Below are positions 1 through 62,359 of a stretch of DNA of 62,359 nucleotides, one piece after another. This DNA is from Gammaproteobacteria bacterium (lineage in GTDB: Bacteria > Pseudomonadota > Gammaproteobacteria > Pseudomonadales > JAHEGP01): the NCBI GenBank assembly GCA_030618705.1, contig JAUXCW010000001.1:1-62359 (forward strand), written 5' to 3'. A program made the translations under genes and the position numbers. The notes beneath the pieces are model-generated. The model was not told the DNA's origin. It saw only the letters and a list, made by a program, of their open reading frames with translations, and made no database searches. Each line of letters begins with the position of its first letter. The stretch's first letter is position 1.

Positions 1-194
1 TCAATATTTTTGCGCGACCGGATAACCGTCGCTTCCGGAAATTCAATAATCGCCGGGTCCGGGTTATCGCTAAGGGTCAAAACCCGGGATTCAACACCAT
101 AGCGCCTGGCCCCACCACATATCTGGCGAACAGCCTCCTCCAGCCCCCCCTGGGTATCGGGGAAATAGGTCCTGTACAGGTGCAGTACTTTCAA
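1..194 (-). CDS. glycosyltransferase family 4 (GT-B), N-terminal fragment; gene continues past the left edge
   Basis: Not in the ORF track (TTG start at 194 with GAGGA 7 nt upstream). Hand translation (M)KVLHLYRTYFPDTQGGLEEAVRQICGGARRYGVESRVLTL... looks like a typical GT4 N-terminus. Same strand as the glycan operon upstream of it. Confidence 0.5.
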   Translation of the reverse strand, partial: MKVLHLYRTYFPDTQGGLEEAVRQICGGARRYGVESRVLTLSDNPDPAIIEFPEATVIRSRKNI

Positions 195-319
195 TTCGTA
201 TCCTCGATATCCCAGGCAGCTAAACCCATCTGCCGAAAAACAGCGCCATAGGCATTGTATCAGCAAACGACCTGCTCAATCCGACCTGAACTCCCGTAAA
301 TATCGCGCACCCTGCCAGG

Positions 320-1666
320 CTAGGCTCGAATAAACCGTTGCTGGAACAGCTGCAGGGTATTGGCAATCGTCCAATACAACACCATCGATGAGGGGAAAGG
401 ATAAAACAGGATAAAAAATACGGCCGCCATCAGATATAGATTGCGCTTCTGGCGACGTAGCTCGGCCGCCGGGGCCCAGGCATTGCGGAAGTAAATCGTC
501 GCCACCAGGGTCACTACCGTCATGACGATGGGCAAAAGGTTAAGTGTGCTACCCAGCATCGGGATGCCAAAAGACAGGTTTGCAATGGCGTCCGGATAGG
601 CCAGGTTGTCGATCCACAGAAAACCGGCACCGTCCAACTGCGGCATTTCGCCGAGGGCATTAAAAATTGCTATGAGTATCGGGATCTGGATCAGCGAGGC
701 GAATAATGGCTTGAGGGTAAAAAACGGCGTGATGCCAAGCTCCTTGTGGGCGGCCATTATCCTGTTGTGGGCTTCCTCGCCATCGTATTTCGCCTTGACC
801 CGGGCCAATTCCGGCGCCAGCTTCGCCTGGTACTGGCTGACATCGCGTTGTAATCGCACTGTCAGGATAGAAACGGGCAACAGCAACACCCTCACCAACA
901 GCGCCAATGCCAATATCGCCGTACCCCAATTTCCCAGCGCGCCATACAATCCTGACAACGACCATTCAACCGCACGGCACAATGCCGCCAACCATCCCCA
1001 CAAGTGAGAATAGCGAATCGTGGTGAAATCCGTATCGCCGGCAATACCCTGCCCCCGTAGATCCTGCGGCAGCCCCACATACAACGCCACGGATACCAGG
1101 CTGTCCGCAGCCCAGCTTAACACCAGGGCATTCTCTCCCGACGTAACCCTTGCACCGGGAGCGGACACCACAGCAATGTGATAGCGCCCTTTCCAGCCCC
1201 ACCACTCCCCCGGAGCGAGTGCCAGTTCGTTCACGGGTTCCGCTGGATAGCTGATTTCGTTACCTTCGAGTACGCGAACCATCGCGATACTATTGTAAAA
1301 CGTCGCCAGCCCCGCAAATGGGTAATCATCGGCCACCAATTCCGACGGCATCGGTATACGTAATGCCTTTTCACCAGCCGTCTCCCTGCCCGCCGGCAAA
1401 TCCAGCACCCACTGCGCATTGCAAGATTCCGCGCCCGGGTTTGCGTCTGCCTTCAGCGGCGACAAGCCCGGCAAGGACATTTCGGCAGCACCCATACGCC
1501 ACTGCATCTGTGCCAGGAAAACATTCATCTCCCCTGCCAGCTCACAGTCATAAACGACTGTGAGCTCTCCCCTTCCGACCGACGCCTGCTCGATATCCGC
1601 CCATGGATGTGACGAAAACAGGAGCACAAACAAGCCCAGTGAAGGCCAGAGCATTCTTGTTCCCAT
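320..1666 (-). CDS. YidC/Oxa1-family membrane insertase-like protein (extra paralog inside a glycan operon)
   Basis: The C-terminal half has the 60 kDa inner-membrane insertase signature (LLPVSILTVRLQRDVSQYQAKLAPELARVKAKY...HKELGITPFFTLKPLFASLIQIPILIAIFNAL...MVLYWTIANTLQLFQQ). Start moved to the ATG at 1666 (MGTRMLWPSLGLFVLLF signal/TM, GAGG upstream), which removes the overlap with the upstream gene. Confidence 0.7.
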   Translation of the reverse strand: MGTRMLWPSLGLFVLLFSSHPWADIEQASVGRGELTVVYDCELAGEMNVFLAQMQWRMGAAEMSLPGLSPLKADANPGAESCNAQWVLDLPAGRETAGEKALRIPMPSELVADDYPFAGLATFYNSIAMVRVLEGNEISYPAEPVNELALAPGEWWGWKGRYHIAVVSAPGARVTSGENALVLSWAADSLVSVALYVGLPQDLRGQGIAGDTDFTTIRYSHLWGWLAALCRAVEWSLSGLYGALGNWGTAILALALLVRVLLLPVSILTVRLQRDVSQYQAKLAPELARVKAKYDGEEAHNRIMAAHKELGITPFFTLKPLFASLIQIPILIAIFNALGEMPQLDGAGFLWIDNLAYPDAIANLSFGIPMLGSTLNLLPIVMTVVTLVATIYFRNAWAPAAELRRQKRNLYLMAAVFFILFYPFPSSMVLYWTIANTLQLFQQRFIRA

Positions 1667-1739
1667 GGCTCGCCTCAAATACAGCTCGCCCTCACGCTTA
1701 AGTGCCCGAACCTTCATGCGCCGTAAAAGAGTATGCATC

Positions 1740-2912
1740 TCAGGCATCGGCATCCACAATTGACTTAAGCGCCCTGGCCCCCGCGGCAGCACTTGATCCC
1801 ACGTTATAAACGCACTGACTTCTTATCGCTCTTATCTTGTCACCAGACATCTCATGCAGCAATTCAGCCACTCTTTCTGGTAATGCGGAGAGACTATCGG
1901 GTGACAGGACCGCGCCGACCTGCTCCCTTATGCCGACTTCAAAGGGCTCTATGTCAATTTCAGCATACCGCTCGTTATTGACTTTCCTGGGGACATCGAT
2001 AAACAGAACAGGCTTCTCCAGGCCAAATGCGTAGTCCAGAGCCGCCCCCGACCAGTCACAGATCATCAGGTCGGATCGATGCAGGGAATCTTCGCTGGCG
2101 ACATCTACCTCCAGGGTAAAAGCGGCATTGGTACTGAATTTTTTCTCCACGGCATCGATCACTTTGCCACAGAATTTGACTGTTTGCGGATGCGGCCGGA
2201 AGGTTACAACATATCCCGCATCGAGCAGGACGGACAACACTTCTTCGATAACCGTATTGGAAATGGAATGATCACCCCAGGACGGCGCAACCAGAATATG
2301 AGGCTTTGTACTGGCTGACATCGAGTCACGAGAAAGGCTGTTTGACATGATGGAGTCGAGCCTGCCATAGCCGTGTTCCACCAGGTTTTTTTTCGGCAAC
2401 TGGTAGCGCTCTTCCATCGCTCTCGCTTCGCGCAGGTGATAGGGCCCGGCACAAAAAAGCGAGTCAAAATCATCGAAGGCGCCACTGCGATAGACCATAT
2501 GCAGACTCACCAGGCTATGTTGCACATAGACATAGTGCAGCGGATGTTTCGAGCGTTTGACCTGGTACTGGTTCAGGTCCGGCATGGTCATTACCATCAC
2601 ACGGGCATCCATGTTTTCGAACAACCAGTTCCGAATACCGCCCTCATCGGTGTGAAAGTGTTTCAACTTTGGGTGTCGCAACTCCAGACCCGGGTCATTA
2701 CGGTCCGACGTGATATAACATACCGACTTATCGGCAATTTCCAGATAGGCCCGTAGAATGCCTTCCAGGTGAACCCAGTAGGTTTTTCCCTCGGAATAAA
2801 ACACTACCTCGCGCTGCTCCGCCGGCAATTGCGAAAAGCCGGCCATATCGAAAATACAGCGAAGAAATGATGGTTTTTTCGGCCCTGGACGGCGGCTTCT
2901 GTTTGATAGCAT
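1740..2912 (-). CDS. CDP-glycerol glycerophosphotransferase (TagB/TagF) family protein
   Basis: Family-like motifs ILVAPSWG, RPHPQ and LMICDWSGAALDYAFGLEKPVLFID. Sits in the polysaccharide operon. Start uncertain (alternative Met at residue 23). Confidence 0.55.
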   Translation of the reverse strand: MLSNRSRRPGPKKPSFLRCIFDMAGFSQLPAEQREVVFYSEGKTYWVHLEGILRAYLEIADKSVCYITSDRNDPGLELRHPKLKHFHTDEGGIRNWLFENMDARVMVMTMPDLNQYQVKRSKHPLHYVYVQHSLVSLHMVYRSGAFDDFDSLFCAGPYHLREARAMEERYQLPKKNLVEHGYGRLDSIMSNSLSRDSMSASTKPHILVAPSWGDHSISNTVIEEVLSVLLDAGYVVTFRPHPQTVKFCGKVIDAVEKKFSTNAAFTLEVDVASEDSLHRSDLMICDWSGAALDYAFGLEKPVLFIDVPRKVNNERYAEIDIEPFEVGIREQVGAVLSPDSLSALPERVAELLHEMSGDKIRAIRSQCVYNVGSSAAAGARALKSIVDADA

Positions 2913-2942
2913 TACAAGTGGGAACCCGGTGCTTCGTACGAA

Positions 2943-3605
2943 CTACAGTTTTCTGGCGATAATCCGGCTGACGAAGGGATCTTCATTTTTATACTTGGCC
3001 ATACCCTGCCCCGTCCGGCAGTATTCGACGGCGAAGCCGTGTTTATCGACCAGGTCGCTGGACAAGCTATCGGTATCGACAAAACGTCGGTAGTGATTAC
3101 CGAATATTTTTTCGGTGCCAGCATCCTCGCTACAGCGGTATTCGAAATACAAGTAATCCCCTACTTCCATATGAACGGCCAATGCCGATAGAAACAGGGC
3201 TTCCTGCTCATCATCGAGGGAGTGCAAAACGAAGCGTGAATAGACGACCAGGGATTGACTGTCTGCATGCCCTCTCTCGCGCCCGACGGCAAGCACCCCG
3301 GCTACATCCTTTTCAACGGATACATCTCCGACTGAAAAAACGGCGTGCTCTATGTCGCGTTTTTCCATGGTGGATCGGCTTTTCTCGACGGCTTCCCGCG
3401 ACAGGTCCATGGCTACGACCATATGGCCCTGGTAGGCAATATAGTGTGAATCGCGACCATTGCCGCTTCCGAACTCTACGATGGTGTGTTTGGGGTTGAC
3501 TTCGGTCAGCATCTGCACACAGAACTGGGAGGGGATATCGATGACCCATTTACTGTAGAAGTCGTTCCAGTAATTCTGTTCGAGCGAAATATTCTTAGCA
3601 CTCAC
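2943..3605 (-). CDS. class I SAM-dependent methyltransferase
   Basis: Motif I VEFGSGNGRDS, then the acidic loop VVAMDLS. GTG start overlaps the upstream stop (GTGA). Confidence 0.7.
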   Translation of the reverse strand: MSAKNISLEQNYWNDFYSKWVIDIPSQFCVQMLTEVNPKHTIVEFGSGNGRDSHYIAYQGHMVVAMDLSREAVEKSRSTMEKRDIEHAVFSVGDVSVEKDVAGVLAVGRERGHADSQSLVVYSRFVLHSLDDEQEALFLSALAVHMEVGDYLYFEYRCSEDAGTEKIFGNHYRRFVDTDSLSSDLVDKHGFAVEYCRTGQGMAKYKNEDPFVSRIIARKL

Positions 3606-3898
3606 CCGGCATTCCCCTTGTTATCGGTATCCGCCGAATCGTCACTATCAACCACCTTGTCTGCCCGGGATGCGTCAATATCACCTTCTGTTAACACATC
3701 GCTCGAGTTGGCCTTCCCGCCGCCAAAAAACGCCTTTATCTTGTACCAATAGGTTTTAACAGCCATGGCAACCGCTACGAAAAAACCGATGACTGCCGAC
3801 ATAATCGCACTACCTGAGCCCGGATCGATATAGGCCGCGGCCGGCATCGAGACCACGCTTGTAATCAACAACAGTAGCCCTGAAACTGTAATTTTCAT
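3602..3898 (-). CDS. small membrane protein (signal/TM, second TM, acidic tail)
   Basis: MKITVSGLLLLITSVVSMPAAAYIDPGSGS..., GGAGAA SD upstream, translationally coupled to the methyltransferase. Confidence 0.5.
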   Translation of the reverse strand: MKITVSGLLLLITSVVSMPAAAYIDPGSGSAIMSAVIGFFVAVAMAVKTYWYKIKAFFGGGKANSSDVLTEGDIDASRADKVVDSDDSADTDNKGNAG

Positions 3899-3998
3899 CT
3901 TTCTCCACCACGTCCTGTAACGATCGTCACTGATTCAACGATCGCGTAGTTTGTCATATATCCTGTTCAGTGAAAAGGATACCCACGGCAGGCCACAA

Positions 3999-4880
3999 TC
4001 ACGCCCCATGCAACATGGCTTGCAATGTGTCGCTAAGGGAATACTTTGCCGTCACCCCGGTCAGTGAAAGATACTTGCCATTATCGCCTCCCAACACCTT
4101 GATTTCGTTGTCACGAACAAAAGCGGGGTTTACGCGCACTTCGATCTCGTAGCCTGCAAGCTTATTCATCATCCCGATGATATCGCCCAGGCCGTATATC
4201 TTACCGGAACACAGATTAACCACCTCGGATACTGCGTCGGACTCGTATAAGGCCACATAGGCGTTGGCGATATCCCTCACATCGGAAAAATCCCGCGCCA
4301 CGTCGAGATTACCCAGTTCGATCACCGCCTCGCCACGCCGGAAATGGCTGACGATTTTGGCAATGAGAAATCGATCCTGCTGGCCCGGCCCGGTATAGTT
4401 AAAAGGCCTGGTAATCAGTACAGGTGTGCGGTCCCAACGCGCCTTGACCATATACTCCATGGCCAGCTTGCTCATAGCATAGTGATTGACAGGGTTCGGC
4501 GGCCCCGTTTCTGCGATACACTCCGCGGCAACAGGCCCATACACATTGGCACTGCTGGCAATGACCACTTTTCTCAAGGGCGTGCCTTTTTCCTCCAGCG
4601 CATCCAGCAGGTTGAGCGTACCAAACAGGTTGATATCGTAAAACTCCCGTTCATCGGCATGACCAACAAAAGACTGGGCCGCAAGATGAATCACACCCTG
4701 CGGATTCAGCTGCGCCACCAATTGTTGCACAGCGGCACTATCGGCGAGATCGCAAGCCCATTCGTTCACACCCGGATTCGATCGTACCAGACCGACGACA
4801 TCATAACCCTGTGCCGTTAGACTCTCGCAGACATATCGACCGGTAAAGCCGTTACTGCCGGTAACCAATATCCTTTGCAT
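3999..4880 (-). CDS. rmd: NAD-dependent epimerase/dehydratase, probable GDP-4-keto-6-deoxy-D-mannose reductase (Rmd-like)
   Basis: Rossmann motif VTGSNGFTGRY and the extended-SDR YAMSK catalytic motif. Lies immediately downstream of gmd, as in GDP-D-rhamnose loci. A Fcl-type alternative cannot be excluded without a search. Confidence 0.6.
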   Translation of the reverse strand: MQRILVTGSNGFTGRYVCESLTAQGYDVVGLVRSNPGVNEWACDLADSAAVQQLVAQLNPQGVIHLAAQSFVGHADEREFYDINLFGTLNLLDALEEKGTPLRKVVIASSANVYGPVAAECIAETGPPNPVNHYAMSKLAMEYMVKARWDRTPVLITRPFNYTGPGQQDRFLIAKIVSHFRRGEAVIELGNLDVARDFSDVRDIANAYVALYESDAVSEVVNLCSGKIYGLGDIIGMMNKLAGYEIEVRVNPAFVRDNEIKVLGGDNGKYLSLTGVTAKYSLSDTLQAMLHGA

Positions 4881-4888
4881 GCTGTGCC

Positions 4889-5932
4889 TCAGAAAGAATA
4901 GCCCTGTTCATTGCGGTGCAGGTCGGCCTGCACCATCATCTCACACAGTCGTTCCAGCGTGGTAGCGGGTACCCAGCCCAAATCCCTCTTCGCCTTGGCC
5001 GGATCGCCGATCAACAATTCGACCTCGGCCGGACGGTAGAACCGTGGATTCACCTGCACGATGGTTTTTCCGCTGGCCCGATCAATCCCTGTTTCCTGCT
5101 CTCCCTCGCCGCGCCATTCAATATCAATATCTGCAGCCTTGCACGACATGGTAACGAAGTCCCTAACGGATTCTGTACGGTTGGTTGCCAGCACATAGGT
5201 GTCCGGCTTGTCAGCCTGCAACATGAGATACATGCCCTCGACATAGTCTTTAGCGTAACCCCAGTCACGCTTGGCATCGAGATTGCCCATCTCCAGCACG
5301 TCGAGCTTGCCCAGTGCAATTTTGGCGATAGAGTCAGTCACCTTGCGAGTGACGAATTCGCGGCCACGCAAAGGGGATTCGTGATTGAACAATATGCCGC
5401 TCACTGCAAAAATATCATAGGACTCCCGGTAGTTGACCGTCATCCAATGGGCATAGAGCTTGGCCACGCCATAGGGGCTACGCGGATAAAACGGCGTACT
5501 CTCGTCCTGCGGAACCGCCTGTACCTTGCCGAACATCTCCGAGGTCGATGCCTGGTAGAAGCGAATGGCGGGATTGACCAGGCGTACCGCCTCCAACAGG
5601 TTGACCGGGCCGATGCCCGTGATTTCCGCCGTGGTAATCGGCTGATCGAAGGACACCCCGACAAAGCTCTGGGCGGCCAGGTTGTAGACTTCAGTCGCCC
5701 CGGTCGATTCAAGCAGGCGGACGCTGGTGCTCAAATCAGTCAGGTCGTATTCTACCAGGTGGAGGTTCGGGTGCTGTGCCACACCAACATACTCGAGACG
5801 CCAGAAATTGACCGAACTGGTACGGCGATAGGTACCATACACGGTATAGCCCCTGGCCAGCAGCAGTTCGACCAGATACGCGCCATCCTGACCGGTGACA
5901 CCGGTGACGATTGCTACCTTTGACTCACTCAC
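4889..5932 (-). CDS. gmd: GDP-mannose 4,6-dehydratase
   Basis: [35 protein letters not shown]...[11 protein letters not shown]...[12 protein letters not shown] are canonical Gmd motifs. Confidence 0.95.
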
Positions 5933-5964
5933 TCACTATTCCTCTATCATAATCTGCAGATGTA

Positions 5965-8568
5965 TTATGGCAGGATCGACGTTTCGGGCTGCCAACTCGT
6001 ATACCAATCTCCTTCGTTCAGCACCAGGGCCTTTAACTGCCGGGCGCTTTCCTTCCAGCTCAGCCAGTTGATGCCGGCGGAGGAGACCACTTCACCGCTC
6101 TCGTGCAATTCGAGCCAGTGTTGCAGACTCGCGGCGAGATCCTGCGGCGCATCGCCGGAAAAGTACATAGCGTGATCGCCGGCCACTTCCTGGAACACCG
6201 GCAAGTCCCGGGCCAGAATCGGCAGGCCGTGCCGTGCCGCTTCGATCAACGGCAAGCCAAAGCCCTCACCGCTTGACGCGGCCAGCAACACAGAGCTGGC
6301 GTCATAAACCTGCTGCAACATCTCATCACTGATACCCTGCAGCCAAAACAGCTGTTTCTCATTCTGCGGGTGGCTGTTGAGCCGTTTTTCAAATTGCTCC
6401 ATGTGCCAGCCGGATTTACCGACCAGCACCAGGTTCGCCTCAATTCCCTCTTGCCACAACAGCTCCATGGCCCGCAATGCCTGCTGCTGCCCTTTGCGCG
6501 GTTCGATAGTGCCTACCATCAATAAGCTGGGGCGCTCACGCAATTGCCGCAGCAACCGCTCGGCATTATCCGGCAGGCCGGTCGAGGGCAGGCTGGACTC
6601 GATATCGGCGCCCAGGTGGAAATAGCCCAGCTTGAGCACGGATTGCCGCCGCGGCGGGTTGGCCGCCAACCACGCCAGCACCTCGTCCGCCACGGACCTG
6701 GAGATACAGATCAGGCCATCCGACTCACCGGCGGCGTAGCCCAGCCAGAAGGGAAAGCGCTCCCTGAGGCCGATATGAAAGGAGCTTCCCTGCAGGATCG
6801 GCAGCAGATCGTACACGATATAGTAGATTCCGAGGCCACGCTGGCGTTGGTAGCGCAGAAAACTATTGCGCACCTCGTGCACTACCCCTTCGAGATCGAG
6901 ATCCAGCCCCAGGTAGATATCGCCGGCGACGATGTCGATCACTTCGTCACGTTCATCCCGCTGCAGTAAATCGGGCGCCTCGGGGCGATAATCAAGCTCC
7001 CTGAATCCCACTCCCTGTTCGAAGTAAACGGGTCGTACCAGCACACCCTGTATCGGCGTACAACCCAGCTCGTTCAGCAGACTGCGAACCACCCGCTGGA
7101 TGCCGGTTTTGGCATCGATATCAATCAGCACTGAAACATCCAGGTACAGTTTGCGCTGTGCCCGCCAGTGCTGGTTTTCGGCTATAGCCTGGGCACAGTA
7201 GACCAGATCCTGTCGCCCCGGTCGGCCGGCGTCGGCGCCCAGTTGCACCAAGCCGTTCGACAAGCCAGGGGCGAGACTCGCCCTTTGCCCGGCGGGCGGG
7301 CCGGATGAATGACTGCTTTTCGACCGTGATCGCGGACCGGTCTGCGCATACCGCTGTTCAAAGGCGGCAACCGCCATTTCTCCGCTCCGGTCCCAACTAA
7401 AGCGGCTAGACTGCACCACCGATGAATCGAGAATCGCCTGGCGCAATGCCTGGTCAGTTAAAGCACGCTCCATGGTCCGGGCCATATCCTCGCTGTTAGC
7501 GGGGTCGAACAGCGCCGACGGGTTCGCAATGACTTCCGGAATACTACTGCAGTCGGAGCCGATGACCACGGCGCCACAACGCATGGCCTCCAGGGCCGGC
7601 AAGCCAAAACCCTCCTCCAGCGAGGGAAACACGAACAGCTCACAGCCGCTGTACAGCAGCACGAGATCGTCGTCGCTAACGCGATCGGTAAACACCAACT
7701 GCCCGGGATCGATGCCCAGTCGCGCCGACTCCACCTGCATATCGTGCTGGTCATAGGCATTGTAGCGCCCCACCAGCACTAACTGGTATTGCGCCCTGAG
7801 TGCAGGGGATAGAAGCGCATAGGCTTGCAGCAAACCAGCGAAATTCTTACGCGGATCATCCCTGCTTATCACGCCGGTATACATGATAAACGGCCGGCGA
7901 ATGCCGAACTGGCGCAAGCGCTCTGCATGGGTGGGCAGGGAGGCATCCAGCGGCCGAAACAGGGGATCGGCGTCAGCCGATACCGAGGTAATACGATCGT
8001 CGGGCAAGCCCAGCAACTCAATGGCCGCGGCTCGCGTATGATCGGAGTTGGAGAGCAGCAGGCCGCAGCGTTGCAGGGATTGTAACTGCTCCGAATACCA
8101 TGCCTGCTGCTCCGGGGTCGGCAAATAGTGTTCAGGCCTTGCATAGGGAATCAGGTCATGAAGAGTTGCCGAGTATATAAAATCGCACGGCAGGCAGCCG
8201 CAAGAAACGACACTGTCGTCGCCCCAACCCTCAAATATGCTGAAGGTATGCACCAGGTCCGCACCCAGCGAAGCCAGGAAGGACTCGCGAATGAGTTGGC
8301 CGGCGCGATTGCGCCAGCCATTGGCCGGGTCGCGACTCATCGCCCTGGGCAATGTGCGATAAACCCGAATTTTCTCCTCCGCCAGCAATTTGCCGAAGGT
8401 CTCCCTCAGGGGCTCTATGGTATCGGGGAATACATGATTGAGGGTAACAGTGACATCGTGTGACCCGCGATTGCGAATGATCGCCTGCGCCAGGGACAGA
8501 CTATATCGGCCAATCCCTCGGTGCCGGGATTCAGATTGCGCCGCCTGCAAATCCAGTACGATTTTCAT
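5965..8568 (-). CDS. two-domain glycosyltransferase (tandem GT4/GT-B modules), polymerase-like mannosyl/rhamnosyl transferase
   Basis: The E-x7-E type motif occurs twice (EEGFGLPALEAMRCGAVVIGS and GEGFGLPLIEAARHGLPILARD). At 867 aa it resembles WbdA/WbpX-type enzymes. Confidence 0.8.
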   Translation of the reverse strand: MKIVLDLQAAQSESRHRGIGRYSLSLAQAIIRNRGSHDVTVTLNHVFPDTIEPLRETFGKLLAEEKIRVYRTLPRAMSRDPANGWRNRAGQLIRESFLASLGADLVHTFSIFEGWGDDSVVSCGCLPCDFIYSATLHDLIPYARPEHYLPTPEQQAWYSEQLQSLQRCGLLLSNSDHTRAAAIELLGLPDDRITSVSADADPLFRPLDASLPTHAERLRQFGIRRPFIMYTGVISRDDPRKNFAGLLQAYALLSPALRAQYQLVLVGRYNAYDQHDMQVESARLGIDPGQLVFTDRVSDDDLVLLYSGCELFVFPSLEEGFGLPALEAMRCGAVVIGSDCSSIPEVIANPSALFDPANSEDMARTMERALTDQALRQAILDSSVVQSSRFSWDRSGEMAVAAFEQRYAQTGPRSRSKSSHSSGPPAGQRASLAPGLSNGLVQLGADAGRPGRQDLVYCAQAIAENQHWRAQRKLYLDVSVLIDIDAKTGIQRVVRSLLNELGCTPIQGVLVRPVYFEQGVGFRELDYRPEAPDLLQRDERDEVIDIVAGDIYLGLDLDLEGVVHEVRNSFLRYQRQRGLGIYYIVYDLLPILQGSSFHIGLRERFPFWLGYAAGESDGLICISRSVADEVLAWLAANPPRRQSVLKLGYFHLGADIESSLPSTGLPDNAERLLRQLRERPSLLMVGTIEPRKGQQQALRAMELLWQEGIEANLVLVGKSGWHMEQFEKRLNSHPQNEKQLFWLQGISDEMLQQVYDASSVLLAASSGEGFGLPLIEAARHGLPILARDLPVFQEVAGDHAMYFSGDAPQDLAASLQHWLELHESGEVVSSAGINWLSWKESARQLKALVLNEGDWYTSWQPETSILP

Positions 8569-9065
8569 GGCGACGATTTATCCGGGAGTTGGTCGACCAA
8601 CTCGCTATAGATAAAACGAGCGGAGGGTGGCAACTTTTCCAGCGTCATCTGCTCCGCATAGTCGACATCCGGGGCCGACCAGTCCGCGACCAGGGATGGC
8701 ATGACCACACGACGCAAGGCCTCTTTCACCGAGGGAAAACGATCCAGGCCAGCCAGTATAGTGGTGCGAGTACGCGGGTAGCGCGTCGCAACCACGGCCC
8801 CCCGGGAAGCCAGCGCGGCGAGGAGCTTGCGCGGCCGGACCAGGTAGGCGGCGGAGGTGGCGACTGCGCGCAAGGGTGCCGTCAAGCGCCAGGAACTACT
8901 GGCGTAGATGTGTCCGAGCAGGGCCTGTCGTTCGGCAAGTTCCTGTTCCAGCTGTTCGATTTTGCCGAACGCCGTGAATAGCTCCCACTTCAGCTGCTCC
9001 CGCTCGCGCTGCGCGGCTTCCTGTAGGTTCGATTGGTTCCCTGCGGGCACCTGCTCCTGCTTCAT
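8565..9065 (-). CDS. hypothetical coiled-coil protein of the glycan operon
   Basis: N-terminal heptad-rich segment (EREQLKWELFTAFGKIEQLEQELAERQALL) followed by SSSWRLTAPLR. ATGA overlap with the downstream GT. Confidence 0.5.
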   Translation of the reverse strand: MKQEQVPAGNQSNLQEAAQREREQLKWELFTAFGKIEQLEQELAERQALLGHIYASSSWRLTAPLRAVATSAAYLVRPRKLLAALASRGAVVATRYPRTRTTILAGLDRFPSVKEALRRVVMPSLVADWSAPDVDYAEQMTLEKLPPSARFIYSELVDQLPDKSSP

Positions 9066-9078
9066 GGTTTACCGCGGC

Positions 9079-10494
9079 TCAGCTACGGCCGTAGTTGTCC
9101 TCGTAGCGCACGATGTCATCTTCACCCAGGTAACTGCCACTCTGGACCTCTATCAGGTGCAAGGGCATTTTCCCCGGGTTGCGCAGACGATGTTTTTCGC
9201 CGAGGGGGATGTAGATGCTCTCGTTCTCCGCCAACATGTGGCTTTTCTCACCCACCTGGACCTCGGCGGTACCCTGCACCACGACCCAGTGTTCCGCCCG
9301 GTGGTGATGCATCTGCAAGGACAGGGATTGCCCGGGATTAACGGTGATACGCTTGACCTGGTAGCGCTCACCGTGGTCTACGGATTCATAACTGCCCCAG
9401 GGGCGATACACTTCACTGTGCGTCAGGTGTTCTTCCCGCCCCCGCTCATCCAGGCGGCTGACCAGCATTTTGACATCCTGCACCCGGTCGCGGCTGGCGA
9501 TCAACAGCGCATCCGTGGTGTCCACCACCACCAGGTCGCTGACCCCTATGGCGGCGATCAGGTGGTCATTGGCGTGAAACAGGCAACCGCTGCAATCCTC
9601 GGTGATCACATCGCCCCGTCTGGCATTGCCCTGCTCGTCCTTATCCATGACCTCGAGGATGGAGGACCAGCTGCCCAGGTCGCTCCACGAGATATCCAGG
9701 GGCACCATCCACGCATGGTCGGTCCGCTCCAGCACCGCGTAGTCGATGGACTCTGAAGGGCAGGCCTCCATCGCGGCCTGGCCGAGCCGAATAAAGTCCA
9801 GATCAACGGCGGCTTCCTCAAAGGCCTGTCGGCAGTAATCCATCATGGCGGGCTCAAAACGCGTCAACTCCTGTACAAGCGTCGCCGCCTTGAACACGAA
9901 CATACCGCTATTCCAGAAGTATTCGCCGCTGGCGAGATATTTTTCAGCGGTGGCCGCATCCGGTTTTTCGACAAATTCAACCACCGCCGCGCCCGACTCG
10001 GTGTCTCCAGCGGCGCGAATATAGCCATAACCGGTTTCCGGCTTATCCGGGCGCACGCCAAATACCACCAGGTGACCTTCGGCGGCACGCGCTATCGCTC
10101 GATCCAGGGCTTCGCGGAACATGGTCTCTTCCCGGATAAGGTGATCCGCGGGCAACACCACCATAATCGCGTCGTCATCCTGCTGCAGTGCCTTGAGCGC
10201 CGCCACGGCGATAGCCGGGGCGGTATTGCGGGCAATCGGCTCGAGGATAATGGCAGCGGTAGCGCCATCGAGCTCGCCGAGTTGCTCGGCGATCAGGAAG
10301 CGTTGCTCATCATTACAGACCACCGTCGGTGCCCCCAAATGGGCGATACGCATGGCGGTTTCCTGCAACATGGACCAGGGCCCGGTCAATTTCAGCAATT
10401 GCTTTGGGTAGTGTTTACGGGACATCGGCCACAAACGCGTACCACTACCACCGGAAAGAATAACCGGTACCACCGGATTCTTATTGCTTGACAT
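9079..10494 (-). CDS. bifunctional mannose-1-phosphate guanylyltransferase / mannose-6-phosphate isomerase (type II PMI-GMP; AlgA/WbpW/XanB family)
   Basis: VILSGGSGTRLWPMSR nucleotidyl-transferase motif and a C-terminal cupin (RPWGSYESVD...HHHRAEHWVVV). Start trimmed to MSSNKNPVVPVIL at 10494. Confidence 0.9.
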   Translation of the reverse strand: MSSNKNPVVPVILSGGSGTRLWPMSRKHYPKQLLKLTGPWSMLQETAMRIAHLGAPTVVCNDEQRFLIAEQLGELDGATAAIILEPIARNTAPAIAVAALKALQQDDDAIMVVLPADHLIREETMFREALDRAIARAAEGHLVVFGVRPDKPETGYGYIRAAGDTESGAAVVEFVEKPDAATAEKYLASGEYFWNSGMFVFKAATLVQELTRFEPAMMDYCRQAFEEAAVDLDFIRLGQAAMEACPSESIDYAVLERTDHAWMVPLDISWSDLGSWSSILEVMDKDEQGNARRGDVITEDCSGCLFHANDHLIAAIGVSDLVVVDTTDALLIASRDRVQDVKMLVSRLDERGREEHLTHSEVYRPWGSYESVDHGERYQVKRITVNPGQSLSLQMHHHRAEHWVVVQGTAEVQVGEKSHMLAENESIYIPLGEKHRLRNPGKMPLHLIEVQSGSYLGEDDIVRYEDNYGRS

Positions 10495-10653
10495 ACGATT
10501 CCTCACCATGACGCGGGCTGTTGCGACCCAGGTACGGCACACTGGATCCATCCGGGGCAGATAGCACCCCGTCAAAGGGCGGCAATTCTAACAGAAATCG
10601 CCGCATAAACTCCAACCGTTGCCGGCACCCCGTCCCACCGTACCGTACCGCAA

Positions 10654-10971
10654 TCAGCCGGTGGGCTTGGCGCCCTTGCAGTCGGGAGACGCCGGCGCCT
10701 GCTCCGCGCGAACCTGCCACTCCCCGGGGGTATAGGTATGCAGCGCAAGGGCATGCACCCCGGAGGCCAGGTGATCGCTCAGAACCTGGTAGACCTGCTG
10801 CTGGCGCGCCACCTGGCGCACACCCTCGAACCGGTCGCAAACCAGCACCACATTAAAATGGGACTCCGACCCCGGCGGAACATTGTGCATATGGCTTTCG
10901 TTGCGAACCGTCAGATGCAGTGGCGAAAACGCCGCCTGTAGCTGGCCTTCGATGGACTCTTGTACGCTCAT
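10654..10971 (-). CDS. bolA: BolA family transcriptional regulator/morphoprotein
   Basis: NESHMHNVPPGSESHFNVVLVCDRFEGV...VHALALHTYTPGEW matches the BolA fold signature. Confidence 0.8.
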   Translation of the reverse strand: MSVQESIEGQLQAAFSPLHLTVRNESHMHNVPPGSESHFNVVLVCDRFEGVRQVARQQQVYQVLSDHLASGVHALALHTYTPGEWQVRAEQAPASPDCKGAKPTG

Positions 10972-11022
10972 TGGTCTAACCTCAGTATGCAGATGCTGCC
11001 ATTATAGGAAAACGCCCTTGCA

Positions 11023-13008
11023 ATGCCGAGCATTCATCAACAAGCCGGAAATACCCCCCCGCAAGCCGCCGGCGGCATGACTCGCGCCGGGTTTAAACAT
11101 ATCGCTAATCGCCTGCTGGTGTGGATACTCGGTGTTTGCCTGTTGATTTTCCTCGGCTTTTCTCTACTGGTCTACCAGCGAACAAGCCTCCTGATAAGAC
11201 ACCAGGCACAATCCAGGGCCGAGCTGGCGGTGGAGAACACCGTACAGAGCATCGAATCCCTGCTGCGCCATGTCAGTCGTGGCGTCCGCACCGCTCGCAG
11301 CGTCTTGCTGGCCGCCCAGGTCGACGAGGCGCACCTGCTGGCGCTGTTACAAACACTGGTAGAGGACAAATCGGAAGTCTTCGGCATGGCGCTGGCACTG
11401 GAGCCCGATACCCTGCCCGGCCGGACGCGATTCGCGCCCTATGTCTATCGCGGCGGAAACCGCTTGCACACTGTCGACCTCGCGAGCGGGGAATACGACT
11501 ACCTGAACCAACCCTGGTATCGCATCCCGGTGGAGCAAAACCAGTCCAGCTGGTCAGAGCCCTACTACGACCGGGGCGGCGGCAATATCGCCATGGTCAC
11601 CTTCAGCTCACCCATTACAGAAACCGCAGCGGATGGAACGCCGACCACACTGGGCGTCATCACCGCCGACGTCAGCCTGCAAACCCTGAGCAATATGGTG
11701 GACGATATCCAGCTCGGCTCACGCGGCTATGCCTACATACTATCGGCGAGCGGGCGTATCATCACCCATGACAACGCCGCCTTACGCATGGCCAGAGTAG
11801 AACAACTCCCCATCTGGAAGGACAGCGACAAGCGCTGGCAAGAGGTCATTATCGCCATGGGGGAACGGCAACGGGGCCACAGGCTTCTACCCTGCTCAGT
11901 GGGTTCCGGGGAGTTGTGCTGGCTTTCCTATGAGCCCCTGGGGAATTCCGACTGGTCCATCCTGATTGCCATCCCACTGGCCGATATCGAGAGCGAGCAG
12001 CTGGTGCTCGGTCGCACAATGCTGGTACTGGGCAGCGGGGCAATTTTGTTGTTGGGCGTACTGATTTTATGGCTCTCCCGCCGCTTGAGTCGCCCCATCA
12101 ACCAACTCGCCGAGCATACCGGGATCATCGCGCAAGGCACGCTCGACCAGCCAGTGCCGGCGCGCCGGATGAGGGACGAAATCGGTACCCTGGCGAACAA
12201 TATCCACGGTATGCAGCAAAACCTGAAATACTATATCGAGAACCTTACCGAGGAGACCGCTCGCCGGGAGCGGCTGGAGAGCGAATTAGACATCGCCGCG
12301 AGTATACAGGGTCAAATGCTGCCCGACGGCGGCGAAAGCAACTTTCAGCAACATAACTTCCAGCTGGCGGCCACGGTCGTGGCCGCCAGGCAAATTGGCG
12401 GCGACTTCTATCTTTACCAACAACTGGACGACCGAAGGCTGTTTTTTATGATTGGCGATGTCTCGGACAAGGGCATCCCCGCGGCTCTGTTCATGGCCCA
12501 GAGCATTACCCAGATTCGCAGCCTGCTCACGGTCGCGCCAGAGCCTGCAGACCTGCTGGACGCACTAAACCGCAAGCTCTGCCAGAACAATGAAAACTGC
12601 ATGTTTGTCACCGCCATAGCCGCGGTGGTGGATACACTCTCCGGCCACTGCCGCCTGGCTTCTGCCGGCCACGCCGCGCCGTTGCTCAAGGCCGATTGCG
12701 TCAGCGAACTGAAACTGGAGTCCGGGCCGGCCCTCGGCTTACTGGAGCAGGCCGACTACGATGGGCTTGATATCACGCTGCAACCGGGTCAATCCCTCCT
12801 GCTCTATACCGACGGCGTGGATGAAGCGCTCGATGCGGCGGGGCAAGCTTATGGTCTGGACGGCCTGATTCAAGCGATAGAGCGCGACGCGGGGAGCGAT
12901 TGCCAAACCCTGGTCGGCGCGTTACTGCAGGATGTCCTCGACTTCCAACAAGGCCGGATATTCGATGATATTACCCTGCTGGCCCTGGGCCGAGCCTCTC
13001 AACCATGA
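11023..13008 (+). CDS. membrane sensor PP2C (SpoIIE/RsbU-type) phosphatase with Cache-like periplasmic domain and HAMP
   Basis: TM, then a Cache-like region (YVYRGGNRLHTVDL...QPWYRIP...SEPYYD), TM, HAMP (RLSRPINQLAEHTGIIAQGTLDQ) and PP2C motifs (GGDFY, IGDVSDKGIPAALFMA, LLLYTDGVDEA). Start may be the Met at 11077. Confidence 0.85.
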   Translation: MPSIHQQAGNTPPQAAGGMTRAGFKHIANRLLVWILGVCLLIFLGFSLLVYQRTSLLIRHQAQSRAELAVENTVQSIESLLRHVSRGVRTARSVLLAAQVDEAHLLALLQTLVEDKSEVFGMALALEPDTLPGRTRFAPYVYRGGNRLHTVDLASGEYDYLNQPWYRIPVEQNQSSWSEPYYDRGGGNIAMVTFSSPITETAADGTPTTLGVITADVSLQTLSNMVDDIQLGSRGYAYILSASGRIITHDNAALRMARVEQLPIWKDSDKRWQEVIIAMGERQRGHRLLPCSVGSGELCWLSYEPLGNSDWSILIAIPLADIESEQLVLGRTMLVLGSGAILLLGVLILWLSRRLSRPINQLAEHTGIIAQGTLDQPVPARRMRDEIGTLANNIHGMQQNLKYYIENLTEETARRERLESELDIAASIQGQMLPDGGESNFQQHNFQLAATVVAARQIGGDFYLYQQLDDRRLFFMIGDVSDKGIPAALFMAQSITQIRSLLTVAPEPADLLDALNRKLCQNNENCMFVTAIAAVVDTLSGHCRLASAGHAAPLLKADCVSELKLESGPALGLLEQADYDGLDITLQPGQSLLLYTDGVDEALDAAGQAYGLDGLIQAIERDAGSDCQTLVGALLQDVLDFQQGRIFDDITLLALGRASQP

Positions 13009-13445
13009 AGCCAACCAGGAGTATATCCATCGCCAATCAGGTAGATTCGCTACCCCTGGCAAATGCATTGATAGATCAATTCTGTCGACGGCACGCACTT
13101 GCAGCCGAACTTGAACAAACCCTCATGCTCCTGTGCGAAGAAGTCCTGTGCAATACCATAAGCCACGGCTATCCCGATGGCTCCCGTGGCAGGATCCAGC
13201 TTGAGCTATACCGGGACCGCGAGCGGGTCACGCTCCGTTTCGAGGATGACGGCATCGCATTCGACCCCACTTCGCAGCCGGAAGCCCAGCTGGGACTGCC
13301 CATCGCCGAGGCACCCATCGGCGGTCTGGGCCTGGCGATGATCAAACAGTTGAGCGATGAAACGCACTATCAAAGACAGGGCAAATACAATATTCTGACC
13401 CTGTCCTGCAACGCCACCTCGCAGCGGGACAGAAAAAAAACATAG
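13005..13445 (+). CDS. anti-sigma-factor-like serine kinase (RsbW/SpoIIAB, HATPase_c_2)
   Basis: EEVLCNTISHGY N-box-like motif, DDGIAFDP, GGLGLAMIKQL. ATGA overlap with the phosphatase gene. Confidence 0.75.
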   Translation: MKPTRSISIANQVDSLPLANALIDQFCRRHALAAELEQTLMLLCEEVLCNTISHGYPDGSRGRIQLELYRDRERVTLRFEDDGIAFDPTSQPEAQLGLPIAEAPIGGLGLAMIKQLSDETHYQRQGKYNILTLSCNATSQRDRKKT

Positions 13446-13477
13446 CGCGGGTACACCCGTTGAAACAGGAGAAACCA

Positions 13478-13858
13478 ATGCCCCTAGAGTTCAATATTTC
13501 TGAAAAACAAGCCACAGTACAGCGGGTTGAATTATCAGGCCGGCTGGACACATTGACAGCACCGCAACTCGACCGTGCGCTGGACGACGTACCACCAGAT
13601 ACGCGAATGCTGATCTTCGACATGACAGCATTGGACTACATCAGCAGCGCCGGTATCCGGAGTATTTTTAAAGCCACCAAGTCGGTGCAGCGCAACGGCG
13701 GTCGCGCGGGAGTCCTGAATATGCAGCCACAAATTCGCAAGGTATTCGATATCGTCAAAGCCATGCCCGACGTGCCCATTTTCAGGAATGACGAGGAGAT
13801 GGATGAGTACCTCGACGCGATGCAGAAAAAAATCATCGACGGGGGCGATCTTTCCTAA
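13478..13858 (+). CDS. STAS-domain anti-sigma-factor antagonist (RsbV/SpoIIAA-like)
   Basis: LSGRLDTLTAPQL...LDYISSAGIRSI carries the phosphorylatable Ser context. Start set at the ATG at 13478, preceded by AGGAG. Confidence 0.85.
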   Translation: MPLEFNISEKQATVQRVELSGRLDTLTAPQLDRALDDVPPDTRMLIFDMTALDYISSAGIRSIFKATKSVQRNGGRAGVLNMQPQIRKVFDIVKAMPDVPIFRNDEEMDEYLDAMQKKIIDGGDLS

Positions 13859-14814
13859 ACGTCTACCCGTTTGCCACGAACGCTGAACTGGGCGCCAAAC
13901 AACGCGAGGGCGCCCAGGGCAACGGCAAACCAGAGCGTGGCGATGCGACACAGAAGCGTTGCCGCCGTGGCGTCCGGAGTGCTGATCCCGGTGTGTACCA
14001 GCAGCAGGATCATCACCGCTTCGGTACTACCGAGCCCCCCGGGCAGGAATGAAAGCGCCCCCACCAGCAAGCCGAGACAGAATATCCCCACGGCAATGGC
14101 CATATCGGCGGGTAGCCCCATGGCCTCCAGGATCAAAAACAGGATAAGCGCCTGGATCCCCCAGGCCAGAAGACCGAGCGTGTAACTGATCAGCAAGGTA
14201 CCGAACCCCAGCAGGGTCGATGAGGCACGCAGTGTACTCGCCAGTTCGGCCAGGCCTGTTCGCAGCCGCGGCCCCTGGAGTCGACCCTGCAATGTATCCA
14301 ACAGCCGTGGAAATTGCGGTGCCCGCACCATCAGGAACACCAGCAAGATGAGCGCCGCCGCGGCGACGACGGGCCAGATATGGCTCTGGAAACGAGCTAG
14401 CGCCAGGATCGACAATGTCGCCACCGCCAGCAAATCGGTGAATCGCTCGGCAAAGAACGCGGCCAGGCTGTGAGTGTAAGGCACACCTTCGGGCTTCAGG
14501 TAGATCGAACGTATATTTTCGCCCAGCTTGCCGGGGGTGGCAGTAAGGGCAAAGCCCGACATATAGAATACCAGGCTTCGCCCCCAGGGCACCCTGTGAC
14601 CCAGCTGCGCCAAATACCATTGCCAACGCATAAATCGTAAGAGAAAGTGCAGCAGGGCCAGGGCGAGCACCAGGCTCCAGTCGGCAGCCGACAACAGGGA
14701 AGCCGCTTGCGCCGTCTCCCGGTAACCTGAAAACCCCATCACCACGATATACAGTGCGATACCGACAACGGTGCTGACGATGATCGGTTTAATCAGTGCG
14801 CTGTATCGGCTCAA
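13855..14814 (-). CDS. UPF0104 / lysylphosphatidylglycerol-synthase-TM-region-like (flippase-like) membrane protein
   Basis: Polytopic (about 8 TM) protein with FMRWQWYL and PGGLGSTEAV motifs typical of this family. Confidence 0.6.
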   Translation of the reverse strand: MSRYSALIKPIIVSTVVGIALYIVVMGFSGYRETAQAASLLSAADWSLVLALALLHFLLRFMRWQWYLAQLGHRVPWGRSLVFYMSGFALTATPGKLGENIRSIYLKPEGVPYTHSLAAFFAERFTDLLAVATLSILALARFQSHIWPVVAAAALILLVFLMVRAPQFPRLLDTLQGRLQGPRLRTGLAELASTLRASSTLLGFGTLLISYTLGLLAWGIQALILFLILEAMGLPADMAIAVGIFCLGLLVGALSFLPGGLGSTEAVMILLLVHTGISTPDATAATLLCRIATLWFAVALGALALFGAQFSVRGKRVDV

Positions 14815-14859
14815 AAAAACAAGCCCTGGATTCTCGAGGTGTGCTTTGTCGACACTACA

Positions 14860-15483
14860 CTAACGTATCCGTATTTTCGGCAATGCGTCACTGCGCCGCA
14901 TACGATTGAGAAATTCACCCAGGGGGGCGGGCCCGGCGACATCCGGCTCATCGCTCGCGGGGGGATTGGCCCAGAATTCCTGCCAGGATGGCCACAACTC
15001 GTGCCAGGCGCCGTCATAGGGTTCGCGATCCGGCCAGCGCATTTTTTTATCACCCAGCGGCGGCTTGTTGATATCCGTGGCATACCAGTAACAGGGCAAG
15101 CGCCGACGGAAATACCAGCAACCGTCGATGCGCTCGTAGTTATCCCAGTACAACATCTGCATGATGACCCACTCCGGGCCGGTTTCGTGCTCATTCTTTG
15201 AATACACCACACCGTGGGCATGATCCGCATCGTCAAACTCGATGATATGCCCCCCTATGTGATGGGAGGTGCCGGTAAACTGCAGGCGCAGGGTGTCGTC
15301 CAGCCAGCGTTTCAAGTGAGCCCGACCGGTTTTCTCACGGCTCACGCGGATATCCGCCGCAAACAGCCCGACATGGGCATCCAGGTCCCGCATATCCAGG
15401 GACAGCGAATATTTTGCCGCCAACTGTCGAATCGCGTCGGTCGATTCAAGGCGATCAATACGGGCGAGTAGATCTTCAGTCAC
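14860..15483 (-). CDS. SnoaL-like / NTF2-family protein
   Basis: LARIDRLESTDAIRQLAAKYSLSLDMRDLDAHVGLFAADI is a SnoaL_4-type N-terminus. The ORF-track N-terminal extension overlaps the upstream gene, so the start was set at the GTG at 15483 (GAGG 9 nt upstream). Confidence 0.55.
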   Translation of the reverse strand: MTEDLLARIDRLESTDAIRQLAAKYSLSLDMRDLDAHVGLFAADIRVSREKTGRAHLKRWLDDTLRLQFTGTSHHIGGHIIEFDDADHAHGVVYSKNEHETGPEWVIMQMLYWDNYERIDGCWYFRRRLPCYWYATDINKPPLGDKKMRWPDREPYDGAWHELWPSWQEFWANPPASDEPDVAGPAPLGEFLNRMRRSDALPKIRIR

Positions 15484-15556
15484 TGCGAATAACCTCAGCA
15501 AATTAAACTGCCAGGTGGCGAGCCAGGGTTTGTTCAAGCCCCGCTGGCCACTCTCC

Positions 15557-16807
15557 CTATGCTCGCACACTTCGTTCCGGATCTGTACCACCCAGCCGGT
15601 TTCGGGATGAATACTCGGCGATTTTGTCAGCATTGACAGCCATGGCCAGCGGCAGCCAGAACCACAACCAGGGCTCAGCCGGCCGATCGATGATAGCGGG
15701 ACTATCCACCAGGCATGCCAGTTGTACGAAGACGAAAATACAGCTCCAGTACAGCACCTCCTGGTTAGCCAGCAAGGGCCGTAATTTGAGCACAATTAGC
15801 ACCAGCAGGGATATCGCCAGTGCGATCCCCACCAGGCCGGCCTCATACCAGATGGAAATCAGGAGATTGTGGGGATGATAGAACGGCTCACTGAGCCCGG
15901 CAAAGGGTGTGCCCTCGAAGGATACATAAAATGGCGCCCGCACCCCGTGGCCGATTAACCAGTTCTCCCGGATCTGGTCCATGGTGGCGCGCCAGCCCCA
16001 CATGCGCATCTCGAAGGTCCAGGAGCGGCTGACATTGGCGAGCCATTCACTCTCGATGTCCAGTAGCATCACCGCAAACAACAAAACGCTGAAACCGGCC
16101 AACAGCAGCACTATCCGGGTATTCCGGCGCTGCAGGTAGTACCACAGAGCGGTGAGTGACAGGGCGAGAAACGCGGTGCGTGAAAAGCTGAGCACCAGCG
16201 GCAGGAAGAAAATCAGCGCCAACACCAGATAAAACGCGCGGGGCCAGGGCTTTGCCACCAATCGGGCCTGCATCAGGCAATACATCATGAACACCGCGAC
16301 GATTTCGCCGACGACGACCGCCGACATATAGCGGCCACCCAATTGCCAAAGGCGCTGGGTGTAGAAACCGGGCCCGTTGAGCCGCAGAAAATCGACCACC
16401 GTCCACAACACCACGACCGCGGCGACACAGAGCGAGAGCGACAGCGTAATATTGAATAAGCGCATATCGTCCAGCATCAAGCGGATCGCCAGTACAAACA
16501 CCCAGATCATCCCCAATACCTTGAGAATGCGCACCGGGTTGTCGAAGGGGGTCCAGAATATCGTGATGCCCAGCCAGATAAGCAGGAGGGTAAAGCACTG
16601 CAATACCACATCGCGGGCAAGCGCCCTGGCCAGTGAAGGCGCATTCAATATCAATGCGGCAACGGCGGGAATATACAAGCCGATGTAGATCTGGGTCTGG
16701 TACTTCGAGTTTTCCGGGCTAATAAAAAACCCCGCCACGAGCACGAACAGCCCAAAGTAAAGCGCATACCGTATAGTCGGCCTCAGCCAGGGGAAAACGC
16801 TATTCAC
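15557..16807 (-). CDS. O-antigen ligase/polymerase family (Wzy_C) membrane protein
   Basis: About 10-12 TM segments, with the FSRTAFLALSLTALWYYL loop-helix typical of Wzy_C/WaaL-like proteins. Confidence 0.65.
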   Translation of the reverse strand: MNSVFPWLRPTIRYALYFGLFVLVAGFFISPENSKYQTQIYIGLYIPAVAALILNAPSLARALARDVVLQCFTLLLIWLGITIFWTPFDNPVRILKVLGMIWVFVLAIRLMLDDMRLFNITLSLSLCVAAVVVLWTVVDFLRLNGPGFYTQRLWQLGGRYMSAVVVGEIVAVFMMYCLMQARLVAKPWPRAFYLVLALIFFLPLVLSFSRTAFLALSLTALWYYLQRRNTRIVLLLAGFSVLLFAVMLLDIESEWLANVSRSWTFEMRMWGWRATMDQIRENWLIGHGVRAPFYVSFEGTPFAGLSEPFYHPHNLLISIWYEAGLVGIALAISLLVLIVLKLRPLLANQEVLYWSCIFVFVQLACLVDSPAIIDRPAEPWLWFWLPLAMAVNADKIAEYSSRNRLGGTDPERSVRA

Positions 16808-17001
16808 TCACTCTCCTACAGGATTGTACCCGAACCCGTGTCAACTCCTCCTGGCTGACGAACTAACGAGCCGAGGCAGCGGCTGCGATGTTGCCACATG
16901 ATAGCGCATCCACACAGCCGTACAAATGCCTACAACCCGCGGCAATATTCGGCAGGGGAAGTCCGCCCATCCCGGACCCGCCGGGTGGACGCGAGAGATA
17001 C

Positions 17002-19155
17002 CTACAGGAACAATTCGCCGCTGGCCGCCCTTTCCTCCAGTAAGGCCGGCACCGCGAAGGCGCTGCCGTAGCTGGCCTGGAGCTCTTTGGCGCGGGAGAC
17101 AAAGGCCTCCAACCCATAGGCGTTGATGGCCTGGAAAGCCCCACCGGTCTGGGCCGGAAAGCCGATTCCCATAATTGAGCCGATATTGCCGTCGCCAACG
17201 CTGTCGATCACCCCTTCTTCCATGGCCCTGACCGCCTCCAGGCTCTGGCAGAACCACAGTCGATCCTTGATATCCTGGTAGGGAATCTCCTTGTAGCCAT
17301 CGGCGGCGAAGGCATCCTTCAAACCGGGCCACATATGCTTCTTGCCGCCCTCGGGGTAATCATAATAGCCACCACCGTGGATCTTGCCCCGGCGGTCAAA
17401 CTCATTGACCATGCGGTCCAGCACCCGGATAGTGGGATTGTCTTCCCAGGATTTGCCCTGGGCTTCGGCATCCGCCCGGGCCTGCTGACCGTTTTTATAG
17501 GCCGTCTCCTGGCTGATTTCATCGATGGCGCCCAGGGGCCCGATCGGGGACCCGTTGTCCCGGGCGGCGGACTCGATCAAGACCGGGTTGATTCCATCCT
17601 CCAGCATTTCTGCCCCTTGGGAAACCGTGGCGCCGATAACCCGCGTGGTAAAAAAGCCGGGCGCATCGTTGACCACGATGGGCGTCTTACCCAGTTGCTG
17701 GGATAAATCGAAGGCCCTGGCCAGGGCCTCGTCCGAGGTCTCTTTCCCGCAGATAATCTCTACCAGGGGCATTCTCTCAGCCGGGCTGAAGAAGTGCATG
17801 CCGATAAAATTCGCCGGGCGAACCGAGGCCTCGGCCAATTCGCTTATCGGCAGCGCCGATGTATTGGAAGCGAACACCGCGCTGTCGGCCAATACCGCTT
17901 CGGTCTCTACCGTCACCGCCGCCTTGACCTCGCGATTCTCGAACACCGCCTCGATCACCATGTCGCAATCCGCCAGCGCGGCATAGTCATCGGTGGGAGT
18001 AATCCGCGCCAGGTATTCCTCCGCCTGCACCTCGTTGACGCGACGGTTTTTCTCGTAGCTCGACGCGGCATAGGCCTTGCCCCGCTCCGCGTTTTCCATG
18101 CTGATATCCTTGAGTACCACCTCGATGCCCTTTTGCGCGGCCAGGGCGGCGATACCAGCTCCCATCTGCCCCGCACCCAACAGGCCGAGCTTTTTGCACT
18201 CCGCCTTTTCGATACCGCCAGGCCGGCTCGCTCCGCGATTCAGCGCTTCCATCTGGACAAAGAAAGCCGTCATCATATTGCGCGAGACCTGGTCCAGCAG
18301 CAGGCTGAGGAAATACCGCGCCTCGATAGTCTGGGCGGTGTCGAAATCCACCCGTGTGCTATCCACAACGCAGGCAAATATGGCGAATTGAGCAGGCATC
18401 AGGCCCTTGGTCTGGGCAATGACATTGACCGGACCGAAGTAGGTCAGGCCCTGGTTGGCCGGGTCTGCGGCATCACCGCCCGGAATACTGTAGCCCTCTT
18501 CATCCCAGGGCTGTTTCGCCTCCGGGTTGGCCAGAATCCAGGCCCTGGCCCTGGCCGCCATATCCTCTTCGCTGTCAGCCAATTCGTCGAGCAGGCCTTT
18601 TTCCAGCGCCTTGTCAGCCTTGAGGCGCTTGCCCTGGCTGATCAGGGCGATGGCATCCTGCATACCCAGCAGGCGCGTCATTCGAACCACCCCCCCTGCG
18701 CCCGGCATCAGGCCGATCATGGCCTCCGGCAGGCCGACCTGGATGCCCTTCAGTGCAATGCGATGGTGGCAGGCGAGCGCGATTTCAAAGCCGCCGCCCA
18801 GGGCGGGACCGTTCATCCCGACCACGACGGGAACGCCCAGGGTTTCCAACTGCCTCAGGGGTAGTTTGGTGCTCTGGAGACCGTCGAACAGCTCGGTCTT
18901 TTTCTCCACCGTGGCATCGAGGTCCATCTCCAGCATTTCCTTGATATCGCCACCGGCGAAGAACTGCGCCGGCTTGCCGCTACGGACATAGACTCCGGCG
19001 ATACCGCCCCCGGCGACCATCGCCATCAATTCGACCAATGCGGCCTTCATCGCCTCATCGTACTCGAGGCCCATGGTATTAACCGTTTTTCCTGGCTGAT
19101 CAAAAATCAGCTCGACGATGCCATCACTGTCTTTTTCCAGGCGGATATATGCCAT
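17002..19155 (-). CDS. multifunctional fatty-acid oxidation alpha subunit (enoyl-CoA hydratase / 3-hydroxyacyl-CoA dehydrogenase)
   Basis: N-terminal crotonase fold (FFAGGDIKEM, GGGFEIALACHHR) plus a 3-HAD Rossmann (LGLLGAGQMGAGIA). 717 aa. Confidence 0.9.
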   Translation of the reverse strand: MAYIRLEKDSDGIVELIFDQPGKTVNTMGLEYDEAMKAALVELMAMVAGGGIAGVYVRSGKPAQFFAGGDIKEMLEMDLDATVEKKTELFDGLQSTKLPLRQLETLGVPVVVGMNGPALGGGFEIALACHHRIALKGIQVGLPEAMIGLMPGAGGVVRMTRLLGMQDAIALISQGKRLKADKALEKGLLDELADSEEDMAARARAWILANPEAKQPWDEEGYSIPGGDAADPANQGLTYFGPVNVIAQTKGLMPAQFAIFACVVDSTRVDFDTAQTIEARYFLSLLLDQVSRNMMTAFFVQMEALNRGASRPGGIEKAECKKLGLLGAGQMGAGIAALAAQKGIEVVLKDISMENAERGKAYAASSYEKNRRVNEVQAEEYLARITPTDDYAALADCDMVIEAVFENREVKAAVTVETEAVLADSAVFASNTSALPISELAEASVRPANFIGMHFFSPAERMPLVEIICGKETSDEALARAFDLSQQLGKTPIVVNDAPGFFTTRVIGATVSQGAEMLEDGINPVLIESAARDNGSPIGPLGAIDEISQETAYKNGQQARADAEAQGKSWEDNPTIRVLDRMVNEFDRRGKIHGGGYYDYPEGGKKHMWPGLKDAFAADGYKEIPYQDIKDRLWFCQSLEAVRAMEEGVIDSVGDGNIGSIMGIGFPAQTGGAFQAINAYGLEAFVSRAKELQASYGSAFAVPALLEERAASGELFL

Positions 19156-19219
19156 TGCTCTACTCGCTCTTAAGTTTGATCGGCCCGCGCACAGGCGGGC
19201 GAGGGTTCACATAGTTCTG

Positions 19220-20425
19220 CTAAACGCGCTCGATAATTGTGGCGATACCGATGCCGCCACCGGCACACAGCGCCACCAGGCCACGTTTCAGGTCCCGGCG
19301 CTCCAGCTCGTCCAGCAAGGTGCCCAGCACCATGCCGCCGGTGGCCCCGATGGGGTGACCCATGGCGATCGCGCCGCCGTTGACATTGATCTTGTCGTCG
19401 GGAATACCCAACAGGTCCTGGTAGCGCAGGATCACCGAGGCAAAGGCCTCGTTGAGCTCAAAAAGGTCGATATCGTCCACTGTAAGGCCCGCTTTGCGCA
19501 GTGCCTTCAAAGACGCCGGCCCCGGCCCCTCCAGCATGATGGTGGGCTCGGTGCCGATCAGCGCCGAGGTGACAAAACGCGCCCGGGGTTTCAAGCCGAG
19601 ATCTTTCCCCGCCTGCTCATTTCCTACCAACACCAGGGAGGCGCCGTCGACAATGCCCGATGAGTTACCGGGGGTATGAACGTTCTCGATCTCCTCCAGC
19701 TGCGGGTAAACCAGCCGCGCGACATCGCCGTGACCGAAATCGTTAAACATCTTGAAAGAGGGTTTGAGTTTGGCCAGCCCCTCCATCGTCGTATCGGGCC
19801 GCAGGAATTCATCGTGATCCAGAATCACCACGCCGTTCATGTCCCGCACCGGGACAATAGACTTGCTGAAATGACCGGCCTTCCAGGCCGCGGCCGCCCG
19901 CTGTTGGGACTGTACGGCGTAGGCATCGACATCCTCGCGACTGTAGCCGTTCAGGGTCGCCACCATATCGGCCCCCAGACCCTGGGAGATACCGTAGGTC
20001 TTCATCGCCACCCAGGGGTCACCCTGCGCCGCACCGCTGGCACCCATGCCCAACCGGGACATGGACTCCACACCGCCGCCACAGGACAGGTCTTCAATGC
20101 CCGCCATAACCTTGGCCGCCACCAGGTTGACCGCATCCAGCCCGCCGGCACAGTAGCGATGCAGCTGGGCACCTGTCGTCACATCATCCCAGCTGGAATA
20201 GGTGAGCGCGGTTTTGGTGATATTCTGGCCCTGTTCATTCACCGGCTCCCCGGTCGCCAATATCACATCCTCAACTCGCCGGGTGTCGAGATCGTTGCGC
20301 TCTTTCAACGCCTCGAGAAGATTTGCCACCAGGTCGATGGGCTTGACCTCATAGAGGCTGCCGCCGGCTTTGCCCTTGCCCCGCGGGGTGCGGATAGCGT
20401 CGTAAATAAATGCGTCCTGAGCCAT
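19220..20425 (-). CDS. acetyl-CoA C-acyltransferase (3-ketoacyl-CoA thiolase)
   Basis: [13 protein letters not shown], the active-site region [29 protein letters not shown] and [14 protein letters not shown]. Confidence 0.9.
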
Positions 20426-20666
20426 TTGAACACCTGCTTTAGCTTGTAAATCGGTTGAAAAACGGCGGCTTTTTCAAAGCGCGCTGAAATCACTGAAAAA
20501 GTGTTTTTAGAGTGGCCAGCAAGATAGCTCGCAGGCCTCAGAACACAATGGCAATTTAGGTCAATAATCGTGACCAAAGCTGCGAAGGACCATACCACGA
20601 CTTTTACCCAAGGCGGTCTATAATGACCCTACAGGCTCTATACAATGGCCATAACGAGCACCTGAC

Positions 20667-21374
20667 ATGGATCAATACGAAATCGTCTTCAAGGGTGAGG
20701 TGATGCCCAATCTCGAACCCGATCAGGTGGCGATTGCCCTGGCCAGGCTGTTCAATACCAGCCCGGATAAAATCACGTCCCTGTTCAACGGCAAGCCCCA
20801 CACTTTGAAGTCCGGGCTGGAGCGAGCCGCAGCTGAAAAATACCGCGACACCTTGAAACAAGCCGGTGCCATCGTCATTCTACGGCGACTGGGCATTCCC
20901 GAACGGGCGGCGGGAAGCAGGGCTGCAGCCCGAGGCAACGGTGGATTGAGCGTCGCCCCGATGGTGGGTAACCTGGTGCGGGACGAGGAGCGCGGTACCG
21001 TCGCAGCCCTCGCCGTCGATATCAGCGGCATCGAGCTGGCCGCCAATGACGATGCGCCCTTACAGCCACCCTCCGTGACGTCGGCAGCGGCCCCTGACAC
21101 CGATCACCTGAGCATCGCGGAAGCCGGCGCCGACCTGAATCCGGAGCGCCCTGTCCCGGCCCCTGCTCCCCTGGTGGACACGGACGCCATCAGCCTCGCG
21201 CCGCCCGATATCGAACGCCTGGTAGAGCCCGCGACGGAGCCCGACCCGCCGATCCCCGACACCCGCGCGCTGCATTTGGAACCGGAGGGTGAAATCCTCA
21301 AGCCCGACGAGAAACCACAGCAGGCAGCGGCACCCGCAATCGAAGCCGATTTCGACTTGTACGATCCCGAATAA
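20667..21374 (+). CDS. hypothetical protein: small N-terminal globular domain plus Pro/Ala/Asp-rich low-complexity tail
   Basis: ORF with GC3-rich codons. I did not recognise a family. Confidence 0.45.
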   Translation: MDQYEIVFKGEVMPNLEPDQVAIALARLFNTSPDKITSLFNGKPHTLKSGLERAAAEKYRDTLKQAGAIVILRRLGIPERAAGSRAAARGNGGLSVAPMVGNLVRDEERGTVAALAVDISGIELAANDDAPLQPPSVTSAAAPDTDHLSIAEAGADLNPERPVPAPAPLVDTDAISLAPPDIERLVEPATEPDPPIPDTRALHLEPEGEILKPDEKPQQAAAPAIEADFDLYDPE

Positions 21375-21400
21375 GCATGTCGCAGCTGCCCCTGCGCGGA

Positions 21401-22780
21401 TCAGCTTTTGGCCAGTGGGATACGCACAAGCACTCTCAAACCCGGATTATTTCCCTCCAGCCGCACAGTTCCCTGATGCAGTTGGACGACGGCGGCCACC
21501 AGGCTCAGGCCCAGGCCGTTGCCAGGCAACAGGCTGCGACTGGCTTCCAGCCGGTAAAAACGCTGAAAAACCTTTTCCCGCTCGGGTTCCGGAATGCCCG
21601 GGCCGTTATCGGCAACCATTATCTCTACCCATTCGGCATCCTGGTGTGCACTCACCTGTATCGCACCGCCCCCTGGCGTGTACTTGATGGCGTTGTCGAC
21701 CAGGTTGGCCAACATCTGGAAGAACAGGTCGCGATCAGCCCACAGCCCGGTCTCGCCGTGAATGGATAGCTCCAGCCGTTGCCCGCGATCACTACACAGG
21801 GGCTCGTAAAACTCCACCACATCCTGAAGCAGCACATTGACGCTGACGTGGCAAAAAGCGCTGTGACCACTGTCGGACTCGATACGGGCAATGCGCAGCA
21901 GTGCGTTGAAAGTACCCAGAATACCATCCGCCTCCTCGATCAGGCTCTGGACCTTGCTGTCGGCGGTGGCGTCACCCTCGATCTGCAATTCGCTCAGGTG
22001 ATTGCGCAAGCGGGTCAGCGGTGTGCGAAGATCGTGGGCAATATTGTCCGACACCTGTTTCATACCCGCCATCAAGGACTCGATGCGGTGCAGCATGGCG
22101 TTGAGGTTTTTTACCAGCAACTCATATTCGCTACCACCGGGCTGCACCGGGATTCTTTCGCTCAGGTCACCGTCCATTATGGCGTCGATACTGCGATTGA
22201 TGGACTCGATCCGGCGCAGGAAAATCTGGCTCATAATGGCGCCACCGATTGCACCAAGGCTGATAGTAACGATCATCCCGCGGATCAGGATGCCCGCGAC
22301 CAGCTTGTAATAACTCCTGACATCGTCGTAGTTGCGCGCCACCAGCAAACGGTTGCCGGCCTCCATTTCTGCTGAACGGCCGACGAAATCGCTGCCGTCA
22401 CCGAAATCGTCTTCTCGCAACAGGTACTGGTCGAAATTGAGCCAATTGCGAGGATAGGGTGAAAGCTGGGGCCACTCGCTCAGGTTTCCGGCCAGTTTGT
22501 GTCCCCGCTCATCGACCAGCAGATAAAAGAACACCGAGCCCCGGTGCGGCTGGGATCGCTCCTTGATAAAGCGCTCGACGCCGGCCTCCCCACCCTGCTC
22601 GTACTGTTTCAGCAGGGCGTTGAATTCGCTATCGATGGCATTGTGCACCTCATTGGTAAACTGGTAGGAGTACACGGCGTAGACAATGCCGAGCACCACC
22701 GTAACCGCCACACTGAGGACAATAATGTAAATCAGGCTAAAGCGAAAAGTAAAACTGGATAGAATCCTATTCAGGTTCAT
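21401..22780 (-). CDS. sensor histidine kinase (2 TM, HAMP, HisKA, HATPase_c)
   Basis: H-box SDNIAHDLRTPLT, N-box LANLVDNAIKYTP, G-boxes DNGPGIP and GNGLGLSLV. Confidence 0.9.
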   Translation of the reverse strand: MNLNRILSSFTFRFSLIYIIVLSVAVTVVLGIVYAVYSYQFTNEVHNAIDSEFNALLKQYEQGGEAGVERFIKERSQPHRGSVFFYLLVDERGHKLAGNLSEWPQLSPYPRNWLNFDQYLLREDDFGDGSDFVGRSAEMEAGNRLLVARNYDDVRSYYKLVAGILIRGMIVTISLGAIGGAIMSQIFLRRIESINRSIDAIMDGDLSERIPVQPGGSEYELLVKNLNAMLHRIESLMAGMKQVSDNIAHDLRTPLTRLRNHLSELQIEGDATADSKVQSLIEEADGILGTFNALLRIARIESDSGHSAFCHVSVNVLLQDVVEFYEPLCSDRGQRLELSIHGETGLWADRDLFFQMLANLVDNAIKYTPGGGAIQVSAHQDAEWVEIMVADNGPGIPEPEREKVFQRFYRLEASRSLLPGNGLGLSLVAAVVQLHQGTVRLEGNNPGLRVLVRIPLAKS

Positions 22781-23444
22781 TGAGCATGTAGCCGGCGCCG
22801 CGAACCGTATTCAGCAATGGCTTGTCAAAACCCTTGTCTATTTTTTGCCGCAATCGACTGATGTGCACATCGATGACATTGGTCTGCGGATCGAAGTGGT
22901 AGTCCCACACATTCTCCAGCAACATGGTGCGCGTGACGACCTGGGAGGCGTGCTTCATCAGATACTCGAGCAGGCGGAATTCACGGGGTTGCAGAATAAT
23001 GTTTTCACCGGCCCTGGAGACCTTGTGCGACAGCAGGTCCATTTCCAGGTCTGCCACTTTCAGCCTGGTCTGCGGACCGCCGCTGTCGCCTCGCCGGGCC
23101 AGCGCTTCGAGCCGCGCCAGCAGCTCGGCAAAGGCGAAGGGCTTGGTCAGGTAATCGTCGCCACCGGCCTTGAGCCCGACGACCCGGTCATCCACTTCAC
23201 CGAGGGCGCTGAGGATCAGCACCGGAGTATTATTACCGGCGGCGCGAACCCTCTTGATAATGCTCAGGCCGTCAAGGGTCGGCAGCATACGATCGATGAC
23301 CATGACATCGTAGTCGTCACCGCCCGCAGCATCCAGCCCCGCTTTGCCGTCAACCAGGTGGTCGACCCGGTAGCCACTCTCGCGCAGACCCTTGACGATA
23401 TAGTCCGCCACGCTTTGATCATCTTCGATGAGCAGTACGCGCAT
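22767..23444 (-). CDS. OmpR/PhoB-family response regulator
   Basis: MRVLLIEDDQ...VMVIDRMLPTLDG...LKAGGDDYLTKPF plus a winged-helix C-terminus (VHISRLRQKID...RGAGYML). Start trimmed to 23444 (AAGGA SD). Overlaps the kinase start by 14 nt. Confidence 0.9.
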   Translation of the reverse strand: MRVLLIEDDQSVADYIVKGLRESGYRVDHLVDGKAGLDAAGGDDYDVMVIDRMLPTLDGLSIIKRVRAAGNNTPVLILSALGEVDDRVVGLKAGGDDYLTKPFAFAELLARLEALARRGDSGGPQTRLKVADLEMDLLSHKVSRAGENIILQPREFRLLEYLMKHASQVVTRTMLLENVWDYHFDPQTNVIDVHISRLRQKIDKGFDKPLLNTVRGAGYMLNEPE

Positions 23445-23677
23445 ATTATTATCCTTGTTTACCGGGGTCATCGGCCCACCGCTGACAACCGTGTCATATT
23501 GCCTGAGCGGCGAGCCGCTGATCGGCCCAAGCATACCATGCATGGCGAGATTAGAGCAGCACCGCATGTCGCCCTCCGCCGCGGGAACCTGGGCCGCTCG
23601 CAACGGGGCCGGGATCGCCGACGATTTGCGTTTTCGCCATCAAGGCCTGCTAGAATAGCCTTTTGGCGGAGGAAAGT

Positions 23678-24196
23678 ATGACCGTGACCACACCCGGCCT
23701 GTTACGCCGCCTGGCGGCGATAGGCTACGATACTCTGCTGGTGTTCGCGCTGCTGTTCGCCGCCACCGGCATTTACGAGTATGCCCTGCAATGGTTGAAC
23801 CCGACGGCAAACCGTAGCGACACGGTCGGTACTGAACACGCAATCGGCGAAGTCCTTACCGGTATCGAACCGGTGGCCGCCGGGCCATGGTACAGCCTCT
23901 ATTTGCTTGGGGTGATATTTATATTCTTTGCCTGGTTCTGGCACAAGAGCGGTCAAACCCTGGGCATGCAAGCCTGGCGGTTGCGGCTCGATACTCTCGA
24001 TGGTGGCCGGATCAGCTACCCACAGGCGCTGCTGCGCTTTGTCGGCGCCTGGGTATCAGCACTGTGTTTAGGCCTGGGTTATCTCTGGGTCCTGTTCGAC
24101 CCAGATCACTGCAGCTGGCACGACCGCATCTCTCGCTCCCGGCTCGTGCAACTGCCGAAGGCCAAGCGCCAGCACTTACACCCGCCGCAGCAATAA
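23678..24196 (+). CDS. RDD-family membrane protein
   Basis: LLRRLAAIGYDTLLVFALLF...GQTLGMQAWRLRL...HDRISRSRLV. ATG at 23678 preceded by GGAGGA. Confidence 0.7.
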   Translation: MTVTTPGLLRRLAAIGYDTLLVFALLFAATGIYEYALQWLNPTANRSDTVGTEHAIGEVLTGIEPVAAGPWYSLYLLGVIFIFFAWFWHKSGQTLGMQAWRLRLDTLDGGRISYPQALLRFVGAWVSALCLGLGYLWVLFDPDHCSWHDRISRSRLVQLPKAKRQHLHPPQQ

Positions 24197-25240
24197 AAAC
24201 CCGAGAAGAGCGCAAAGCACGATGGGCAGCAACACCGCCTGCACCGTGGAGAAGTTGAACACCAGGCTGGCAGGTCCCAGCAGTTCCTGCAGCGTCCAGA
24301 AAACAATGCCGACAATGACCCCGGCGAACACCCGGTAACCCATCGTCACCTCGCGCAGGGGGCCGAAGACAAAGGAAATGGCCACCAGCACCAGGCTAAA
24401 AATAGACAGGGGCTGTAACATTTTTCGCCAGAATTCCAGCATATAGTAGTCGGAGTTGAGATCCTGTTCCTCTCGATAGCGGGAGTATCGCCACAGCGCC
24501 AGCGAGGAGAGTTGGTAGGGCTTGAGAATGAGAATATCCAGCAGCTCCGGGGTCAGCTCACTGTCCCAACGCATGACAGGATAAGACTTGCTGCGGACAG
24601 CATCGCGCTCGATACGGGTTTCGACAACCTGCTCCAGCAGCCACTGACCCTCCCCCTTCAGGTAAGTCGCCTTGCTCGCGGCGCGGGCCATCTTGAGTGC
24701 TCGTTGCTCATCGAAACTGTAAATGGCGATGCCGTGGACAACGCCCCCGGGCCGAACGATATTGAAGTGCATATAATCGTTGCCCTCTTTATTCCATACC
24801 CCGGTCTTGTACGAGAAAGCCTCGATCCCGGTTCGCAGCAGGTTCTTCCGCGCCTGGGCGGCTTGCTCGGTATAGGGCGCGACATACTCATTGAGACCGA
24901 CGGCCACCAGGATAATCAGCAAGGTGGGGCGAAACACAATCCAGGCGATACGGCTGGTCGATACCCCCGCAGCCCTCATCACCGTCAACTCGCTATTATT
25001 GGCGAGTGCGCCGAGGCCGATAAGACAACCGACCATCGCCGCGAAGGGTAACCACATGCGCACCTTGCCCGGGGCCGTCATCACCAGGAAGTACAGGGCC
25101 TCGATAAACGTGTAGTCGTTCTTGATGTAATCGAGCTCCTCGATCAGCCCGCCCAGCAGGTCCAGGCTGAGGATAACCAGCAACACCAGCATGATTGCGA
25201 GAAGCACCTGGGTGCTGATATACCGCGTCAGAATTCTCAT
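24176..25240 (-). CDS. lptG: LPS export ABC transporter permease LptG
   Basis: MRILTRYISTQVLLAIMLVLLV..., YjgP/YjgQ family. Second gene after lptF, with an ATGA-type overlap. Confidence 0.85.
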   Translation of the reverse strand: MRILTRYISTQVLLAIMLVLLVILSLDLLGGLIEELDYIKNDYTFIEALYFLVMTAPGKVRMWLPFAAMVGCLIGLGALANNSELTVMRAAGVSTSRIAWIVFRPTLLIILVAVGLNEYVAPYTEQAAQARKNLLRTGIEAFSYKTGVWNKEGNDYMHFNIVRPGGVVHGIAIYSFDEQRALKMARAASKATYLKGEGQWLLEQVVETRIERDAVRSKSYPVMRWDSELTPELLDILILKPYQLSSLALWRYSRYREEQDLNSDYYMLEFWRKMLQPLSIFSLVLVAISFVFGPLREVTMGYRVFAGVIVGIVFWTLQELLGPASLVFNFSTVQAVLLPIVLCALLGFLLLRRV

Positions 25241-26379
25241 GCCGCCGACCCGGGGGATGTCGCCTGCCGGTTACGGTGCAGATGAGGCGCAAAGCGGAAC
25301 CACCAGAGCGGCCCGTAGTAGAGCAACAGCCCAAGCAAGAAAAAGCCGAGATGGACTGGCCACAGGCCGATTGCTACGGGCAGGGCTTCGCTCTCCACCG
25401 CATCGCGGGCAGCGTTTAGCGATATCAGATAGGCCATATAAAGTAATACCGCCGGAAACATCTTGATAAAACGCCCCTGCCGCGGGTTGGTACGGCTCAT
25501 ACTGAGCGCCAGCAAGGTCACCACGGGAATAATCAGCGGTAGCGACAATCGCCATTGCAGGGTGGCCTGGTAACCGGGTTTGTCACTCCTGAACAGGGCC
25601 GCCGTCGGCACTGCATCCCGCTCCTCCCGACGGGCCAGCGAGGAGCGTCGGTCACTGATGCGCACGCCATAGGTATCGAACCGCGCAACCTGGTAGTCGT
25701 TTGCTCCCGGGACGCCCTCGAACTGGTAGCCGTTGTAAAGTTCTACGTAGCGATCCGCGGCGGGGCCCTTCACCACGATCCTGCCGCTTTCCGCCAATAC
25801 CATATTGACCCGGGGAAAGCGGGCGCCCTCTTCCAGGTCCTGGGCACTGGACAGGAATACGGTTTTCATTCGCGTCCGATCGCGGTACAGGCTCTCCACG
25901 TAGATCACCTGGCGCGCATCGTGAAAAGTGCGAAACTGCCCCGGCATCAGCACCCCGAGGCTCTCGGAAGTCTCGGGATCGGCGAGTATTTTTTGTACTT
26001 TGGCCTCGCCGGCGGGACTGAGATAGAGAGCGTTATACGCCATATAACACATCAACAGCAGTGCGGGCATAGCGGTATAGCCCAACAAGCGCGTGGGGCT
26101 CATTCCACTGGTAGACAGTACCACCATCTCGCTTTCGACATAGAGCCGACCATAGGCCAGCAATATGCCGATAAAGAAACCCAGGGGTAGTATCAGGCTG
26201 AGAAAATTCGGCATGCGGTACAGTATCATCAGGAAAACCACGTTGGCGGCTATATCGCCGGTGGCGGCCTGGTCGAGATGACGCACGAAGCGACCGCTCA
26301 TGATGATCAGCAGCACCACAAACGTGACTGCCAACATATTGACCAGCACTTCACGACTTAGATAACGGAAAACCAGCAC
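25237..26379 (-). CDS. lptF: LPS export ABC transporter permease LptF
   Basis: (V/M)LVFRYLSREVLVNMLAVTFVVLLI. Divergent from pepA, as in E. coli and Pseudomonas. Confidence 0.85.
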   Translation of the reverse strand: MLVFRYLSREVLVNMLAVTFVVLLIIMSGRFVRHLDQAATGDIAANVVFLMILYRMPNFLSLILPLGFFIGILLAYGRLYVESEMVVLSTSGMSPTRLLGYTAMPALLLMCYMAYNALYLSPAGEAKVQKILADPETSESLGVLMPGQFRTFHDARQVIYVESLYRDRTRMKTVFLSSAQDLEEGARFPRVNMVLAESGRIVVKGPAADRYVELYNGYQFEGVPGANDYQVARFDTYGVRISDRRSSLARREERDAVPTAALFRSDKPGYQATLQWRLSLPLIIPVVTLLALSMSRTNPRQGRFIKMFPAVLLYMAYLISLNAARDAVESEALPVAIGLWPVHLGFFLLGLLLYYGPLWWFRFAPHLHRNRQATSPGSAA

Positions 26380-26514
26380 TGCCTGTCGGGATCCCTTTTA
26401 TTCTTGCGCACAGCGCCCTTTGAATTGACCTGCCCTAACTATACACTATGCGAGCCCGGTAAAGCGCGCGCCACCCCGGCCAGCCACCAAAAACCCATCA
26501 CAGCGGATCAAACT

Positions 26515-27996
26515 ATGAACTTCAAGCTCAGCATTGCCAATGACTATGCCAGGGTAAAAACCGACTGCCTGGTGCTGGGTTGTTTCAGCGACCAGAAACG
26601 CTGGCCAGGCAGCTTGCCCACGACGACTCGCAAGCAGCTGACCGCACTGCAAGGGAGCGGGGACCTGAGCGGAAAACCGGAGGAGACCCGGTGGCTGTAC
26701 CAGATTAGCAGTGTGAGCGCGGGGCGAATCCTGTTGATCGGCTGCGGCCCGCGAGCCGACTGGGATGAAAAAGGCTACCGCGCCTTCCTCGGGGCAGCCG
26801 CCCGGCAACTACTCCGAAGCCCGGTAAAGACCGCCGCTTTTGCGCTACCCGGCAAGGTTCACGGCCGGGCCGGCGGTTGGCATGCGAGCCAGCTGGCCAG
26901 TACCCTGACTACAAGCACTTATCGCTACCACCGAACCCTCAGCAAGCCCGCAGCCAAACCCTCCCTGCACCGCGTCAACCTGTTACAGGACAGCAGTCGC
27001 GGCCAGGCACAGCTCAAGGCAGGCCTGCAGCGAGGGCAGGCCATCGGCAACGGCATCAATACCGCCCGCGAACTGGGCGATCTGCCAGGCAACATATGCA
27101 CCCCCGCCTACCTTGCACAACGAGCACGCAAGCTGGCCAAGGGCCAGGCCAGTGTCACCACCCGGGTACTGGAAGAAAAACAGATGGAGGCATTGGGCAT
27201 GGGCGCCCTGCTCTCCGTCAGTCGCGGCAGCGAACAGGCCGCCAAACTGATTACCATAGACTACCGCGGCGGTGATAAATCGACCTCTCCGGTGGCCCTC
27301 GTCGGCAAGGGCATTACCTTCGATTCCGGTGGCATCAGCCTCAAGCCCGGCGCCAGGATGGACGAGATGAAGTACGACATGTGCGGTGCCGCCAGTGTCA
27401 TAGGCACCATGCAGGCCCTGATCGAATTACAGGCGCCGGTCAATGTGGTGGCCATTATCCCGGCGTCCGAGAACCTGCCCAGCGGCTCGGCAACCAAACC
27501 CGGCGACATTGTCACCAGCATGGCCGGCCTCACCATCGAGGTTCTGAACACAGATGCCGAGGGGCGCCTGGTGCTGTGCGACGCCCTGAGCTACGCCGGG
27601 AAATTCAAGCCCAGCGCCGTCATCGACATCGCCACCCTCACCGGCGCCTGCATCGTCGCCCTGGGGCACCACAATGCCGGTCTTCTCAGTAACCACCAGG
27701 CCCTGGCCGACCAACTGCTCACCGCCGGCAGGGACAGCGGCGACACCGCCTGGCAACTTCCCCTCGAAAAGGCGTACCAGAAGCAATTGCACAGCAACTT
27801 CGCCGACCTCGCCAATATCGGTGGACCGGCGGCAGGCACTATCACCGCCGCCTGTTTTCTCTCGCGCTTCGCCGAAAAATACCATTGGGCCCACCTCGAC
27901 ATCGCCGGCGTCGCCTGGACCCAGGGAGCCAAAAAAGGCGCCACCGGCCGCCCGGTGGCGCTATTGCTGGAATACCTGCTGCAAGCGGCCAACTGA
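26515..27996 (+). CDS. pepA: leucyl aminopeptidase (M17)
   Basis: VGKGITFDSGGISLKP, MKYDMCGAA and NTDAEGRLVLCDAL are canonical M17 motifs. Start trimmed to MNFKLSI at 26515. Confidence 0.92.
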   Translation: MNFKLSIANDYARVKTDCLVLGCFSDQKRWPGSLPTTTRKQLTALQGSGDLSGKPEETRWLYQISSVSAGRILLIGCGPRADWDEKGYRAFLGAAARQLLRSPVKTAAFALPGKVHGRAGGWHASQLASTLTTSTYRYHRTLSKPAAKPSLHRVNLLQDSSRGQAQLKAGLQRGQAIGNGINTARELGDLPGNICTPAYLAQRARKLAKGQASVTTRVLEEKQMEALGMGALLSVSRGSEQAAKLITIDYRGGDKSTSPVALVGKGITFDSGGISLKPGARMDEMKYDMCGAASVIGTMQALIELQAPVNVVAIIPASENLPSGSATKPGDIVTSMAGLTIEVLNTDAEGRLVLCDALSYAGKFKPSAVIDIATLTGACIVALGHHNAGLLSNHQALADQLLTAGRDSGDTAWQLPLEKAYQKQLHSNFADLANIGGPAAGTITAACFLSRFAEKYHWAHLDIAGVAWTQGAKKGATGRPVALLLEYLLQAAN

Positions 27997-28004
27997 GTAC
28001 CGTC

Positions 28005-28445
28005 GTGACCCGTATCGACTTTCATATCCTGCCCGACACCGTGTGCGATGCCATCGACTACTACGCCTGCACCCTGGCGGAAGAAGCCTACAAGCAAGGC
28101 CGCCGCGTATTGATACTGGCTTGTGACGAGGCCCACTGCGCGAAGCTGGACAAGCTGCTATGGAGCTACCGCGACAGCAGCTTCGTCCCCCATGGGCCGC
28201 TCGGCGGCTCGATCCCCGCGGCGGTAGAAATAAGCCACGGCGAGGATGCGGGCGCCCAGCACCAGTTGCTGATCAATATCTCCGGCTCGATTCCGCCGTT
28301 CTTCGGCCGCTTTGAACAAGTCTGCGAGATCGTCGTGGAAGACGAGTCGGTAAAACAGCAAACCCGGGACCACTACCGCTACTACAAGGGCCACGGCTAC
28401 CCCCTGCATCACCACCAGATCCGTCAGCGAATCCTGTCACACTAA
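28005..28445 (+). CDS. holC: DNA polymerase III subunit chi
   Basis: (V)TRIDFHILPD...ACTLAEEAYKQGRRVLILACDEAHCAKLDKLLWSY...FVPHG. Conserved pepA-holC-valS synteny. GTG start at 28005. Confidence 0.8.
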   Translation: MTRIDFHILPDTVCDAIDYYACTLAEEAYKQGRRVLILACDEAHCAKLDKLLWSYRDSSFVPHGPLGGSIPAAVEISHGEDAGAQHQLLINISGSIPPFFGRFEQVCEIVVEDESVKQQTRDHYRYYKGHGYPLHHHQIRQRILSH

Positions 28446-28509
28446 CGGCATTCGGGGCATGACCCCGCCGGCACCTCTGCTATGTTTTAACCAACAGCAG
28501 GGAATTTCT

Positions 28510-29370
28510 ATGGAAAGCAACAAGCTAAACCGGGCGGATAATGCTCCCGGCATACTCGACGAGCTGGAATCCGTCAAGGATGCGCTGCACGCCGTGGATG
28601 GTGATATCGAGGGCCTGCTCACCCGCCCCTCCAGCGAGCAGGCGCCGGGCAACGATACTGTGAGCACTATCCCGACACTGAATGACGTCGTCAACGAACC
28701 CAGCGCCGACCACCAGCTGTCCCGGACCAATAAATATAAGACGCTCAGTGATAGCGACCTGGAGCGGGCGGCGATGGCCGAAACGGAAGCGAATTCGGCA
28801 CCCGCTCCTGCGGAGCCTTTCACCGATGATGAAGCCGATATTGATTTCGAAGACGATCTCGATGATCTCGACCTCGAACTGGACAACGCCGACATAGCGG
28901 GACCGGGCGACGCCGAAGACGTCGAACTGCCTCCGGATGATTTTATCCTCCCGGATATCGAACAACTGGACGCCGATCTCGGTGTCGAACCCCTTCCCGA
29001 CACGGACCGGTTTGCGACCACCGAGAACGGCGAGTTTGCCCTGGACCTGCCCGAGGAATTTGATACCGATGTCGCCGGGGATACCGGTGAGTCGCCACCC
29101 GGAACGGAAACCGACGCGACACCTCTCCTCGACATCCCCGGTTTCTCCCTTTCGTCCTCGACCCGCTTTGACGTGACCGACGGCGGCCTACTGGGCGAAG
29201 TCGTGAGCCTGAATCCCGGCACACCATCGGCGCAGCCCCCGGCACTGACGCCGGAACAACTGACCCAATTGATCGAACAGGTTCTCGACAGCCACATGGT
29301 GTCGCTGCAGGAAGCACTACTTGAGCGCCTCGCCCCCTTCGTGAGCCACGATAACGACAAGCCGTCCTGA
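28510..29370 (+). CDS. highly acidic, probably disordered hypothetical protein between holC and valS
   Basis: Asp/Glu-rich (DDEADIDFEDDLDDLDLELDNADI...) with GC3-rich codons on the plus strand. The minus-strand ORF 28437..29384 is a Ser/Arg-rich shadow. Start uncertain (28459 or 28510). Confidence 0.5.
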   Translation: MESNKLNRADNAPGILDELESVKDALHAVDGDIEGLLTRPSSEQAPGNDTVSTIPTLNDVVNEPSADHQLSRTNKYKTLSDSDLERAAMAETEANSAPAPAEPFTDDEADIDFEDDLDDLDLELDNADIAGPGDAEDVELPPDDFILPDIEQLDADLGVEPLPDTDRFATTENGEFALDLPEEFDTDVAGDTGESPPGTETDATPLLDIPGFSLSSSTRFDVTDGGLLGEVVSLNPGTPSAQPPALTPEQLTQLIEQVLDSHMVSLQEALLERLAPFVSHDNDKPS

Positions 29371-29622
29371 CCCAAACGGCACACATAAGCGATATTTGCT
29401 GAGGGACCGGGACTTCCAGAGCAGGACCGTGCGCCGGTTGGACCCGGCGCCCGAGCCTACATGGCGGGATTTCGTTCCAGACGAATCCCAAGCTCGTACA
29501 TCCATGTACGAGACGTATTATCGGGGGGGCGCCTAGCTCGTGTCCTGGGCTGGGAGCCCCGGTTCCTTTCCCAACCACAATCGTGAACACCTTATTTTAT
29601 CAGCGCTGGCTAAGTAAGTGCC
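29371..29622. repeat. copy A of a roughly 210-250 nt highly structured intergenic repeat (second copy at 51404..51612)
   Basis: Aligned by eye. The 64-nt block 29401-29464 differs from 51436-51499 at 2 positions. A second block, GTATTATCGGGGGGGCGCCTAGCTCGNGTCCTGGGCTGGGAGCCCCGG, is also shared, as is a distal GTAAGTGCCA. Copy A carries an extra 50-nt insert (29465-29514). Confidence 0.85.
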
Positions 29623-29726
29623 ATTCCTCCCTGATCCCACTTATTCGATTCGGCACCACCCCTCGCCGCGCGCGGTAGGCGTGCTATAATCAGCGCCCTT
29701 TACTCGGGGGCAATACTGGCACGACC

Positions 29727-32495
29727 ATGGAGAAAACTTACCAACCCGCCAACATAGAAAGCCATTGGTACAAAACCTGGGAGCAAAACGGATACTTCGC
29801 TCCCTCTGGCCAGGGTACCCCCTACAGCATCGTAATCCCCCCGCCCAATGTTACGGGCAGCCTGCACATGGGCCATGGCTTCCAGGAAAGCATCATCGAT
29901 GCCCTGATTCGCTACCACCGAATGAAGGGTGACAACACCCTCTGGCAGGTCGGTACCGACCACGCGGGCATCGCCACCCAGATGGTGGTCGAACGCCAAT
30001 TGGAGAAAGAGGGCCTGTCGCGCCACGACCTCGGCCGGGAACCGTTCATCGAAAAGGTCCGGCAGTGGAAAGAACACTCCGGCGGCACCATCACCCGCCA
30101 GCTGCGACGCCTGGGCGCATCGCCGGATTGGTCCCGGGAACGCTTTACCATGGATGACGGTTTCTACCACGCGGTACAGGAAGCCTTTATCCACCTGCAC
30201 CGGGACGGCCTGATTTACCGCGGTCACCGCCTGGTCAACTGGGATCCACAGCTACACACCGCCATTTCCGATCTCGAGGTCATATCCGAGGAGGAACAGG
30301 GCCGGCTGTGGCATTTTCGCTACCCACTCAGCGATGGCACCGGCCACCTTACCGTCGCCACCACGCGCCCCGAAACCATGCTTGGGGATACCGCCGTAGC
30401 GGTCAACCCCGACGATGAGCGCTACCGACACCTGGTGGGCAAGAGCATCACCCTGCCCCTGGTCGGGCGCGAGATCCCGATTATCGCCGATAGCTATGTC
30501 GATCCTGAATTCGGTACCGGCTGCGTCAAGATCACCCCGGCCCACGACTTCAACGACTACGAGATGGGTCAGCGCCACCAACTGCCCATGGTCAATATCC
30601 TCGATAGGGACGCGGCCTTGAATGACGAGGTGCCGGTCGCCTATCGCGGCATGGATCGATTCACCGCCCGCGACGCGGTGGTCGCCGATCTCGATGCACA
30701 GGGACTGCTGGATAAAGTCGAGGATCATACGCTGAAAGTTCCCCGTGGTGACCGCTCCGGTGTCGTCATCGAACCCTGGCTCACCAACCAGTGGTATGTC
30801 AAAACCGGGCCCCTCGCCGAACCGGCAATTCGCGCCGTGGAAGAGGGACGGATCGAATTCGTGCCGAAACAATGGGAAAACACCTACTTCGCCTGGATGC
30901 GAGACATCCAGGACTGGTGCATCTCCCGCCAGCTCTGGTGGGGACACCGCATTCCCGCCTGGTACGACGACGCCGGCAATATCTATGTGGGCAGGAGTGA
31001 AGCCGAGGTCCGCGAGCAATACCAATTGGATGACCGCCCACTGCGCCAGGACGAGGACGTGCTCGACACCTGGTTTTCCTCCGCCCTGTGGACTTTTGGC
31101 ACCCTGGGCTGGCCGCAGCAGACCGATATGCTCAAAACCTTCCATCCCACCAATGTGCTGGTGACCGGTTTCGATATTATCTTTTTCTGGGTCGCACGGA
31201 TGATTATGATGACCCTGTACTTTATGGGAGATGTGCCCTTCCGCCAGGTCTACGTCCACGGCCTGGTAAGGGACAACCACGGCCAGAAAATGTCCAAATC
31301 CAAGGGCAATGTCATCGACCCGATCGATCTGATTGACGGCATCGAGCTGGAGGCGCTGGTGGAAAAACGCACCGCCAGCCTGATGCAACCGAAACTGCGC
31401 CAACGGATCGAGAAACTGACCCGCGAGGATTTCCCCCGGGGCCTCGCCGCCTACGGCACCGATGCGCTGCGGTTTACCTATTACTCCCTCGCATCGACCG
31501 GCCGTGACATCAATTTCGATGTCGGTCGGATCGAGGGCTATCGCAATTTTTGCAATAAAATCTGGAATGCAGCCCGCTACGTGATGATGAATACCGAGGG
31601 CGAAGACTGCGCCACCGGTGAGAACACCGACGACTATGAATTGGGGCTTGCCGACCACTGGGTCCAGTCCCGCATGCAGGAAACCAGCGCCGCGGTGGAA
31701 AAGGCCATCGCCCAGTATCGCTTCGATCTGGCGACCCAGGCCCTGTATGAATTTATCTGGAACGAGTACTGCGACTGGTATCTCGAATTATCCAAGCCGG
31801 TGCTGTACGGCGACGACGTATCGGCGGCGCGCAAGCGGGGAACCAGGCGCACCCTGATTGTGGTACTGGAAGCCACACTGCGGATGCTGCACCCCTTTAT
31901 GCCGTTTATCAGCGAGGAAATCTGGCAGCGCGTCGCGCCCCTGGCAGGCCGCAGCGGCGACACCATTATGCACTGCCGCTTTCCGGTGTGTGACCCGGCG
32001 CTACTGGCTCCCGACGCCAGCGCGGATATCGAATGGCTGAAGTCCGTGATTGTTGCCGTGCGCAACATCCGGGGCGAGATGAATATACCACCGGGGCGCG
32101 AATTGCCCCTGTTATTGACCGACGGCAGCACACAAGACCGGCAGCGCCTGCAACAAAACCGCGACCTGCTGGTAAAGCTGGCCAAGCTCGAGTCCGCCCA
32201 GTGGCTGGATGCGGGGGAACCGGCCCCCCAGTGCGCAACGCAACTGGTAGGCGGAATGGAAGTCCTGGTGCCGATGGCCGGACTGATCGACAAGGAGGAC
32301 GAAATCGCCCGCCTGGGCAAGGAAATCGATAAGCTCGACAAGGAACTGCAGCGCACCCGGGCCAAGCTCGACAACGCGGCGTTTGTCGAAAAAGCGCCGG
32401 CGGCAGTGGTGGACAAGGAGAAGCAAAAAATGGCCGGCCAGCAGCAAGCCGTCGCCAAGCTACAGGAACAGCTCGAGAGCATCCAGACCTTGTAG
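29727..32495 (+). CDS. valS: valine--tRNA ligase
   Basis: [13 protein letters not shown] (HIGH), KMSKSKGN (KMSKS), C-terminal coiled coil. 922 aa. Confidence 0.97.
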
Positions 32496-32748
32496 CCGGA
32501 ACTTGCAACCAGGCCGAATAAGCAGGGGACCCTGGCTCCCATCATTCGGTCAAGGGCGTTGCAGTCGCCACCCACACAGCGCATTCCCCGCACTAACGAG
32601 CCAATCATGGCGTCCCGCCTTTTTACCAGCCAATTCCACCCCCGGTGGAATTTTCTGCTAGAATGACCGGCGCCGGAGCTGGCCCACCGCGGATAGACCG
32701 GGGCCTCCGTCCCACATACATCCATCCATACATACAACGAGAACCAAT

Positions 32749-33186
32749 ATGCAATCGCTTTTATCACTCATCATCGCCCTCATCATCGGGCTTGTGGCAG
32801 GGTTTCTGTTCAGTCAAATGGGGCCGGCAAGCTCCGCCATGACTCTCATCGCCTTTGCCGGCACCGCTGTCATCAGCTCACTGCTCACCGGCATGGTGGG
32901 TGGTAAACGCCAGGCCGCCTCCGGCGCCGGCCCCGCCAAAACCGCAGCGACCCGCTCCGACAAGGGTGGCGACCGCCAATCCGGTGTAGTCAAGTGGTTC
33001 AACTACAGCAAGGGCTTCGGCTTTATCACCCGCGACAACGGCGAAGATATTTTTGTGCATTTCAAGTCCATCCGCGGTGATGGCGAGGGTAAACGCGGCC
33101 TGCGGGAAGGCCAGCGAGTCGAATTCAGTGTCAGCCAGGGCGAGAAAGGCCTGCAGGCTGACGACGTGGCAATAGAGGAAACCTAG
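32749..33186 (+). CDS. cold-shock-domain protein with an N-terminal two-TM membrane anchor
   Basis: C-terminal [27 protein letters not shown] (RNP1/RNP2). There is no in-frame ATG, GTG or TTG close to the CSD, so the hydrophobic N-terminus ([36 protein letters not shown]) is part of the protein. Confidence 0.7.
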
Positions 33187-33285
33187 CAGGCACGCCTGCC
33201 GCAGAGGGAATGGCTCCGGAAAACCCGGGTGACGATTATTTGCACTCACACGCAGCCGCCCGTCCGCCCCGGGGCCACGTAGCCA

Positions 33286-33299
33286 TTGATTTACGTCAA
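33286..33299 (+). promoter_or_regulatory. FNR/Anr box upstream of ccoN
   Basis: TTGAT-TTAC-GTCAA. A GATAAT -10 hexamer at 33322-33327 puts the box centre near -41.5 (class II geometry). Confidence 0.7.
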
Positions 33300-33431
33300 G
33301 GCAATACCTGGACTCTGCGACGATAATGCCACATTGATGTCTACACTCCCGCGAAAGCGGGTAGTATTTGCGGCACCGCCCCTTGGACAAGTCGGTTGGG
33401 CGCCGACGCGTTATGGTCAGGAAGTCATCCT

Positions 33432-34868
33432 ATGAGCACATCAGAAAGCACTTTGGATCAGTCACCCTACAACTATAAGGTAGTCAGGCAATTCACCGTC
33501 ATGACTGTCGTATGGGGAATCGTGGGGATGCTGGTCGGTGTCATAATCGCCGCCGAGCTGGTCTGGCCCTGGCTTAACTTCGACCTGCCCTGGCTGCATT
33601 TCGGGCGACTTCGCCCGCTGCACACCAATGCCGTTATTTTTGCCTTCGGCGGCTCCGCCCTAATGGGCACTTCACTGTTCGTGGTTCAGCGCACCTGCCA
33701 GACCAGGCTTATCTCTGACGGCCTCGCCGCTTTCGTGTTCTGGGGCTGGACCCTGGTCATTGTACTGGCGGCTATCACACTGCCCATGGGCTGGACCACC
33801 GCCAAGGAATATGCCGAGCTGGAATGGCCTATCGACATCCTGATCACCGTTGTCTGGGTTGCCTACGCCGTGCTTTATTTTGGCACCATCATGAAGCGCA
33901 AGAGCCCGCATATCTATGTTGCCAACTGGTTCTACGGCGCGTTTATTCTTACCATCGCCGTGCTGCATATCGTCAACAGCATGGAAATCCCGGTCAGCCT
34001 GACCAAATCCTATTCGGTCTATGCCGGCACCACGGATGCCATGGTGCAATGGTGGTACGGCCACAACGCCGTGGGTTTCTTCCTCACCGCCGGCTTCCTC
34101 GGCATGATGTACTACTTCGTGCCAAAACAAGCCGAGCGGCCGGTCTACTCCTACCGCCTGTCCATCGTCCACTTCTGGGCCCTGATCGCCATCTATATGT
34201 GGGCGGGGCCGCACCACCTGCACTACACCGCATTGCCTGACTGGGCGCAGAACGTGGGCATGGTCATGTCCCTGATCCTGCTGGCGCCGAGCTGGGGCGG
34301 CATGATCAACGGCATGATGACCCTGTCGGGGGCCTGGCACAAACTGCGCACCGACCCGATCCTGCGATTCCTGGTGGTCTCCCTGTCCTTCTACGGCATG
34401 TCCACCTTCGAGGGGCCGATGATGGCGATCAAGACCGTCAACTCCCTGTCTCACTATACCGACTGGACCATCGGCCACGTCCATTCCGGCGCCCTGGGTT
34501 GGGTCGCCATGGTTTCCATCGGCGCGACCTACCATTTGATCCCCCTGCTCTTCAACCGCAAGGAGATGTACAGCATTCCGCTGATCAACCTGCACTTCTG
34601 GATGTCCACCATCGGCACCGTGTTGTATGTTACCTCGATGTGGGTCAACGGCCTGATGCAGGGCCTGATGTGGCGGGCTTACAACGCTGACGGCACCCTG
34701 ACCTATAGCTTTGCCGAGTCAGTGGCTGCGGCCTACCCCGGCTACATAGTGCGCTTTATAGGCGGCACCATCTTCCTGCTGGGTATGTTTGTCATGGCTT
34801 ACAACTTTTGGCGTACGGTGGCCTCGGACAACACCGAAACCGCCAGTGTACAACCCCAGACCGCATAA
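33432..34868 (+). CDS. ccoN: cytochrome-c oxidase cbb3-type subunit I
   Basis: 12-TM heme-copper oxidase sequence ([21 protein letters not shown]...[11 protein letters not shown]...[10 protein letters not shown]). Start trimmed to MSTSEST at 33432. Confidence 0.95.
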
Positions 34869-34880
34869 GGAGCAGGCCAG

Positions 34881-35489
34881 ATGAAACACGAAGCTATCGA
34901 AAAAAACCTCGGCCTGATGATCCCCCTGATCATTGTCGCCATTAGTTTCGGCGGACTGGTCGAGATCGTACCGCTGTTCTTTGACAAAAACCTGACGGAG
35001 CCGGTCGACGGCCTGGAGCCCCTCAGCGCCATGGAGTTGGAAGGGCGCGACATATACATCCGCGAGGGCTGCCACGTCTGTCATTCACAAATGATTCGCC
35101 CCTTCCGCTGGGAAACCGAGCGCTACGGTCACTACTCGGTCTCCGGTGAGCACGTCTACGAGCATCCCTTCCTGTGGGGTTCGAAACGCACCGGCCCGGA
35201 TCTGGCCCGGGTAGGTGAGCGCTACAGCGATGCCTGGCACCGGGCCCACCTGTACAACCCGAGAGATGTGGTACCGGAATCCAATATGCCCGCTTTCCCC
35301 TGGCTGTTCGAGGACACCATCGACGGTTCCATCACCGGAACCAAGATGTCCGCCCTGCGCACCGTCGGCGTCCCCTATACCGACGAGGATATAGCCGGCG
35401 CCGAGCAAGCGGTCGACGGTAAGTTGGAAATCGACGCGATGATCGCCTATCTGCAGCAGTTGGGCACCTTGCTGAAGCATAAGCGCTAG
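34881..35489 (+). CDS. ccoO: cytochrome-c oxidase cbb3-type subunit II
   Basis: Monoheme CHVCH motif, FixO-like sequence. Order N-O-Q-P. Confidence 0.95.
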
Positions 35490-35492
35490 ACC

Positions 35493-35675
35493 ATGGATAT
35501 CGGCTCGATGGATATCAACACACTGCGGGGTTTCGCGACCATCGTCGTGCTGGTCACGTTTATCGCTATCTGCATCTGGGCATACAGCAGCAAGCGCAAA
35601 CATGATTTTGAAGAGGCCGCCAACCTGCCCTTCGCCGATGAAGACGACCAGGGCGACGGCAAGGGCGAGCGATAA
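35493..35675 (+). CDS. ccoQ: cbb3-type oxidase subunit CcoQ
   Basis: 60-aa single-TM protein (ATIVVLVTFIAICIWAYSSKRKHDFEEAANLPF) between ccoO and ccoP. Confidence 0.85.
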   Translation: MDIGSMDINTLRGFATIVVLVTFIAICIWAYSSKRKHDFEEAANLPFADEDDQGDGKGER

Positions 35676-35693
35676 TTTTATGAGGACTGACCA

Positions 35694-36566
35694 ATGAGCA
35701 GTTTCTGGAGTGGATGGATAATCCTCCTGACAGTAGTCACCATTATCGGTACCGCCTGGTTGCTGTTTGCCAACCGTTCCCGGCCGAACGACCAGGAGAC
35801 CACTGGGCATGTTTTCGATGGCATTGAAGAGTACGACAACCCCATGCCCGCCTGGTGGTTCTGGATGTTCGTCATCACCATCATCTTCGGCATCGGCTAT
35901 CTGGTAGTGTACCCGGGACTCGGCAATTACAAGGGAACCCTGGGCTGGACCGAGATCGGCCAGTACGAGGCGGAAGTGGCAAAAGCTAACAGCGAGTACG
36001 GCCCGATATACCAGAAATATGCGGCGATGAGCCTCGAGGACGTGGCAAAGGACGAAAAGGCCATGCGCATGGCGGGCCGTTTGTTCAGTGACAACTGCGC
36101 CCAGTGCCACGGCTCAGACGCCCGGGGCAGCCGCGGCTACCCCAACCTGGCGGACGGCGACTGGATCTGGGGCGGCGGTGCCGGGCAGATCAAGACCAGC
36201 ATCAACAATGGCCGCCAGGGGACTATGCCGAGCTGGTTGCCGGCGCTCAAGGAGCAAGGCGTCGACGAAGTATCCGAGTACGTGCTGAGCCTTAGCGGGC
36301 AGCCCGCGGATAGCGACATGGCCGCTGCCGGTGAAAAGCACTTCCAGACCTATTGTGTCGCCTGCCACGGTGCCGACGGCAAGGGCAACCCCCTCATGGG
36401 CGCGCCCAACCTGACCGATGACATCTGGCTCTACGGCGGTAAACGGGCGCAAATTCGCACCTCAGTGAATGAGGGCCGCAACGGCGTGATGCCGGCCCAG
36501 CAGGAGAGTCTCTACCCCGAAAAGATTCACCTGTTGGCCGCTTATGTCTACAGCTTGTCCAATTAG
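35694..36566 (+). CDS. ccoP: cytochrome-c oxidase cbb3-type subunit III (diheme)
   Basis: Two heme sites, CAQCH and CVACH. N-terminal TM. Confidence 0.92.
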   Translation: MSSFWSGWIILLTVVTIIGTAWLLFANRSRPNDQETTGHVFDGIEEYDNPMPAWWFWMFVITIIFGIGYLVVYPGLGNYKGTLGWTEIGQYEAEVAKANSEYGPIYQKYAAMSLEDVAKDEKAMRMAGRLFSDNCAQCHGSDARGSRGYPNLADGDWIWGGGAGQIKTSINNGRQGTMPSWLPALKEQGVDEVSEYVLSLSGQPADSDMAAAGEKHFQTYCVACHGADGKGNPLMGAPNLTDDIWLYGGKRAQIRTSVNEGRNGVMPAQQESLYPEKIHLLAAYVYSLSN

Positions 36567-36668
36567 CGCCCGTCCAGAAACGACTGTTTTTGGCGAGGGC
36601 GCGTATCCCGGCGCAGGCCGGGATCCATGCTTTTCAACAACTTAATAGATTCCTGCCTGCGCAGGAAT
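36567..36668. repeat. REP-like module with two 8-bp-stem hairpins (related copy at 56876..56952)
   Basis: TCCAGAAAC...GAGGGC-N4-ATCCCGGC/GCAG/GCCGGGAT (36605-36624), then ATTCCTGC/CTGC/GCAGGAAT (36649-36668). Starts right after the ccoP stop. Confidence 0.6.
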
Positions 36669-36838
36669 GACGAAATCGTGTGTTTCCGGGGCACGGCCTA
36701 ACTAACCAGGACGCGCTGCCCCCCACGTGCCGAGTAGTGTGGCAAGCTGTCGCAGCTTGAACCAGCGAGCCCTGTGGTACACTGTTCACCACAGTACTCG
36801 CTCATCGCAAACCCTAAACCCCGGTCACTCATATCATC

Positions 36839-38254
36839 ATGCAGGATCAAGATCGGATAGCGGTTCAGGAGCTCGCCCCGACAGAGGTCGGCGAACTCGA
36901 CCTCTACCAGAAGCGTGAGAAGATCTACACGCGTAAAATCGAGGGCCTGTACCAGCGTTACCGGCTGTTTACCGGCTGGCCCTTACTGCTGGGCTACTTC
37001 CTGCTGCCCTGGTTCAATTGGCAGGGACAACAATCCGTCTTATTCAACCTGCCGGCGCGGCAATTCAATATCTTCAGCCTCACCTTCTGGCCACAGGACT
37101 TCCCGCTCCTCGCCTGGCTGCTGATTATCGCCGCCTGGGGCCTGTTTGCCGTTACCGTCTGGGCCGGTCGTGTCTGGTGCGGCTACACCTGCCCACAAAC
37201 CGTCTGGACCAGTATTTTCATGTGGGCCGAGCAGCTGGCCGAGGGCAGCCGCAACCGGCGCATCAAACTCGACCAGAGCCCATGGAGCCTGGAAAAGGGG
37301 CTGAGAAAGCTGGCCAAGCACAGCATGTGGTTCGGCTTTGCCGCCTTCACCGGCATCACCTTTGTCGGTTATTTCTCACCGATCCGCGAGCTACTACCGA
37401 ACCTGTTCAGCTTTCACCTGAGCTCTTGGGAAGCCGCCTGGATGCTGTTCTTTACCCTTGCCACCTATATCAACGCCGGCTGGCTGCGAGAGCAGGTCTG
37501 CATGTATATGTGTCCCTATGCACGCTTCCAGTCCGTGATGTTCGACGCCGACACCCTGATCGTCTCCTACGATCCACGCCGTGGCGAACCCCGGGGCTCG
37601 CGCAAGCGCAATAGCGATAAATCCGAGCACCAATTGGGCGATTGCGTGGATTGCCAGCTGTGCGTACAGGTCTGCCCCACCGGCATCGATATCCGGGATG
37701 GCCTGCAATACCAATGTATCACCTGCGCCCTGTGCATCGACGCCTGCGATTCAGTCATGGAGAAAATGGACTACGACCCCGGGCTCATTCGCTACACTAC
37801 CGAAAACGCTCTCGAGGGCATACCCAGTCGTGTGCTGAGACCCCGTCTGATCGGCTACATCGCGGGGATACTGGTCATGATCGCCCTGTTCAGCTATACC
37901 GTCGCATCCAGGGTGCCGTTGCGTGTGGACGTACTGCGGGATCGCAACCAGCTCTACAGCGAAACAAGCGACGGCTTGATAGAAAACACCTACACCCTCA
38001 AAATTTTGAATATGGACCAGTCGCCCCACCAATACACCCTCAGCGTCGAGAGCCCACACGCGTTGAAATGGATTGGCGAGCAGGCCGTTGCGGTCGAAGC
38101 GGGCGGTGTATATACCCTTCCAATGCGACTGCAGGCAAACCCCGACGACATGCGCAGCCCGGGAATGGATATCGAGTTTGTGGTAACAAACAGCGACGAT
38201 CCGGACCAGAAAGCCAGCACCGAAAGCCGTTTTATCGGCGCCACCAGCAGGTAG
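36839..38254 (+). CDS. ccoG: cbb3 oxidase accessory protein CcoG (FixG, 4Fe-4S ferredoxin-type)
   Basis: CGYTCPQ, CMYMCPYARFQ and CVDCQLCVQVCPTGIDIR...CITCALCIDAC cluster motifs. Confidence 0.9.
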   Translation: MQDQDRIAVQELAPTEVGELDLYQKREKIYTRKIEGLYQRYRLFTGWPLLLGYFLLPWFNWQGQQSVLFNLPARQFNIFSLTFWPQDFPLLAWLLIIAAWGLFAVTVWAGRVWCGYTCPQTVWTSIFMWAEQLAEGSRNRRIKLDQSPWSLEKGLRKLAKHSMWFGFAAFTGITFVGYFSPIRELLPNLFSFHLSSWEAAWMLFFTLATYINAGWLREQVCMYMCPYARFQSVMFDADTLIVSYDPRRGEPRGSRKRNSDKSEHQLGDCVDCQLCVQVCPTGIDIRDGLQYQCITCALCIDACDSVMEKMDYDPGLIRYTTENALEGIPSRVLRPRLIGYIAGILVMIALFSYTVASRVPLRVDVLRDRNQLYSETSDGLIENTYTLKILNMDQSPHQYTLSVESPHALKWIGEQAVAVEAGGVYTLPMRLQANPDDMRSPGMDIEFVVTNSDDPDQKASTESRFIGATSR

Positions 38255-38257
38255 ACC

Positions 38258-38767
38258 ATGGGCGAACAGGACAATACAACAACACCCTGGTACCGGCAAT
38301 TCTGGCCCTGGCTGCTGATATCCATTCCCGGGATCACCGTCATCGCCGGTATCGCCACTATCTGGCTTGCCTCCAGCGAACCGGTTGCCCTGGTGCGGGA
38401 CGATTATTACAAGGAGGGAATGGCGGTCAACCGGGTCCTCGCAAAAGCCCGTGCGGCACAGGAGCGGGGTCTGAGCGTGCAACTGGAATTCGACGCCGCT
38501 GGACAAGGGGTGATCGCAAAAATGTCCGGCGACTTCAGCGGCAGCGAGGTGCAACTGGATTTTATTCACCCCCTTGAGATCAACCGCGATCAATCCGTCA
38601 CCTTGCACAAGCAGGAGAACGGCGACTTTGTGGGCACCCTGCCGGTCAAACCGGATCGCTGGTACCTGCAACTGGAGGGAAGCGGCCAGGGTAGTCCCTG
38701 GCGACTGAAGGGCGAAATCGATTTGCGCCGGGGATCCTCCACAAGCATGCAAGCAGACCGGGGTTAA
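38258..38767 (+). CDS. ccoH: FixH/CcoH family protein
   Basis: PWYRQFWPWLLISIPGITVIAG...VRDDYYKEGMAVNR. Position between ccoG and ccoI. Confidence 0.8.
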   Translation: MGEQDNTTTPWYRQFWPWLLISIPGITVIAGIATIWLASSEPVALVRDDYYKEGMAVNRVLAKARAAQERGLSVQLEFDAAGQGVIAKMSGDFSGSEVQLDFIHPLEINRDQSVTLHKQENGDFVGTLPVKPDRWYLQLEGSGQGSPWRLKGEIDLRRGSSTSMQADRG

Positions 38768-38779
38768 ACCCCGGTATTC

Positions 38780-41206
38780 ATGGTCACAGCCACCCCCTGC
38801 TACCACTGCGGCCTGTCTGTCGCAAGGCCCGGCCAATTTACCCTGCAACAGGACAGCCAATCACTGGAATTTTGCTGTCCGGCCTGCCGGGCCGTGGCCA
38901 ATACCATACTCGACAGTGGCCTGGGTAAGTATTACGACTATCGCAGCGAAACAGCAGTCCAGGCGGAGCAGGCCGATGACCGGCTCGATTACAGCCTCTA
39001 TGACCGCCCGGAGTTCCAGCAGGACTTTGTCAGCGACGAGGGGCAGGGCAAGACCGCCGTACTCAATATCCAGGGCATCACCTGCGCGGCTTGCAGCTGG
39101 CTGATCGAGCACAGGCTAGGCGCTATCGACGGCGTCGAACACGCCCATGTCAATGTCGCCAAACACCGGGCAAGCCTCAGCTACGACCCGCAACGAGTAG
39201 CGCTCTCAAAAATATTTCACACCATCAGCGCAATCGGCTATAGCCCCTCGCCCTGGTCGGCCAGCGGCGAACAAAAATTGCTGGAGACCGAACAGCGCCA
39301 GGCCTTGCGCCGGCTGGGTGTTGCTGGCATCGGCATGATGCAGGTCGGCATGTATGCCGTGGCCCTGCACGCGGGAGCCCTGCAAGGCATCGCCGACCAC
39401 TACCGCGACTTTCTACGCATCGTCAGCCTGGTGATCGCCACCGCCGTGGTGTTCTATGCCGCACGCCCGTTCTTCCAGTCCGCCTGGCGCAATATAAAAA
39501 ATCGCAGCCTGGGGATGGATGTGCCGGTGTCCATCGCCATCGGCCTGGCCTATGCCGCCAGTTGCTGGGCTACCTTCAGCGGGGGCGAGGATGTCTACTT
39601 CGACTCGGTGGCCATGTTCACATTTTTCCTGCTGGCGACGCGCTACCTGGAAGCCCGTGCGCGGCAGCGCAACCAGCTGTTATCCCAGGGCCTGGCCTCT
39701 ATAACTCCTCGCTATGCCTGGCGGCTCGACAGTGCCGGGCCGGCCGCCGTGCAAATCCCCGTCGCCGATCTCGCCAGCGGCGACCTCATCCTGGTCAAAT
39801 CGGGAGACATCATCCCCGCCGACGGGGTCGTCGAGGAGGGTCACAGCAGTGTCGATGAATCCGCCTTTAACGGCGAATACCTTCCCCTGGCAAAGGAACC
39901 CGGTGACGAGGTCACCGCGGGGACCATCAATGCCGACGGCGTACTCACTGTCCGCGTGAGAGAAACCGGCAGCAACACGCGGCTGGCCCTGATCTCCCGC
40001 CTGCTGGAACGCGCCCAGCAGGAAAAACCCCGTGCGGCGCAACTCGCCGACCGCCTGGCGGGTATTTTTGTCACGGTCGTCCTGCTCTGCGCCACGCTGG
40101 CGGCATTCTGGTGGATGCAACACGCTCCGGAGCGCGCTCTGCAGGTTGCCTTGTCCGTGCTGGTGGTAAGCTGTCCCTGCGCACTGTCCCTGGCCACACC
40201 GGCCGCCCTGACCAGCGCCCTGGCCGCGCTGAAAGCCCGCGGAGTGCTTCTCAGCCGTAGCACCATGCTGGAACAACTGCCCGCGGCCACCTTGTTCGCC
40301 TTTGATAAAACCGGCACTCTTACCAGCGGTCGACTGCAGCTCGAGACTACCCGGCCACTGGCCGACCTGCCCAGGGAGCAGTGCATCGCCATCGCCAGTG
40401 CCCTGGAGCGCTACTCCAATCACCCGATTGCCCGCGCTTTCGCCGCAACACCCTCCGCCCTGGTCGCCGGGTCCGTCGAGCTTGTCAGTGGCAAGGGCAT
40501 AGGCGGTACTATCGACGGGGTCCGCTACCATATCGGCAGCCCGGAATTTATCGGCGCCGGTGCCCGGAGTGAACAGGCCGACCTGCCCCCGGCCAATTCC
40601 AACCCCCGGATCTTCCTCGCCAGCGAGGGGCAATTACTGGCGGTATTCGAACTCTACGACCCGATCAGGCCATCCGCCGCCGGTGTCCTGCAGACACTGC
40701 GACAACGTGGGTTTACCACGGTGATCCTGTCCGGGGATTCCTCCGCCGCCGTGCCCGCCGTGGCAGCCGCCACCGGGGTCAGCGAATACTACGGCGGCAT
40801 GAGCCCGGCAGACAAACTCGCCCGAATCCAGCAGTGGCAAAGCGAGGGCCAGCGCGTGGTCATGGTGGGCGACGGCGTCAACGATGTTCCTGTACTGGCC
40901 GCGGCGGATATGTCCGTGGCCATGGTCGACGCCAACGAACTGGCCAAAGCCAGTGCGGACTGTCTACTGCTGAGCGGCGACCTGAATCGCCTGCTGGCAA
41001 CCCTGGATATCGCAATCCGCACCCGCCGGATTATCGTGCAGAACCTGGCCTGGGCCCTGCTGTACAATGTGATCGGAATCCCGCTGGCCGCCGGCGGGAT
41101 GATAGCGCCCTGGCTCGCGGCCATCGGCATGTCCGGCAGCTCCCTGATCGTGGTGGGCAATGCCCTGCGACTGACAAAGGCACCGGGAAAATCCTCCCAT
41201 GGATAG
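38780..41206 (+). CDS. ccoI: copper-translocating P1B-type ATPase CcoI (FixI)
   Basis: CYHCG and CCPAC N-terminal motifs, GITCAAC HMA site, CPC in TM6, DKTGTLT, GDGVNDVP. Confidence 0.9.
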   Translation: MVTATPCYHCGLSVARPGQFTLQQDSQSLEFCCPACRAVANTILDSGLGKYYDYRSETAVQAEQADDRLDYSLYDRPEFQQDFVSDEGQGKTAVLNIQGITCAACSWLIEHRLGAIDGVEHAHVNVAKHRASLSYDPQRVALSKIFHTISAIGYSPSPWSASGEQKLLETEQRQALRRLGVAGIGMMQVGMYAVALHAGALQGIADHYRDFLRIVSLVIATAVVFYAARPFFQSAWRNIKNRSLGMDVPVSIAIGLAYAASCWATFSGGEDVYFDSVAMFTFFLLATRYLEARARQRNQLLSQGLASITPRYAWRLDSAGPAAVQIPVADLASGDLILVKSGDIIPADGVVEEGHSSVDESAFNGEYLPLAKEPGDEVTAGTINADGVLTVRVRETGSNTRLALISRLLERAQQEKPRAAQLADRLAGIFVTVVLLCATLAAFWWMQHAPERALQVALSVLVVSCPCALSLATPAALTSALAALKARGVLLSRSTMLEQLPAATLFAFDKTGTLTSGRLQLETTRPLADLPREQCIAIASALERYSNHPIARAFAATPSALVAGSVELVSGKGIGGTIDGVRYHIGSPEFIGAGARSEQADLPPANSNPRIFLASEGQLLAVFELYDPIRPSAAGVLQTLRQRGFTTVILSGDSSAAVPAVAAATGVSEYYGGMSPADKLARIQQWQSEGQRVVMVGDGVNDVPVLAAADMSVAMVDANELAKASADCLLLSGDLNRLLATLDIAIRTRRIIVQNLAWALLYNVIGIPLAAGGMIAPWLAAIGMSGSSLIVVGNALRLTKAPGKSSHG

Positions 41207-41390
41207 TTTAATCATTCTCATCCCCATCGCGCTGTTGTTCACTGTGATAGCCGTCGCCACCTTTTTCTGGGCGGTAAACTCCGGCCAGTACGATGACCTC
41301 GACCGCTCTGCCAGCGAAATCCTGTTCGACGAGGAAGCCGGCGATAGCGAGGACGACCGCGACCTTGAAGCGGAGAAAAATGATCTATGA
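41199..41390 (+). CDS. ccoS: cbb3-type oxidase maturation protein CcoS (FixS)
   Basis: MDSLIILIPIALLFTVIAVATFFWAVNSGQYDDLD. Overlaps the ccoI stop. Confidence 0.9.
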   Translation: MDSLIILIPIALLFTVIAVATFFWAVNSGQYDDLDRSASEILFDEEAGDSEDDRDLEAEKNDL

Positions 41391-42097
41391 TCAGTTACGC
41401 TGACGCGGCTGCCGCACTTACCATTGGGCTAATGGGAAGCAGCCACTGCGCGGCGATGTGCGGTGGCATTGCCGGCGCCGTCAGCCTCGGCATCGATGAG
41501 CAGCGTCAAAACCGGGTTCTGGCGATCGCCGCATTCCACCTCGGGCGCATTTTATCCTACGCCCTGATCGGCCTGGCCCTGGGCAGCGTGGTGGTATACG
41601 CCGCCGCCGGGTTCAAACCCCTGTCCATAGCCCTGCGCATCATTGCCGCCGGACTGCTTATCTCGATGGGCCTGTACATTGCCGGCTGGTGGCGTGGTCT
41701 GACGATGCTCGAACGGGTGGGGGTACCGCTGTGGTCTCGCCTGCAACCCCTGACAAAGCGCCTGCTGCCGGTAAGATCCGCCGCCGGCGCCCTGCTGCTG
41801 GGCGGGCTGTGGGGCTGGCTTCCCTGCGGCCTGGTCTACAGTACCTTGAGCTGGGCGGTGAGCGCCGACAGTACGCTCGGCGCGGCAGGCAGAATGCTGT
41901 TTTTCGGTATCGGCACACTGCCGGCCATGCTTACCATGAGCCTGGCCGCGGAGACCAGCCGACGCCTGCTGCAAAAACAGAGCACCCGCCGGGTGGCGGG
42001 TATACTGCTAATCGGCTTCGGGCTATGGACCCTGGTCACGCCCATCCAACAATTAAGCGGTGGCCACGACATGTCCGGCCACCAGCATCGGCACTAA
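41387..42097 (+). CDS. TauE/SafE- or DsbD_2-like membrane protein commonly following ccoS
   Basis: Six TM segments, GSSHCAAMCGGIAG motif. ATGA overlap with ccoS. Confidence 0.6.
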   Translation: MISYADAAAALTIGLMGSSHCAAMCGGIAGAVSLGIDEQRQNRVLAIAAFHLGRILSYALIGLALGSVVVYAAAGFKPLSIALRIIAAGLLISMGLYIAGWWRGLTMLERVGVPLWSRLQPLTKRLLPVRSAAGALLLGGLWGWLPCGLVYSTLSWAVSADSTLGAAGRMLFFGIGTLPAMLTMSLAAETSRRLLQKQSTRRVAGILLIGFGLWTLVTPIQQLSGGHDMSGHQHRH

Positions 42098-42134
42098 TTC
42101 TGGTGGCGGCAGCCGAATTGCCGCCACGGGAGCA

Positions 42135-42148
42135 TTGATATACGTCAA
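42135..42148 (+). promoter_or_regulatory. FNR/Anr box upstream of hemN
   Basis: TTGAT-ATAC-GTCAA with a perfect TATAAT at 42170-42175 (box centre about -40.5/-41.5). Confidence 0.75.
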
Positions 42149-42204
42149 TGCGGCAAAAATCAGGCCAGCTATAATCCCCCTTTTAAATGTTCCGACTGCC
42201 CCCT

Positions 42205-43614
42205 ATGGCCCATCCAATCCAGCAATCCCCGGCCGACCCGGACTGGGATATCAACCTTATCCGCAACTACGATGTTGCGGGCCCGAGGTACACATCCTAT
42301 CCCACTGCCAATTTGTTTAACGAATCCTTTACCGCAGAGGACTACGTCAAGCTGGCCGAGGGCGAGCAGAGCAATATTTCACCCATGTCCCTCTACGTGC
42401 ATGTGCCGTTCTGCCGCGACATCTGCTACTACTGCGCCTGCAACAAAATCGTTACCCGTAAGCACCATCTGGTGCGGCAGTATCTCGACGCGCTCAGCCT
42501 GGAGATGGAACTGCGAGGGGCATTGCACAGTCATCGGCCGGTAAGCCAGTTGCACCTCGGTGGTGGAACACCGACCTACCTGAAGGAAGCCGAGCTGACC
42601 GAATTGATGCACCATCTCAGCACCCACTTTCGCCTCAGCGACAAGGAAACCCGGGAATACAGCATCGAAATCGATCCGCGCACGGTAACAGAGGACACCA
42701 TCGCCCTGTTAAAGGGGCTGGGCTTCAACCGTATCAGCATGGGAATCCAGGATTTCGACCCCCTGGTGCAGCAGTCGATTAACCGCACACAGTCACCGGC
42801 CATGGTCGCGGGCCTGGTGCAGAACATTCGCGATCACCATTTCACATCGCTGAGCTTCGACCTGATATACGGTTTACCCAACCAGAGCGTCACTTCGTTT
42901 AAGCACACAGTCGACCGGGTCATAGAGATGTCGCCGGATCGAATCGCGCTGTACAACTACGCCCACCTGCCGTCACTTTTCTCCAACCAGCGGGCCATTG
43001 ATCGCCAGACGCTGCCCAGCGCCGACACCAAGCTGGCAATTCTCGAGTACGTCGGTCGTCGGCTGATCGATGCCGGCTACGACTATATCGGTATGGATCA
43101 CTTCGTGCGGCCCGGGGATGAACTGGAGATAGCGCGCCAGAACAACCGGCTACAGCGCAACTTCCAGGGTTACTCCACTTGCCTGGCTACCGACCTCATA
43201 GGCCTGGGGCCCTCCGCCATCAGCCAGTTCGGCGACAGCTTCTCACAGAACGCCAAAGACCTCGACCCCTGGTCCGAGGTCATCGAACAGGGGAAGCTGC
43301 CCATCATACGTGGGCTGCAGGTCACGGAAGAGGATAAATTGCGCAAACACGTAATCATGTCCCTGGCTTGCCAGTTGACCCTGGATATCGCCGCCACCGA
43401 GCAACAATTCGGCATCGATTTCAACCAGCATTTCGCCGAATCCCTCGCCTCGATGGGCGACTTCGAGCGGGACGGCCTGGTGGAGATCACCCCCCGTCAT
43501 ATCAATGTCAGCAAGCGAGGCCGATTATTGCTGCGCAATATCTGCATGAGTTTTGATCAGTATATCCAGGCTGGGCGCGGGCAGGGCCCGGGGCGCTTTT
43601 CACGAACCATCTAG
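42205..43614 (+). CDS. hemN: oxygen-independent coproporphyrinogen III oxidase (radical SAM)
   Basis: YDVAGPRYTSYPTA, HVPFCRDICYYCACN (CxxxCxxC), GGGTPTYL. Start set at MAHPIQQ (42205), downstream of the predicted promoter. Confidence 0.9.
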   Translation: MAHPIQQSPADPDWDINLIRNYDVAGPRYTSYPTANLFNESFTAEDYVKLAEGEQSNISPMSLYVHVPFCRDICYYCACNKIVTRKHHLVRQYLDALSLEMELRGALHSHRPVSQLHLGGGTPTYLKEAELTELMHHLSTHFRLSDKETREYSIEIDPRTVTEDTIALLKGLGFNRISMGIQDFDPLVQQSINRTQSPAMVAGLVQNIRDHHFTSLSFDLIYGLPNQSVTSFKHTVDRVIEMSPDRIALYNYAHLPSLFSNQRAIDRQTLPSADTKLAILEYVGRRLIDAGYDYIGMDHFVRPGDELEIARQNNRLQRNFQGYSTCLATDLIGLGPSAISQFGDSFSQNAKDLDPWSEVIEQGKLPIIRGLQVTEEDKLRKHVIMSLACQLTLDIAATEQQFGIDFNQHFAESLASMGDFERDGLVEITPRHINVSKRGRLLLRNICMSFDQYIQAGRGQGPGRFSRTI

Positions 43615-43804
43615 TACTCGTACCCTACCGGTATGCCAACCCCCGGCAAAAAATCCGGCTCTTCTGGACGAGCGCCCTCTAACAGGGGATAATCCAAAAT
43701 CAGCTAACGTGTAAAGTAGCGGTTTTTGTTTTGCTGTAGGATACACAAGCACACCAAGTACCCCTATAATACCAGCGCTTATTCAGTTTGCGGTTGGAGC
43801 ATGC

Positions 43805-44551
43805 ATGAGTTCAAACATCGCAGAGTCGAAACAGGTGGGTAATTTCTGTACTCACGATTACAGGGTTAATTGCAGCGATTGCCGTTTAAACAGCATTTGC
43901 TTGCCCATTGCACTCGAAGCGCAGGATATTGAACGCCTCGACAAGATCATTCAACGCAGTAAACCACTGCACAAAGGTGAGCACGTTCACCGGGAAAACG
44001 AACCTTTCACCTCTGTCTACGCGGTGCGCTCCGGCTGCCTCAAGGCCTACAAGATTACCGGCGACGGCAAAGAGCAAGTCACCGGTTTCCACTTCCCTGG
44101 TGAGTTGTTCGGGGTCGACGGCATCGCCAAGAACAGCCATATGGTCTCCGCCAAGGCTCTGGAGACCTCGGCCATCTGCGAAATACCCTTCAAGCGACTG
44201 GAGGAGTTGAGCACCAAACTACCTAGTCTGCAGCGGCACTTCTTCCGGCTCATGAGCCAGGAAATTGCCGAGGACCAGCAACTCATCACCTTGCTCAGCA
44301 AGAGTTCAGCCGAGCAGCGCGTCGCCGCATTACTCATCAGTATTTCGAGTCGCAGCGCCAAATTAAAGCTGTCTGCCACGGCCTTTCGCCTGCCCATGTC
44401 TCGCACCGATATAGGCAATTATCTCGGTCTCACGGTCGAAACCGTCAGCCGTATTTTCAGCCGTTTCCAGAAAGCTGAAATGCTGCGCGTGGAGAACAAG
44501 GAAATCTGTATTTTGCAAATAGAAGAAATGCAGCAATTGGCGGGCTTGTAG
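43805..44551 (+). CDS. fnr: FNR/Anr-type CRP-family oxygen-sensing regulator
   Basis: N-terminal Cys cluster (FCTHDYRVNCSDCRLNSIC plus an internal Cys), a cNMP-like domain, and the C-terminal HTH with RTDIGNYLGLTVETVSRIFSRF (E--SR recognition motif). Confidence 0.9.
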   Translation: MSSNIAESKQVGNFCTHDYRVNCSDCRLNSICLPIALEAQDIERLDKIIQRSKPLHKGEHVHRENEPFTSVYAVRSGCLKAYKITGDGKEQVTGFHFPGELFGVDGIAKNSHMVSAKALETSAICEIPFKRLEELSTKLPSLQRHFFRLMSQEIAEDQQLITLLSKSSAEQRVAALLISISSRSAKLKLSATAFRLPMSRTDIGNYLGLTVETVSRIFSRFQKAEMLRVENKEICILQIEEMQQLAGL

Positions 44552-44604
44552 CCACTCATGGAAGACCGCCCACGATAATAACGAATTAAACAGAGGAAGC
44601 AGGG

Positions 44605-45204
44605 ATGATCGGTAAAGCAATCGGTATTATGTTTCGGCCCCGCAACACCTGGCAAGCGGTCGCCGATCTATCGGATGCGCAGCTCAAACCCTACATCCTC
44701 TACCCCGCCCTGCTCGCGATACTCCCCGCCTACGCCTGGTATTACGGCACCACCCAGGTCGGCTGGAGCATCGTAGGCAAGGAGCCGGTGAAATTAACCG
44801 CCGACAGTGCCATGTTCATCGCCATACTTTTTTACCTGGCCCAGGTCATCGCCATCTGGATGGTGGGCTATTTCGTGCACTGGATGTCTGAAACCTACGG
44901 GGCGGAGTCGACCCCGACCAGGGGCCTCGCCGTTTCCGGTCTCTGCGCAACACCTATCCTGTTATCCGGCATCTTCGGGTTCTACCCGTTGTTCTGGCTG
45001 GACTTTTTGGTCGGCCTCTCAGCAGTGAGTTACGCCGTATACCTGCTCTACCTCGGCATCCCTATCGTCATGCGTATTCCGGAGGAGCGCGGCTTCCTGT
45101 TTGCCAGCGCCGTGGCGGCGGTCGGTCTGGTCATGGCTATCATCATCATGGGCGCCACGGTGATGCTGTGGGATATGGGATTCGCACCCTCCTTTACTGA
45201 CTGA
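44605..45204 (+). CDS. Yip1-family membrane protein
   Basis: About 5 TM segments. The N-terminus MIGKAIGIMFRPRNTWQAV and overall topology resemble Yip1/DUF1282 proteins. Confidence 0.55.
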   Translation: MIGKAIGIMFRPRNTWQAVADLSDAQLKPYILYPALLAILPAYAWYYGTTQVGWSIVGKEPVKLTADSAMFIAILFYLAQVIAIWMVGYFVHWMSETYGAESTPTRGLAVSGLCATPILLSGIFGFYPLFWLDFLVGLSAVSYAVYLLYLGIPIVMRIPEERGFLFASAVAAVGLVMAIIIMGATVMLWDMGFAPSFTD

Positions 45205-45413
45205 TCCACACTTCCTGCCAGTCTCATCATGGCGCGGGCCGCGCATCCACAGCGCCGCCCGGCCCTGACCCTTGTTAGCACAGTCAATTCGCGAAAAACC
45301 CCAACCAGCGCACAAATCCGACCGCGAGCCGCACTGGCCCGGGGTCTTTTTTTTGCGTTTTATCCATCCCGCTGCCAATACTTAAGCAACCCAGTGCAGA
45401 TGGAAATCGACAG

Positions 45414-45884
45414 ATGGATTCACGCTGTCGCTGTATCGAACATTTAATTTTGCGCCCGACCCTGCGACTGCTCGATGCGGAGTCCGATGCTGCCGTGACC
45501 CTGTTACTGGGCACCGGGCTCGCCGAAACCGGATTCGGCACCCCGCAACCGGGCATGCATGGTTTTTTTGCCATCACAACTGCACAGCACCGCCGCGCCT
45601 GGGATGAATACCTGGCGTTCAGGCCGGAGCGCGCCAGCCTGGTTCGCGGCCTGGCCAGCCCCATCGCATTCCTCCAGGACCCCGATGCCGAGCTGGATCG
45701 AAACCCGGCCTATGCGACAGCTATTGCCTGGATAATCTATGAAGCCGACGGCGTAAACCCGGAACTCGCCGGGACCGGCCAGGCACTGGCCGGAGTCTGG
45801 CGCGAGGTCTACCACCCCGGTGAAGAACCGGATCTCACCATCGCCGGTCGCTATTGGCAGGACATCGACCGCGACGCGGCCTGA
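45414..45884 (+). CDS. hypothetical protein (weak lysozyme/SLT-like motifs)
   Basis: LLLGTGLAETGF...GFFAITTAQH is only loosely reminiscent of transglycosylase ES / GLMQ motifs. Start uncertain. Confidence 0.35.
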   Translation: MDSRCRCIEHLILRPTLRLLDAESDAAVTLLLGTGLAETGFGTPQPGMHGFFAITTAQHRRAWDEYLAFRPERASLVRGLASPIAFLQDPDAELDRNPAYATAIAWIIYEADGVNPELAGTGQALAGVWREVYHPGEEPDLTIAGRYWQDIDRDAA

Positions 45885-45896
45885 TACCACCCGCAC

Positions 45897-46517
45897 TCAG
45901 TAATCCAGTTCAAACCTCTCCAGGTGCACCAGGTCCTCCGGTCGGTCGATATCCGGCAGGGGCTCAAGTGCATGCCAGCTCCACCCCAGGGCAGCGATCC
46001 TGCCGAGGGTGATCTCGCAGACCGTCGCCCCGCCCCATTCCATGTCGGTGAACAGCGAACTGTCATAGCGGCGCAAGCCCAGGGCGACATAGCCACCGTC
46101 AAGGGCAGGAATAAGCACGGCATCATGTTTTTCCAGGCCGGCCAACAGGCGATGGTAGTGCTCCGGACCCAGGCCCGGACAATCACTGCCGCTGATCAAT
46201 ACACGGCCATAGCCCCGGGCAAAATTATCGCGAAAAGCCTGTGCCATTCGCTGCCCAAGATCGCCTTCGCATTGACGATGCTCGGATACACCCGGTGTGG
46301 CGAATGGGCTGGCCGCGGCCGTCTCGCCGTCCAGCCATAGCTGCACGTCACTGGTGGCTGCCAGCACCATCTGTTCGAGGCAATGTCGCGTCATCGCGCT
46401 GTGAAGACGGCACGCCCGCTCTGCGCCCAGCGCCGGAATCAAGCGGGTTTTGACCCTGCCCGCCAGGGGAATACGGCTAAACAGCATAGCGACCGAATAC
46501 AGGGGCGCCGGAGTCAA
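45897..46517 (-). CDS. DUF2064 / TIGR04282-like transferase ('transferase 1, rSAM/selenodomain-associated'; now named arsenosugar-biosynthesis glycosyltransferase)
   Basis: VAMLFSRIPLAGRVKTRLIPALGAERACRLHSAM is the family's N-terminal nucleotide-transferase-like motif. Proposed TTG start at 46517 overlaps the upstream stop (TTGA). The ORF-track start at 46580 is the alternative. Confidence 0.6.
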   Translation of the reverse strand: MTPAPLYSVAMLFSRIPLAGRVKTRLIPALGAERACRLHSAMTRHCLEQMVLAATSDVQLWLDGETAAASPFATPGVSEHRQCEGDLGQRMAQAFRDNFARGYGRVLISGSDCPGLGPEHYHRLLAGLEKHDAVLIPALDGGYVALGLRRYDSSLFTDMEWGGATVCEITLGRIAALGWSWHALEPLPDIDRPEDLVHLERFELDY

Positions 46518-47179
46518 CGGTATTGCCGTGCCAGCCAACGCGGGCTGGCACCCAAAAAATACAACAAACGCAACCGCCACATCAGCAATACGGTGCGCAA
46601 CACACCGCCGCTCTCCCAGCGCCGGCTCGAGGTTTGCAGCGGCAAGGCGACAAACCCTGGCGGTGCGACAGCACGCAATCGTTTGGACAACTCGACATCC
46701 TCCATCAAGGGCTGGTCGACAAATCCGCCCAGAGCCTGGAACAAGCCACGCCGGACAAATATTCCCTGGTCACCGGTAGCCACCGCCGTGATACGGCTGC
46801 GGCAGACGATCAGGCGCTCGATAAGGCGAAACACCCGCCGCTCACCACTGAGCACAAGGCCAAAAAATCCCCAATCTTCAGCCGCGGTTATCGCCTCGAG
46901 ATAGGCGCCGCCGGGAGCCAGCAGGACACTGTCCGCATGCAGGAACCAGAGCCATTCGCCCCGCGCAACGGCGGCGCCCGCATTCATCTGGATGGCGCGA
47001 CCGGCGGAATGCCGGAGGACTTGATCAGCCAGGGGCAGCGCCCTCTCCCCGGTGCCGTCGCAACTACCGCCATCCACCACGATCAGCTCGACTTCGTCGT
47101 GGCCCAGCCTTCCCAGCAGAGACTCGACCACCGCCGCTTCGTTCAGGGTGGGTATGATAATACTGACTCTGGGACACAC
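46514..47179 (-). CDS. GT2-fold transferase, TIGR04283-like ('transferase 2, rSAM/selenodomain-associated')
   Basis: VSIIIPTLNEAAVVESLL GT-A motif, VVDGGSCDGT, LHADSVL. Starts 3 nt after the rSAM gene's stop. Confidence 0.65.
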   Translation of the reverse strand: MCPRVSIIIPTLNEAAVVESLLGRLGHDEVELIVVDGGSCDGTGERALPLADQVLRHSAGRAIQMNAGAAVARGEWLWFLHADSVLLAPGGAYLEAITAAEDWGFFGLVLSGERRVFRLIERLIVCRSRITAVATGDQGIFVRRGLFQALGGFVDQPLMEDVELSKRLRAVAPPGFVALPLQTSSRRWESGGVLRTVLLMWRLRLLYFLGASPRWLARQYR

Positions 47180-47182
47180 TAC

Positions 47183-48163
47183 TCAGCCAGCCCCGAGCGC
47201 ACCACCGCAACTGCTGCCCTGGCCGGCCGTACAAGCATAGCAATGCTCGCCGACCCGGATTGGGGCTCCCACTGCCGGGGTATGCAGCAGGCTCGAAATG
47301 TGCACGCGCCGGGCATCGCTGGCCAGCAGGCCGGAGGGTGCCATCGGCAGGTCTATCATCTGGTTGAAGTCACAGTCGTAGAGGTAACCCTGCCAGTCAA
47401 CACTGAGCTGGGAGCGGCACATGACGCCAGTGAGGTTTTCCTCACTGTAACTGTCCTTGAGAAGCTGCATATAGCCAGCGTATTGCCCCTGCGAGAGCAA
47501 CACGGCACCGAAGCGATTGATCGGCATATTGGCGAGCGTGAACAAACTGTCAAACACGATGCCGTGTCGTTGCTGTAACTCCCGCTTGTAGTCCCCCTCT
47601 AACTGCACCTGTTCAGGCGGCAAATACGGCCCCGCCGGGTTATATACAAGACTCAGCTCGAGCCCTCGCCCCTGGCCGTAACCCAATGCGTTCAATTCGC
47701 GCAGGGCGGAGATACTCTCTTCATAGACCCCCTTGCCCCGTTGTTTGCTGACGTTTTCCTCCTGGTAGCAGGGTAGCGAAGCGACGATGCTCACCCCCTG
47801 CCCGGCGAGAAAACCGGCCATATGCCGATAGCCTGGCTGGCGCAGTATGGTGAGGTTACAGCGGTCTATAACGCTCACGCCCAGGGCCCGCGCCTTACGC
47901 ACCAGGTACTCGAAATGAGGATTCATCTCCGGTGCGCCACCGGTGAGGTCCAGTTGTTTTACCGAGTGTGTAGCCATATACGCCAGCAGGATTTCTATCA
48001 CCTCCAGCGACATCGATTCCGTGCGCTGGGGGCCGGCGTTGACATGGCAATGGGTACAGCTGAGGTTACAGCGATAGCCCAGATTGACCTGGAGGGTTTC
48101 CAATGCGCCCCGCTCAAGTGACGGAAAGTCCGTTTCAAGCAATAGCGCCCGGGTATCTTGCAT
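47183..48163 (-). CDS. arsS: radical SAM / Cys-rich-domain protein of the ArsS family (TIGR04167-like), Cys form
   Basis: LGYRCNLSCTHCHV (CxxxCxxC) and the family-typical C-terminal CYACTAGQGSSCGGAL motif. The symbol reflects family membership only; the substrate here is questioned in the findings. Confidence 0.75.
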   Translation of the reverse strand: MQDTRALLLETDFPSLERGALETLQVNLGYRCNLSCTHCHVNAGPQRTESMSLEVIEILLAYMATHSVKQLDLTGGAPEMNPHFEYLVRKARALGVSVIDRCNLTILRQPGYRHMAGFLAGQGVSIVASLPCYQEENVSKQRGKGVYEESISALRELNALGYGQGRGLELSLVYNPAGPYLPPEQVQLEGDYKRELQQRHGIVFDSLFTLANMPINRFGAVLLSQGQYAGYMQLLKDSYSEENLTGVMCRSQLSVDWQGYLYDCDFNQMIDLPMAPSGLLASDARRVHISSLLHTPAVGAPIRVGEHCYACTAGQGSSCGGALGAG

Positions 48164-48258
48164 AATGACTGCTCTTTCTCTGTTAACAGTTCAAACTACA
48201 ATGTTTTGACCACGCCACACGGCATGGTTCCCTCGAATATTCATCTCCCGACAGGCTT

Positions 48259-49062
48259 TCATCCGCCTTGCTTACTGGCGATGCGAGGCAGGAGGCGGTG
48301 AAATGTATTGGGAGCCATTCGCCGAAGCGCGTAGGCCAGCCTCAGCTTACCCCCCGCGATCACGATTTCGGCCTCGTCTTTAGCCAGGGCTCTCAGCAAC
48401 TGTACGACGAAATCCTCTACCGGCATCCCTGTGGCGATATCCGCATCCACTTCATCAAAGGCCTCCCCACCGCTGGTCAACGCATTGTGTGCCACATCGG
48501 TCTGAACATAACCCGGACAGACCACGTGTACTTGAACACCGGTGTCGGCGATCTCGGCGCGCAGGCAGTCCATAAAGCCGATGATTGCATGTTTGGCAGC
48601 GCAATAGGCGCTGCGCAGCGGGGAACCCAGCTTGCCCGCGATACTGGAGATGGTCACCACATGCCCCTCTCCCCGGTCGATCATCAGCGGCACAAGCCCC
48701 TTGGTCAGCGCCACAGTACCAAAATAATCCACCTCCATGATCTGCCTGTCCACCACCAGGGATGTCTCCAGGGCCAGGCTGCGCTGGCTGATACCGCCGT
48801 TGTTGAACAGGATATCGATACCACCGCTGTTATCCCATGCCTGCAGTGCACAAGCGGCAAGACCGTCGCTATCCGCCAGGTCGAGGACGAGGCATTTGTG
48901 TCGCTCGGGATGTACGCAGGCCTGGCGCACGCTTTCCAGCGCCTCCATTCGCCGCGAGGATAAAACCAGTTTTGCACCCATCGCGGACAGCTGCAGCGCA
49001 AGCTCGCGACCGATACCCGAGGATGCCCCGGTTATCCATACGGTTTTATCCTGGAATTGCAT
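48259..49062 (-). CDS. short-chain dehydrogenase/reductase (classical SDR)
   Basis: TGASSGIGRELA, NNGG, S...YCAAK catalytic motif. First gene of the minus-strand operon. Confidence 0.85.
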   Translation of the reverse strand: MQFQDKTVWITGASSGIGRELALQLSAMGAKLVLSSRRMEALESVRQACVHPERHKCLVLDLADSDGLAACALQAWDNSGGIDILFNNGGISQRSLALETSLVVDRQIMEVDYFGTVALTKGLVPLMIDRGEGHVVTISSIAGKLGSPLRSAYCAAKHAIIGFMDCLRAEIADTGVQVHVVCPGYVQTDVAHNALTSGGEAFDEVDADIATGMPVEDFVVQLLRALAKDEAEIVIAGGKLRLAYALRRMAPNTFHRLLPRIASKQGG

Positions 49063-49121
49063 GATCCTGCTCCCCTCCGACGGTGGCGTTATCCTGTATT
49101 ATCCGTTTGCTTCGTGCAACA

Positions 49122-49161
49122 GCCAATTTGACCCACCCCGTTCAAATACAGTCAAATTGGC
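49122..49161. promoter_or_regulatory. perfect 11-bp inverted repeat (candidate operator) in the SDR/arsS - selD divergent spacer
   Basis: GCCAATTTGAC (49122-49132), 18 nt, GTCAAATTGGC (49151-49161). Roughly central in the 151-nt spacer 49063-49213. Confidence 0.4.
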
Positions 49162-49213
49162 ACCGCTGGACTCTCCAGTGGACCATTCACCATGACAAGT
49201 CGGGATTTCGACC

Positions 49214-51403
49214 ATGCAAGCAGCCAGCGAACACGACCGCGACCTGGTACTGGTAGGCGGCGGCCATAGCCACCTGTCGGTGATCAGGCAACTGGCGATG
49301 GTGCCGATTGCGGGTTTGCGCGTCACCGTGGTGAGCAAGGACATCCACACCCCGTACTCCGGTATGCTACCCGGGCTCATCGCCGGCCATTACAGCGAGG
49401 ACCAGTGTCATATCGACCTGCGTCGCCTGTGCCAGTGGGCCGGGTTCCGCCTGTACCATTCGAGCGCGGTTCGCATAGACAGCCGACAACAAACCGTCCA
49501 TTGCGACAATCGCCCGCCCCTGCGTTACGACTGGCTGTCCATCAATACCGGCTCTACACCCGACCTGTCACGCATCGCCGGCGCCAGGGAGTACGGAGCC
49601 CCGGTCAAGCCCATCGCCGCATTCCTGGCCGCGCTGGAACACTGGCAGGCAAGCTTGCCATCGCGACCGACTCCTGCCTGGCTTACCGTTGTCGGAGGCG
49701 GTGCCGCCGGGGTGGAGCTGGCACTGGCAATCCAATATCGAATGCACAGGCAGGGACCACCAGGCAAGGTGCGCTATCGCCTGGTAAGCGCAGATAAGCG
49801 CTTGCTGCCTAGCCACAACCACCGCGTCGCGGGCTATTTCACCCATCTGCTAGAGGAGCGAGGCATCGAGCTGAACCTCGAACAGCGGGTGGACAAACTC
49901 GATGAGCACACGCTGTACAGCACCACAGGAGCAGAGCTGAAAAGTGATTTCACCGTGCTGGCGACCCATGCCGCGGCCCCGGCATGGCTGCGCGACAGCG
50001 ATATCGCTGTCGATCAGCGGGGTTTTATCCGGGTCAGCGACGAGATGCGCAGCACCTCCCACGACAATATTTTTGCCGGCGGAGACTGCGCCAGTATAGA
50101 GGGCGAAAACATACCCAGGAGCGGGGTCTATGCGGTGCGCCAGGGCCCGGTAATGGCCGAAAATATCAGGCGCCTGATCGAGGGACGCGGCCTGCGCCGC
50201 TACCGCCCGCAACACCGGTTTCTCTCATTGATGGCCACGGGGGAGCGACGGGCAGTTGCCTCACGGGGTCCTCTGTTTGCCGCGGGGGCCTGGGTCTGGC
50301 GCTGGAAGTCCCATATCGACCGGCGTTTTATGGCGAAGTTCAGCGAGTTGCCAGCAATGGCTGACAAGCCTGTCCAGCCAGCCGACGAGGAAATGCGCTG
50401 TGGTGGCTGCGGCGCCAAAGTTGGTAGCCAGGCCTTGCAGCGGGCATTGCAAAAACTGGGTGAGGATACCGGCAGCGGCGCGGCCCTCGCCATCGAGGAT
50501 GCCGTGGTGTTCACCCCTCCCGCCGACCGGCAGATGGTGCAGACCATGGACCACTTCCGGGCCTTTATCGACGACCCCTATCTGGTCGGCCGGATCGGCG
50601 CCAACCACTGCCTGGGGGATATCTATGCCATGGGCGCCACCCCGGATTCCGCACTGGCGCTGGCAAATATACCCTATGGTCACCCACGCATCATGGAGGA
50701 CACCCTGTACCAGCTTATGCGGGGGGCAGTGAGCACCCTGCAAGAGGCCGACGCGCGTTTACTTGGCGGTCACTCCGGCGAGGCCATGGAACTGGCCTTC
50801 GGCATGACAGTTAACGGCCACGTCGCCCCGGGGCAGGCGCTACTAAAAAGCGGCCTGGTGGCCGGACAGGCACTGGTGTTGAGCAAACCCCTGGGCACCG
50901 GCACCCTACTGGCTGCCAATATGCGCCACGCCGCTCGTGGGCGATGGATAGACGGCGCGCTGGAGAACATGCAGCAAAGCAATGCCACAGCTGCAACAAT
51001 AATACGCCAGTTCGGGGCCGGCGCTTGCACCGATGTCACCGGTTTCGGCCTGCTCGGCCACCTGCTGGAAATGCTTCACGCTTCGGGCACCGGCGCCGGG
51101 TTATTCCTGGATGCCATACCGTTATTGCCCGGTGCGGAGCAGTGTCTGCAAAAGCAACTCTTCAGTACGCTGCATCCTGACAACGCGAGCGTGCGCTCAT
51201 ATATTTCTAACGATGTTGCTCAGACGCATACCGCTCGCGTGGATATTCTCTTCGACCCGCAAACCGCCGGCGGCCTGCTCTGCGGTATCGCCGACGAGCG
51301 GGCGAAAGATTGCGTTGCTGCACTAAAGTTGGCAGGCTACCAGGCCGCGGTGGTGGGCCGGGTACTGGATACTGACGGCGAGGTTCGGGTGGAACTGGTT
51401 TAA
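49214..51403 (+). CDS. selD: fusion protein: FAD-dependent pyridine-nucleotide-disulfide oxidoreductase (TIGR03169-like) N-terminal half plus selenide, water dikinase (SelD) C-terminal half
   Basis: N-terminus LVLVGGGHSHLSV, VVGGGAAGVELA and FAGGDCAS (two Rossmann motifs). C-terminus MRCGGCGAKVG (Cys/Lys active-site loop), DDPYLVGRIGANHCLGDIYAMGA, TDVTGFGLLGHL (PurM-like). Confidence 0.85.
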   Translation: MQAASEHDRDLVLVGGGHSHLSVIRQLAMVPIAGLRVTVVSKDIHTPYSGMLPGLIAGHYSEDQCHIDLRRLCQWAGFRLYHSSAVRIDSRQQTVHCDNRPPLRYDWLSINTGSTPDLSRIAGAREYGAPVKPIAAFLAALEHWQASLPSRPTPAWLTVVGGGAAGVELALAIQYRMHRQGPPGKVRYRLVSADKRLLPSHNHRVAGYFTHLLEERGIELNLEQRVDKLDEHTLYSTTGAELKSDFTVLATHAAAPAWLRDSDIAVDQRGFIRVSDEMRSTSHDNIFAGGDCASIEGENIPRSGVYAVRQGPVMAENIRRLIEGRGLRRYRPQHRFLSLMATGERRAVASRGPLFAAGAWVWRWKSHIDRRFMAKFSELPAMADKPVQPADEEMRCGGCGAKVGSQALQRALQKLGEDTGSGAALAIEDAVVFTPPADRQMVQTMDHFRAFIDDPYLVGRIGANHCLGDIYAMGATPDSALALANIPYGHPRIMEDTLYQLMRGAVSTLQEADARLLGGHSGEAMELAFGMTVNGHVAPGQALLKSGLVAGQALVLSKPLGTGTLLAANMRHAARGRWIDGALENMQQSNATAATIIRQFGAGACTDVTGFGLLGHLLEMLHASGTGAGLFLDAIPLLPGAEQCLQKQLFSTLHPDNASVRSYISNDVAQTHTARVDILFDPQTAGGLLCGIADERAKDCVAALKLAGYQAAVVGRVLDTDGEVRVELV

Positions 51404-51612
51404 CCCAAATGCCGCTTACTTATGCCATATTGACGGAGGGGCCGGGGCTTCCAGAGCAGGACCGTGCGCCGGTTGGACCCGGCGCCCGAGCCTACATGGA
51501 TGTATTATCGGGGGGGCGCCTAGCTCGAGTCCTGGGCTGGGAGCCCCGGTCCCTTGCCCAACTACATTGTAAACGCCTTGGCTTATCGGTGCTTCGCTAA
51601 AGTAAGTGCCAA
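51404..51612. repeat. copy B of the structured intergenic repeat (see 29371..29622)
   Basis: Begins right after the selD stop and fills most of the gap to the convergent selU stop. Has a 17-bp closing stem (GGGGCCGGGGCTTCCAG / CTGGGAGCCCCGGTCCC) and internal hairpins (GCGCCGG-TTGGAC-CCGGCGC; TACAT-GG-ATGTA). Confidence 0.85.
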
Positions 51613-51617
51613 CAGGT

Positions 51618-52718
51618 TTAACCCGAAAACAGGCTGGCGCGATCCCGGCACCAGCCGAGTACCGCGGTGTAATCGCCACGATACACCACCCTTGATTCCG
51701 ACCGGGACAACTGATACTCGTACATGGGGTCGTAATAATCGCACAACAAATGGTTAATCCAGGCCTCGTGGGCTGACTGCTCGCCGCTACGCAATGCCAG
51801 CCTCATCAGCTTGTCCAGTTCGGCGTAGTGCTGCAGCCCCAGGCGTTTTTTAATCCTCCCCAGGCTGTCGAGCAGGTGCTGCTGAAGCATCCGCTCGCTG
51901 TTTTGTGGGTCTAGTGCCTGGTATTCGCGGCCCAACTCCAACACATACTCCTGGTAAATACGCTCGATCCGAAAGGCCAGCGGCATTTCCACGATGACCA
52001 GCGGCGCCTTGCGCATACTGCGAAACAACTCCGCGGGCAGGGAGACAGCTCCGATGCTGTGACTCTCATCTTCAAAAAACAAGTCGACCCCGGGCTGGTG
52101 TTCGGTGACAGTCAACAGATCGATGGCCAGGCGGTGTTCAAAATCGACCTGGGAGGGGGGCTCGGTGGCATGGCGGCCAAAGCTCGAGCCCCGGTGGTGG
52201 GCGTGGTGTTCCAGGTCGATGCCGGTGGCCAGCTCTTGCACCAACGGGGTTTTCGCCGCGCCGGTCTGGCCGCCGATCACCACCATGCCCCGACTGCCAG
52301 CGACGTTTTCGGTCACCGACATCAGGTAGCCACGCAGGGCCTTGTATCCGCCCTCGATCACCGGCACTTCACAACCGGCCTCGGCCATCCACTCGGCAGC
52401 CAGGTTGGAGCGCATGCCGCCACGCCAACAGTACAGATGGGTACTGCGCTGCGCCCGGGCAAACTCGCACCATGCCGCCACCCGCGCCGCCTTTACATCG
52501 CCACCGACCAGTTTATGCCCCAGGTCGACAGCCGCATCCCGCCCTTCCTGCTTATAGACCGTGCCGACCCTGGCCCGCTCCCCTGTGGTCAGTATCGGTA
52601 GATTGCGGGCGCCGGGAAATGCACCTTTGATGAATTCGACATCGGCGCGCACATCGATAAACGACGTCCCGTCGAGAAACAGGCGCTTGAATTGGTCGGC
52701 TCGTATCAGCTGTGTCAT
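51618..52718 (-). CDS. selU: tRNA 2-selenouridine(34) synthase
   Basis: Rhodanese active site YCWRGGMRS, N-terminus FIDVRADVEFIKGAFPGARNLP...GTVYKQEG, P-loop GGQTGAAKT. Close resemblance to E. coli YbbB/MnmH. Confidence 0.85.
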   Translation of the reverse strand: MTQLIRADQFKRLFLDGTSFIDVRADVEFIKGAFPGARNLPILTTGERARVGTVYKQEGRDAAVDLGHKLVGGDVKAARVAAWCEFARAQRSTHLYCWRGGMRSNLAAEWMAEAGCEVPVIEGGYKALRGYLMSVTENVAGSRGMVVIGGQTGAAKTPLVQELATGIDLEHHAHHRGSSFGRHATEPPSQVDFEHRLAIDLLTVTEHQPGVDLFFEDESHSIGAVSLPAELFRSMRKAPLVIVEMPLAFRIERIYQEYVLELGREYQALDPQNSERMLQQHLLDSLGRIKKRLGLQHYAELDKLMRLALRSGEQSAHEAWINHLLCDYYDPMYEYQLSRSESRVVYRGDYTAVLGWCRDRASLFSG

Positions 52719-52830
52719 CGGTTTGTCGCACCCTTGAATACGGGGGACATACTAAGGGACGCGGGCCCAAACGCAAGAGCATGGCCAGCCGTATTCGGAC
52801 GTTGTATCATCCGCCCGCGCCCGATAATCG

Positions 52831-54753
52831 ATGACAGAGGAATTCGGCAGCCCCATGACCCCACAAAGACCCGTCTGGCTTTTCAGCATGGATTCCGACC
52901 ATTTCCATGCGGTGCCCACCACCACCGGCGCACTCATGGCCTACTACCGGCATTACGGCAGCCAGGTGGATGCCACTGACATACGCTTGCTGCACTTCCG
53001 GGACGAAACGGACATTCACGAATGGGTTGAAAACGGCCTGTACGCGATGATTGAACAGTGTCGAGCATCTCTTGCGCGAGGCCTCACGCCGGTCGCCGGT
53101 TTCAGTTTCTACACCTGGAACGCCGCGGAATTCCTCGACCTGATCCACACCCTCAAGACCCTGTGCCCCGGCATTCTGGTCATCGCCGGCGGCCCCCACG
53201 TACAACAGGCCGAGGACTACCTGCACCAGGACCACATCGACCTGGTGATCCTGGGTGAAGGCGAGGCCACGCTCCAACAACTACTGGACGACCCCCACGT
53301 CGACAACTGGGGCAATATCAACGGCCTGGCCTTTCTTGACGAAAACGGTCACGTCTGTAAAACCCCCGAGCGCAAGCGCGAGACCGAGCTCGATAAGCTG
53401 CCATCCGCACTGGATGTCATCCCCCTGACCGACGGGGACGGCAAGCCCCTGTACGACTCGATCTCCTACGAAACCAGCCGCGGCTGTCCCTTCAAGTGCG
53501 CGTTTTGCGAGTGGGGCACCGGCGCCATCGGCACCAAAATGGTCCAGCATTCCATGGCGCGAATTAGCCGGGACTGGCACAGGGTAATCGATGCGGGCAT
53601 CCAGAATATCTGGCTGGCAGACTCAAATTTTGGCGCCCTCAAGGAGGATATCGACAAGACGCGGTTGATCTGTGAATTCAAGGAGCGCACCGGGCTGCCC
53701 AGGACATTCGCCACCTCCTGGTCGAAGAAGCACAGCAGCAAGGTCCAGCAGATCGTACTCATGCTTCACGACCACGGCCTGCTGCCCCACTACCAACTGG
53801 CACTGCAAACCCTCACGCCGCTGGCACTGGAGTTATCTAACCGCAGCAATATGGACGCCAATAAATACCAGCCCATCGCCCGGCAGATGGCCGCTGCAGG
53901 TGTTCCCATCGCGGCGGAACTGATCTGGGGCCTGCCCGGCGACAACCTGGCGGAATTCGAGAGCAACCTCGACACCCTGCTGGCCACCTTCCCCAACATC
54001 AACATCTTTGGCTATACCCTGCTACCGGGAACCGAGTTCTATGAAAAGCGCGAGCACTACCGGATCAAGGTCATTCCCGTCGCCGGTTACGGCAAGGCCA
54101 AGGGAGAATATGTCGTCGGTTGCCACACTTTCAGCACCGATGAGGGCAAAGAGGGCTACTTTCTGATCACTGCCCATATGATCCTGATCCACGGCTATAT
54201 CATGCCCCTCACCACACGGTTTCTCGCCATGCAGGACGACATTCCTGCGACGCCGCTGTTGCGCGCCACCCTGCGAGCCCTGCTCGAGGAATACCGCGGT
54301 GAGTTTCAAAAGCTCGACCTCGATGATCGAATGGCCATCTACGAGGACCGCGCCCAGCTCTATCTTCACTTTATGCACGACCTGGACCGCAGTTTTCGAT
54401 GTATTGAACGATCATTACGTGAGTGGCTCGAGCAACATCATGCGGGCAAAGCGGTATTCGCACAGGCGATAAATATATTGCACCTGGACCGGGCCTGTTG
54501 CCCCCGCCGGGGCGAGGGCCATGTGCTAACCGAGGAATTCAGTTTCAATGCCGACAGTGCTGCCCGCAAGCTGCTGTCAATGGAACTGCCCACCACTGAC
54601 GATTTCATGGCCCGAAAGCAAGTTCTGCACATCGAACAACCCGGTGGTGTCGGCGAGGTACTGAAAGACCCCGATGGCGGCAGCTGGATCAAGGGCAATA
54701 TTCTCAAGCCGGTCAAGGCCGACGCCATCGCCAGCACGCTTCTCAACCAGTGA
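52831..54753 (+). CDS. B12-binding-domain radical SAM protein with a long C-terminal extension
   Basis: ILVIAGGPHV...DLVILGEGE (B12-binding-like), YETSRGCPFKCAFCEWG (CxxxCxxC). 640 aa. Start uncertain (52831 or 52855). Confidence 0.7.
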   Translation: MTEEFGSPMTPQRPVWLFSMDSDHFHAVPTTTGALMAYYRHYGSQVDATDIRLLHFRDETDIHEWVENGLYAMIEQCRASLARGLTPVAGFSFYTWNAAEFLDLIHTLKTLCPGILVIAGGPHVQQAEDYLHQDHIDLVILGEGEATLQQLLDDPHVDNWGNINGLAFLDENGHVCKTPERKRETELDKLPSALDVIPLTDGDGKPLYDSISYETSRGCPFKCAFCEWGTGAIGTKMVQHSMARISRDWHRVIDAGIQNIWLADSNFGALKEDIDKTRLICEFKERTGLPRTFATSWSKKHSSKVQQIVLMLHDHGLLPHYQLALQTLTPLALELSNRSNMDANKYQPIARQMAAAGVPIAAELIWGLPGDNLAEFESNLDTLLATFPNINIFGYTLLPGTEFYEKREHYRIKVIPVAGYGKAKGEYVVGCHTFSTDEGKEGYFLITAHMILIHGYIMPLTTRFLAMQDDIPATPLLRATLRALLEEYRGEFQKLDLDDRMAIYEDRAQLYLHFMHDLDRSFRCIERSLREWLEQHHAGKAVFAQAINILHLDRACCPRRGEGHVLTEEFSFNADSAARKLLSMELPTTDDFMARKQVLHIEQPGGVGEVLKDPDGGSWIKGNILKPVKADAIASTLLNQ

Positions 54754-54789
54754 CATCCCGTATCGAATCATGCGTACAGGGCCCGGACA

Positions 54790-55521
54790 ATGAATGATTC
54801 GGTATTGACCATCCCGCTACCCCAACTGGCGATCGCTTTTATCCCCGCCGCCCTGGTCATCGTTATCCTGTTCAAGTGGTCGCTGCAAGCCAATACGGCG
54901 ATATACGCCCTGGCGCGGATGTTAGGGCAGCTATTGCTGATCGGCTACCTGCTCAGCTATATTTTCGACACCGAAAGTGCATGGATCGTACTCGCGGTGC
55001 TTATGGTCATGGTCGCCGCCGCCAGCTGGATTGCCCTGCGCACCGTCAGCCTGGATCGCAAGCGTCTCTACTTCTTCTCCCTGTTGTCCATCGCCGTTGG
55101 CGGCGGTGTGACGCTCCTTACTGTCAGCCAGGCGGTGCTGGCAATCGAGCCCTTTTATCTGCCACGCTACCTGGTCCCGCTGGCCGGCATGGTATTCGCC
55201 AATGCGATGAACGCGGTCAGCCTGGCCGCCGATCGACTACAGGCGGAACTGGCCCGCGACACACCCTGGCTGGAGGCACGAAACACGGCACTGAACGCGG
55301 CTATGATTCCCAATATCAACACCCTGTTTGCTGTCGGCCTGGTGTCACTGCCAGGCATGATGACCGGGCAAATCCTCTCGGGAATCTCGCCCTTGATCGC
55401 CGTGCGCTACCAGATTATGGTGATGTGCATGATATTCGCCGCCGCCGGCCTATCCACTGCGCTGTTCCTGGTGTTAGTCAGGAACCACCGTTGGGTCGCG
55501 GTCGGCAAGCAAACGACTTGA
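54790..55521 (+). CDS. UPF0014 (YbbM/FetB-like) ABC-type permease, no cognate ATPase adjacent
   Basis: Polytopic protein. LGQLLLIGYLLSYIF and SLPGMMTGQILSGISP motifs resemble the FetB family. Confidence 0.55.
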   Translation: MNDSVLTIPLPQLAIAFIPAALVIVILFKWSLQANTAIYALARMLGQLLLIGYLLSYIFDTESAWIVLAVLMVMVAAASWIALRTVSLDRKRLYFFSLLSIAVGGGVTLLTVSQAVLAIEPFYLPRYLVPLAGMVFANAMNAVSLAADRLQAELARDTPWLEARNTALNAAMIPNINTLFAVGLVSLPGMMTGQILSGISPLIAVRYQIMVMCMIFAAAGLSTALFLVLVRNHRWVAVGKQTT

Positions 55522-55555
55522 GGGCGGGCCGCAACCCTCACAAGCGGGAGCGCAG

Positions 55556-55795
55556 ATGACCATTCGCAAGGGTATCTACCAACACTTCAAGGGTATGCGC
55601 TACCAGGTGCTGGAACTTGCGAGGCACAGCGAAACAGCTGAAGAATACGTGGTGTACCGCGCACTCTACGGCGACCGCGGCGTCTGGATAAGACCCCTCG
55701 CCATGTTTACCGGGACCGTCGAGCGCGACGGTGTGCGAATAAAACGCTTTACCCTGATCCAGGCGGATGCGGATGCACAGGCCGATGAAGATTGA
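55556..55795 (+). CDS. DUF1653-family small protein
   Basis: GIYQHFKGMRYQVLELARHSETAEEYVVYRALYGD..VWIRPLAMF is the characteristic DUF1653 core. Confidence 0.65.
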   Translation: MTIRKGIYQHFKGMRYQVLELARHSETAEEYVVYRALYGDRGVWIRPLAMFTGTVERDGVRIKRFTLIQADADAQADED

Positions 55796-55813
55796 AATTC
55801 GCAAGGCGGCGAC

Positions 55814-56875
55814 ATGAGCACAGCGCCACTCCAGATCCTCGCAGGCAGCAACGCCCGCGCCAGAATCGAGACCGAGGGATTTCACCCCGGGCTGTTCCAT
55901 ACCCTGCTCGGTGCATCCGGCGGGCCCAAGTGGTTCGTACTATCGCGATTGGACCGGGTGCTGGCAACGGAATTCTTTGCCGGGCCTCGTTCACCTATCG
56001 CCTGCCTCGGATCATCCATAGGCAGTTGGCGGCACGCGTGCTACGCACAGACCGATCCCGCAGCAGCGCTGGCCCGGCTCGAGCATTGCTATATCCACCA
56101 GCAATACAGCGACAAGCCGGATCGCCATGAGATCAGTCGAGTTGCCCGCGGCTGCGTCGAGCACATACTCGGTGAGCACGGTGCGCAGCAAATTATCGAC
56201 AACCCGAACTGGCACACTCACATACTGTCGGTACGCAGCCGCTGGCCCGTCGCTCACGACGCCACGGTGCCACTTGCCCTCGGCCTGGGGGCGTGCGCCC
56301 TCGGCAATGCCGTTTCCCGCCGCCTACTGGACGGTTTTTTCCAGCGCGCACTGTTTTACAGCGGCGATCGGTCTGCCGTCGATTTTCCCGACACGGCGGC
56401 CGAACTAACCCGGCTCAGCACAGCTAATATGCACCAGGCAATCCTCTCCAGCGGCAGTATTCCATTGATTATGGAGGGCGTGCGGGACATACCCGGAGCC
56501 CCGCCCGGAGCCTATCGCGACGGCGGCATCACCGACTATCACTTTGACTTGCGCTTTCAGCGGCCGCAGGGGCTCATACTCTATCCACATTTTTATCGCC
56601 ATATCACCCCGGGCTGGTATGACAAACCCCTGCGCTGGCGACGCATCACCGGCGCGGCGCTCAGCGACGTCGTCATCCTCTCACCGACGGATGAATTTGT
56701 GGCGTCCCTGCCCTACGGAAAAATCCCTGACCGCAATGATTTCCAACAGCTGACCGAACAGCAGCGAATCACCTGCTGGACCCGCGTCTGTGAGTTGAGC
56801 GAGCGCATCGCGGAGACCTTTGCCGAGGCCTGGCAAAAGGGCTCACTGGCGCAATTAGTCCAGCCTCTGCCATAA
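55814..56875 (+). CDS. patatin-like phospholipase family protein
   Basis: Oxyanion-like GASGGPKW, nucleophile elbow GSSIGS (GxSxG), catalytic Asp context YRDGGITDY (DGG). Confidence 0.7.
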   Translation: MSTAPLQILAGSNARARIETEGFHPGLFHTLLGASGGPKWFVLSRLDRVLATEFFAGPRSPIACLGSSIGSWRHACYAQTDPAAALARLEHCYIHQQYSDKPDRHEISRVARGCVEHILGEHGAQQIIDNPNWHTHILSVRSRWPVAHDATVPLALGLGACALGNAVSRRLLDGFFQRALFYSGDRSAVDFPDTAAELTRLSTANMHQAILSSGSIPLIMEGVRDIPGAPPGAYRDGGITDYHFDLRFQRPQGLILYPHFYRHITPGWYDKPLRWRRITGAALSDVVILSPTDEFVASLPYGKIPDRNDFQQLTEQQRITCWTRVCELSERIAETFAEAWQKGSLAQLVQPLP

Positions 56876-56952
56876 TTAGTGTCCATCCAGAAACAAACGT
56901 TCCGAAACGTCGGACCGCTGGAGAGGGCACTTATCCCTGCGCAGGCTGGGAC
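56876..56952. repeat. second copy of the REP-like module (see 36567..36668)
   Basis: TCCAGAAAC (56886-56894)...GAGGGC-N4-ATCCCTGC/GCAG/GCTGGGAC (56933-56952, imperfect stem). Starts right after the stop codon, as at ccoP. Confidence 0.5.
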
Positions 56953-56999
56953 CCACACTCTGGCAATATAAAGAGACAAAGCCCCACAGGGACCACGGT

Positions 57000-57899
57000 A
57001 TGAATTGGACAGTAAAAAACCGGCAGGGTACAGCTGCATTATGGTGGCACGGGGCGGCGCTGGCGATTGCCTTCTTCGCCGCTCAAACAGCCCAGGCCGA
57101 CACCTCGCTCTGGAAAATCAGCAAGGGCGACAACATCCTCTACCTCGGTGGCACCATTCACGTCCTGCGCCAATCCGACTACCCCTTGCCGGCAGCCTAT
57201 ATGCAGGCTTTTAAACGCGCCGAACTCATCGGCTTTGAAACCGACCTGCAAAGCCTGAATACGCAGACCTTTCAACAGGCCCTGCTCGACCAGGCGCGCT
57301 ACCCCACCGGCGAGAGCCTGGCCGACCATTTGAATACAGAGGCCATGCAAGCCCTGCAGGCTTACTGTGACGAGGCAGGCCTGCCCCTGGAAGCCCTGCT
57401 GCCGTTCCGGCCCTCCTTCGCCATGCTGACCATGCTCAGCCTCGAATTGGCGCGCCTCGAAGCGGCCACCAGCGGCGTCGATAACTTCTTCCTGCAGCAA
57501 GCGCTGGCGGCCGACAAGCCGATGCTGGGGCTGGAAACCATGGAGGAGCAACTCAGCTATCTGATCAATATGGGCCAGGGGGTGGAGAGTGAATTCATCC
57601 TGCACAGTCTGGAGGATCTGGGGCAACTGGGACCCCTGCTCCAGCAAATGATCGAAAGCTGGCGCGAGGGCGATACCGAGGCGTTAAACCGGCTATTTGT
57701 CGAACCCCTTGCGCAGCAATACCCCGGTATCTACCAGTCGCTATTGGTTCAGCGCAACGGAAATTGGCTACCCAAAATTGAGCAATTACTGGATACTGAG
57801 GTCACCGAGTTAGTCCTGGTCGGCGTCGCCCATCTGGTCGGTGATGACGGGTTGATACAACAGCTGCAGGCCCGTGGCTACGAGGTCGAGCAATACTAG
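57000..57899 (+). CDS. TraB/GumN family protein (secreted/periplasmic)
   Basis: Signal peptide, then LWKISKGDNILYLGGTIHVLR and a C-terminal LVLVGVAHLVGDDGL, both typical of the family. Confidence 0.75.
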   Translation: MNWTVKNRQGTAALWWHGAALAIAFFAAQTAQADTSLWKISKGDNILYLGGTIHVLRQSDYPLPAAYMQAFKRAELIGFETDLQSLNTQTFQQALLDQARYPTGESLADHLNTEAMQALQAYCDEAGLPLEALLPFRPSFAMLTMLSLELARLEAATSGVDNFFLQQALAADKPMLGLETMEEQLSYLINMGQGVESEFILHSLEDLGQLGPLLQQMIESWREGDTEALNRLFVEPLAQQYPGIYQSLLVQRNGNWLPKIEQLLDTEVTELVLVGVAHLVGDDGLIQQLQARGYEVEQY

Positions 57900-57921
57900 A
57901 TTTATCCCATAAAGTGGGGAT

Positions 57922-58074
57922 ATGAGCATGACCGATGTACTCGTGGAACGTGAAATGGCCTATCCAGCGGAAAAAGTGCAGGCGACCGACTGCAAACAAG
58001 GCTTTAAATCCTCCTGGGGAGCCGTTAATATGATTCGGCGTGAACTAATAATACCAATCAGGAGTTCAATGTGA
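57922..58074 (+). pseudogene. possible remnant of an SRPBCC (AHSA1/START-like) gene, N-terminal about 50 codons only
   Basis: Hand translation MSMTDVLVEREMAYPAEKVQATDCKQGFKSSWG... resembles the SRPBCC N-terminus (V.R.F.AP.E.VW.A.TDP...W.) but stops after 50 aa. The stop overlaps the exbD GTG. Could equally be a chance ORF. Confidence 0.25.
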
Positions 58075-58478
58075 GTCGATACGCCCGCCCGGAAGAAGAG
58101 GCAGAAATTGACCTGACCCCCATGCTCGACGTGGTGTTTATCATGTTGATCTTCTTTATTGTCACCGCCTCCTTCCTCAAGGAGTCCGGCATTGAAATCA
58201 CCCGCCCGGACTCGACCAACGAAACCCCGCCGGAAGACAGCGAGGTCAAGAATATTGTCTTCCAGGTAACCGCCAACGATGAGATATGGACCGAGGGCAG
58301 AAGAGTCGACATCCGGGCGGTTCGCGCGGTCATCGACCGCCTCTACGCGGAAAATCCGGAGGCAGCGGTCGTCATAAGCGCCAACATAACATCTACCGCC
58401 AGGGTTTATACCAGCATCGCCAATGATGCCAGGGCCTCGGGCAACTATAGCGTCACCCTCGTTACCACTGAAGACTAA
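58071..58478 (+). CDS. exbD: ExbD/TolR-family biopolymer transport protein (orphan: no exbB or tonB adjacent)
   Basis: EIDLTPMLDVVFIMLIFFIV TM motif. GTG start with AGGAG 6 nt upstream. Confidence 0.8.
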   Translation: MSRYARPEEEAEIDLTPMLDVVFIMLIFFIVTASFLKESGIEITRPDSTNETPPEDSEVKNIVFQVTANDEIWTEGRRVDIRAVRAVIDRLYAENPEAAVVISANITSTARVYTSIANDARASGNYSVTLVTTED

Positions 58479-58674
58479 TCTCCAGCACAGCACCCGGTTC
58501 CGATTCTCGTAAAACAAGCTGCACAATCTTTTGCCAAACAAGTGCCGTCAGGCGGCATGTTCACTGGCCCAGGCAGCCTGGCTAAGTACAATTACCTAGC
58601 CCGCTTCGGCCTATCCCCATGTCGGTTTTCATCACCAGCTACTAAAGTATAGGTATCAGTTGGAGGATGAAGAA

Positions 58675-58935
58675 ATGATCAAGAATATCAGTCACGCACG
58701 CTACGAAGCCCGGGTCATGAAACTCATGCAGGAGCGTCAGGGCGAAAAGTACAACCTGATGCAGGCTTTTAACAAGCAAAGCAATTCCTTTGCTGCCCTG
58801 CGCGAGCAGGTCGTTACTCAGTACTTCAAGCAAAAGCAGTTGGGTGTGGTATTTTGTGTAGACGCCCTGGTACTGTTGGTTGATCGAGTTCTCGAAACCA
58901 TGGAACAGGACATCAACACCACCGTAGCAGCCTGA
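58675..58935 (+). CDS. hypothetical small protein
   Basis: ATG at 58675 preceded by GGAGGA. Lower-GC codons than the surroundings. No family recognised. Confidence 0.4.
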   Translation: MIKNISHARYEARVMKLMQERQGEKYNLMQAFNKQSNSFAALREQVVTQYFKQKQLGVVFCVDALVLLVDRVLETMEQDINTTVAA

Positions 58936-59007
58936 TCAGGCTGCTTGAGTTTTCCCCGCAGGGCCGGGCTTTTCTACACCTTGTAACTCCACGGTAAAAA
59001 TCTTCCT

Positions 59008-59033
59008 CCAGGATTGGCCCATGCCAATCCTGG
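59008..59033 (+). terminator. candidate intrinsic terminator hairpin
   Basis: Perfect 11-bp stem CCAGGATTGGC / GCCAATCCTGG with loop CCAT, followed by TTAGGTTTT. Lies 73 nt after the stop at 58935. Confidence 0.45.
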
Positions 59034-59125
59034 TTAGGTTTTACAAGGCCTGTTCAATGATCCACCAGCACAAGGCAGCTCTCGCTCACAATTGCACTAG
59101 TGCCTCGAAACTAGCCCGCTGATCT

Positions 59126-59158
59126 CCACCAACACCCCACCAACACCCCACCAATACA
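59126..59158. repeat. three tandem 11-bp units upstream of the TonB-dependent receptor gene
   Basis: CCACCAACACC CCACCAACACC CCACCAATACA read directly from the sequence. Confidence 0.8.
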
Positions 59159-59272
59159 CGCCACCCGGCTGCGCCTTTCGGTGCGACCCTTTGTCACATC
59201 CCACCCGGCGTTTAATTCGATAGCATACCCGCGCTTTGTCACACAGCCATCTACCCGGAAGAAGGAACACCC

Positions 59273-61333
59273 ATGTCCCAACGGCCGCCGTTGACCCCTA
59301 TCCTGGCACTCAGCCTCCTCTGTGTTCCCGCACTCGCCGACCATATCGAAGAAGAGGTGCTGGTTTTCGGCGAACAAAACCGCCTTGAAATGGAAGTCAG
59401 CAGCCTTGATGCCGCCGTACCGGATTCCGCCGCCATGTTGCGCAAACTACCTGGCGCCGATATCAACGCTAACGGGCCTATCAGCGGCATTCATCAATAC
59501 CGGGGAATGTTTGGCCCCCGCGTCAATGTCACTATCGACGGTATGCATATAGCATCGGGGGGACCCAACCTGATGGACGCTCCCCTATCCTACGCCCCCG
59601 CGGCAATGCTGGAATCACTGACCATCTATCGGGGTGTCGCACCAGTGAGTGTGGCCCAGGAAACCATCGGCGGAGCCATCATAGCCGACACCGCAAAGGG
59701 AGAATTCGGATCCAGCAGCGACTTCGGCGTCAATGGCACTATCACCGCCGGCGGACAAAGCGTCAACAACGGCTGGCAGGGTAACGCCCTGGTCGCCATC
59801 GCCAATGAAAACCATAAGGTGTACTTCAACGGACTCGCAGAGGCGGGGGATGACGCGAAATTCCCCGATGGTAAAATCCGCCCTACGGAATACCAGCGCA
59901 AACGACTGGACGGGGGCTATGGCTGGCAGAGCGGCGGCCACACGCTGGATATCTCGGCGGCACGCAATGAAACCGGCAACGCGGGCAACCCCGCACTACC
60001 CATGGATATCGACTATATCGACTCCAATCTGTATCAGGGTAACTACCGCTATAACAGCGGGCACTGGGCCATTGAGGCAAAACTTCACGGCAACGAAGTG
60101 AAGCACCTTATGACCAACCATCACCTGCGCCCACCACCACCGAATCCTATGGCCTATCGCGACAGCTACACCACAAGCGACGCCCTGGGCTACAAATTGA
60201 TGGCTGAATTCTACACCGCTAAAACGGTGTGGCGAGTGGGAACCGATGGCCAGTCAGCGGTGCATAACGCCGATATCTCCAACCCCAACAATGCCGGTTT
60301 TTTTGTCGTCAACTTCAATGACAGTGAACGCCAGATACTGGGACTGTTCGGCGAAACCGACGTCCAACTCTCCAACACCTGGGAATTGAACGCAGGCGTC
60401 CGCTATAACCAGGTCAGCATGGATTCTGCCGATGTCGGCTCCTCGATGGGAATGATGATGCCCGCGGTCGGCGCATTGGCGAAGCGCTTTAACGCCGCCG
60501 ACAGGCAGACCACCGACAACAATGTCGACTGGCTGCTACGAGCCAACTGGTCTCCCCATTCACAGTGGACCTATACCGCCGCCATCGCGCGAAAAACCCG
60601 CTCCGCGGCCTATCAGGAAAAGTTCTTGTGGTTGCCCCTGCAAGCATCCGGCGGCCTCGCCGACGGTAAAAACTATATTGGCGATATCGACCTGAAGCCG
60701 GAGGTCGCCCATGAAGTGGAACTCGGTTTTGATTGGGAGTCGGATAGCGTACTGGTATCACCACGGATTTTTTACCGCGACATCGATGACTATATCCAGG
60801 GTATTCCCAGCACCGACCCGGTCGCCAATATGGTCAGCCAGATGATGGGCAATCCGAACCCGTTACAGTTCGCCAATGTCGAAGCGCGCATCTACGGTTT
60901 TGATATGGAATGGGGTGCGGCCCTTGCCGAACAATGGTCGCTCTACGGCATCGTCAACTATATTCGCGGTGAGCGTGATGATATCGACGACGACCTGTAT
61001 CGCATCGCTCCACCCAATACCACGCTCGGCCTTCGCTACGAGGCATCCCGCTGGCAGGCAAGCCTGGAAACCGTCGCCTATGCGCGTCAAAGCCATGTTT
61101 CCGAAACCAATGACGAAACGGAAACCGGCGGCCACGCGATCGTCAACTTCGCCAGCCAGGTCACACTGGTTGACGAACTGACCCTGGCAATCGGCATCGA
61201 CAACTTGCTGGACAGGAAGTACCAGGATCACTTAAGCGGCATCAACCGGGCACGGAACGAAGACATCGCGGTGGGCGAGAAACTGCCGGGCTGGGGCCGT
61301 AATATCTATGCGCGGCTGCGCTGGGCGTTTTAA
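59273..61333 (+). CDS. TonB-dependent outer-membrane receptor
   Basis: Signal peptide, plug domain (VLVFGEQ..., YRGMFGPRVNVTIDGM), beta-barrel repeats, C-terminal YARLRWAF. Substrate not assignable by eye. Confidence 0.9.
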   Translation: MSQRPPLTPILALSLLCVPALADHIEEEVLVFGEQNRLEMEVSSLDAAVPDSAAMLRKLPGADINANGPISGIHQYRGMFGPRVNVTIDGMHIASGGPNLMDAPLSYAPAAMLESLTIYRGVAPVSVAQETIGGAIIADTAKGEFGSSSDFGVNGTITAGGQSVNNGWQGNALVAIANENHKVYFNGLAEAGDDAKFPDGKIRPTEYQRKRLDGGYGWQSGGHTLDISAARNETGNAGNPALPMDIDYIDSNLYQGNYRYNSGHWAIEAKLHGNEVKHLMTNHHLRPPPPNPMAYRDSYTTSDALGYKLMAEFYTAKTVWRVGTDGQSAVHNADISNPNNAGFFVVNFNDSERQILGLFGETDVQLSNTWELNAGVRYNQVSMDSADVGSSMGMMMPAVGALAKRFNAADRQTTDNNVDWLLRANWSPHSQWTYTAAIARKTRSAAYQEKFLWLPLQASGGLADGKNYIGDIDLKPEVAHEVELGFDWESDSVLVSPRIFYRDIDDYIQGIPSTDPVANMVSQMMGNPNPLQFANVEARIYGFDMEWGAALAEQWSLYGIVNYIRGERDDIDDDLYRIAPPNTTLGLRYEASRWQASLETVAYARQSHVSETNDETETGGHAIVNFASQVTLVDELTLAIGIDNLLDRKYQDHLSGINRARNEDIAVGEKLPGWGRNIYARLRWAF

Positions 61334-61358
61334 TATCCAGGCACAACCATAGTGCTCG

Positions 61359-62359
61359 CTAGCCGGCAAATGCCGCAATGCCGGTTTGCGCCCGACCCAG
61401 GATCAACGCGTGTACGTCGTGCGTGCCCTCATAGGTATTGACGGTCTCCAGGTTGATCATGTGCCGCATCACCGGGTAGGCGTCGGATATCCCGTTGCCG
61501 CCATGCATGTCCCGGGCCATGCGCGCAATGTCCAGCGCCTTACCGCAGGAATTGCGCTTTAACAGGGAGATCAACTCCGGCGCCAGTTTACCCTCACCCA
61601 TGAGGCGTCCGGCCTGCATGCAACCCTGCAAACCCAGGCCGATCTCCGTTTGCATATCCGCCAGCTTCTTTTGCACCAGTTGATTCGCCGCCAGCGGCCG
61701 CTGGAATTGTTGCCGCTCCATCACGTATTGCCGGGCCGCATGCCAACAGGCCTCCGCCGCGCCAAGTGCACCCCAGGCGATGCCGTAGCGCGCACTGTTG
61801 AGACATCCCATCGGCCCCTTCAGGCCCTCGACCCCGGGCAGCAGGTTCTCATGGGGCACAAAGACTTCCTCCATGACGATCTCACCGGTAACCGATGCAC
61901 GCAGGGATAACTTACCCTCGATGACCGGGGTGGCCAGGCCATCCAGGCCCCGCTCGAGAATAAAGCCACGCACGCGATCGTCGTCACACCTGGCCCACAC
62001 CACCATGATGTCGGCAATAGGCGCGTTGGTAATCCACATCTTGGCACCGCTGAGACAATAGCCACCCTCGACTGTCCTGGCCCGGGTTCGCATACCGCCG
62101 GGGTCGGAACCGGAATCCGCCTCCGTCAGGCCGAAAGAACCAATTTTTTCCCCGGTCGCCAGTACCGGCAGGTATCGTTCGCGCTGCGCCTCACTGCCGT
62201 AGGCATAGATGGGATACATGACAAGACTGGATTGCACGCTCATCATCGAGCGATAACCCGAATCCACCCGCTCGATTTCCCGCGCGACCAGGCCATAGCT
62301 GACATAGCTCACACCGGGACAGCCATAGCCCTCGATAGTGGGACCCAACAGACCGAGGG
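61359..62359 (-). CDS. gcdH: glutaryl-CoA dehydrogenase (N-terminus beyond the right edge)
   Basis: [74 protein letters not shown]. The frame stays open to the window edge. Confidence 0.85.

Follow-up and report, generated by a model that had tools for sequence, protein, structure and literature searches.

Two palindromic repeat insertions in an uncultured gammaproteobacterium, probably a distant branch of the Yersinia YPAL/RU-2 elements

The window, by which we mean the whole stretch of DNA analysed, is an entire contig of 62,359 nucleotides. Its nearest named relatives belong to the Halieaceae, Parahalioglobus and Oceanicoccus (73–74% identity in valS and ~55% in mnmH), and its nearest metagenomic relatives show 80–85% identity in valS and 65–71% in mnmH. 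The whole 62-kb contig holds two copies of one element, which have the same orientation and are separated by 22 kb. Copy A (29377..29622, plus strand, ~246 nt as aligned with copy B; 29370–29623 by nhmmer) is located in a pepA-holC-hypothetical-valS array, between a conserved hypothetical gene (28459–29370) and the valS promoter. Copy B (51410..51610, plus strand, 201 nt) fills the gap between two convergent genes, a selD-oxidoreductase fusion (49214–51403, plus strand) and mnmH (51618–52718, minus strand), and stands between the two units of a 17-bp direct repeat.

The genes upstream of both copies were judged to be real, with intact C-termini, and are of unrelated function. According to the first-pass annotation both copies lie directly behind the stop codon of a plus-strand gene, in the same orientation. 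This arrangement was borne out, copy A beginning 7 nt past the stop codon, with the qualification that copy B also follows the stop codon of the minus-strand mnmH. A plus-strand scan found no terminator in the stretch that separates each copy from its upstream gene.

The identity first noticed between 29401–29464 and 51436–51499 (62 of 64 positions) was reproduced, and the further shared stretches were confirmed as exclusive to the two copies within the window, a second block, GTATTATCGGGGGGGCGCCTAGCTCG-N-GTCCTGGGCTGGGAGCCCCGG, being present at 29515 and 51502 only and a distal GTAAGTGCCA at 29614 and 51602 only. Probes of 25–29 nt taken from both blocks and searched across the window with up to three mismatches likewise recovered copies A and B only (0 matches expected by chance). 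In a MAFFT alignment the similarity spans the entire element, ~200–250 nt. It is unevenly distributed, with 113 of 118 positions identical in the core (96%) and 56 of 79 in the outer arms (71%; Fisher p = 1.4e-6). Such a core beside such arms is unexpected for a neutrally decaying insertion.

A 48-nt insert, recognized from the alignment gap, the fold and inverted repeat I5, is found in copy A only (29465–29512, plus strand), inside the apical hairpin, named H1 below. It folds into two additional hairpins, GGGATTTCGT-TCCAG-ACGAATCCC and CTCGTACAT-CC-ATGTACGAG. The terminal inverted repeats of the element are imperfect, TGCCGCTTACTT agreeing with the reverse complement GGCACTTACTT at 9 of 11 positions as counted by eye, and probes made from the element ends found the copies' own ends and no further site in the window. 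Inverted repeats of 26 nt are internal and lie 27–56 nt from the element ends.

Comparison with related contigs revealed that the space occupied by each copy is missing elsewhere. The gap upstream of valS measures 77–83 nt in four related contigs that keep the pepA-holC-hypothetical-valS order, versus 356 nt here, and in the alignment with these relatives the whole of copy A falls behind the upstream stop codon, with the conserved promoter and leader of valS directly downstream of it. Similarly, the gap between the selD fusion and mnmH is 18–26 nt in three related contigs versus 214 nt here. None of the related contigs compared has an insertion at either site, these relatives being distant (80–85% identity in valS, 65–71% in mnmH). 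Homologs of the element, which it had been proposed to seek in relatives, did not appear there, since an nhmmer search of ~110 kb of related sequence with a two-copy profile returned seed-length chance matches and no copy. No coding capacity was detected in the element: when copy B was translated in six frames and the joined peptides were compared with 5.8 billion proteins, there was no match at E ≤ 1. We read these comparisons as showing that, in the present lineage, the element entered the 3′ ends of two unrelated genes.

A target-site duplication, which the first-pass annotation had suggested looking for, was found at copy B. It is a direct repeat of 17 bp, identical at 15 of 17 positions with a spacing of 218, and 7 of 5000 random pairs scored as high. 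The left duplication (51393..51409, unstranded; repeat family D1), AACTGGTTTAACCCAAA, holds the selD stop codon TAA, and the right one (51611..51627, unstranded), AACAGGTTTAACCCGAA, that of mnmH (plus-strand TTA), the open reading frame of which ends at 51618. Because the target was duplicated, both convergent genes kept intact ends and stop codons; before the insertion the stop codons of selD and mnmH would have overlapped. A terminator scan identified a terminator-like hairpin at the mnmH end (51632..51656, minus strand), with a 9-bp stem followed by TGTTTTCGGG. This hairpin constitutes a dyad beside the insertion site, 4 nt from the right duplication of copy B. The enterobacterial plasmid copies that we inspected, of the repeat family discussed below, are flanked by duplicated whole terminator hairpins, of 21, 19 and 28 bp, in agreement with the published account of YPAL.

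At copy A the flanks hold a possible remnant of a duplication on the left, CCTGACCCA (29366..29374, unstranded), which overlaps the TGA stop codon of the upstream gene, and another on the right, CCTGATCCCA (29630..29639, unstranded). The two share CCTGA(T)CCCA, with nine matches and one indel, a score that 1139 of 5000 random pairs reached and that is not significant alone. A search for a dyad at site A found no clear one. Of the several identities offered at first for the element, that of a MITE-like mobile repeat agrees with the empty sites in relatives, the target duplication at copy B and the lack of detected coding capacity.

The same-strand position of the two copies known from this 62-kb contig, 22 kb apart, could also be explained without transposition, if an intergenic segment had simply been duplicated locally or copied by gene conversion. 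We consider this very improbable, as the flanks of the copies differ, the direct repeat around copy B derives from the target and restores two stop codons, a divergence of 29% in the arms speaks against a recent duplication, and the element matches a mobile family of other bacteria. Integration by a tyrosine recombinase at an att core was rejected, as the flanking repeats of copies A and B differ upstream of ACCC; differing between the copies, they are taken to be derived from the target. Insertion of a younger element into an older one was also rejected, the core having no flanking duplication.

Folding of the plus strand gave z-scores of −5.1 for copy A and −2.7 for copy B, and returned, of the helices that had been drawn on paper, the closing stem (18 bp in the fold), the CAGGAC/GTCCTG pairing and the GCGCCGG-TTGGAC-CCGGCGC hairpin. 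In copy B, the 5′ arm (51437..51462, plus strand) comprises P1 (18 bp) and P2 (CAGGAC), and the 3′ arm (51529..51554, plus strand) comprises P2 (GTCCTG) and P1. The arms were delimited by the fold, by the alignment to P1/P2 of the YPAL-like model described below and by inverted repeat I1 (26 nt, 85% complementary). Between them lies the G+C-rich hairpin H2, GCGCCGG-TTGGAC-CCGGCGC (51466..51485, plus strand; fold and model alignment), the loop of which reads GTCCAA on the minus strand and is the counterpart of the (A/G)TCC(C/T)T loop of the family. It is followed by CGAGCCTACATGGATGTATT (51487..51506, plus strand), within which hairpin H1 is formed by TACAT-GG-ATGTA, with the minus-strand loop CATCCATG. 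The corresponding P1 and P2 arms of copy A occupy 29402..29427 and 29542..29567 on the plus strand, again by fold and by inverted repeat I1 (26 nt, 81% complementary).

The closing stem had been said to keep its pairing at a position that varies between the copies. Three stem positions vary: one indeed changes from G.U to A-U as claimed, another changes from G-C to G.U, and the third pair is broken in copy A (A.C). A lone G.U/A-U change between two sequences is no evidence of covariation. The minus strand of copy B folds about as well as its plus strand (z −3.3), as expected of a DNA palindrome. On the plus strand the two copies have 3–4 G.U pairs and one A.C, a count too small to weigh.

The first-pass annotation could match the element to nothing known, a statement that has to be withdrawn, as the core resembles the Yersinia repeat YPAL/RU-2 in both sequence and structure and the Rfam family Ysr224 (RF02770) covers part of that repeat. 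Searches with exact probes found no close homolog. A 20-mer from the first block had 13 matches in GTDB representative genomes, all by chance, a 23-mer and a second 20-mer had 0 real matches in JGI metagenomes, and an exact probe had 0 matches in IMG/VR. BLAST of copy B against plasmids gave no match; the window element is too diverged for BLAST.

The Rfam scan that had been recommended gave no match in the window at gathering thresholds, and a permissive scan of copy B gave a weak match of its minus strand to Ysr224 (15.9 bits, E 0.3), which is far below membership, the gathering threshold being 70. The alignment includes the H1/H2 region and contains a run identical at 20 of 20 positions (CGAGCCTACATGGATGTATT on the plus strand) and then a similar G+C-rich hairpin. 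The Ysr224 consensus is itself 98% identical to an intergenic repeat in Yersinia plasmids and 76–78% identical to plasmid repeats of E. coli, Klebsiella, Citrobacter and Pantoea. The Yersinia plasmid repeat, in turn, matches RU-2 of Y. pestis CO92, as printed in Delihas (PMC2759123), at 166 of 168 positions. The 20/20 identity of CGAGCCTACATGGATGTATT with Y. pestis RU-2/YPAL was thus seen in the Rfam alignment, against that printed sequence and by local alignment. When RU-2 was aligned locally with the plus strand of copy B the score was 28, compared with 10.7 ± 1.8 (maximum 18) for shuffles, or ~10 standard deviations above them. The plus strand of copy A corresponds to the strand of the published RU-2 sequence. 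RU-2 and the YPAL of De Gregorio et al. 2006 are one element.

The window element is, in short, not a new class of RNA; the repeat family was described in 2006, and the lead to a novel RNA was false and is now removed. The Ysr224 consensus corresponds to the first ~107 nt of YPAL, and its Rfam model covers the element in part only and splits the P1 stem. What Ysr224 describes is thus part of a mobile repeat, a point of relevance to the annotation of sRNAs.

A covariance model, R1, was built from 11 enterobacterial YPAL-like cores only (Yersinia, an E. coli plasmid, Enterobacter and several Pantoea lineages). All of these cores have a long P1, a 6-bp P2, H1, a GCTCG linker and H2, the loop of H1 being CATCC(A/C)TG and that of the G+C-rich H2 being (A/G)TCC(C/T)T. 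The sequence of P1 is wholly different between lineages and its pairing is retained. In the MAFFT alignment of the 11 cores 91% of the cells are paired, versus 37–42% in slid controls, and 22 of the 36 pairs show compensatory change; 0 of 500 shuffles reached the paired-cell and compensatory values.

R1 gave a full-length match to copy B (51430..51561, minus strand, model positions 1–122) with 35.5 bits and, the E-values of this model being rough, E ~2e-7. The next best match in the window had 11.6 bits and the best in 97 kb of relatives 14.2 bits. The matched region is 70% G+C. Of the 36 family pairs, copy B can make 34, and in 23 of these both partners have changed; the alignment was fitted to the structure, so that the count is biased toward structure. 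It retains an H1 loop of the CATCC type, the GCTCG linker and the TCC loop in H2. Copy A was not recovered by R1, because of the 48-nt insert inside its H1; the enterobacterial members L035 and L032 have inserts in the H1 or H2 loops as well. Judged from its sequence, copy A is placed in the YPAL superfamily only through its homology with copy B, which is unambiguous.

The reading that we favour, with a probability of roughly 0.78, is that both copies are non-coding palindromic MITE-like insertions in gene 3′ regions and represent a distant branch of YPAL/RU-2. YPALs are repeats of ~168 bp that are not A+T-rich, have no TA termini and contain internal inverted repeats; their target duplications are of 3–26 bp, their targets span or adjoin dyad symmetry, and their sites may be filled or empty between Yersinia species (PMC2229807). 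Most Yersinia genomes have 37–144 copies and Y. ruckeri has 2 (PMC2847712). The window element shares with them a non-coding, intergenic and not A+T-rich sequence and a long hairpin formed by internal inverted repeats. Its core has the same order of P1, P2, CATCC-loop hairpin, GCTCG linker and G+C hairpin with a TCC loop, including the 20-nt identical run. Also in common are the long target duplication beside a terminator-like dyad (copy B), variable loop inserts and filled and empty sites.

Several features set it apart from YPAL/RU-2. At 201–246 nt it exceeds the ~168 nt of that repeat, its P1 is 18 bp long and very G+C-rich, it has an additional segment of ~13 nt between P2 and H1, and its arms and termini have no similarity, by eye, to YPAL termini. 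The host also differs, being an uncultured Cellvibrionales/Halieaceae-like gammaproteobacterium rather than a member of the Enterobacterales. Published hosts of YPAL are Yersinia, with few matches in E. coli and one in Erwinia, and our plasmid searches add Pantoea, Enterobacter, Klebsiella and Citrobacter as hosts of YPAL-like repeats. On the favoured reading, the YPAL-type family would extend past the Enterobacterales into a different gammaproteobacterial order, and what survived over that distance would be the P1/P2/H1/H2 core with its loops, and not the termini.

The unlike arms and termini, together with the ~13-nt additional segment, the Ysr224 score below threshold and the roughness of the R1 E-values, could instead speak for a MITE-like element of its own lineage, not homologous to YPAL, in which motif and layout are convergent or matched by chance. 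This appears quite unlikely to us in view of the 20/20 identical run at the equivalent position, the four helices in the same order with the same loop motifs, the 35.5 bits against a background of at most 14.2, an alignment score ~10 standard deviations above shuffles and an insertion behaviour that is the same as that of YPAL.

With the classical bacterial MITEs (Correia/NEMIS, RUP, Nezha) the element has in common that it is small, non-coding and repeated and has inverted repeats and target duplications. In classical MITEs target duplications are short and of fixed length, in contrast to the 17 bp at copy B. Their terminal inverted repeats are well conserved and correspond to those of a cognate IS, whereas the termini are the least conserved part of the window element; a search for an IS or transposase in the window found none. 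Between copies A and B, and across the superfamily, the core persists and the arms are replaced, which reverses the pattern of a classical MITE with its conserved termini. This suggests that the core, rather than the termini, may be the constrained part of the element; its lower divergence points either to such constraint or to gene conversion. The contrast of core and arms offers a handle on what mobilises or constrains YPAL-type repeats. Classical bacterial MITEs often adjoin genes and are transcribed (PMC3733652).

Core and arms bear as well on an explanation in which the element is a lineage-specific structured RNA gene or a cis-regulatory 3′-UTR element (a stabiliser, processing site or sRNA) under host selection, its mobility being incidental or long past and its likeness to YPAL reflecting a shared functional RNA module. 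The 113/118 identity of the core against 56/79 in the arms, suggestive of constraint or gene conversion, would fit this, as would the plus-strand excess of G.U (3–4) over A.C (one) in the window copies and the entry of a YPAL fragment in Rfam as an sRNA, Ysr224. In the enterobacterial family, however, G.U and A.C cells number 16 versus 11, or 10 versus 11 without the loop-closing pair. So balanced a ratio indicates that pairing is kept symmetrically on both strands, and fits a requirement at the DNA level better than selection on one strand of RNA. The near-equal folding of both strands of copy B, the position of the copies behind functionally unrelated genes, the empty sites in relatives and the target duplication at copy B likewise speak against a structured RNA under host selection, which we hold to be improbable, if less so than an independent MITE lineage. 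An independent sRNA gene, one of the identities first proposed for the element, found no support.

Other identities were tried and rejected. An integron attC requires inverted RYYYAAC/GTTRRRY core sites behind a cassette open reading frame, while copy B is flanked by direct GTTTAAC and copy A has no such sites; the neighbours, moreover, are housekeeping genes. ARAGORN finds no tRNA-like sequence or tmRNA at either copy. Non-coding RNAs of the IS200/IS605 or IS110 type were discarded because such elements have no long target duplication and because there was no Rfam match. An intrinsic terminator carried by the element was discarded since there is no U-tract past the main stem and motif matches are weak only.

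In the mechanism that we propose for these YPAL/RU-2-like insertions, the element would depend for its mobility on a trans-acting enzyme whose gene lies elsewhere in the genome. We know of no transposase for YPAL. The enzyme would act at or beside the dyad symmetry of the target and cut the two strands with a variable stagger, from which target duplications that are long and of differing length would follow. At site B, 17 bp of target beside the terminator-like hairpin of mnmH were duplicated on insertion, with both stop codons retained. The inserted element would then be passively transcribed within the 3′ UTR of the upstream gene, the hypothetical gene in the case of copy A and selD in that of copy B. 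As RNA its stem of ~24 bp would probably form a stable hairpin, which could slow 3′-to-5′ decay or otherwise affect the decay of the mRNA. In the work of De Gregorio et al. 2006, YPALs are said to tend to sit just downstream of stop codons, and YPAL-positive transcripts reportedly reach higher levels.

The core is kept from Yersinia to a Cellvibrionales-like host, with arms and termini replaced, and between copies A and B it is 96% identical against 71% in the arms; it could therefore be a functional module. As a tentative suggestion, which we think doubtful although not as improbable as the structured RNA discussed above, the four-helix core with its invariant CATCC-type loops may itself be a functional nucleic-acid module, either the feature recognised by a structure-specific mobilising enzyme active at terminator hairpins or a domesticated 3′-UTR RNA element. 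If this were true, YPAL-like repeats would form a class with a common mechanism throughout the gammaproteobacteria.

Some resemblance also exists to the enterobacterial repeat ERIC, the size variants of which come from internal insertions. AAGTAAGTG is presumably common to the window element and the ERIC2 primer; a likeness of the element ends to ERIC or to the inverted repeat of IS1 was discarded, being short. Like the window element, ERIC/IRU sequences are imperfect palindromes in transcribed intergenic regions, and they are reported to affect mRNA stability; unlike it, ERIC is 127 bp long and is placed in a class called A+T-rich with TA termini (PMC2229807).

The heptamer ACCCAAA lies immediately 5' of both palindromic, MITE-like repeats of the window, copy A and copy B (29370-29376 and 51403-51409), where its contexts read TGACCCAAA and TAACCCAAA. 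Because the heptamer before copy B falls within the target duplication of that copy, its sequence suggests a target preference of the element. TAACCCGAA is also present at position 62254, where no copy of the element adjoins it.

Copy B separates two convergent genes, a selD fusion and mnmH, whose stop codons would have overlapped in TTTAA at the reconstructed pre-insertion site. The last codons of mnmH contain a terminator-like hairpin with a T-run (51632-51656, minus strand). Both genes are members of a selenium-related cluster (45897-52718) that is conserved in relatives and also includes a radical-SAM/DUF3641 gene and a DUF2064 gene. The fusion partner of selD is a pyridine-nucleotide-disulfide oxidoreductase, and the fusion exceeds the cut-off of TIGR03169 and does not reach that of TIGR04369.

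Directly downstream of copy A, and undisturbed by it, is the promoter and leader region of valS (CCCTCGCCGC ... TGCTATAATC ... TTTACCCGGGG; 29655-29726), which is kept in relatives with valS proteins 80–85% identical. The sole tRNA gene of the window, tRNA-Arg(TCG), is found at 2513-2590, and crude ORF picking chose no gene in the ~2.5 kb around it.

In three enterobacterial plasmid loci, a whole rho-independent terminator hairpin is duplicated on both sides of copies resembling the Yersinia palindromic repeat YPAL/RU-2. The duplications measure 21 bp in L025, from the Yersinia similis plasmid NZ_CP007231.1 (1480-1500 and 1666-1686), 19 bp in L026 (1483-1501 and 1664-1682) and 28 bp in L027 (1426-1453 and 1646-1673), the last being slightly above the 3–26 bp range given in the YPAL review. 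The opening ~107 nt of the YPAL/RU-2 mobile repeat (L025 1501-1607) are the part to which the Rfam family RF02770, Ysr224 (“Yersinia sRNA 224”), corresponds; since the family spans this stretch only, its model represents a partial element in which the closing stem is cut.

Arrangement and length also vary among the enterobacterial members. The Pantoea locus L032 carries two tandem YPAL-like copies (275-395 and 472-670), the second with an insert of ~80 nt in the loop of hairpin H2, while in the Enterobacter locus L033 two copies ~100 nt apart lie in opposite orientation (275-394, plus strand; 496-616, minus strand). In the Y. pseudotuberculosis copy (L035 230-364) the sequence around hairpin H1 is divergent and ~15 nt longer. 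The inserts in L032 and L035 are of the same kinds as the apical insert of copy A.

Follow-up and report, generated by a model that had tools for sequence, protein, structure and literature searches.

We propose that the 62,359-nucleotide (62-kb) stretch of gammaproteobacterial DNA analysed here, hereafter the window, carries two known modules, an arsenosugar-type operon and a tRNA-selenation gene pair, which adjoin one another in one clade and are probably linked via the flavoprotein half of a fusion with the selenophosphate synthetase SelD. We give this reading about an even chance of being correct. Two observations frame it: the adjacency of ArsS and SelD is confined to a narrow gammaproteobacterial clade of marine bacteria, and the partner that recurs with ArsS clusters is not SelD but the TIGR03169 flavoprotein that makes up the N-terminal half of the fusion. 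The features concerned are as follows.

45897-46517, minus strand: TIGR04282/DUF2064 protein with a CofC-like nucleotidyltransferase fold (NCBIfam TIGR04282, Pfam DUF2064)
46514-47179, minus strand: TIGR04283 GT2-fold glycosyltransferase, MftF-like (NCBIfam TIGR04283, Pfam Glycos_transf_2)
47183-48163, minus strand: ArsS-family radical SAM enzyme, Cys form (TIGR04167, Pfam Radical_SAM and DUF3641)
48259-49062, minus strand: classical SDR oxidoreductase (NF004825, 217 bits, cut-off 215)
49063-49213, no strand: divergent spacer of 151 nt between the SDR and SelD fusion genes
49214-51403, plus strand: TIGR03169 FAD/NAD(P) oxidoreductase::SelD fusion, 729 aa (TIGR03169 and TIGR00476)
51618-52718, minus strand: SelU/MnmH tRNA 2-selenouridine synthase (NF008751, TIGR03167 and a Rhodanese domain)

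These genes were compared with 160 loci altogether (L numbers below), comprising a forward census of 80 species-representative ArsS loci and a reverse census of 80 loci with a fused TIGR03169::SelD, with neighbours recorded within 10 kb in both cases. The window ArsS matches the NCBIfam model TIGR04167 with 447.6 bits (cut-off 300), over positions 2-303 of 303. Its translation carries the radical SAM motif CNLSCTHC (CX3CX2C at C32/C36/C39), its C-terminal domain is DUF3641 (Pfam, 182.6 bits), and its C-terminal motif CYACTAGQGSSCGG has Cys319 at the place where the selenoprotein members have selenocysteine; C32, C36, C39, C308, C311 and C319 are invariant in the 19 homologues compared. The family does include selenoproteins, as the first-pass annotation of this DNA had stated, and their GxxU Sec motif has been tabulated (PMC13188914). 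Both transferases also score above their NCBIfam cut-offs (233 bits versus 182 for the GT2 protein on TIGR04283; 195 bits versus 134 for the DUF2064 protein on TIGR04282, with a weak CofC match). They are collinear with ArsS at 55-56 and 51-52 of the 80 loci, respectively, and the order ArsS-GT2-DUF2064 is kept in more than 50. Three nucleotides (GTA) separate the TGA stop of ArsS from the GTG at which the GT2 gene begins; the GT2 gene in turn ends in a TGA that forms, with the TTG start codon of the DUF2064 gene, the 4-nt overlap TTGA. The DUF2064 gene is the final gene of the operon.

Turning to the fusion, its residues ~10-376 form a pyridine nucleotide-disulfide oxidoreductase spanning positions 1-365 of the 365-position TIGR03169 model (463.7 bits, cut-off 310), and its residues ~394-729 form a SelD (TIGR00476, 265.6 bits, cut-off 125). 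The C-terminal half is filed as a true SelD because the protein stays below the cut-off of the TIGR04369 'fusion_not_SelD' model (496 bits versus 700). Cys399 and Lys402 lie in a glycine-rich loop, where MRCGGCGAK aligns with VRSSGCAAK of the Aquifex SelD (2yye/2zod). R395, C396, G397, G398 and K402 are invariant among the 24 fusions compared. In the 2yye loop, we take the cysteine to replace the native Sec13 and the lysine to be Lys16. Judged from its sequence, the SelD half is intact, with its catalytic cysteine and lysine present and SelU adjoining. SelU itself (434 bits on NF008751, cut-off 361; 322 bits on TIGR03167; Pfam Rhodanese found) is encoded convergently with the fusion, adjoins it in all close relatives examined, and is the expected consumer of the selenophosphate made by the fused SelD. 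The structural claims of the first-pass annotation thus hold throughout: its open reading frames and junctions (the 3-nt gap, the TTGA overlap and the 151-nt spacer) are all present in the sequence, its family names (TIGR04282, TIGR04283, ArsS, SDR, TIGR03169::SelD and SelU) are borne out by scores above the NCBIfam cut-offs, and the divergent fusion and convergent selU agree with both scores and coordinates.

The annotation had also described a four-gene operon headed by the SDR gene, which stands only in part. The SDR gene is present on the same strand, 95 nt upstream of ArsS, and no terminator-like site was found in the gap between them. It is nevertheless a window-specific addition and no conserved operon member, being missing between ArsS and the SelD fusion in every close relative examined (L081, L083, L084 and L166) and absent at 79/80 other ArsS loci. 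On a Hymenobacter plasmid, the gene directly upstream of arsS encodes an SDR (NF004825, 220 bits; 38% identity to the window SDR). The divergent spacer holds a perfect 11-bp inverted repeat, GCCAATTTGAC-N18-GTCAAATTGGC, at 49122-49161; a related ATTTGAC...GGTCAATTG element occurs in the L081 and L083 spacers and is absent from that of L084. A promoter-like site predicted on the minus strand (49126-49098) faces the SDR gene, and no FNR box was found in the 151 nt.

That no ars gene is visible in the window, as first noted, was upheld by Pfam and NCBIfam scans of ~40 of its open reading frames, which revealed neither arsM nor any other ars gene, and by tblastn with three ArsM seeds, which gave no ArsM-like match. 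The Pfam scans of the window reading frames likewise returned no methyltransferase. Within 10 kb of the nearest marine gammaproteobacterial loci, no ars gene was found except at L029. As for selenium, neither tRNA-Sec nor selA/selB was found in the 62 kb, the GT2 protein gives no match to the SenB model TIGR04348 at E <= 1e-5, and no EgtB/SenA-like family occurs among the scanned reading frames.

The first-pass annotation had inferred that the operon may build a selenium-containing sugar or small molecule, and had named sporadic selD linkage as evidence against this. Sporadic linkage is what the censuses revealed, and by that test the inference is not supported: 2/80 ArsS loci have SelD within 10 kb and 0/80 fused TIGR03169::SelD loci have ArsS within that distance, as against 8-10/80 ArsS loci with a linked ArsM-like methyltransferase. 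SelU is near ArsS at none of the 80 forward loci. Two unrelated betaproteobacterial ArsS clusters contain SelD, namely L041 and L043, the latter with SelD in line with DUF3047, TIGR03169 and a TVP38::MerA-like gene; the fusion itself stands beside an ArsS operon only in the window clade and in L041. Elsewhere the usual neighbour of the fusion is an ABC transporter, the ATPase of which is near fused SelD at 21/80 loci, followed by selU at 4/80; a similar ATPase adjoins, in L168, a TIGR04553 protein that is a putative selenate-binding protein. The window fusion, found instead beside an ArsS operon, otherwise resembles its hundreds of homologues (43-68% identity) in its two-domain architecture and intact SelD catalytic loop.

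What recurs with ArsS is the flavoprotein. Standalone TIGR03169 proteins occur within 10 kb of ArsS at 11/80 loci (six of them above cut-off), against ~0.3-0.4 expected by chance, i.e. a Poisson P of ~1e-12 that overstates the independence of these phylogenetically related loci. Other recurrent genes encode a TVP38::MerA-like reductase (~30/80) and an MTA phosphorylase (6/80). Two of the ArsM-like proteins were aligned, and both keep the CC, YGCG, NC and EC cysteines of the cyanobacterial NF038099 ArsM. Two plasmids illustrate the extended clusters, which have the ArsS, TIGR04283 and TIGR04282 core in common with the window and, like it, a TIGR03169 flavoprotein in the neighbourhood. Burkholderia glumae bglu_2p carries an MTA phosphorylase and a TIGR03169 protein (347 bits, cut-off 310) located directly after TIGR04282, whereas the window has this protein as part of a divergently transcribed SelD fusion; Acinetobacter portensis pJNE5-X3 carries an MTA phosphorylase, an ArsM-like methyltransferase and a PiT transporter. 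Unlike the extended proteobacterial clusters, the window has no TVP38::MerA-like reductase, DUF547, DUF3047, MTA phosphorylase or ArsM-like methyltransferase, nor the transporters found there.

Among the closest known systems is the arsM-arsS arsenosugar pathway of Synechocystis sp. PCC 6803 (Xue et al. 2019; Cheng et al. 2021), in which arsS is co-transcribed with arsM (bioRxiv 2022.09.23.509062). It shares with the window the radical SAM family at the level of the equivalog model, the same cysteine motifs and probably the same chemistry, the adenosylation of a trivalent metalloid. It differs in that arsM is linked there but does not adjoin the window ArsS, and in that the window adds two transferase genes and an SDR gene. 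On one cyanobacterial plasmid the order is TVP38 - mercuric reductase - arsM - TVP38 - arsS, so that TVP38, MerA and ArsM stand there where the window has a divergent SelD fusion; the cyanobacterial MerA and TVP38 are 41% and 37% identical to the proteobacterial TVP38::MerA-like fusion. The sen pathway to selenoneine (SelD-like SenC; SenB, a TIGR04348 selenosugar synthase; EgtB-like SenA), with more than 800 reported cassettes (Kayrouz et al. 2022), similarly places a SelD-type gene beside a glycosyltransferase-containing operon, and this was the logic of the earlier selenium proposal. However, its glycosyltransferase is TIGR04348 and not TIGR04283, it has an EgtB-like SenA where the window has no EgtB/SenA homologue but a radical SAM enzyme, and its selD linkage is conserved across genomes, whereas that of the window operon is not.

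From these comparisons, we propose that module 1, SDR-ArsS-TIGR04283-TIGR04282, would operate as an organo-arsenical riboside (arsenosugar-type) pathway. ArsS would cleave SAM reductively, and the 5'-deoxyadenosyl radical would add to a trivalent methylated metalloid. The characterised ArsS turns dimethylarsenite into 5'-deoxy-5'-dimethylarsinoyl-adenosine (DDMAA; PMC13598754), and we attribute such chemistry to the window enzyme because of its equivalog-level HMM score. An MTA-phosphorylase-type enzyme, cluster-encoded in some genomes and here presumably a housekeeping one, would free adenine to yield a 5-substituted ribose-1-phosphate, from which the CofC-like TIGR04282 protein may then build a nucleotide-sugar; the TIGR04283 GT2 protein would move the sugar onto an acceptor, and the SDR may be an optional tailoring enzyme. 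Module 2, the FAD::SelD fusion with SelU, would provide selenophosphate for 2-selenouridine in tRNA. In this clade, the fusion with SelD would take the place that TIGR03169 has in ArsS clusters. Its flavoprotein domain is probably a reductase that uses NAD(P)H to provide reduced metalloid, namely selenide for SelD and, more speculatively, trivalent arsenicals for ArsS. The roles suggested for TIGR04282, TIGR04283, the MTA phosphorylase and TIGR03169 are drawn from gene context and fold families; the literature searched yielded no experimental work on these roles. The assignment to arsenic is by homology, since no ars gene was found in the 62 kb or, L029 apart, within 10 kb of the closest marine gammaproteobacterial loci.

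It is possible, though rather doubtful, that the adjacency is inherited gene order devoid of functional coupling, the ArsS triad and selD-selU having been joined once in the ancestor of the clade. The absence of ArsS near fused SelD (0/80) and the rarity of SelD near ArsS (2/80) are in line with it. A tree of the TIGR03169 domain groups the window with L081-L085 and L166 in one subclade, which fits a single origin of the adjacency, and synteny with the window extends over a long range in L081 and L083 (ExbD, TraB, UPF0014 and B12-rSAM on one side; Yip1, FNR and HemN on the other). The neighbouring B12-rSAM gene, the Zhongshania and Litorivivens orthologues of which lie in an unrelated context, shows how misleading local synteny can be, and the SDR gene that has been inserted in the window, separating the two units, suggests that the shared promoter region is under no strict constraint. 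Against inheritance alone, TIGR03169 occurs in ArsS clusters far above chance, in several gene orders and lineages, and together with SelD in the two independent betaproteobacterial clusters. Furthermore, the divergent ArsS/FAD::SelD arrangement is kept among close relatives whose ArsS is at least 67% identical, despite altered flanks, as in L084, the flanking genes of which are unlike those of the window. Such persistence is what selection to keep the units linked could produce, and it leaves room for a closer connection to selenium than we favour.

That connection would be tightest if the triad acted on selenium itself, the 5'-deoxyadenosyl radical capturing selenide or selenophosphate from FAD::SelD, or methylated selenium, on the way to a seleno-riboside or other small selenometabolite, which we consider very unlikely. 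Carbon radicals readily attack selenium centres, the divergent FAD::SelD arrangement is conserved across the clade, SelD sits inside the L041 and L043 clusters, and the triad has no linked arsM in the window's subgroup. But selD and ArsS are linked sporadically, whichever of the two the census starts from, SelD already has a neighbouring standard client in SelU, SenA- and SenB-like genes are absent from the window, and the window ArsS reaches 447 bits on the equivalog model that NCBI uses for cyanobacterial ArsS, with invariant cysteine motifs. The SelD-linked L043 has as its nearest ArsS relatives L065 and L044, where ArsM-like genes are linked, and L062, where a standalone TIGR03169 is, indicating that there is no separate 'selenium-type' ArsS lineage. 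We found no paper assigning or excluding a selenium role for the triad in the literature searched. It is equally improbable that the minimal proteobacterial ArsS-GT2-DUF2064 triad acts on a substrate other than arsenic and selenium, the name 'arsenosugar' being over-extended from the cyanobacterial enzyme: most marine gammaproteobacterial loci (L001-L025) have the triad only, with no linked metalloid gene, and the glycosyltransferase names come from curated association, with no experiment found in the searched literature, but ArsS scores at the equivalog level and the triad recurs across phyla with ArsM-like, MerA-like, TVP38, PiT and thioredoxin genes, which fits metalloid handling.

Together, the comparison loci point to a shared flavoprotein partner and to local gene order, and not to a new selenium pathway.

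The block at 45897-52718 comprises a cluster of known type and an unusual neighbour. Each of its genes scored above the curated cut-off of the NCBIfam family named by the first-pass annotation, with a concordant Pfam assignment, and ORFs with the junction sequences described there were found at the following positions.

45897-46517, minus strand: TIGR04282 protein (Pfam DUF2064; NCBIfam 195 bits, cut-off 134)
46514-47179, minus strand: TIGR04283 protein (Pfam GT2; NCBIfam 233 bits, cut-off 182)
47183-48163, minus strand: ArsS, TIGR04167 (Pfam Radical_SAM and DUF3641; NCBIfam 447.6 bits, cut-off 300)
48259-49062, minus strand: SDR, NF004825 (Pfam adh_short; NCBIfam 217 bits, cut-off 215)
49214-51403, plus strand: FAD::SelD fusion, with an N-terminal part TIGR03169 (Pfam Pyr_redox_2; 464 bits, cut-off 310) and a SelD part TIGR00476 (Pfam AIRS and AIRS_C; 266 bits, cut-off 125)
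51618-52718, minus strand: SelU/MnmH (Pfam Rhodanese; NCBIfam 434 bits, cut-off 361)

In the sequence, GTA separates the TGA stop codon of ArsS from the GTG with which the GT2 gene starts; the TGA of the GT2 gene overlaps, within TTGA, the TTG start codon of the DUF2064 gene. The Cys319 residue of ArsS occupies the site of the GxxU selenocysteine motif of the family, for which no solved structure of a homologue was found. The fusion scored 496 bits against TIGR04369, the model for a fusion that is not SelD, i.e. under the cut-off of 700. In an alignment, its MRCGGCGAK loop matches the equivalent loop of the Aquifex SelD at the catalytic cysteine and lysine, and on both grounds the fusion is treated here as a true selenophosphate synthetase.

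The window is the entire contig. Scans of some 30 additional ORFs against Pfam identified polysaccharide and LPS genes, FadBA, two-component systems, LptFG, PepA, ValS, a cbb3 oxidase and its assembly genes, HemN, an FNR-type regulator and a TonB-dependent receptor, and no ars, arsM, selA or selB gene. Together with a tblastn search of the window with three ArsM seed proteins, which gave no match, these scans agree with the earlier remark that no ars gene is visible in the window. The sole tRNA of the window is a tRNA-Arg. This tRNA-Arg(TCG), at 2513-2590 on the plus strand, is overrun by a 390-aa ORF on the minus strand (1740-2912; Glyphos_transf match at residues 163-305), the real start of which probably lies downstream of the tRNA. 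Convergent with the DUF2064 gene, a 156-aa ORF (45414-45884, plus strand) matched neither Pfam nor NCBIfam; this arrangement recurs in eight Halieaceae-type ArsS loci, with 43-48% identity.

The relatives of the ArsS protein of the window occur in marine gammaproteobacteria (Halieaceae, Porticoccaceae, Cellvibrionaceae and Pseudomonadales MAGs). In the close clade (loci L081, L083, L084, L085 and L166), selU and then FAD::SelD stand divergent from ArsS-GT2-DUF2064 wherever the contig extends far enough, the ArsS identity to the window being 73-74% in L081 and L083 and 67% in L084 and L085, and the fusion of L166 being 58% identical. Judging from contigs of equal length in two homologue lists, at least eight contigs appear to encode both ArsS and the fusion. 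The SDR was missing from every close-clade locus examined, and it is therefore a window-specific addition; the flanks of the block are unlike between the window type and L084. In L167 and L168, the fusions of which are 51-52% identical to that of the window, ArsS is already absent.

Both of our censuses rest on tblastn with seed proteins, because ORF calling was poor on high-GC loci. The forward census covered 80 species-representative proteobacterial ArsS loci (57-66% identity, with flanks of up to 10 kb on either side), where we found TIGR04283 (55-56 loci), TIGR04282 (51-52), a TVP38(VTT)::MerA-like flavoprotein disulfide reductase (about 30), DUF3047 (15), an uncharacterised 342-aa protein (15), TIGR03169 (11), an ArsM-like methyltransferase (8-10), an SSF-like transporter (9), DUF547 (7), an MTA phosphorylase (6), SelD (2, the betaproteobacterial loci L041 and L043) and SelU (0). 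The reverse census covered 80 metagenomic loci that encode a fused TIGR03169::SelD (43-50% identity): ArsS, TIGR04283 and TIGR04282 were each absent from all 80, and selU was present in four. Hence, the ArsS-SelD linkage that had been noticed stands as a local adjacency kept within the clade, and is sporadic beyond it. The first-pass annotation had itself taken sporadic selD linkage as counting against its idea that the operon is a selenium pathway; such linkage is what both censuses returned, and that idea is therefore left unsupported. An ABC transporter is typically encoded downstream of the fused TIGR03169::SelD (12232-15277 in L168; 12219-15257 in L167; and, with a phnC-like ABC ATPase, 21/80 of the reverse-census loci L086-L165). 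The binding protein of the L168 transporter belongs to TIGR04553, 'putative selenate ABC transporter' (397 bits, cut-off 250), and this association suggests a unit for selenium uptake, reduction and activation.

Regarding the company that ArsS keeps elsewhere, PMC13598754 and bioRxiv 2022.09.23.509062 report an experimentally demonstrated arsenosugar function for the Synechocystis arsM-arsS genes. A plasmid of the cyanobacterium Pseudanabaena galeata carries the order TVP38 - mercuric reductase - arsM - TVP38 - arsS, the arsM product scoring 570 bits on NF038099. A plasmid of Acinetobacter portensis carries arsS - TVP38::FAD oxidoreductase - DUF547 - TIGR04283 - TIGR04282 - methyltransferase - phosphate transporter - mtnP. 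On Burkholderia glumae bglu_2p, arsS has TIGR03169 (347 bits against 310) - TIGR04282 - TIGR04283 - MTA phosphorylase on one side, and a homologue of the 342-aa protein on the other. As judged by sequence comparison, the proteobacterial cluster is tied to the cyanobacterial arsM-arsS cluster, as follows. First, identity is 41% between the proteobacterial reductase and the cyanobacterial MerA-like protein, and 37% between the VTT domain of that reductase and the cyanobacterial TVP38. Second, two aligned proteobacterial ArsM-like proteins have conserved cysteines in common with the cyanobacterial ArsM, in CC, YGCG, NC and EC contexts, which we take to be the four canonical ArsM cysteines. Third, in a neighbour-joining tree of ArsS (no support values), the SelD-, ArsM- and TIGR03169-linked loci are interleaved, L043 being sister to L062 and L065, so that there is no separate 'selenium-type' ArsS lineage.

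Extended ArsS clusters occur in beta- and gammaproteobacteria (L020, L032, L056, L058, L066, L069, L071, L073 and others, as well as the B. glumae and A. portensis plasmids L170 and L175). Their recurring gene pool comprises the TVP38::MerA-like reductase, DUF547, DUF3047, the SSF-like transporter, MTA phosphorylase, the ArsM-like methyltransferase, PiT, thioredoxin/CcdA and the 342-aa protein, which has no Pfam or NCBIfam match. The PF03773 permease and ArsR-family regulator next to the block in L084 were rejected as arsenic evidence for being non-specific, the former having weak SaoE and Cu/Zn-efflux matches only and the latter being a generic ArsR/SmtB metalloregulator.

What joins the operon to its neighbour is probably the TIGR03169 flavoprotein, owing to which the ArsS/fusion neighbourhood would be non-accidental. 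In the forward census, TIGR03169 is standalone and above the cut-off in L021, L033, L035, L036 and L062; standalone and slightly below it in L073 (scanned), L069 (placed by its 87% identity to L073) and L074; cut by the contig end in L007; fused to SelD in L041; and frameshifted, with a canonical SelD next to it, in L043. Assuming one copy per genome, about 0.3-0.4 occurrences near ArsS would be expected in the 1.28 Mb sampled (Poisson P ~1e-12, a value overstated since the loci are related). The gene orders of TIGR03169 and ArsS vary among lineages. In a tree of the TIGR03169 domain (midpoint root, biased sampling), the SelD-fused forms make a single clade, with the standalone forms of ArsS clusters outside; the window, L081-L085 and L166 make up one subclade, L041 falls elsewhere, with L033 as the sister branch of the fused clade. 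The tree hints that the SelD fusion goes back to an ArsS-cluster-associated flavoprotein. Given the recurrence with ArsS in varied orders and the domain tree, the simplest account of the window is that ArsS clusters are where the flavoprotein half belongs, and that in this clade it arrived already SelD-fused. In L043 (a Candidatus Skiveiella danica MAG, about 4000-10000), the frameshifted TIGR03169 and then SelD (NF002098, 542 bits) are in line with DUF3047 and the TVP38::MerA-like gene, with ArsS-GT2-DUF2064 running divergently from them; an assembly error may explain the frameshift.

The 151-nt spacer between the SDR and fusion genes harbours a promoter-like site pointing toward the SDR gene, and a perfect 11-bp inverted repeat, GCCAATTTGAC-N18-GTCAAATTGGC, at window positions 49122-49161, which may serve as an operator or represent two overlapping divergent -35 boxes. 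L081 and L083, where the repeat is partly conserved, have a kindred ATTTGAC...GGTCAATTG element 5' of the fusion gene; L084 lacks it. Co-regulation of the divergent genes by FNR was rejected, as the spacer has no FNR box; such boxes (TTGAT-N4-GTCAA, one mismatch each) occur 5' of ccoN (33286-33299) and hemN (42135-42148). An FNR/Crp-family regulator gene lies at 43805-44551.

The next gene (52831-54753, plus strand) encodes a 640-aa B12-binding radical SAM protein whose family numbers several hundred members and whose top match is KedN5-like (286 bits, cut-off 700). Its membership of the unit, for instance as a metalloid methylase, was rejected: it adjoins selU in the close clade only, is missing from all 160 census loci, and its orthologues of about 60% identity in Zhongshania and Litorivivens stand beside CinA, HIT and TmcA, without selenium or arsenic genes. 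Its position next to selU is local synteny only. In L166 it is replaced by a 706-aa molybdopterin oxidoreductase (4439-6559, minus strand; weakly FdhA-/PhsA-like), which overlaps the selU stop.

The first-pass annotation thus holds for the families and the local adjacency, the latter being kept within the clade, and its inference of a selenium-containing sugar is unsupported and, in our view, improbable. We found no paper that connects operons of the ArsS type with either selD or selenium small molecules; Kayrouz et al. 2022, who mined selD-overlapping genes, list selA, selU, yedF, duf3343 and TIGR04348 among the commonest and mention no radical SAM enzyme. It is likewise quite unlikely that, in this clade and perhaps in betaproteobacteria of the L041/L043 type, ArsS-GT2-DUF2064 takes a selenium species from TIGR03169::SelD to make a seleno-adenosine- or seleno-riboside-type metabolite, the TIGR03169 flavoproteins being metalloid reductases that couple the arsenic and selenium organo-metalloid pathways. 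If true, this reading would add a route to selenium small molecules apart from the selenocysteine, 2-selenouridine, molybdenum-hydroxylase cofactor and sen/ovoselenol pathways.

We rather propose that ArsS, as demonstrated elsewhere, would adenosylate a trivalent methylated arsenical. Judging from gene context and fold, an MTA-phosphorylase-type cleavage would then yield a 5-substituted ribose-1-phosphate, the CofC-like TIGR04282 protein would operate in nucleotide activation, the GT2 protein TIGR04283 would catalyse the transfer step, and the SDR could provide optional tailoring. An SDR matching NF004825 also occurs immediately 5' of arsS on a Hymenobacter plasmid. As a separate module, FAD::SelD and SelU would produce 2-selenouridine in tRNA, and, speculatively, the TIGR03169 domain might reduce metalloid species for both modules. 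No description of the steps beyond DDMAA, the product of characterised ArsS with dimethylarsenite, was found in the literature, and the order MTA-phosphorylase-type cleavage, TIGR04282 nucleotidyltransferase and TIGR04283 glycosyltransferase offers a testable scheme for late arsenosugar synthesis. As for TIGR03169, so far named 'N-terminal to SelD', it gains a first functional context as a recurrent partner of both ArsS clusters and SelD, a double partnership that suggests a general metalloid-reductase role for this flavoprotein family.
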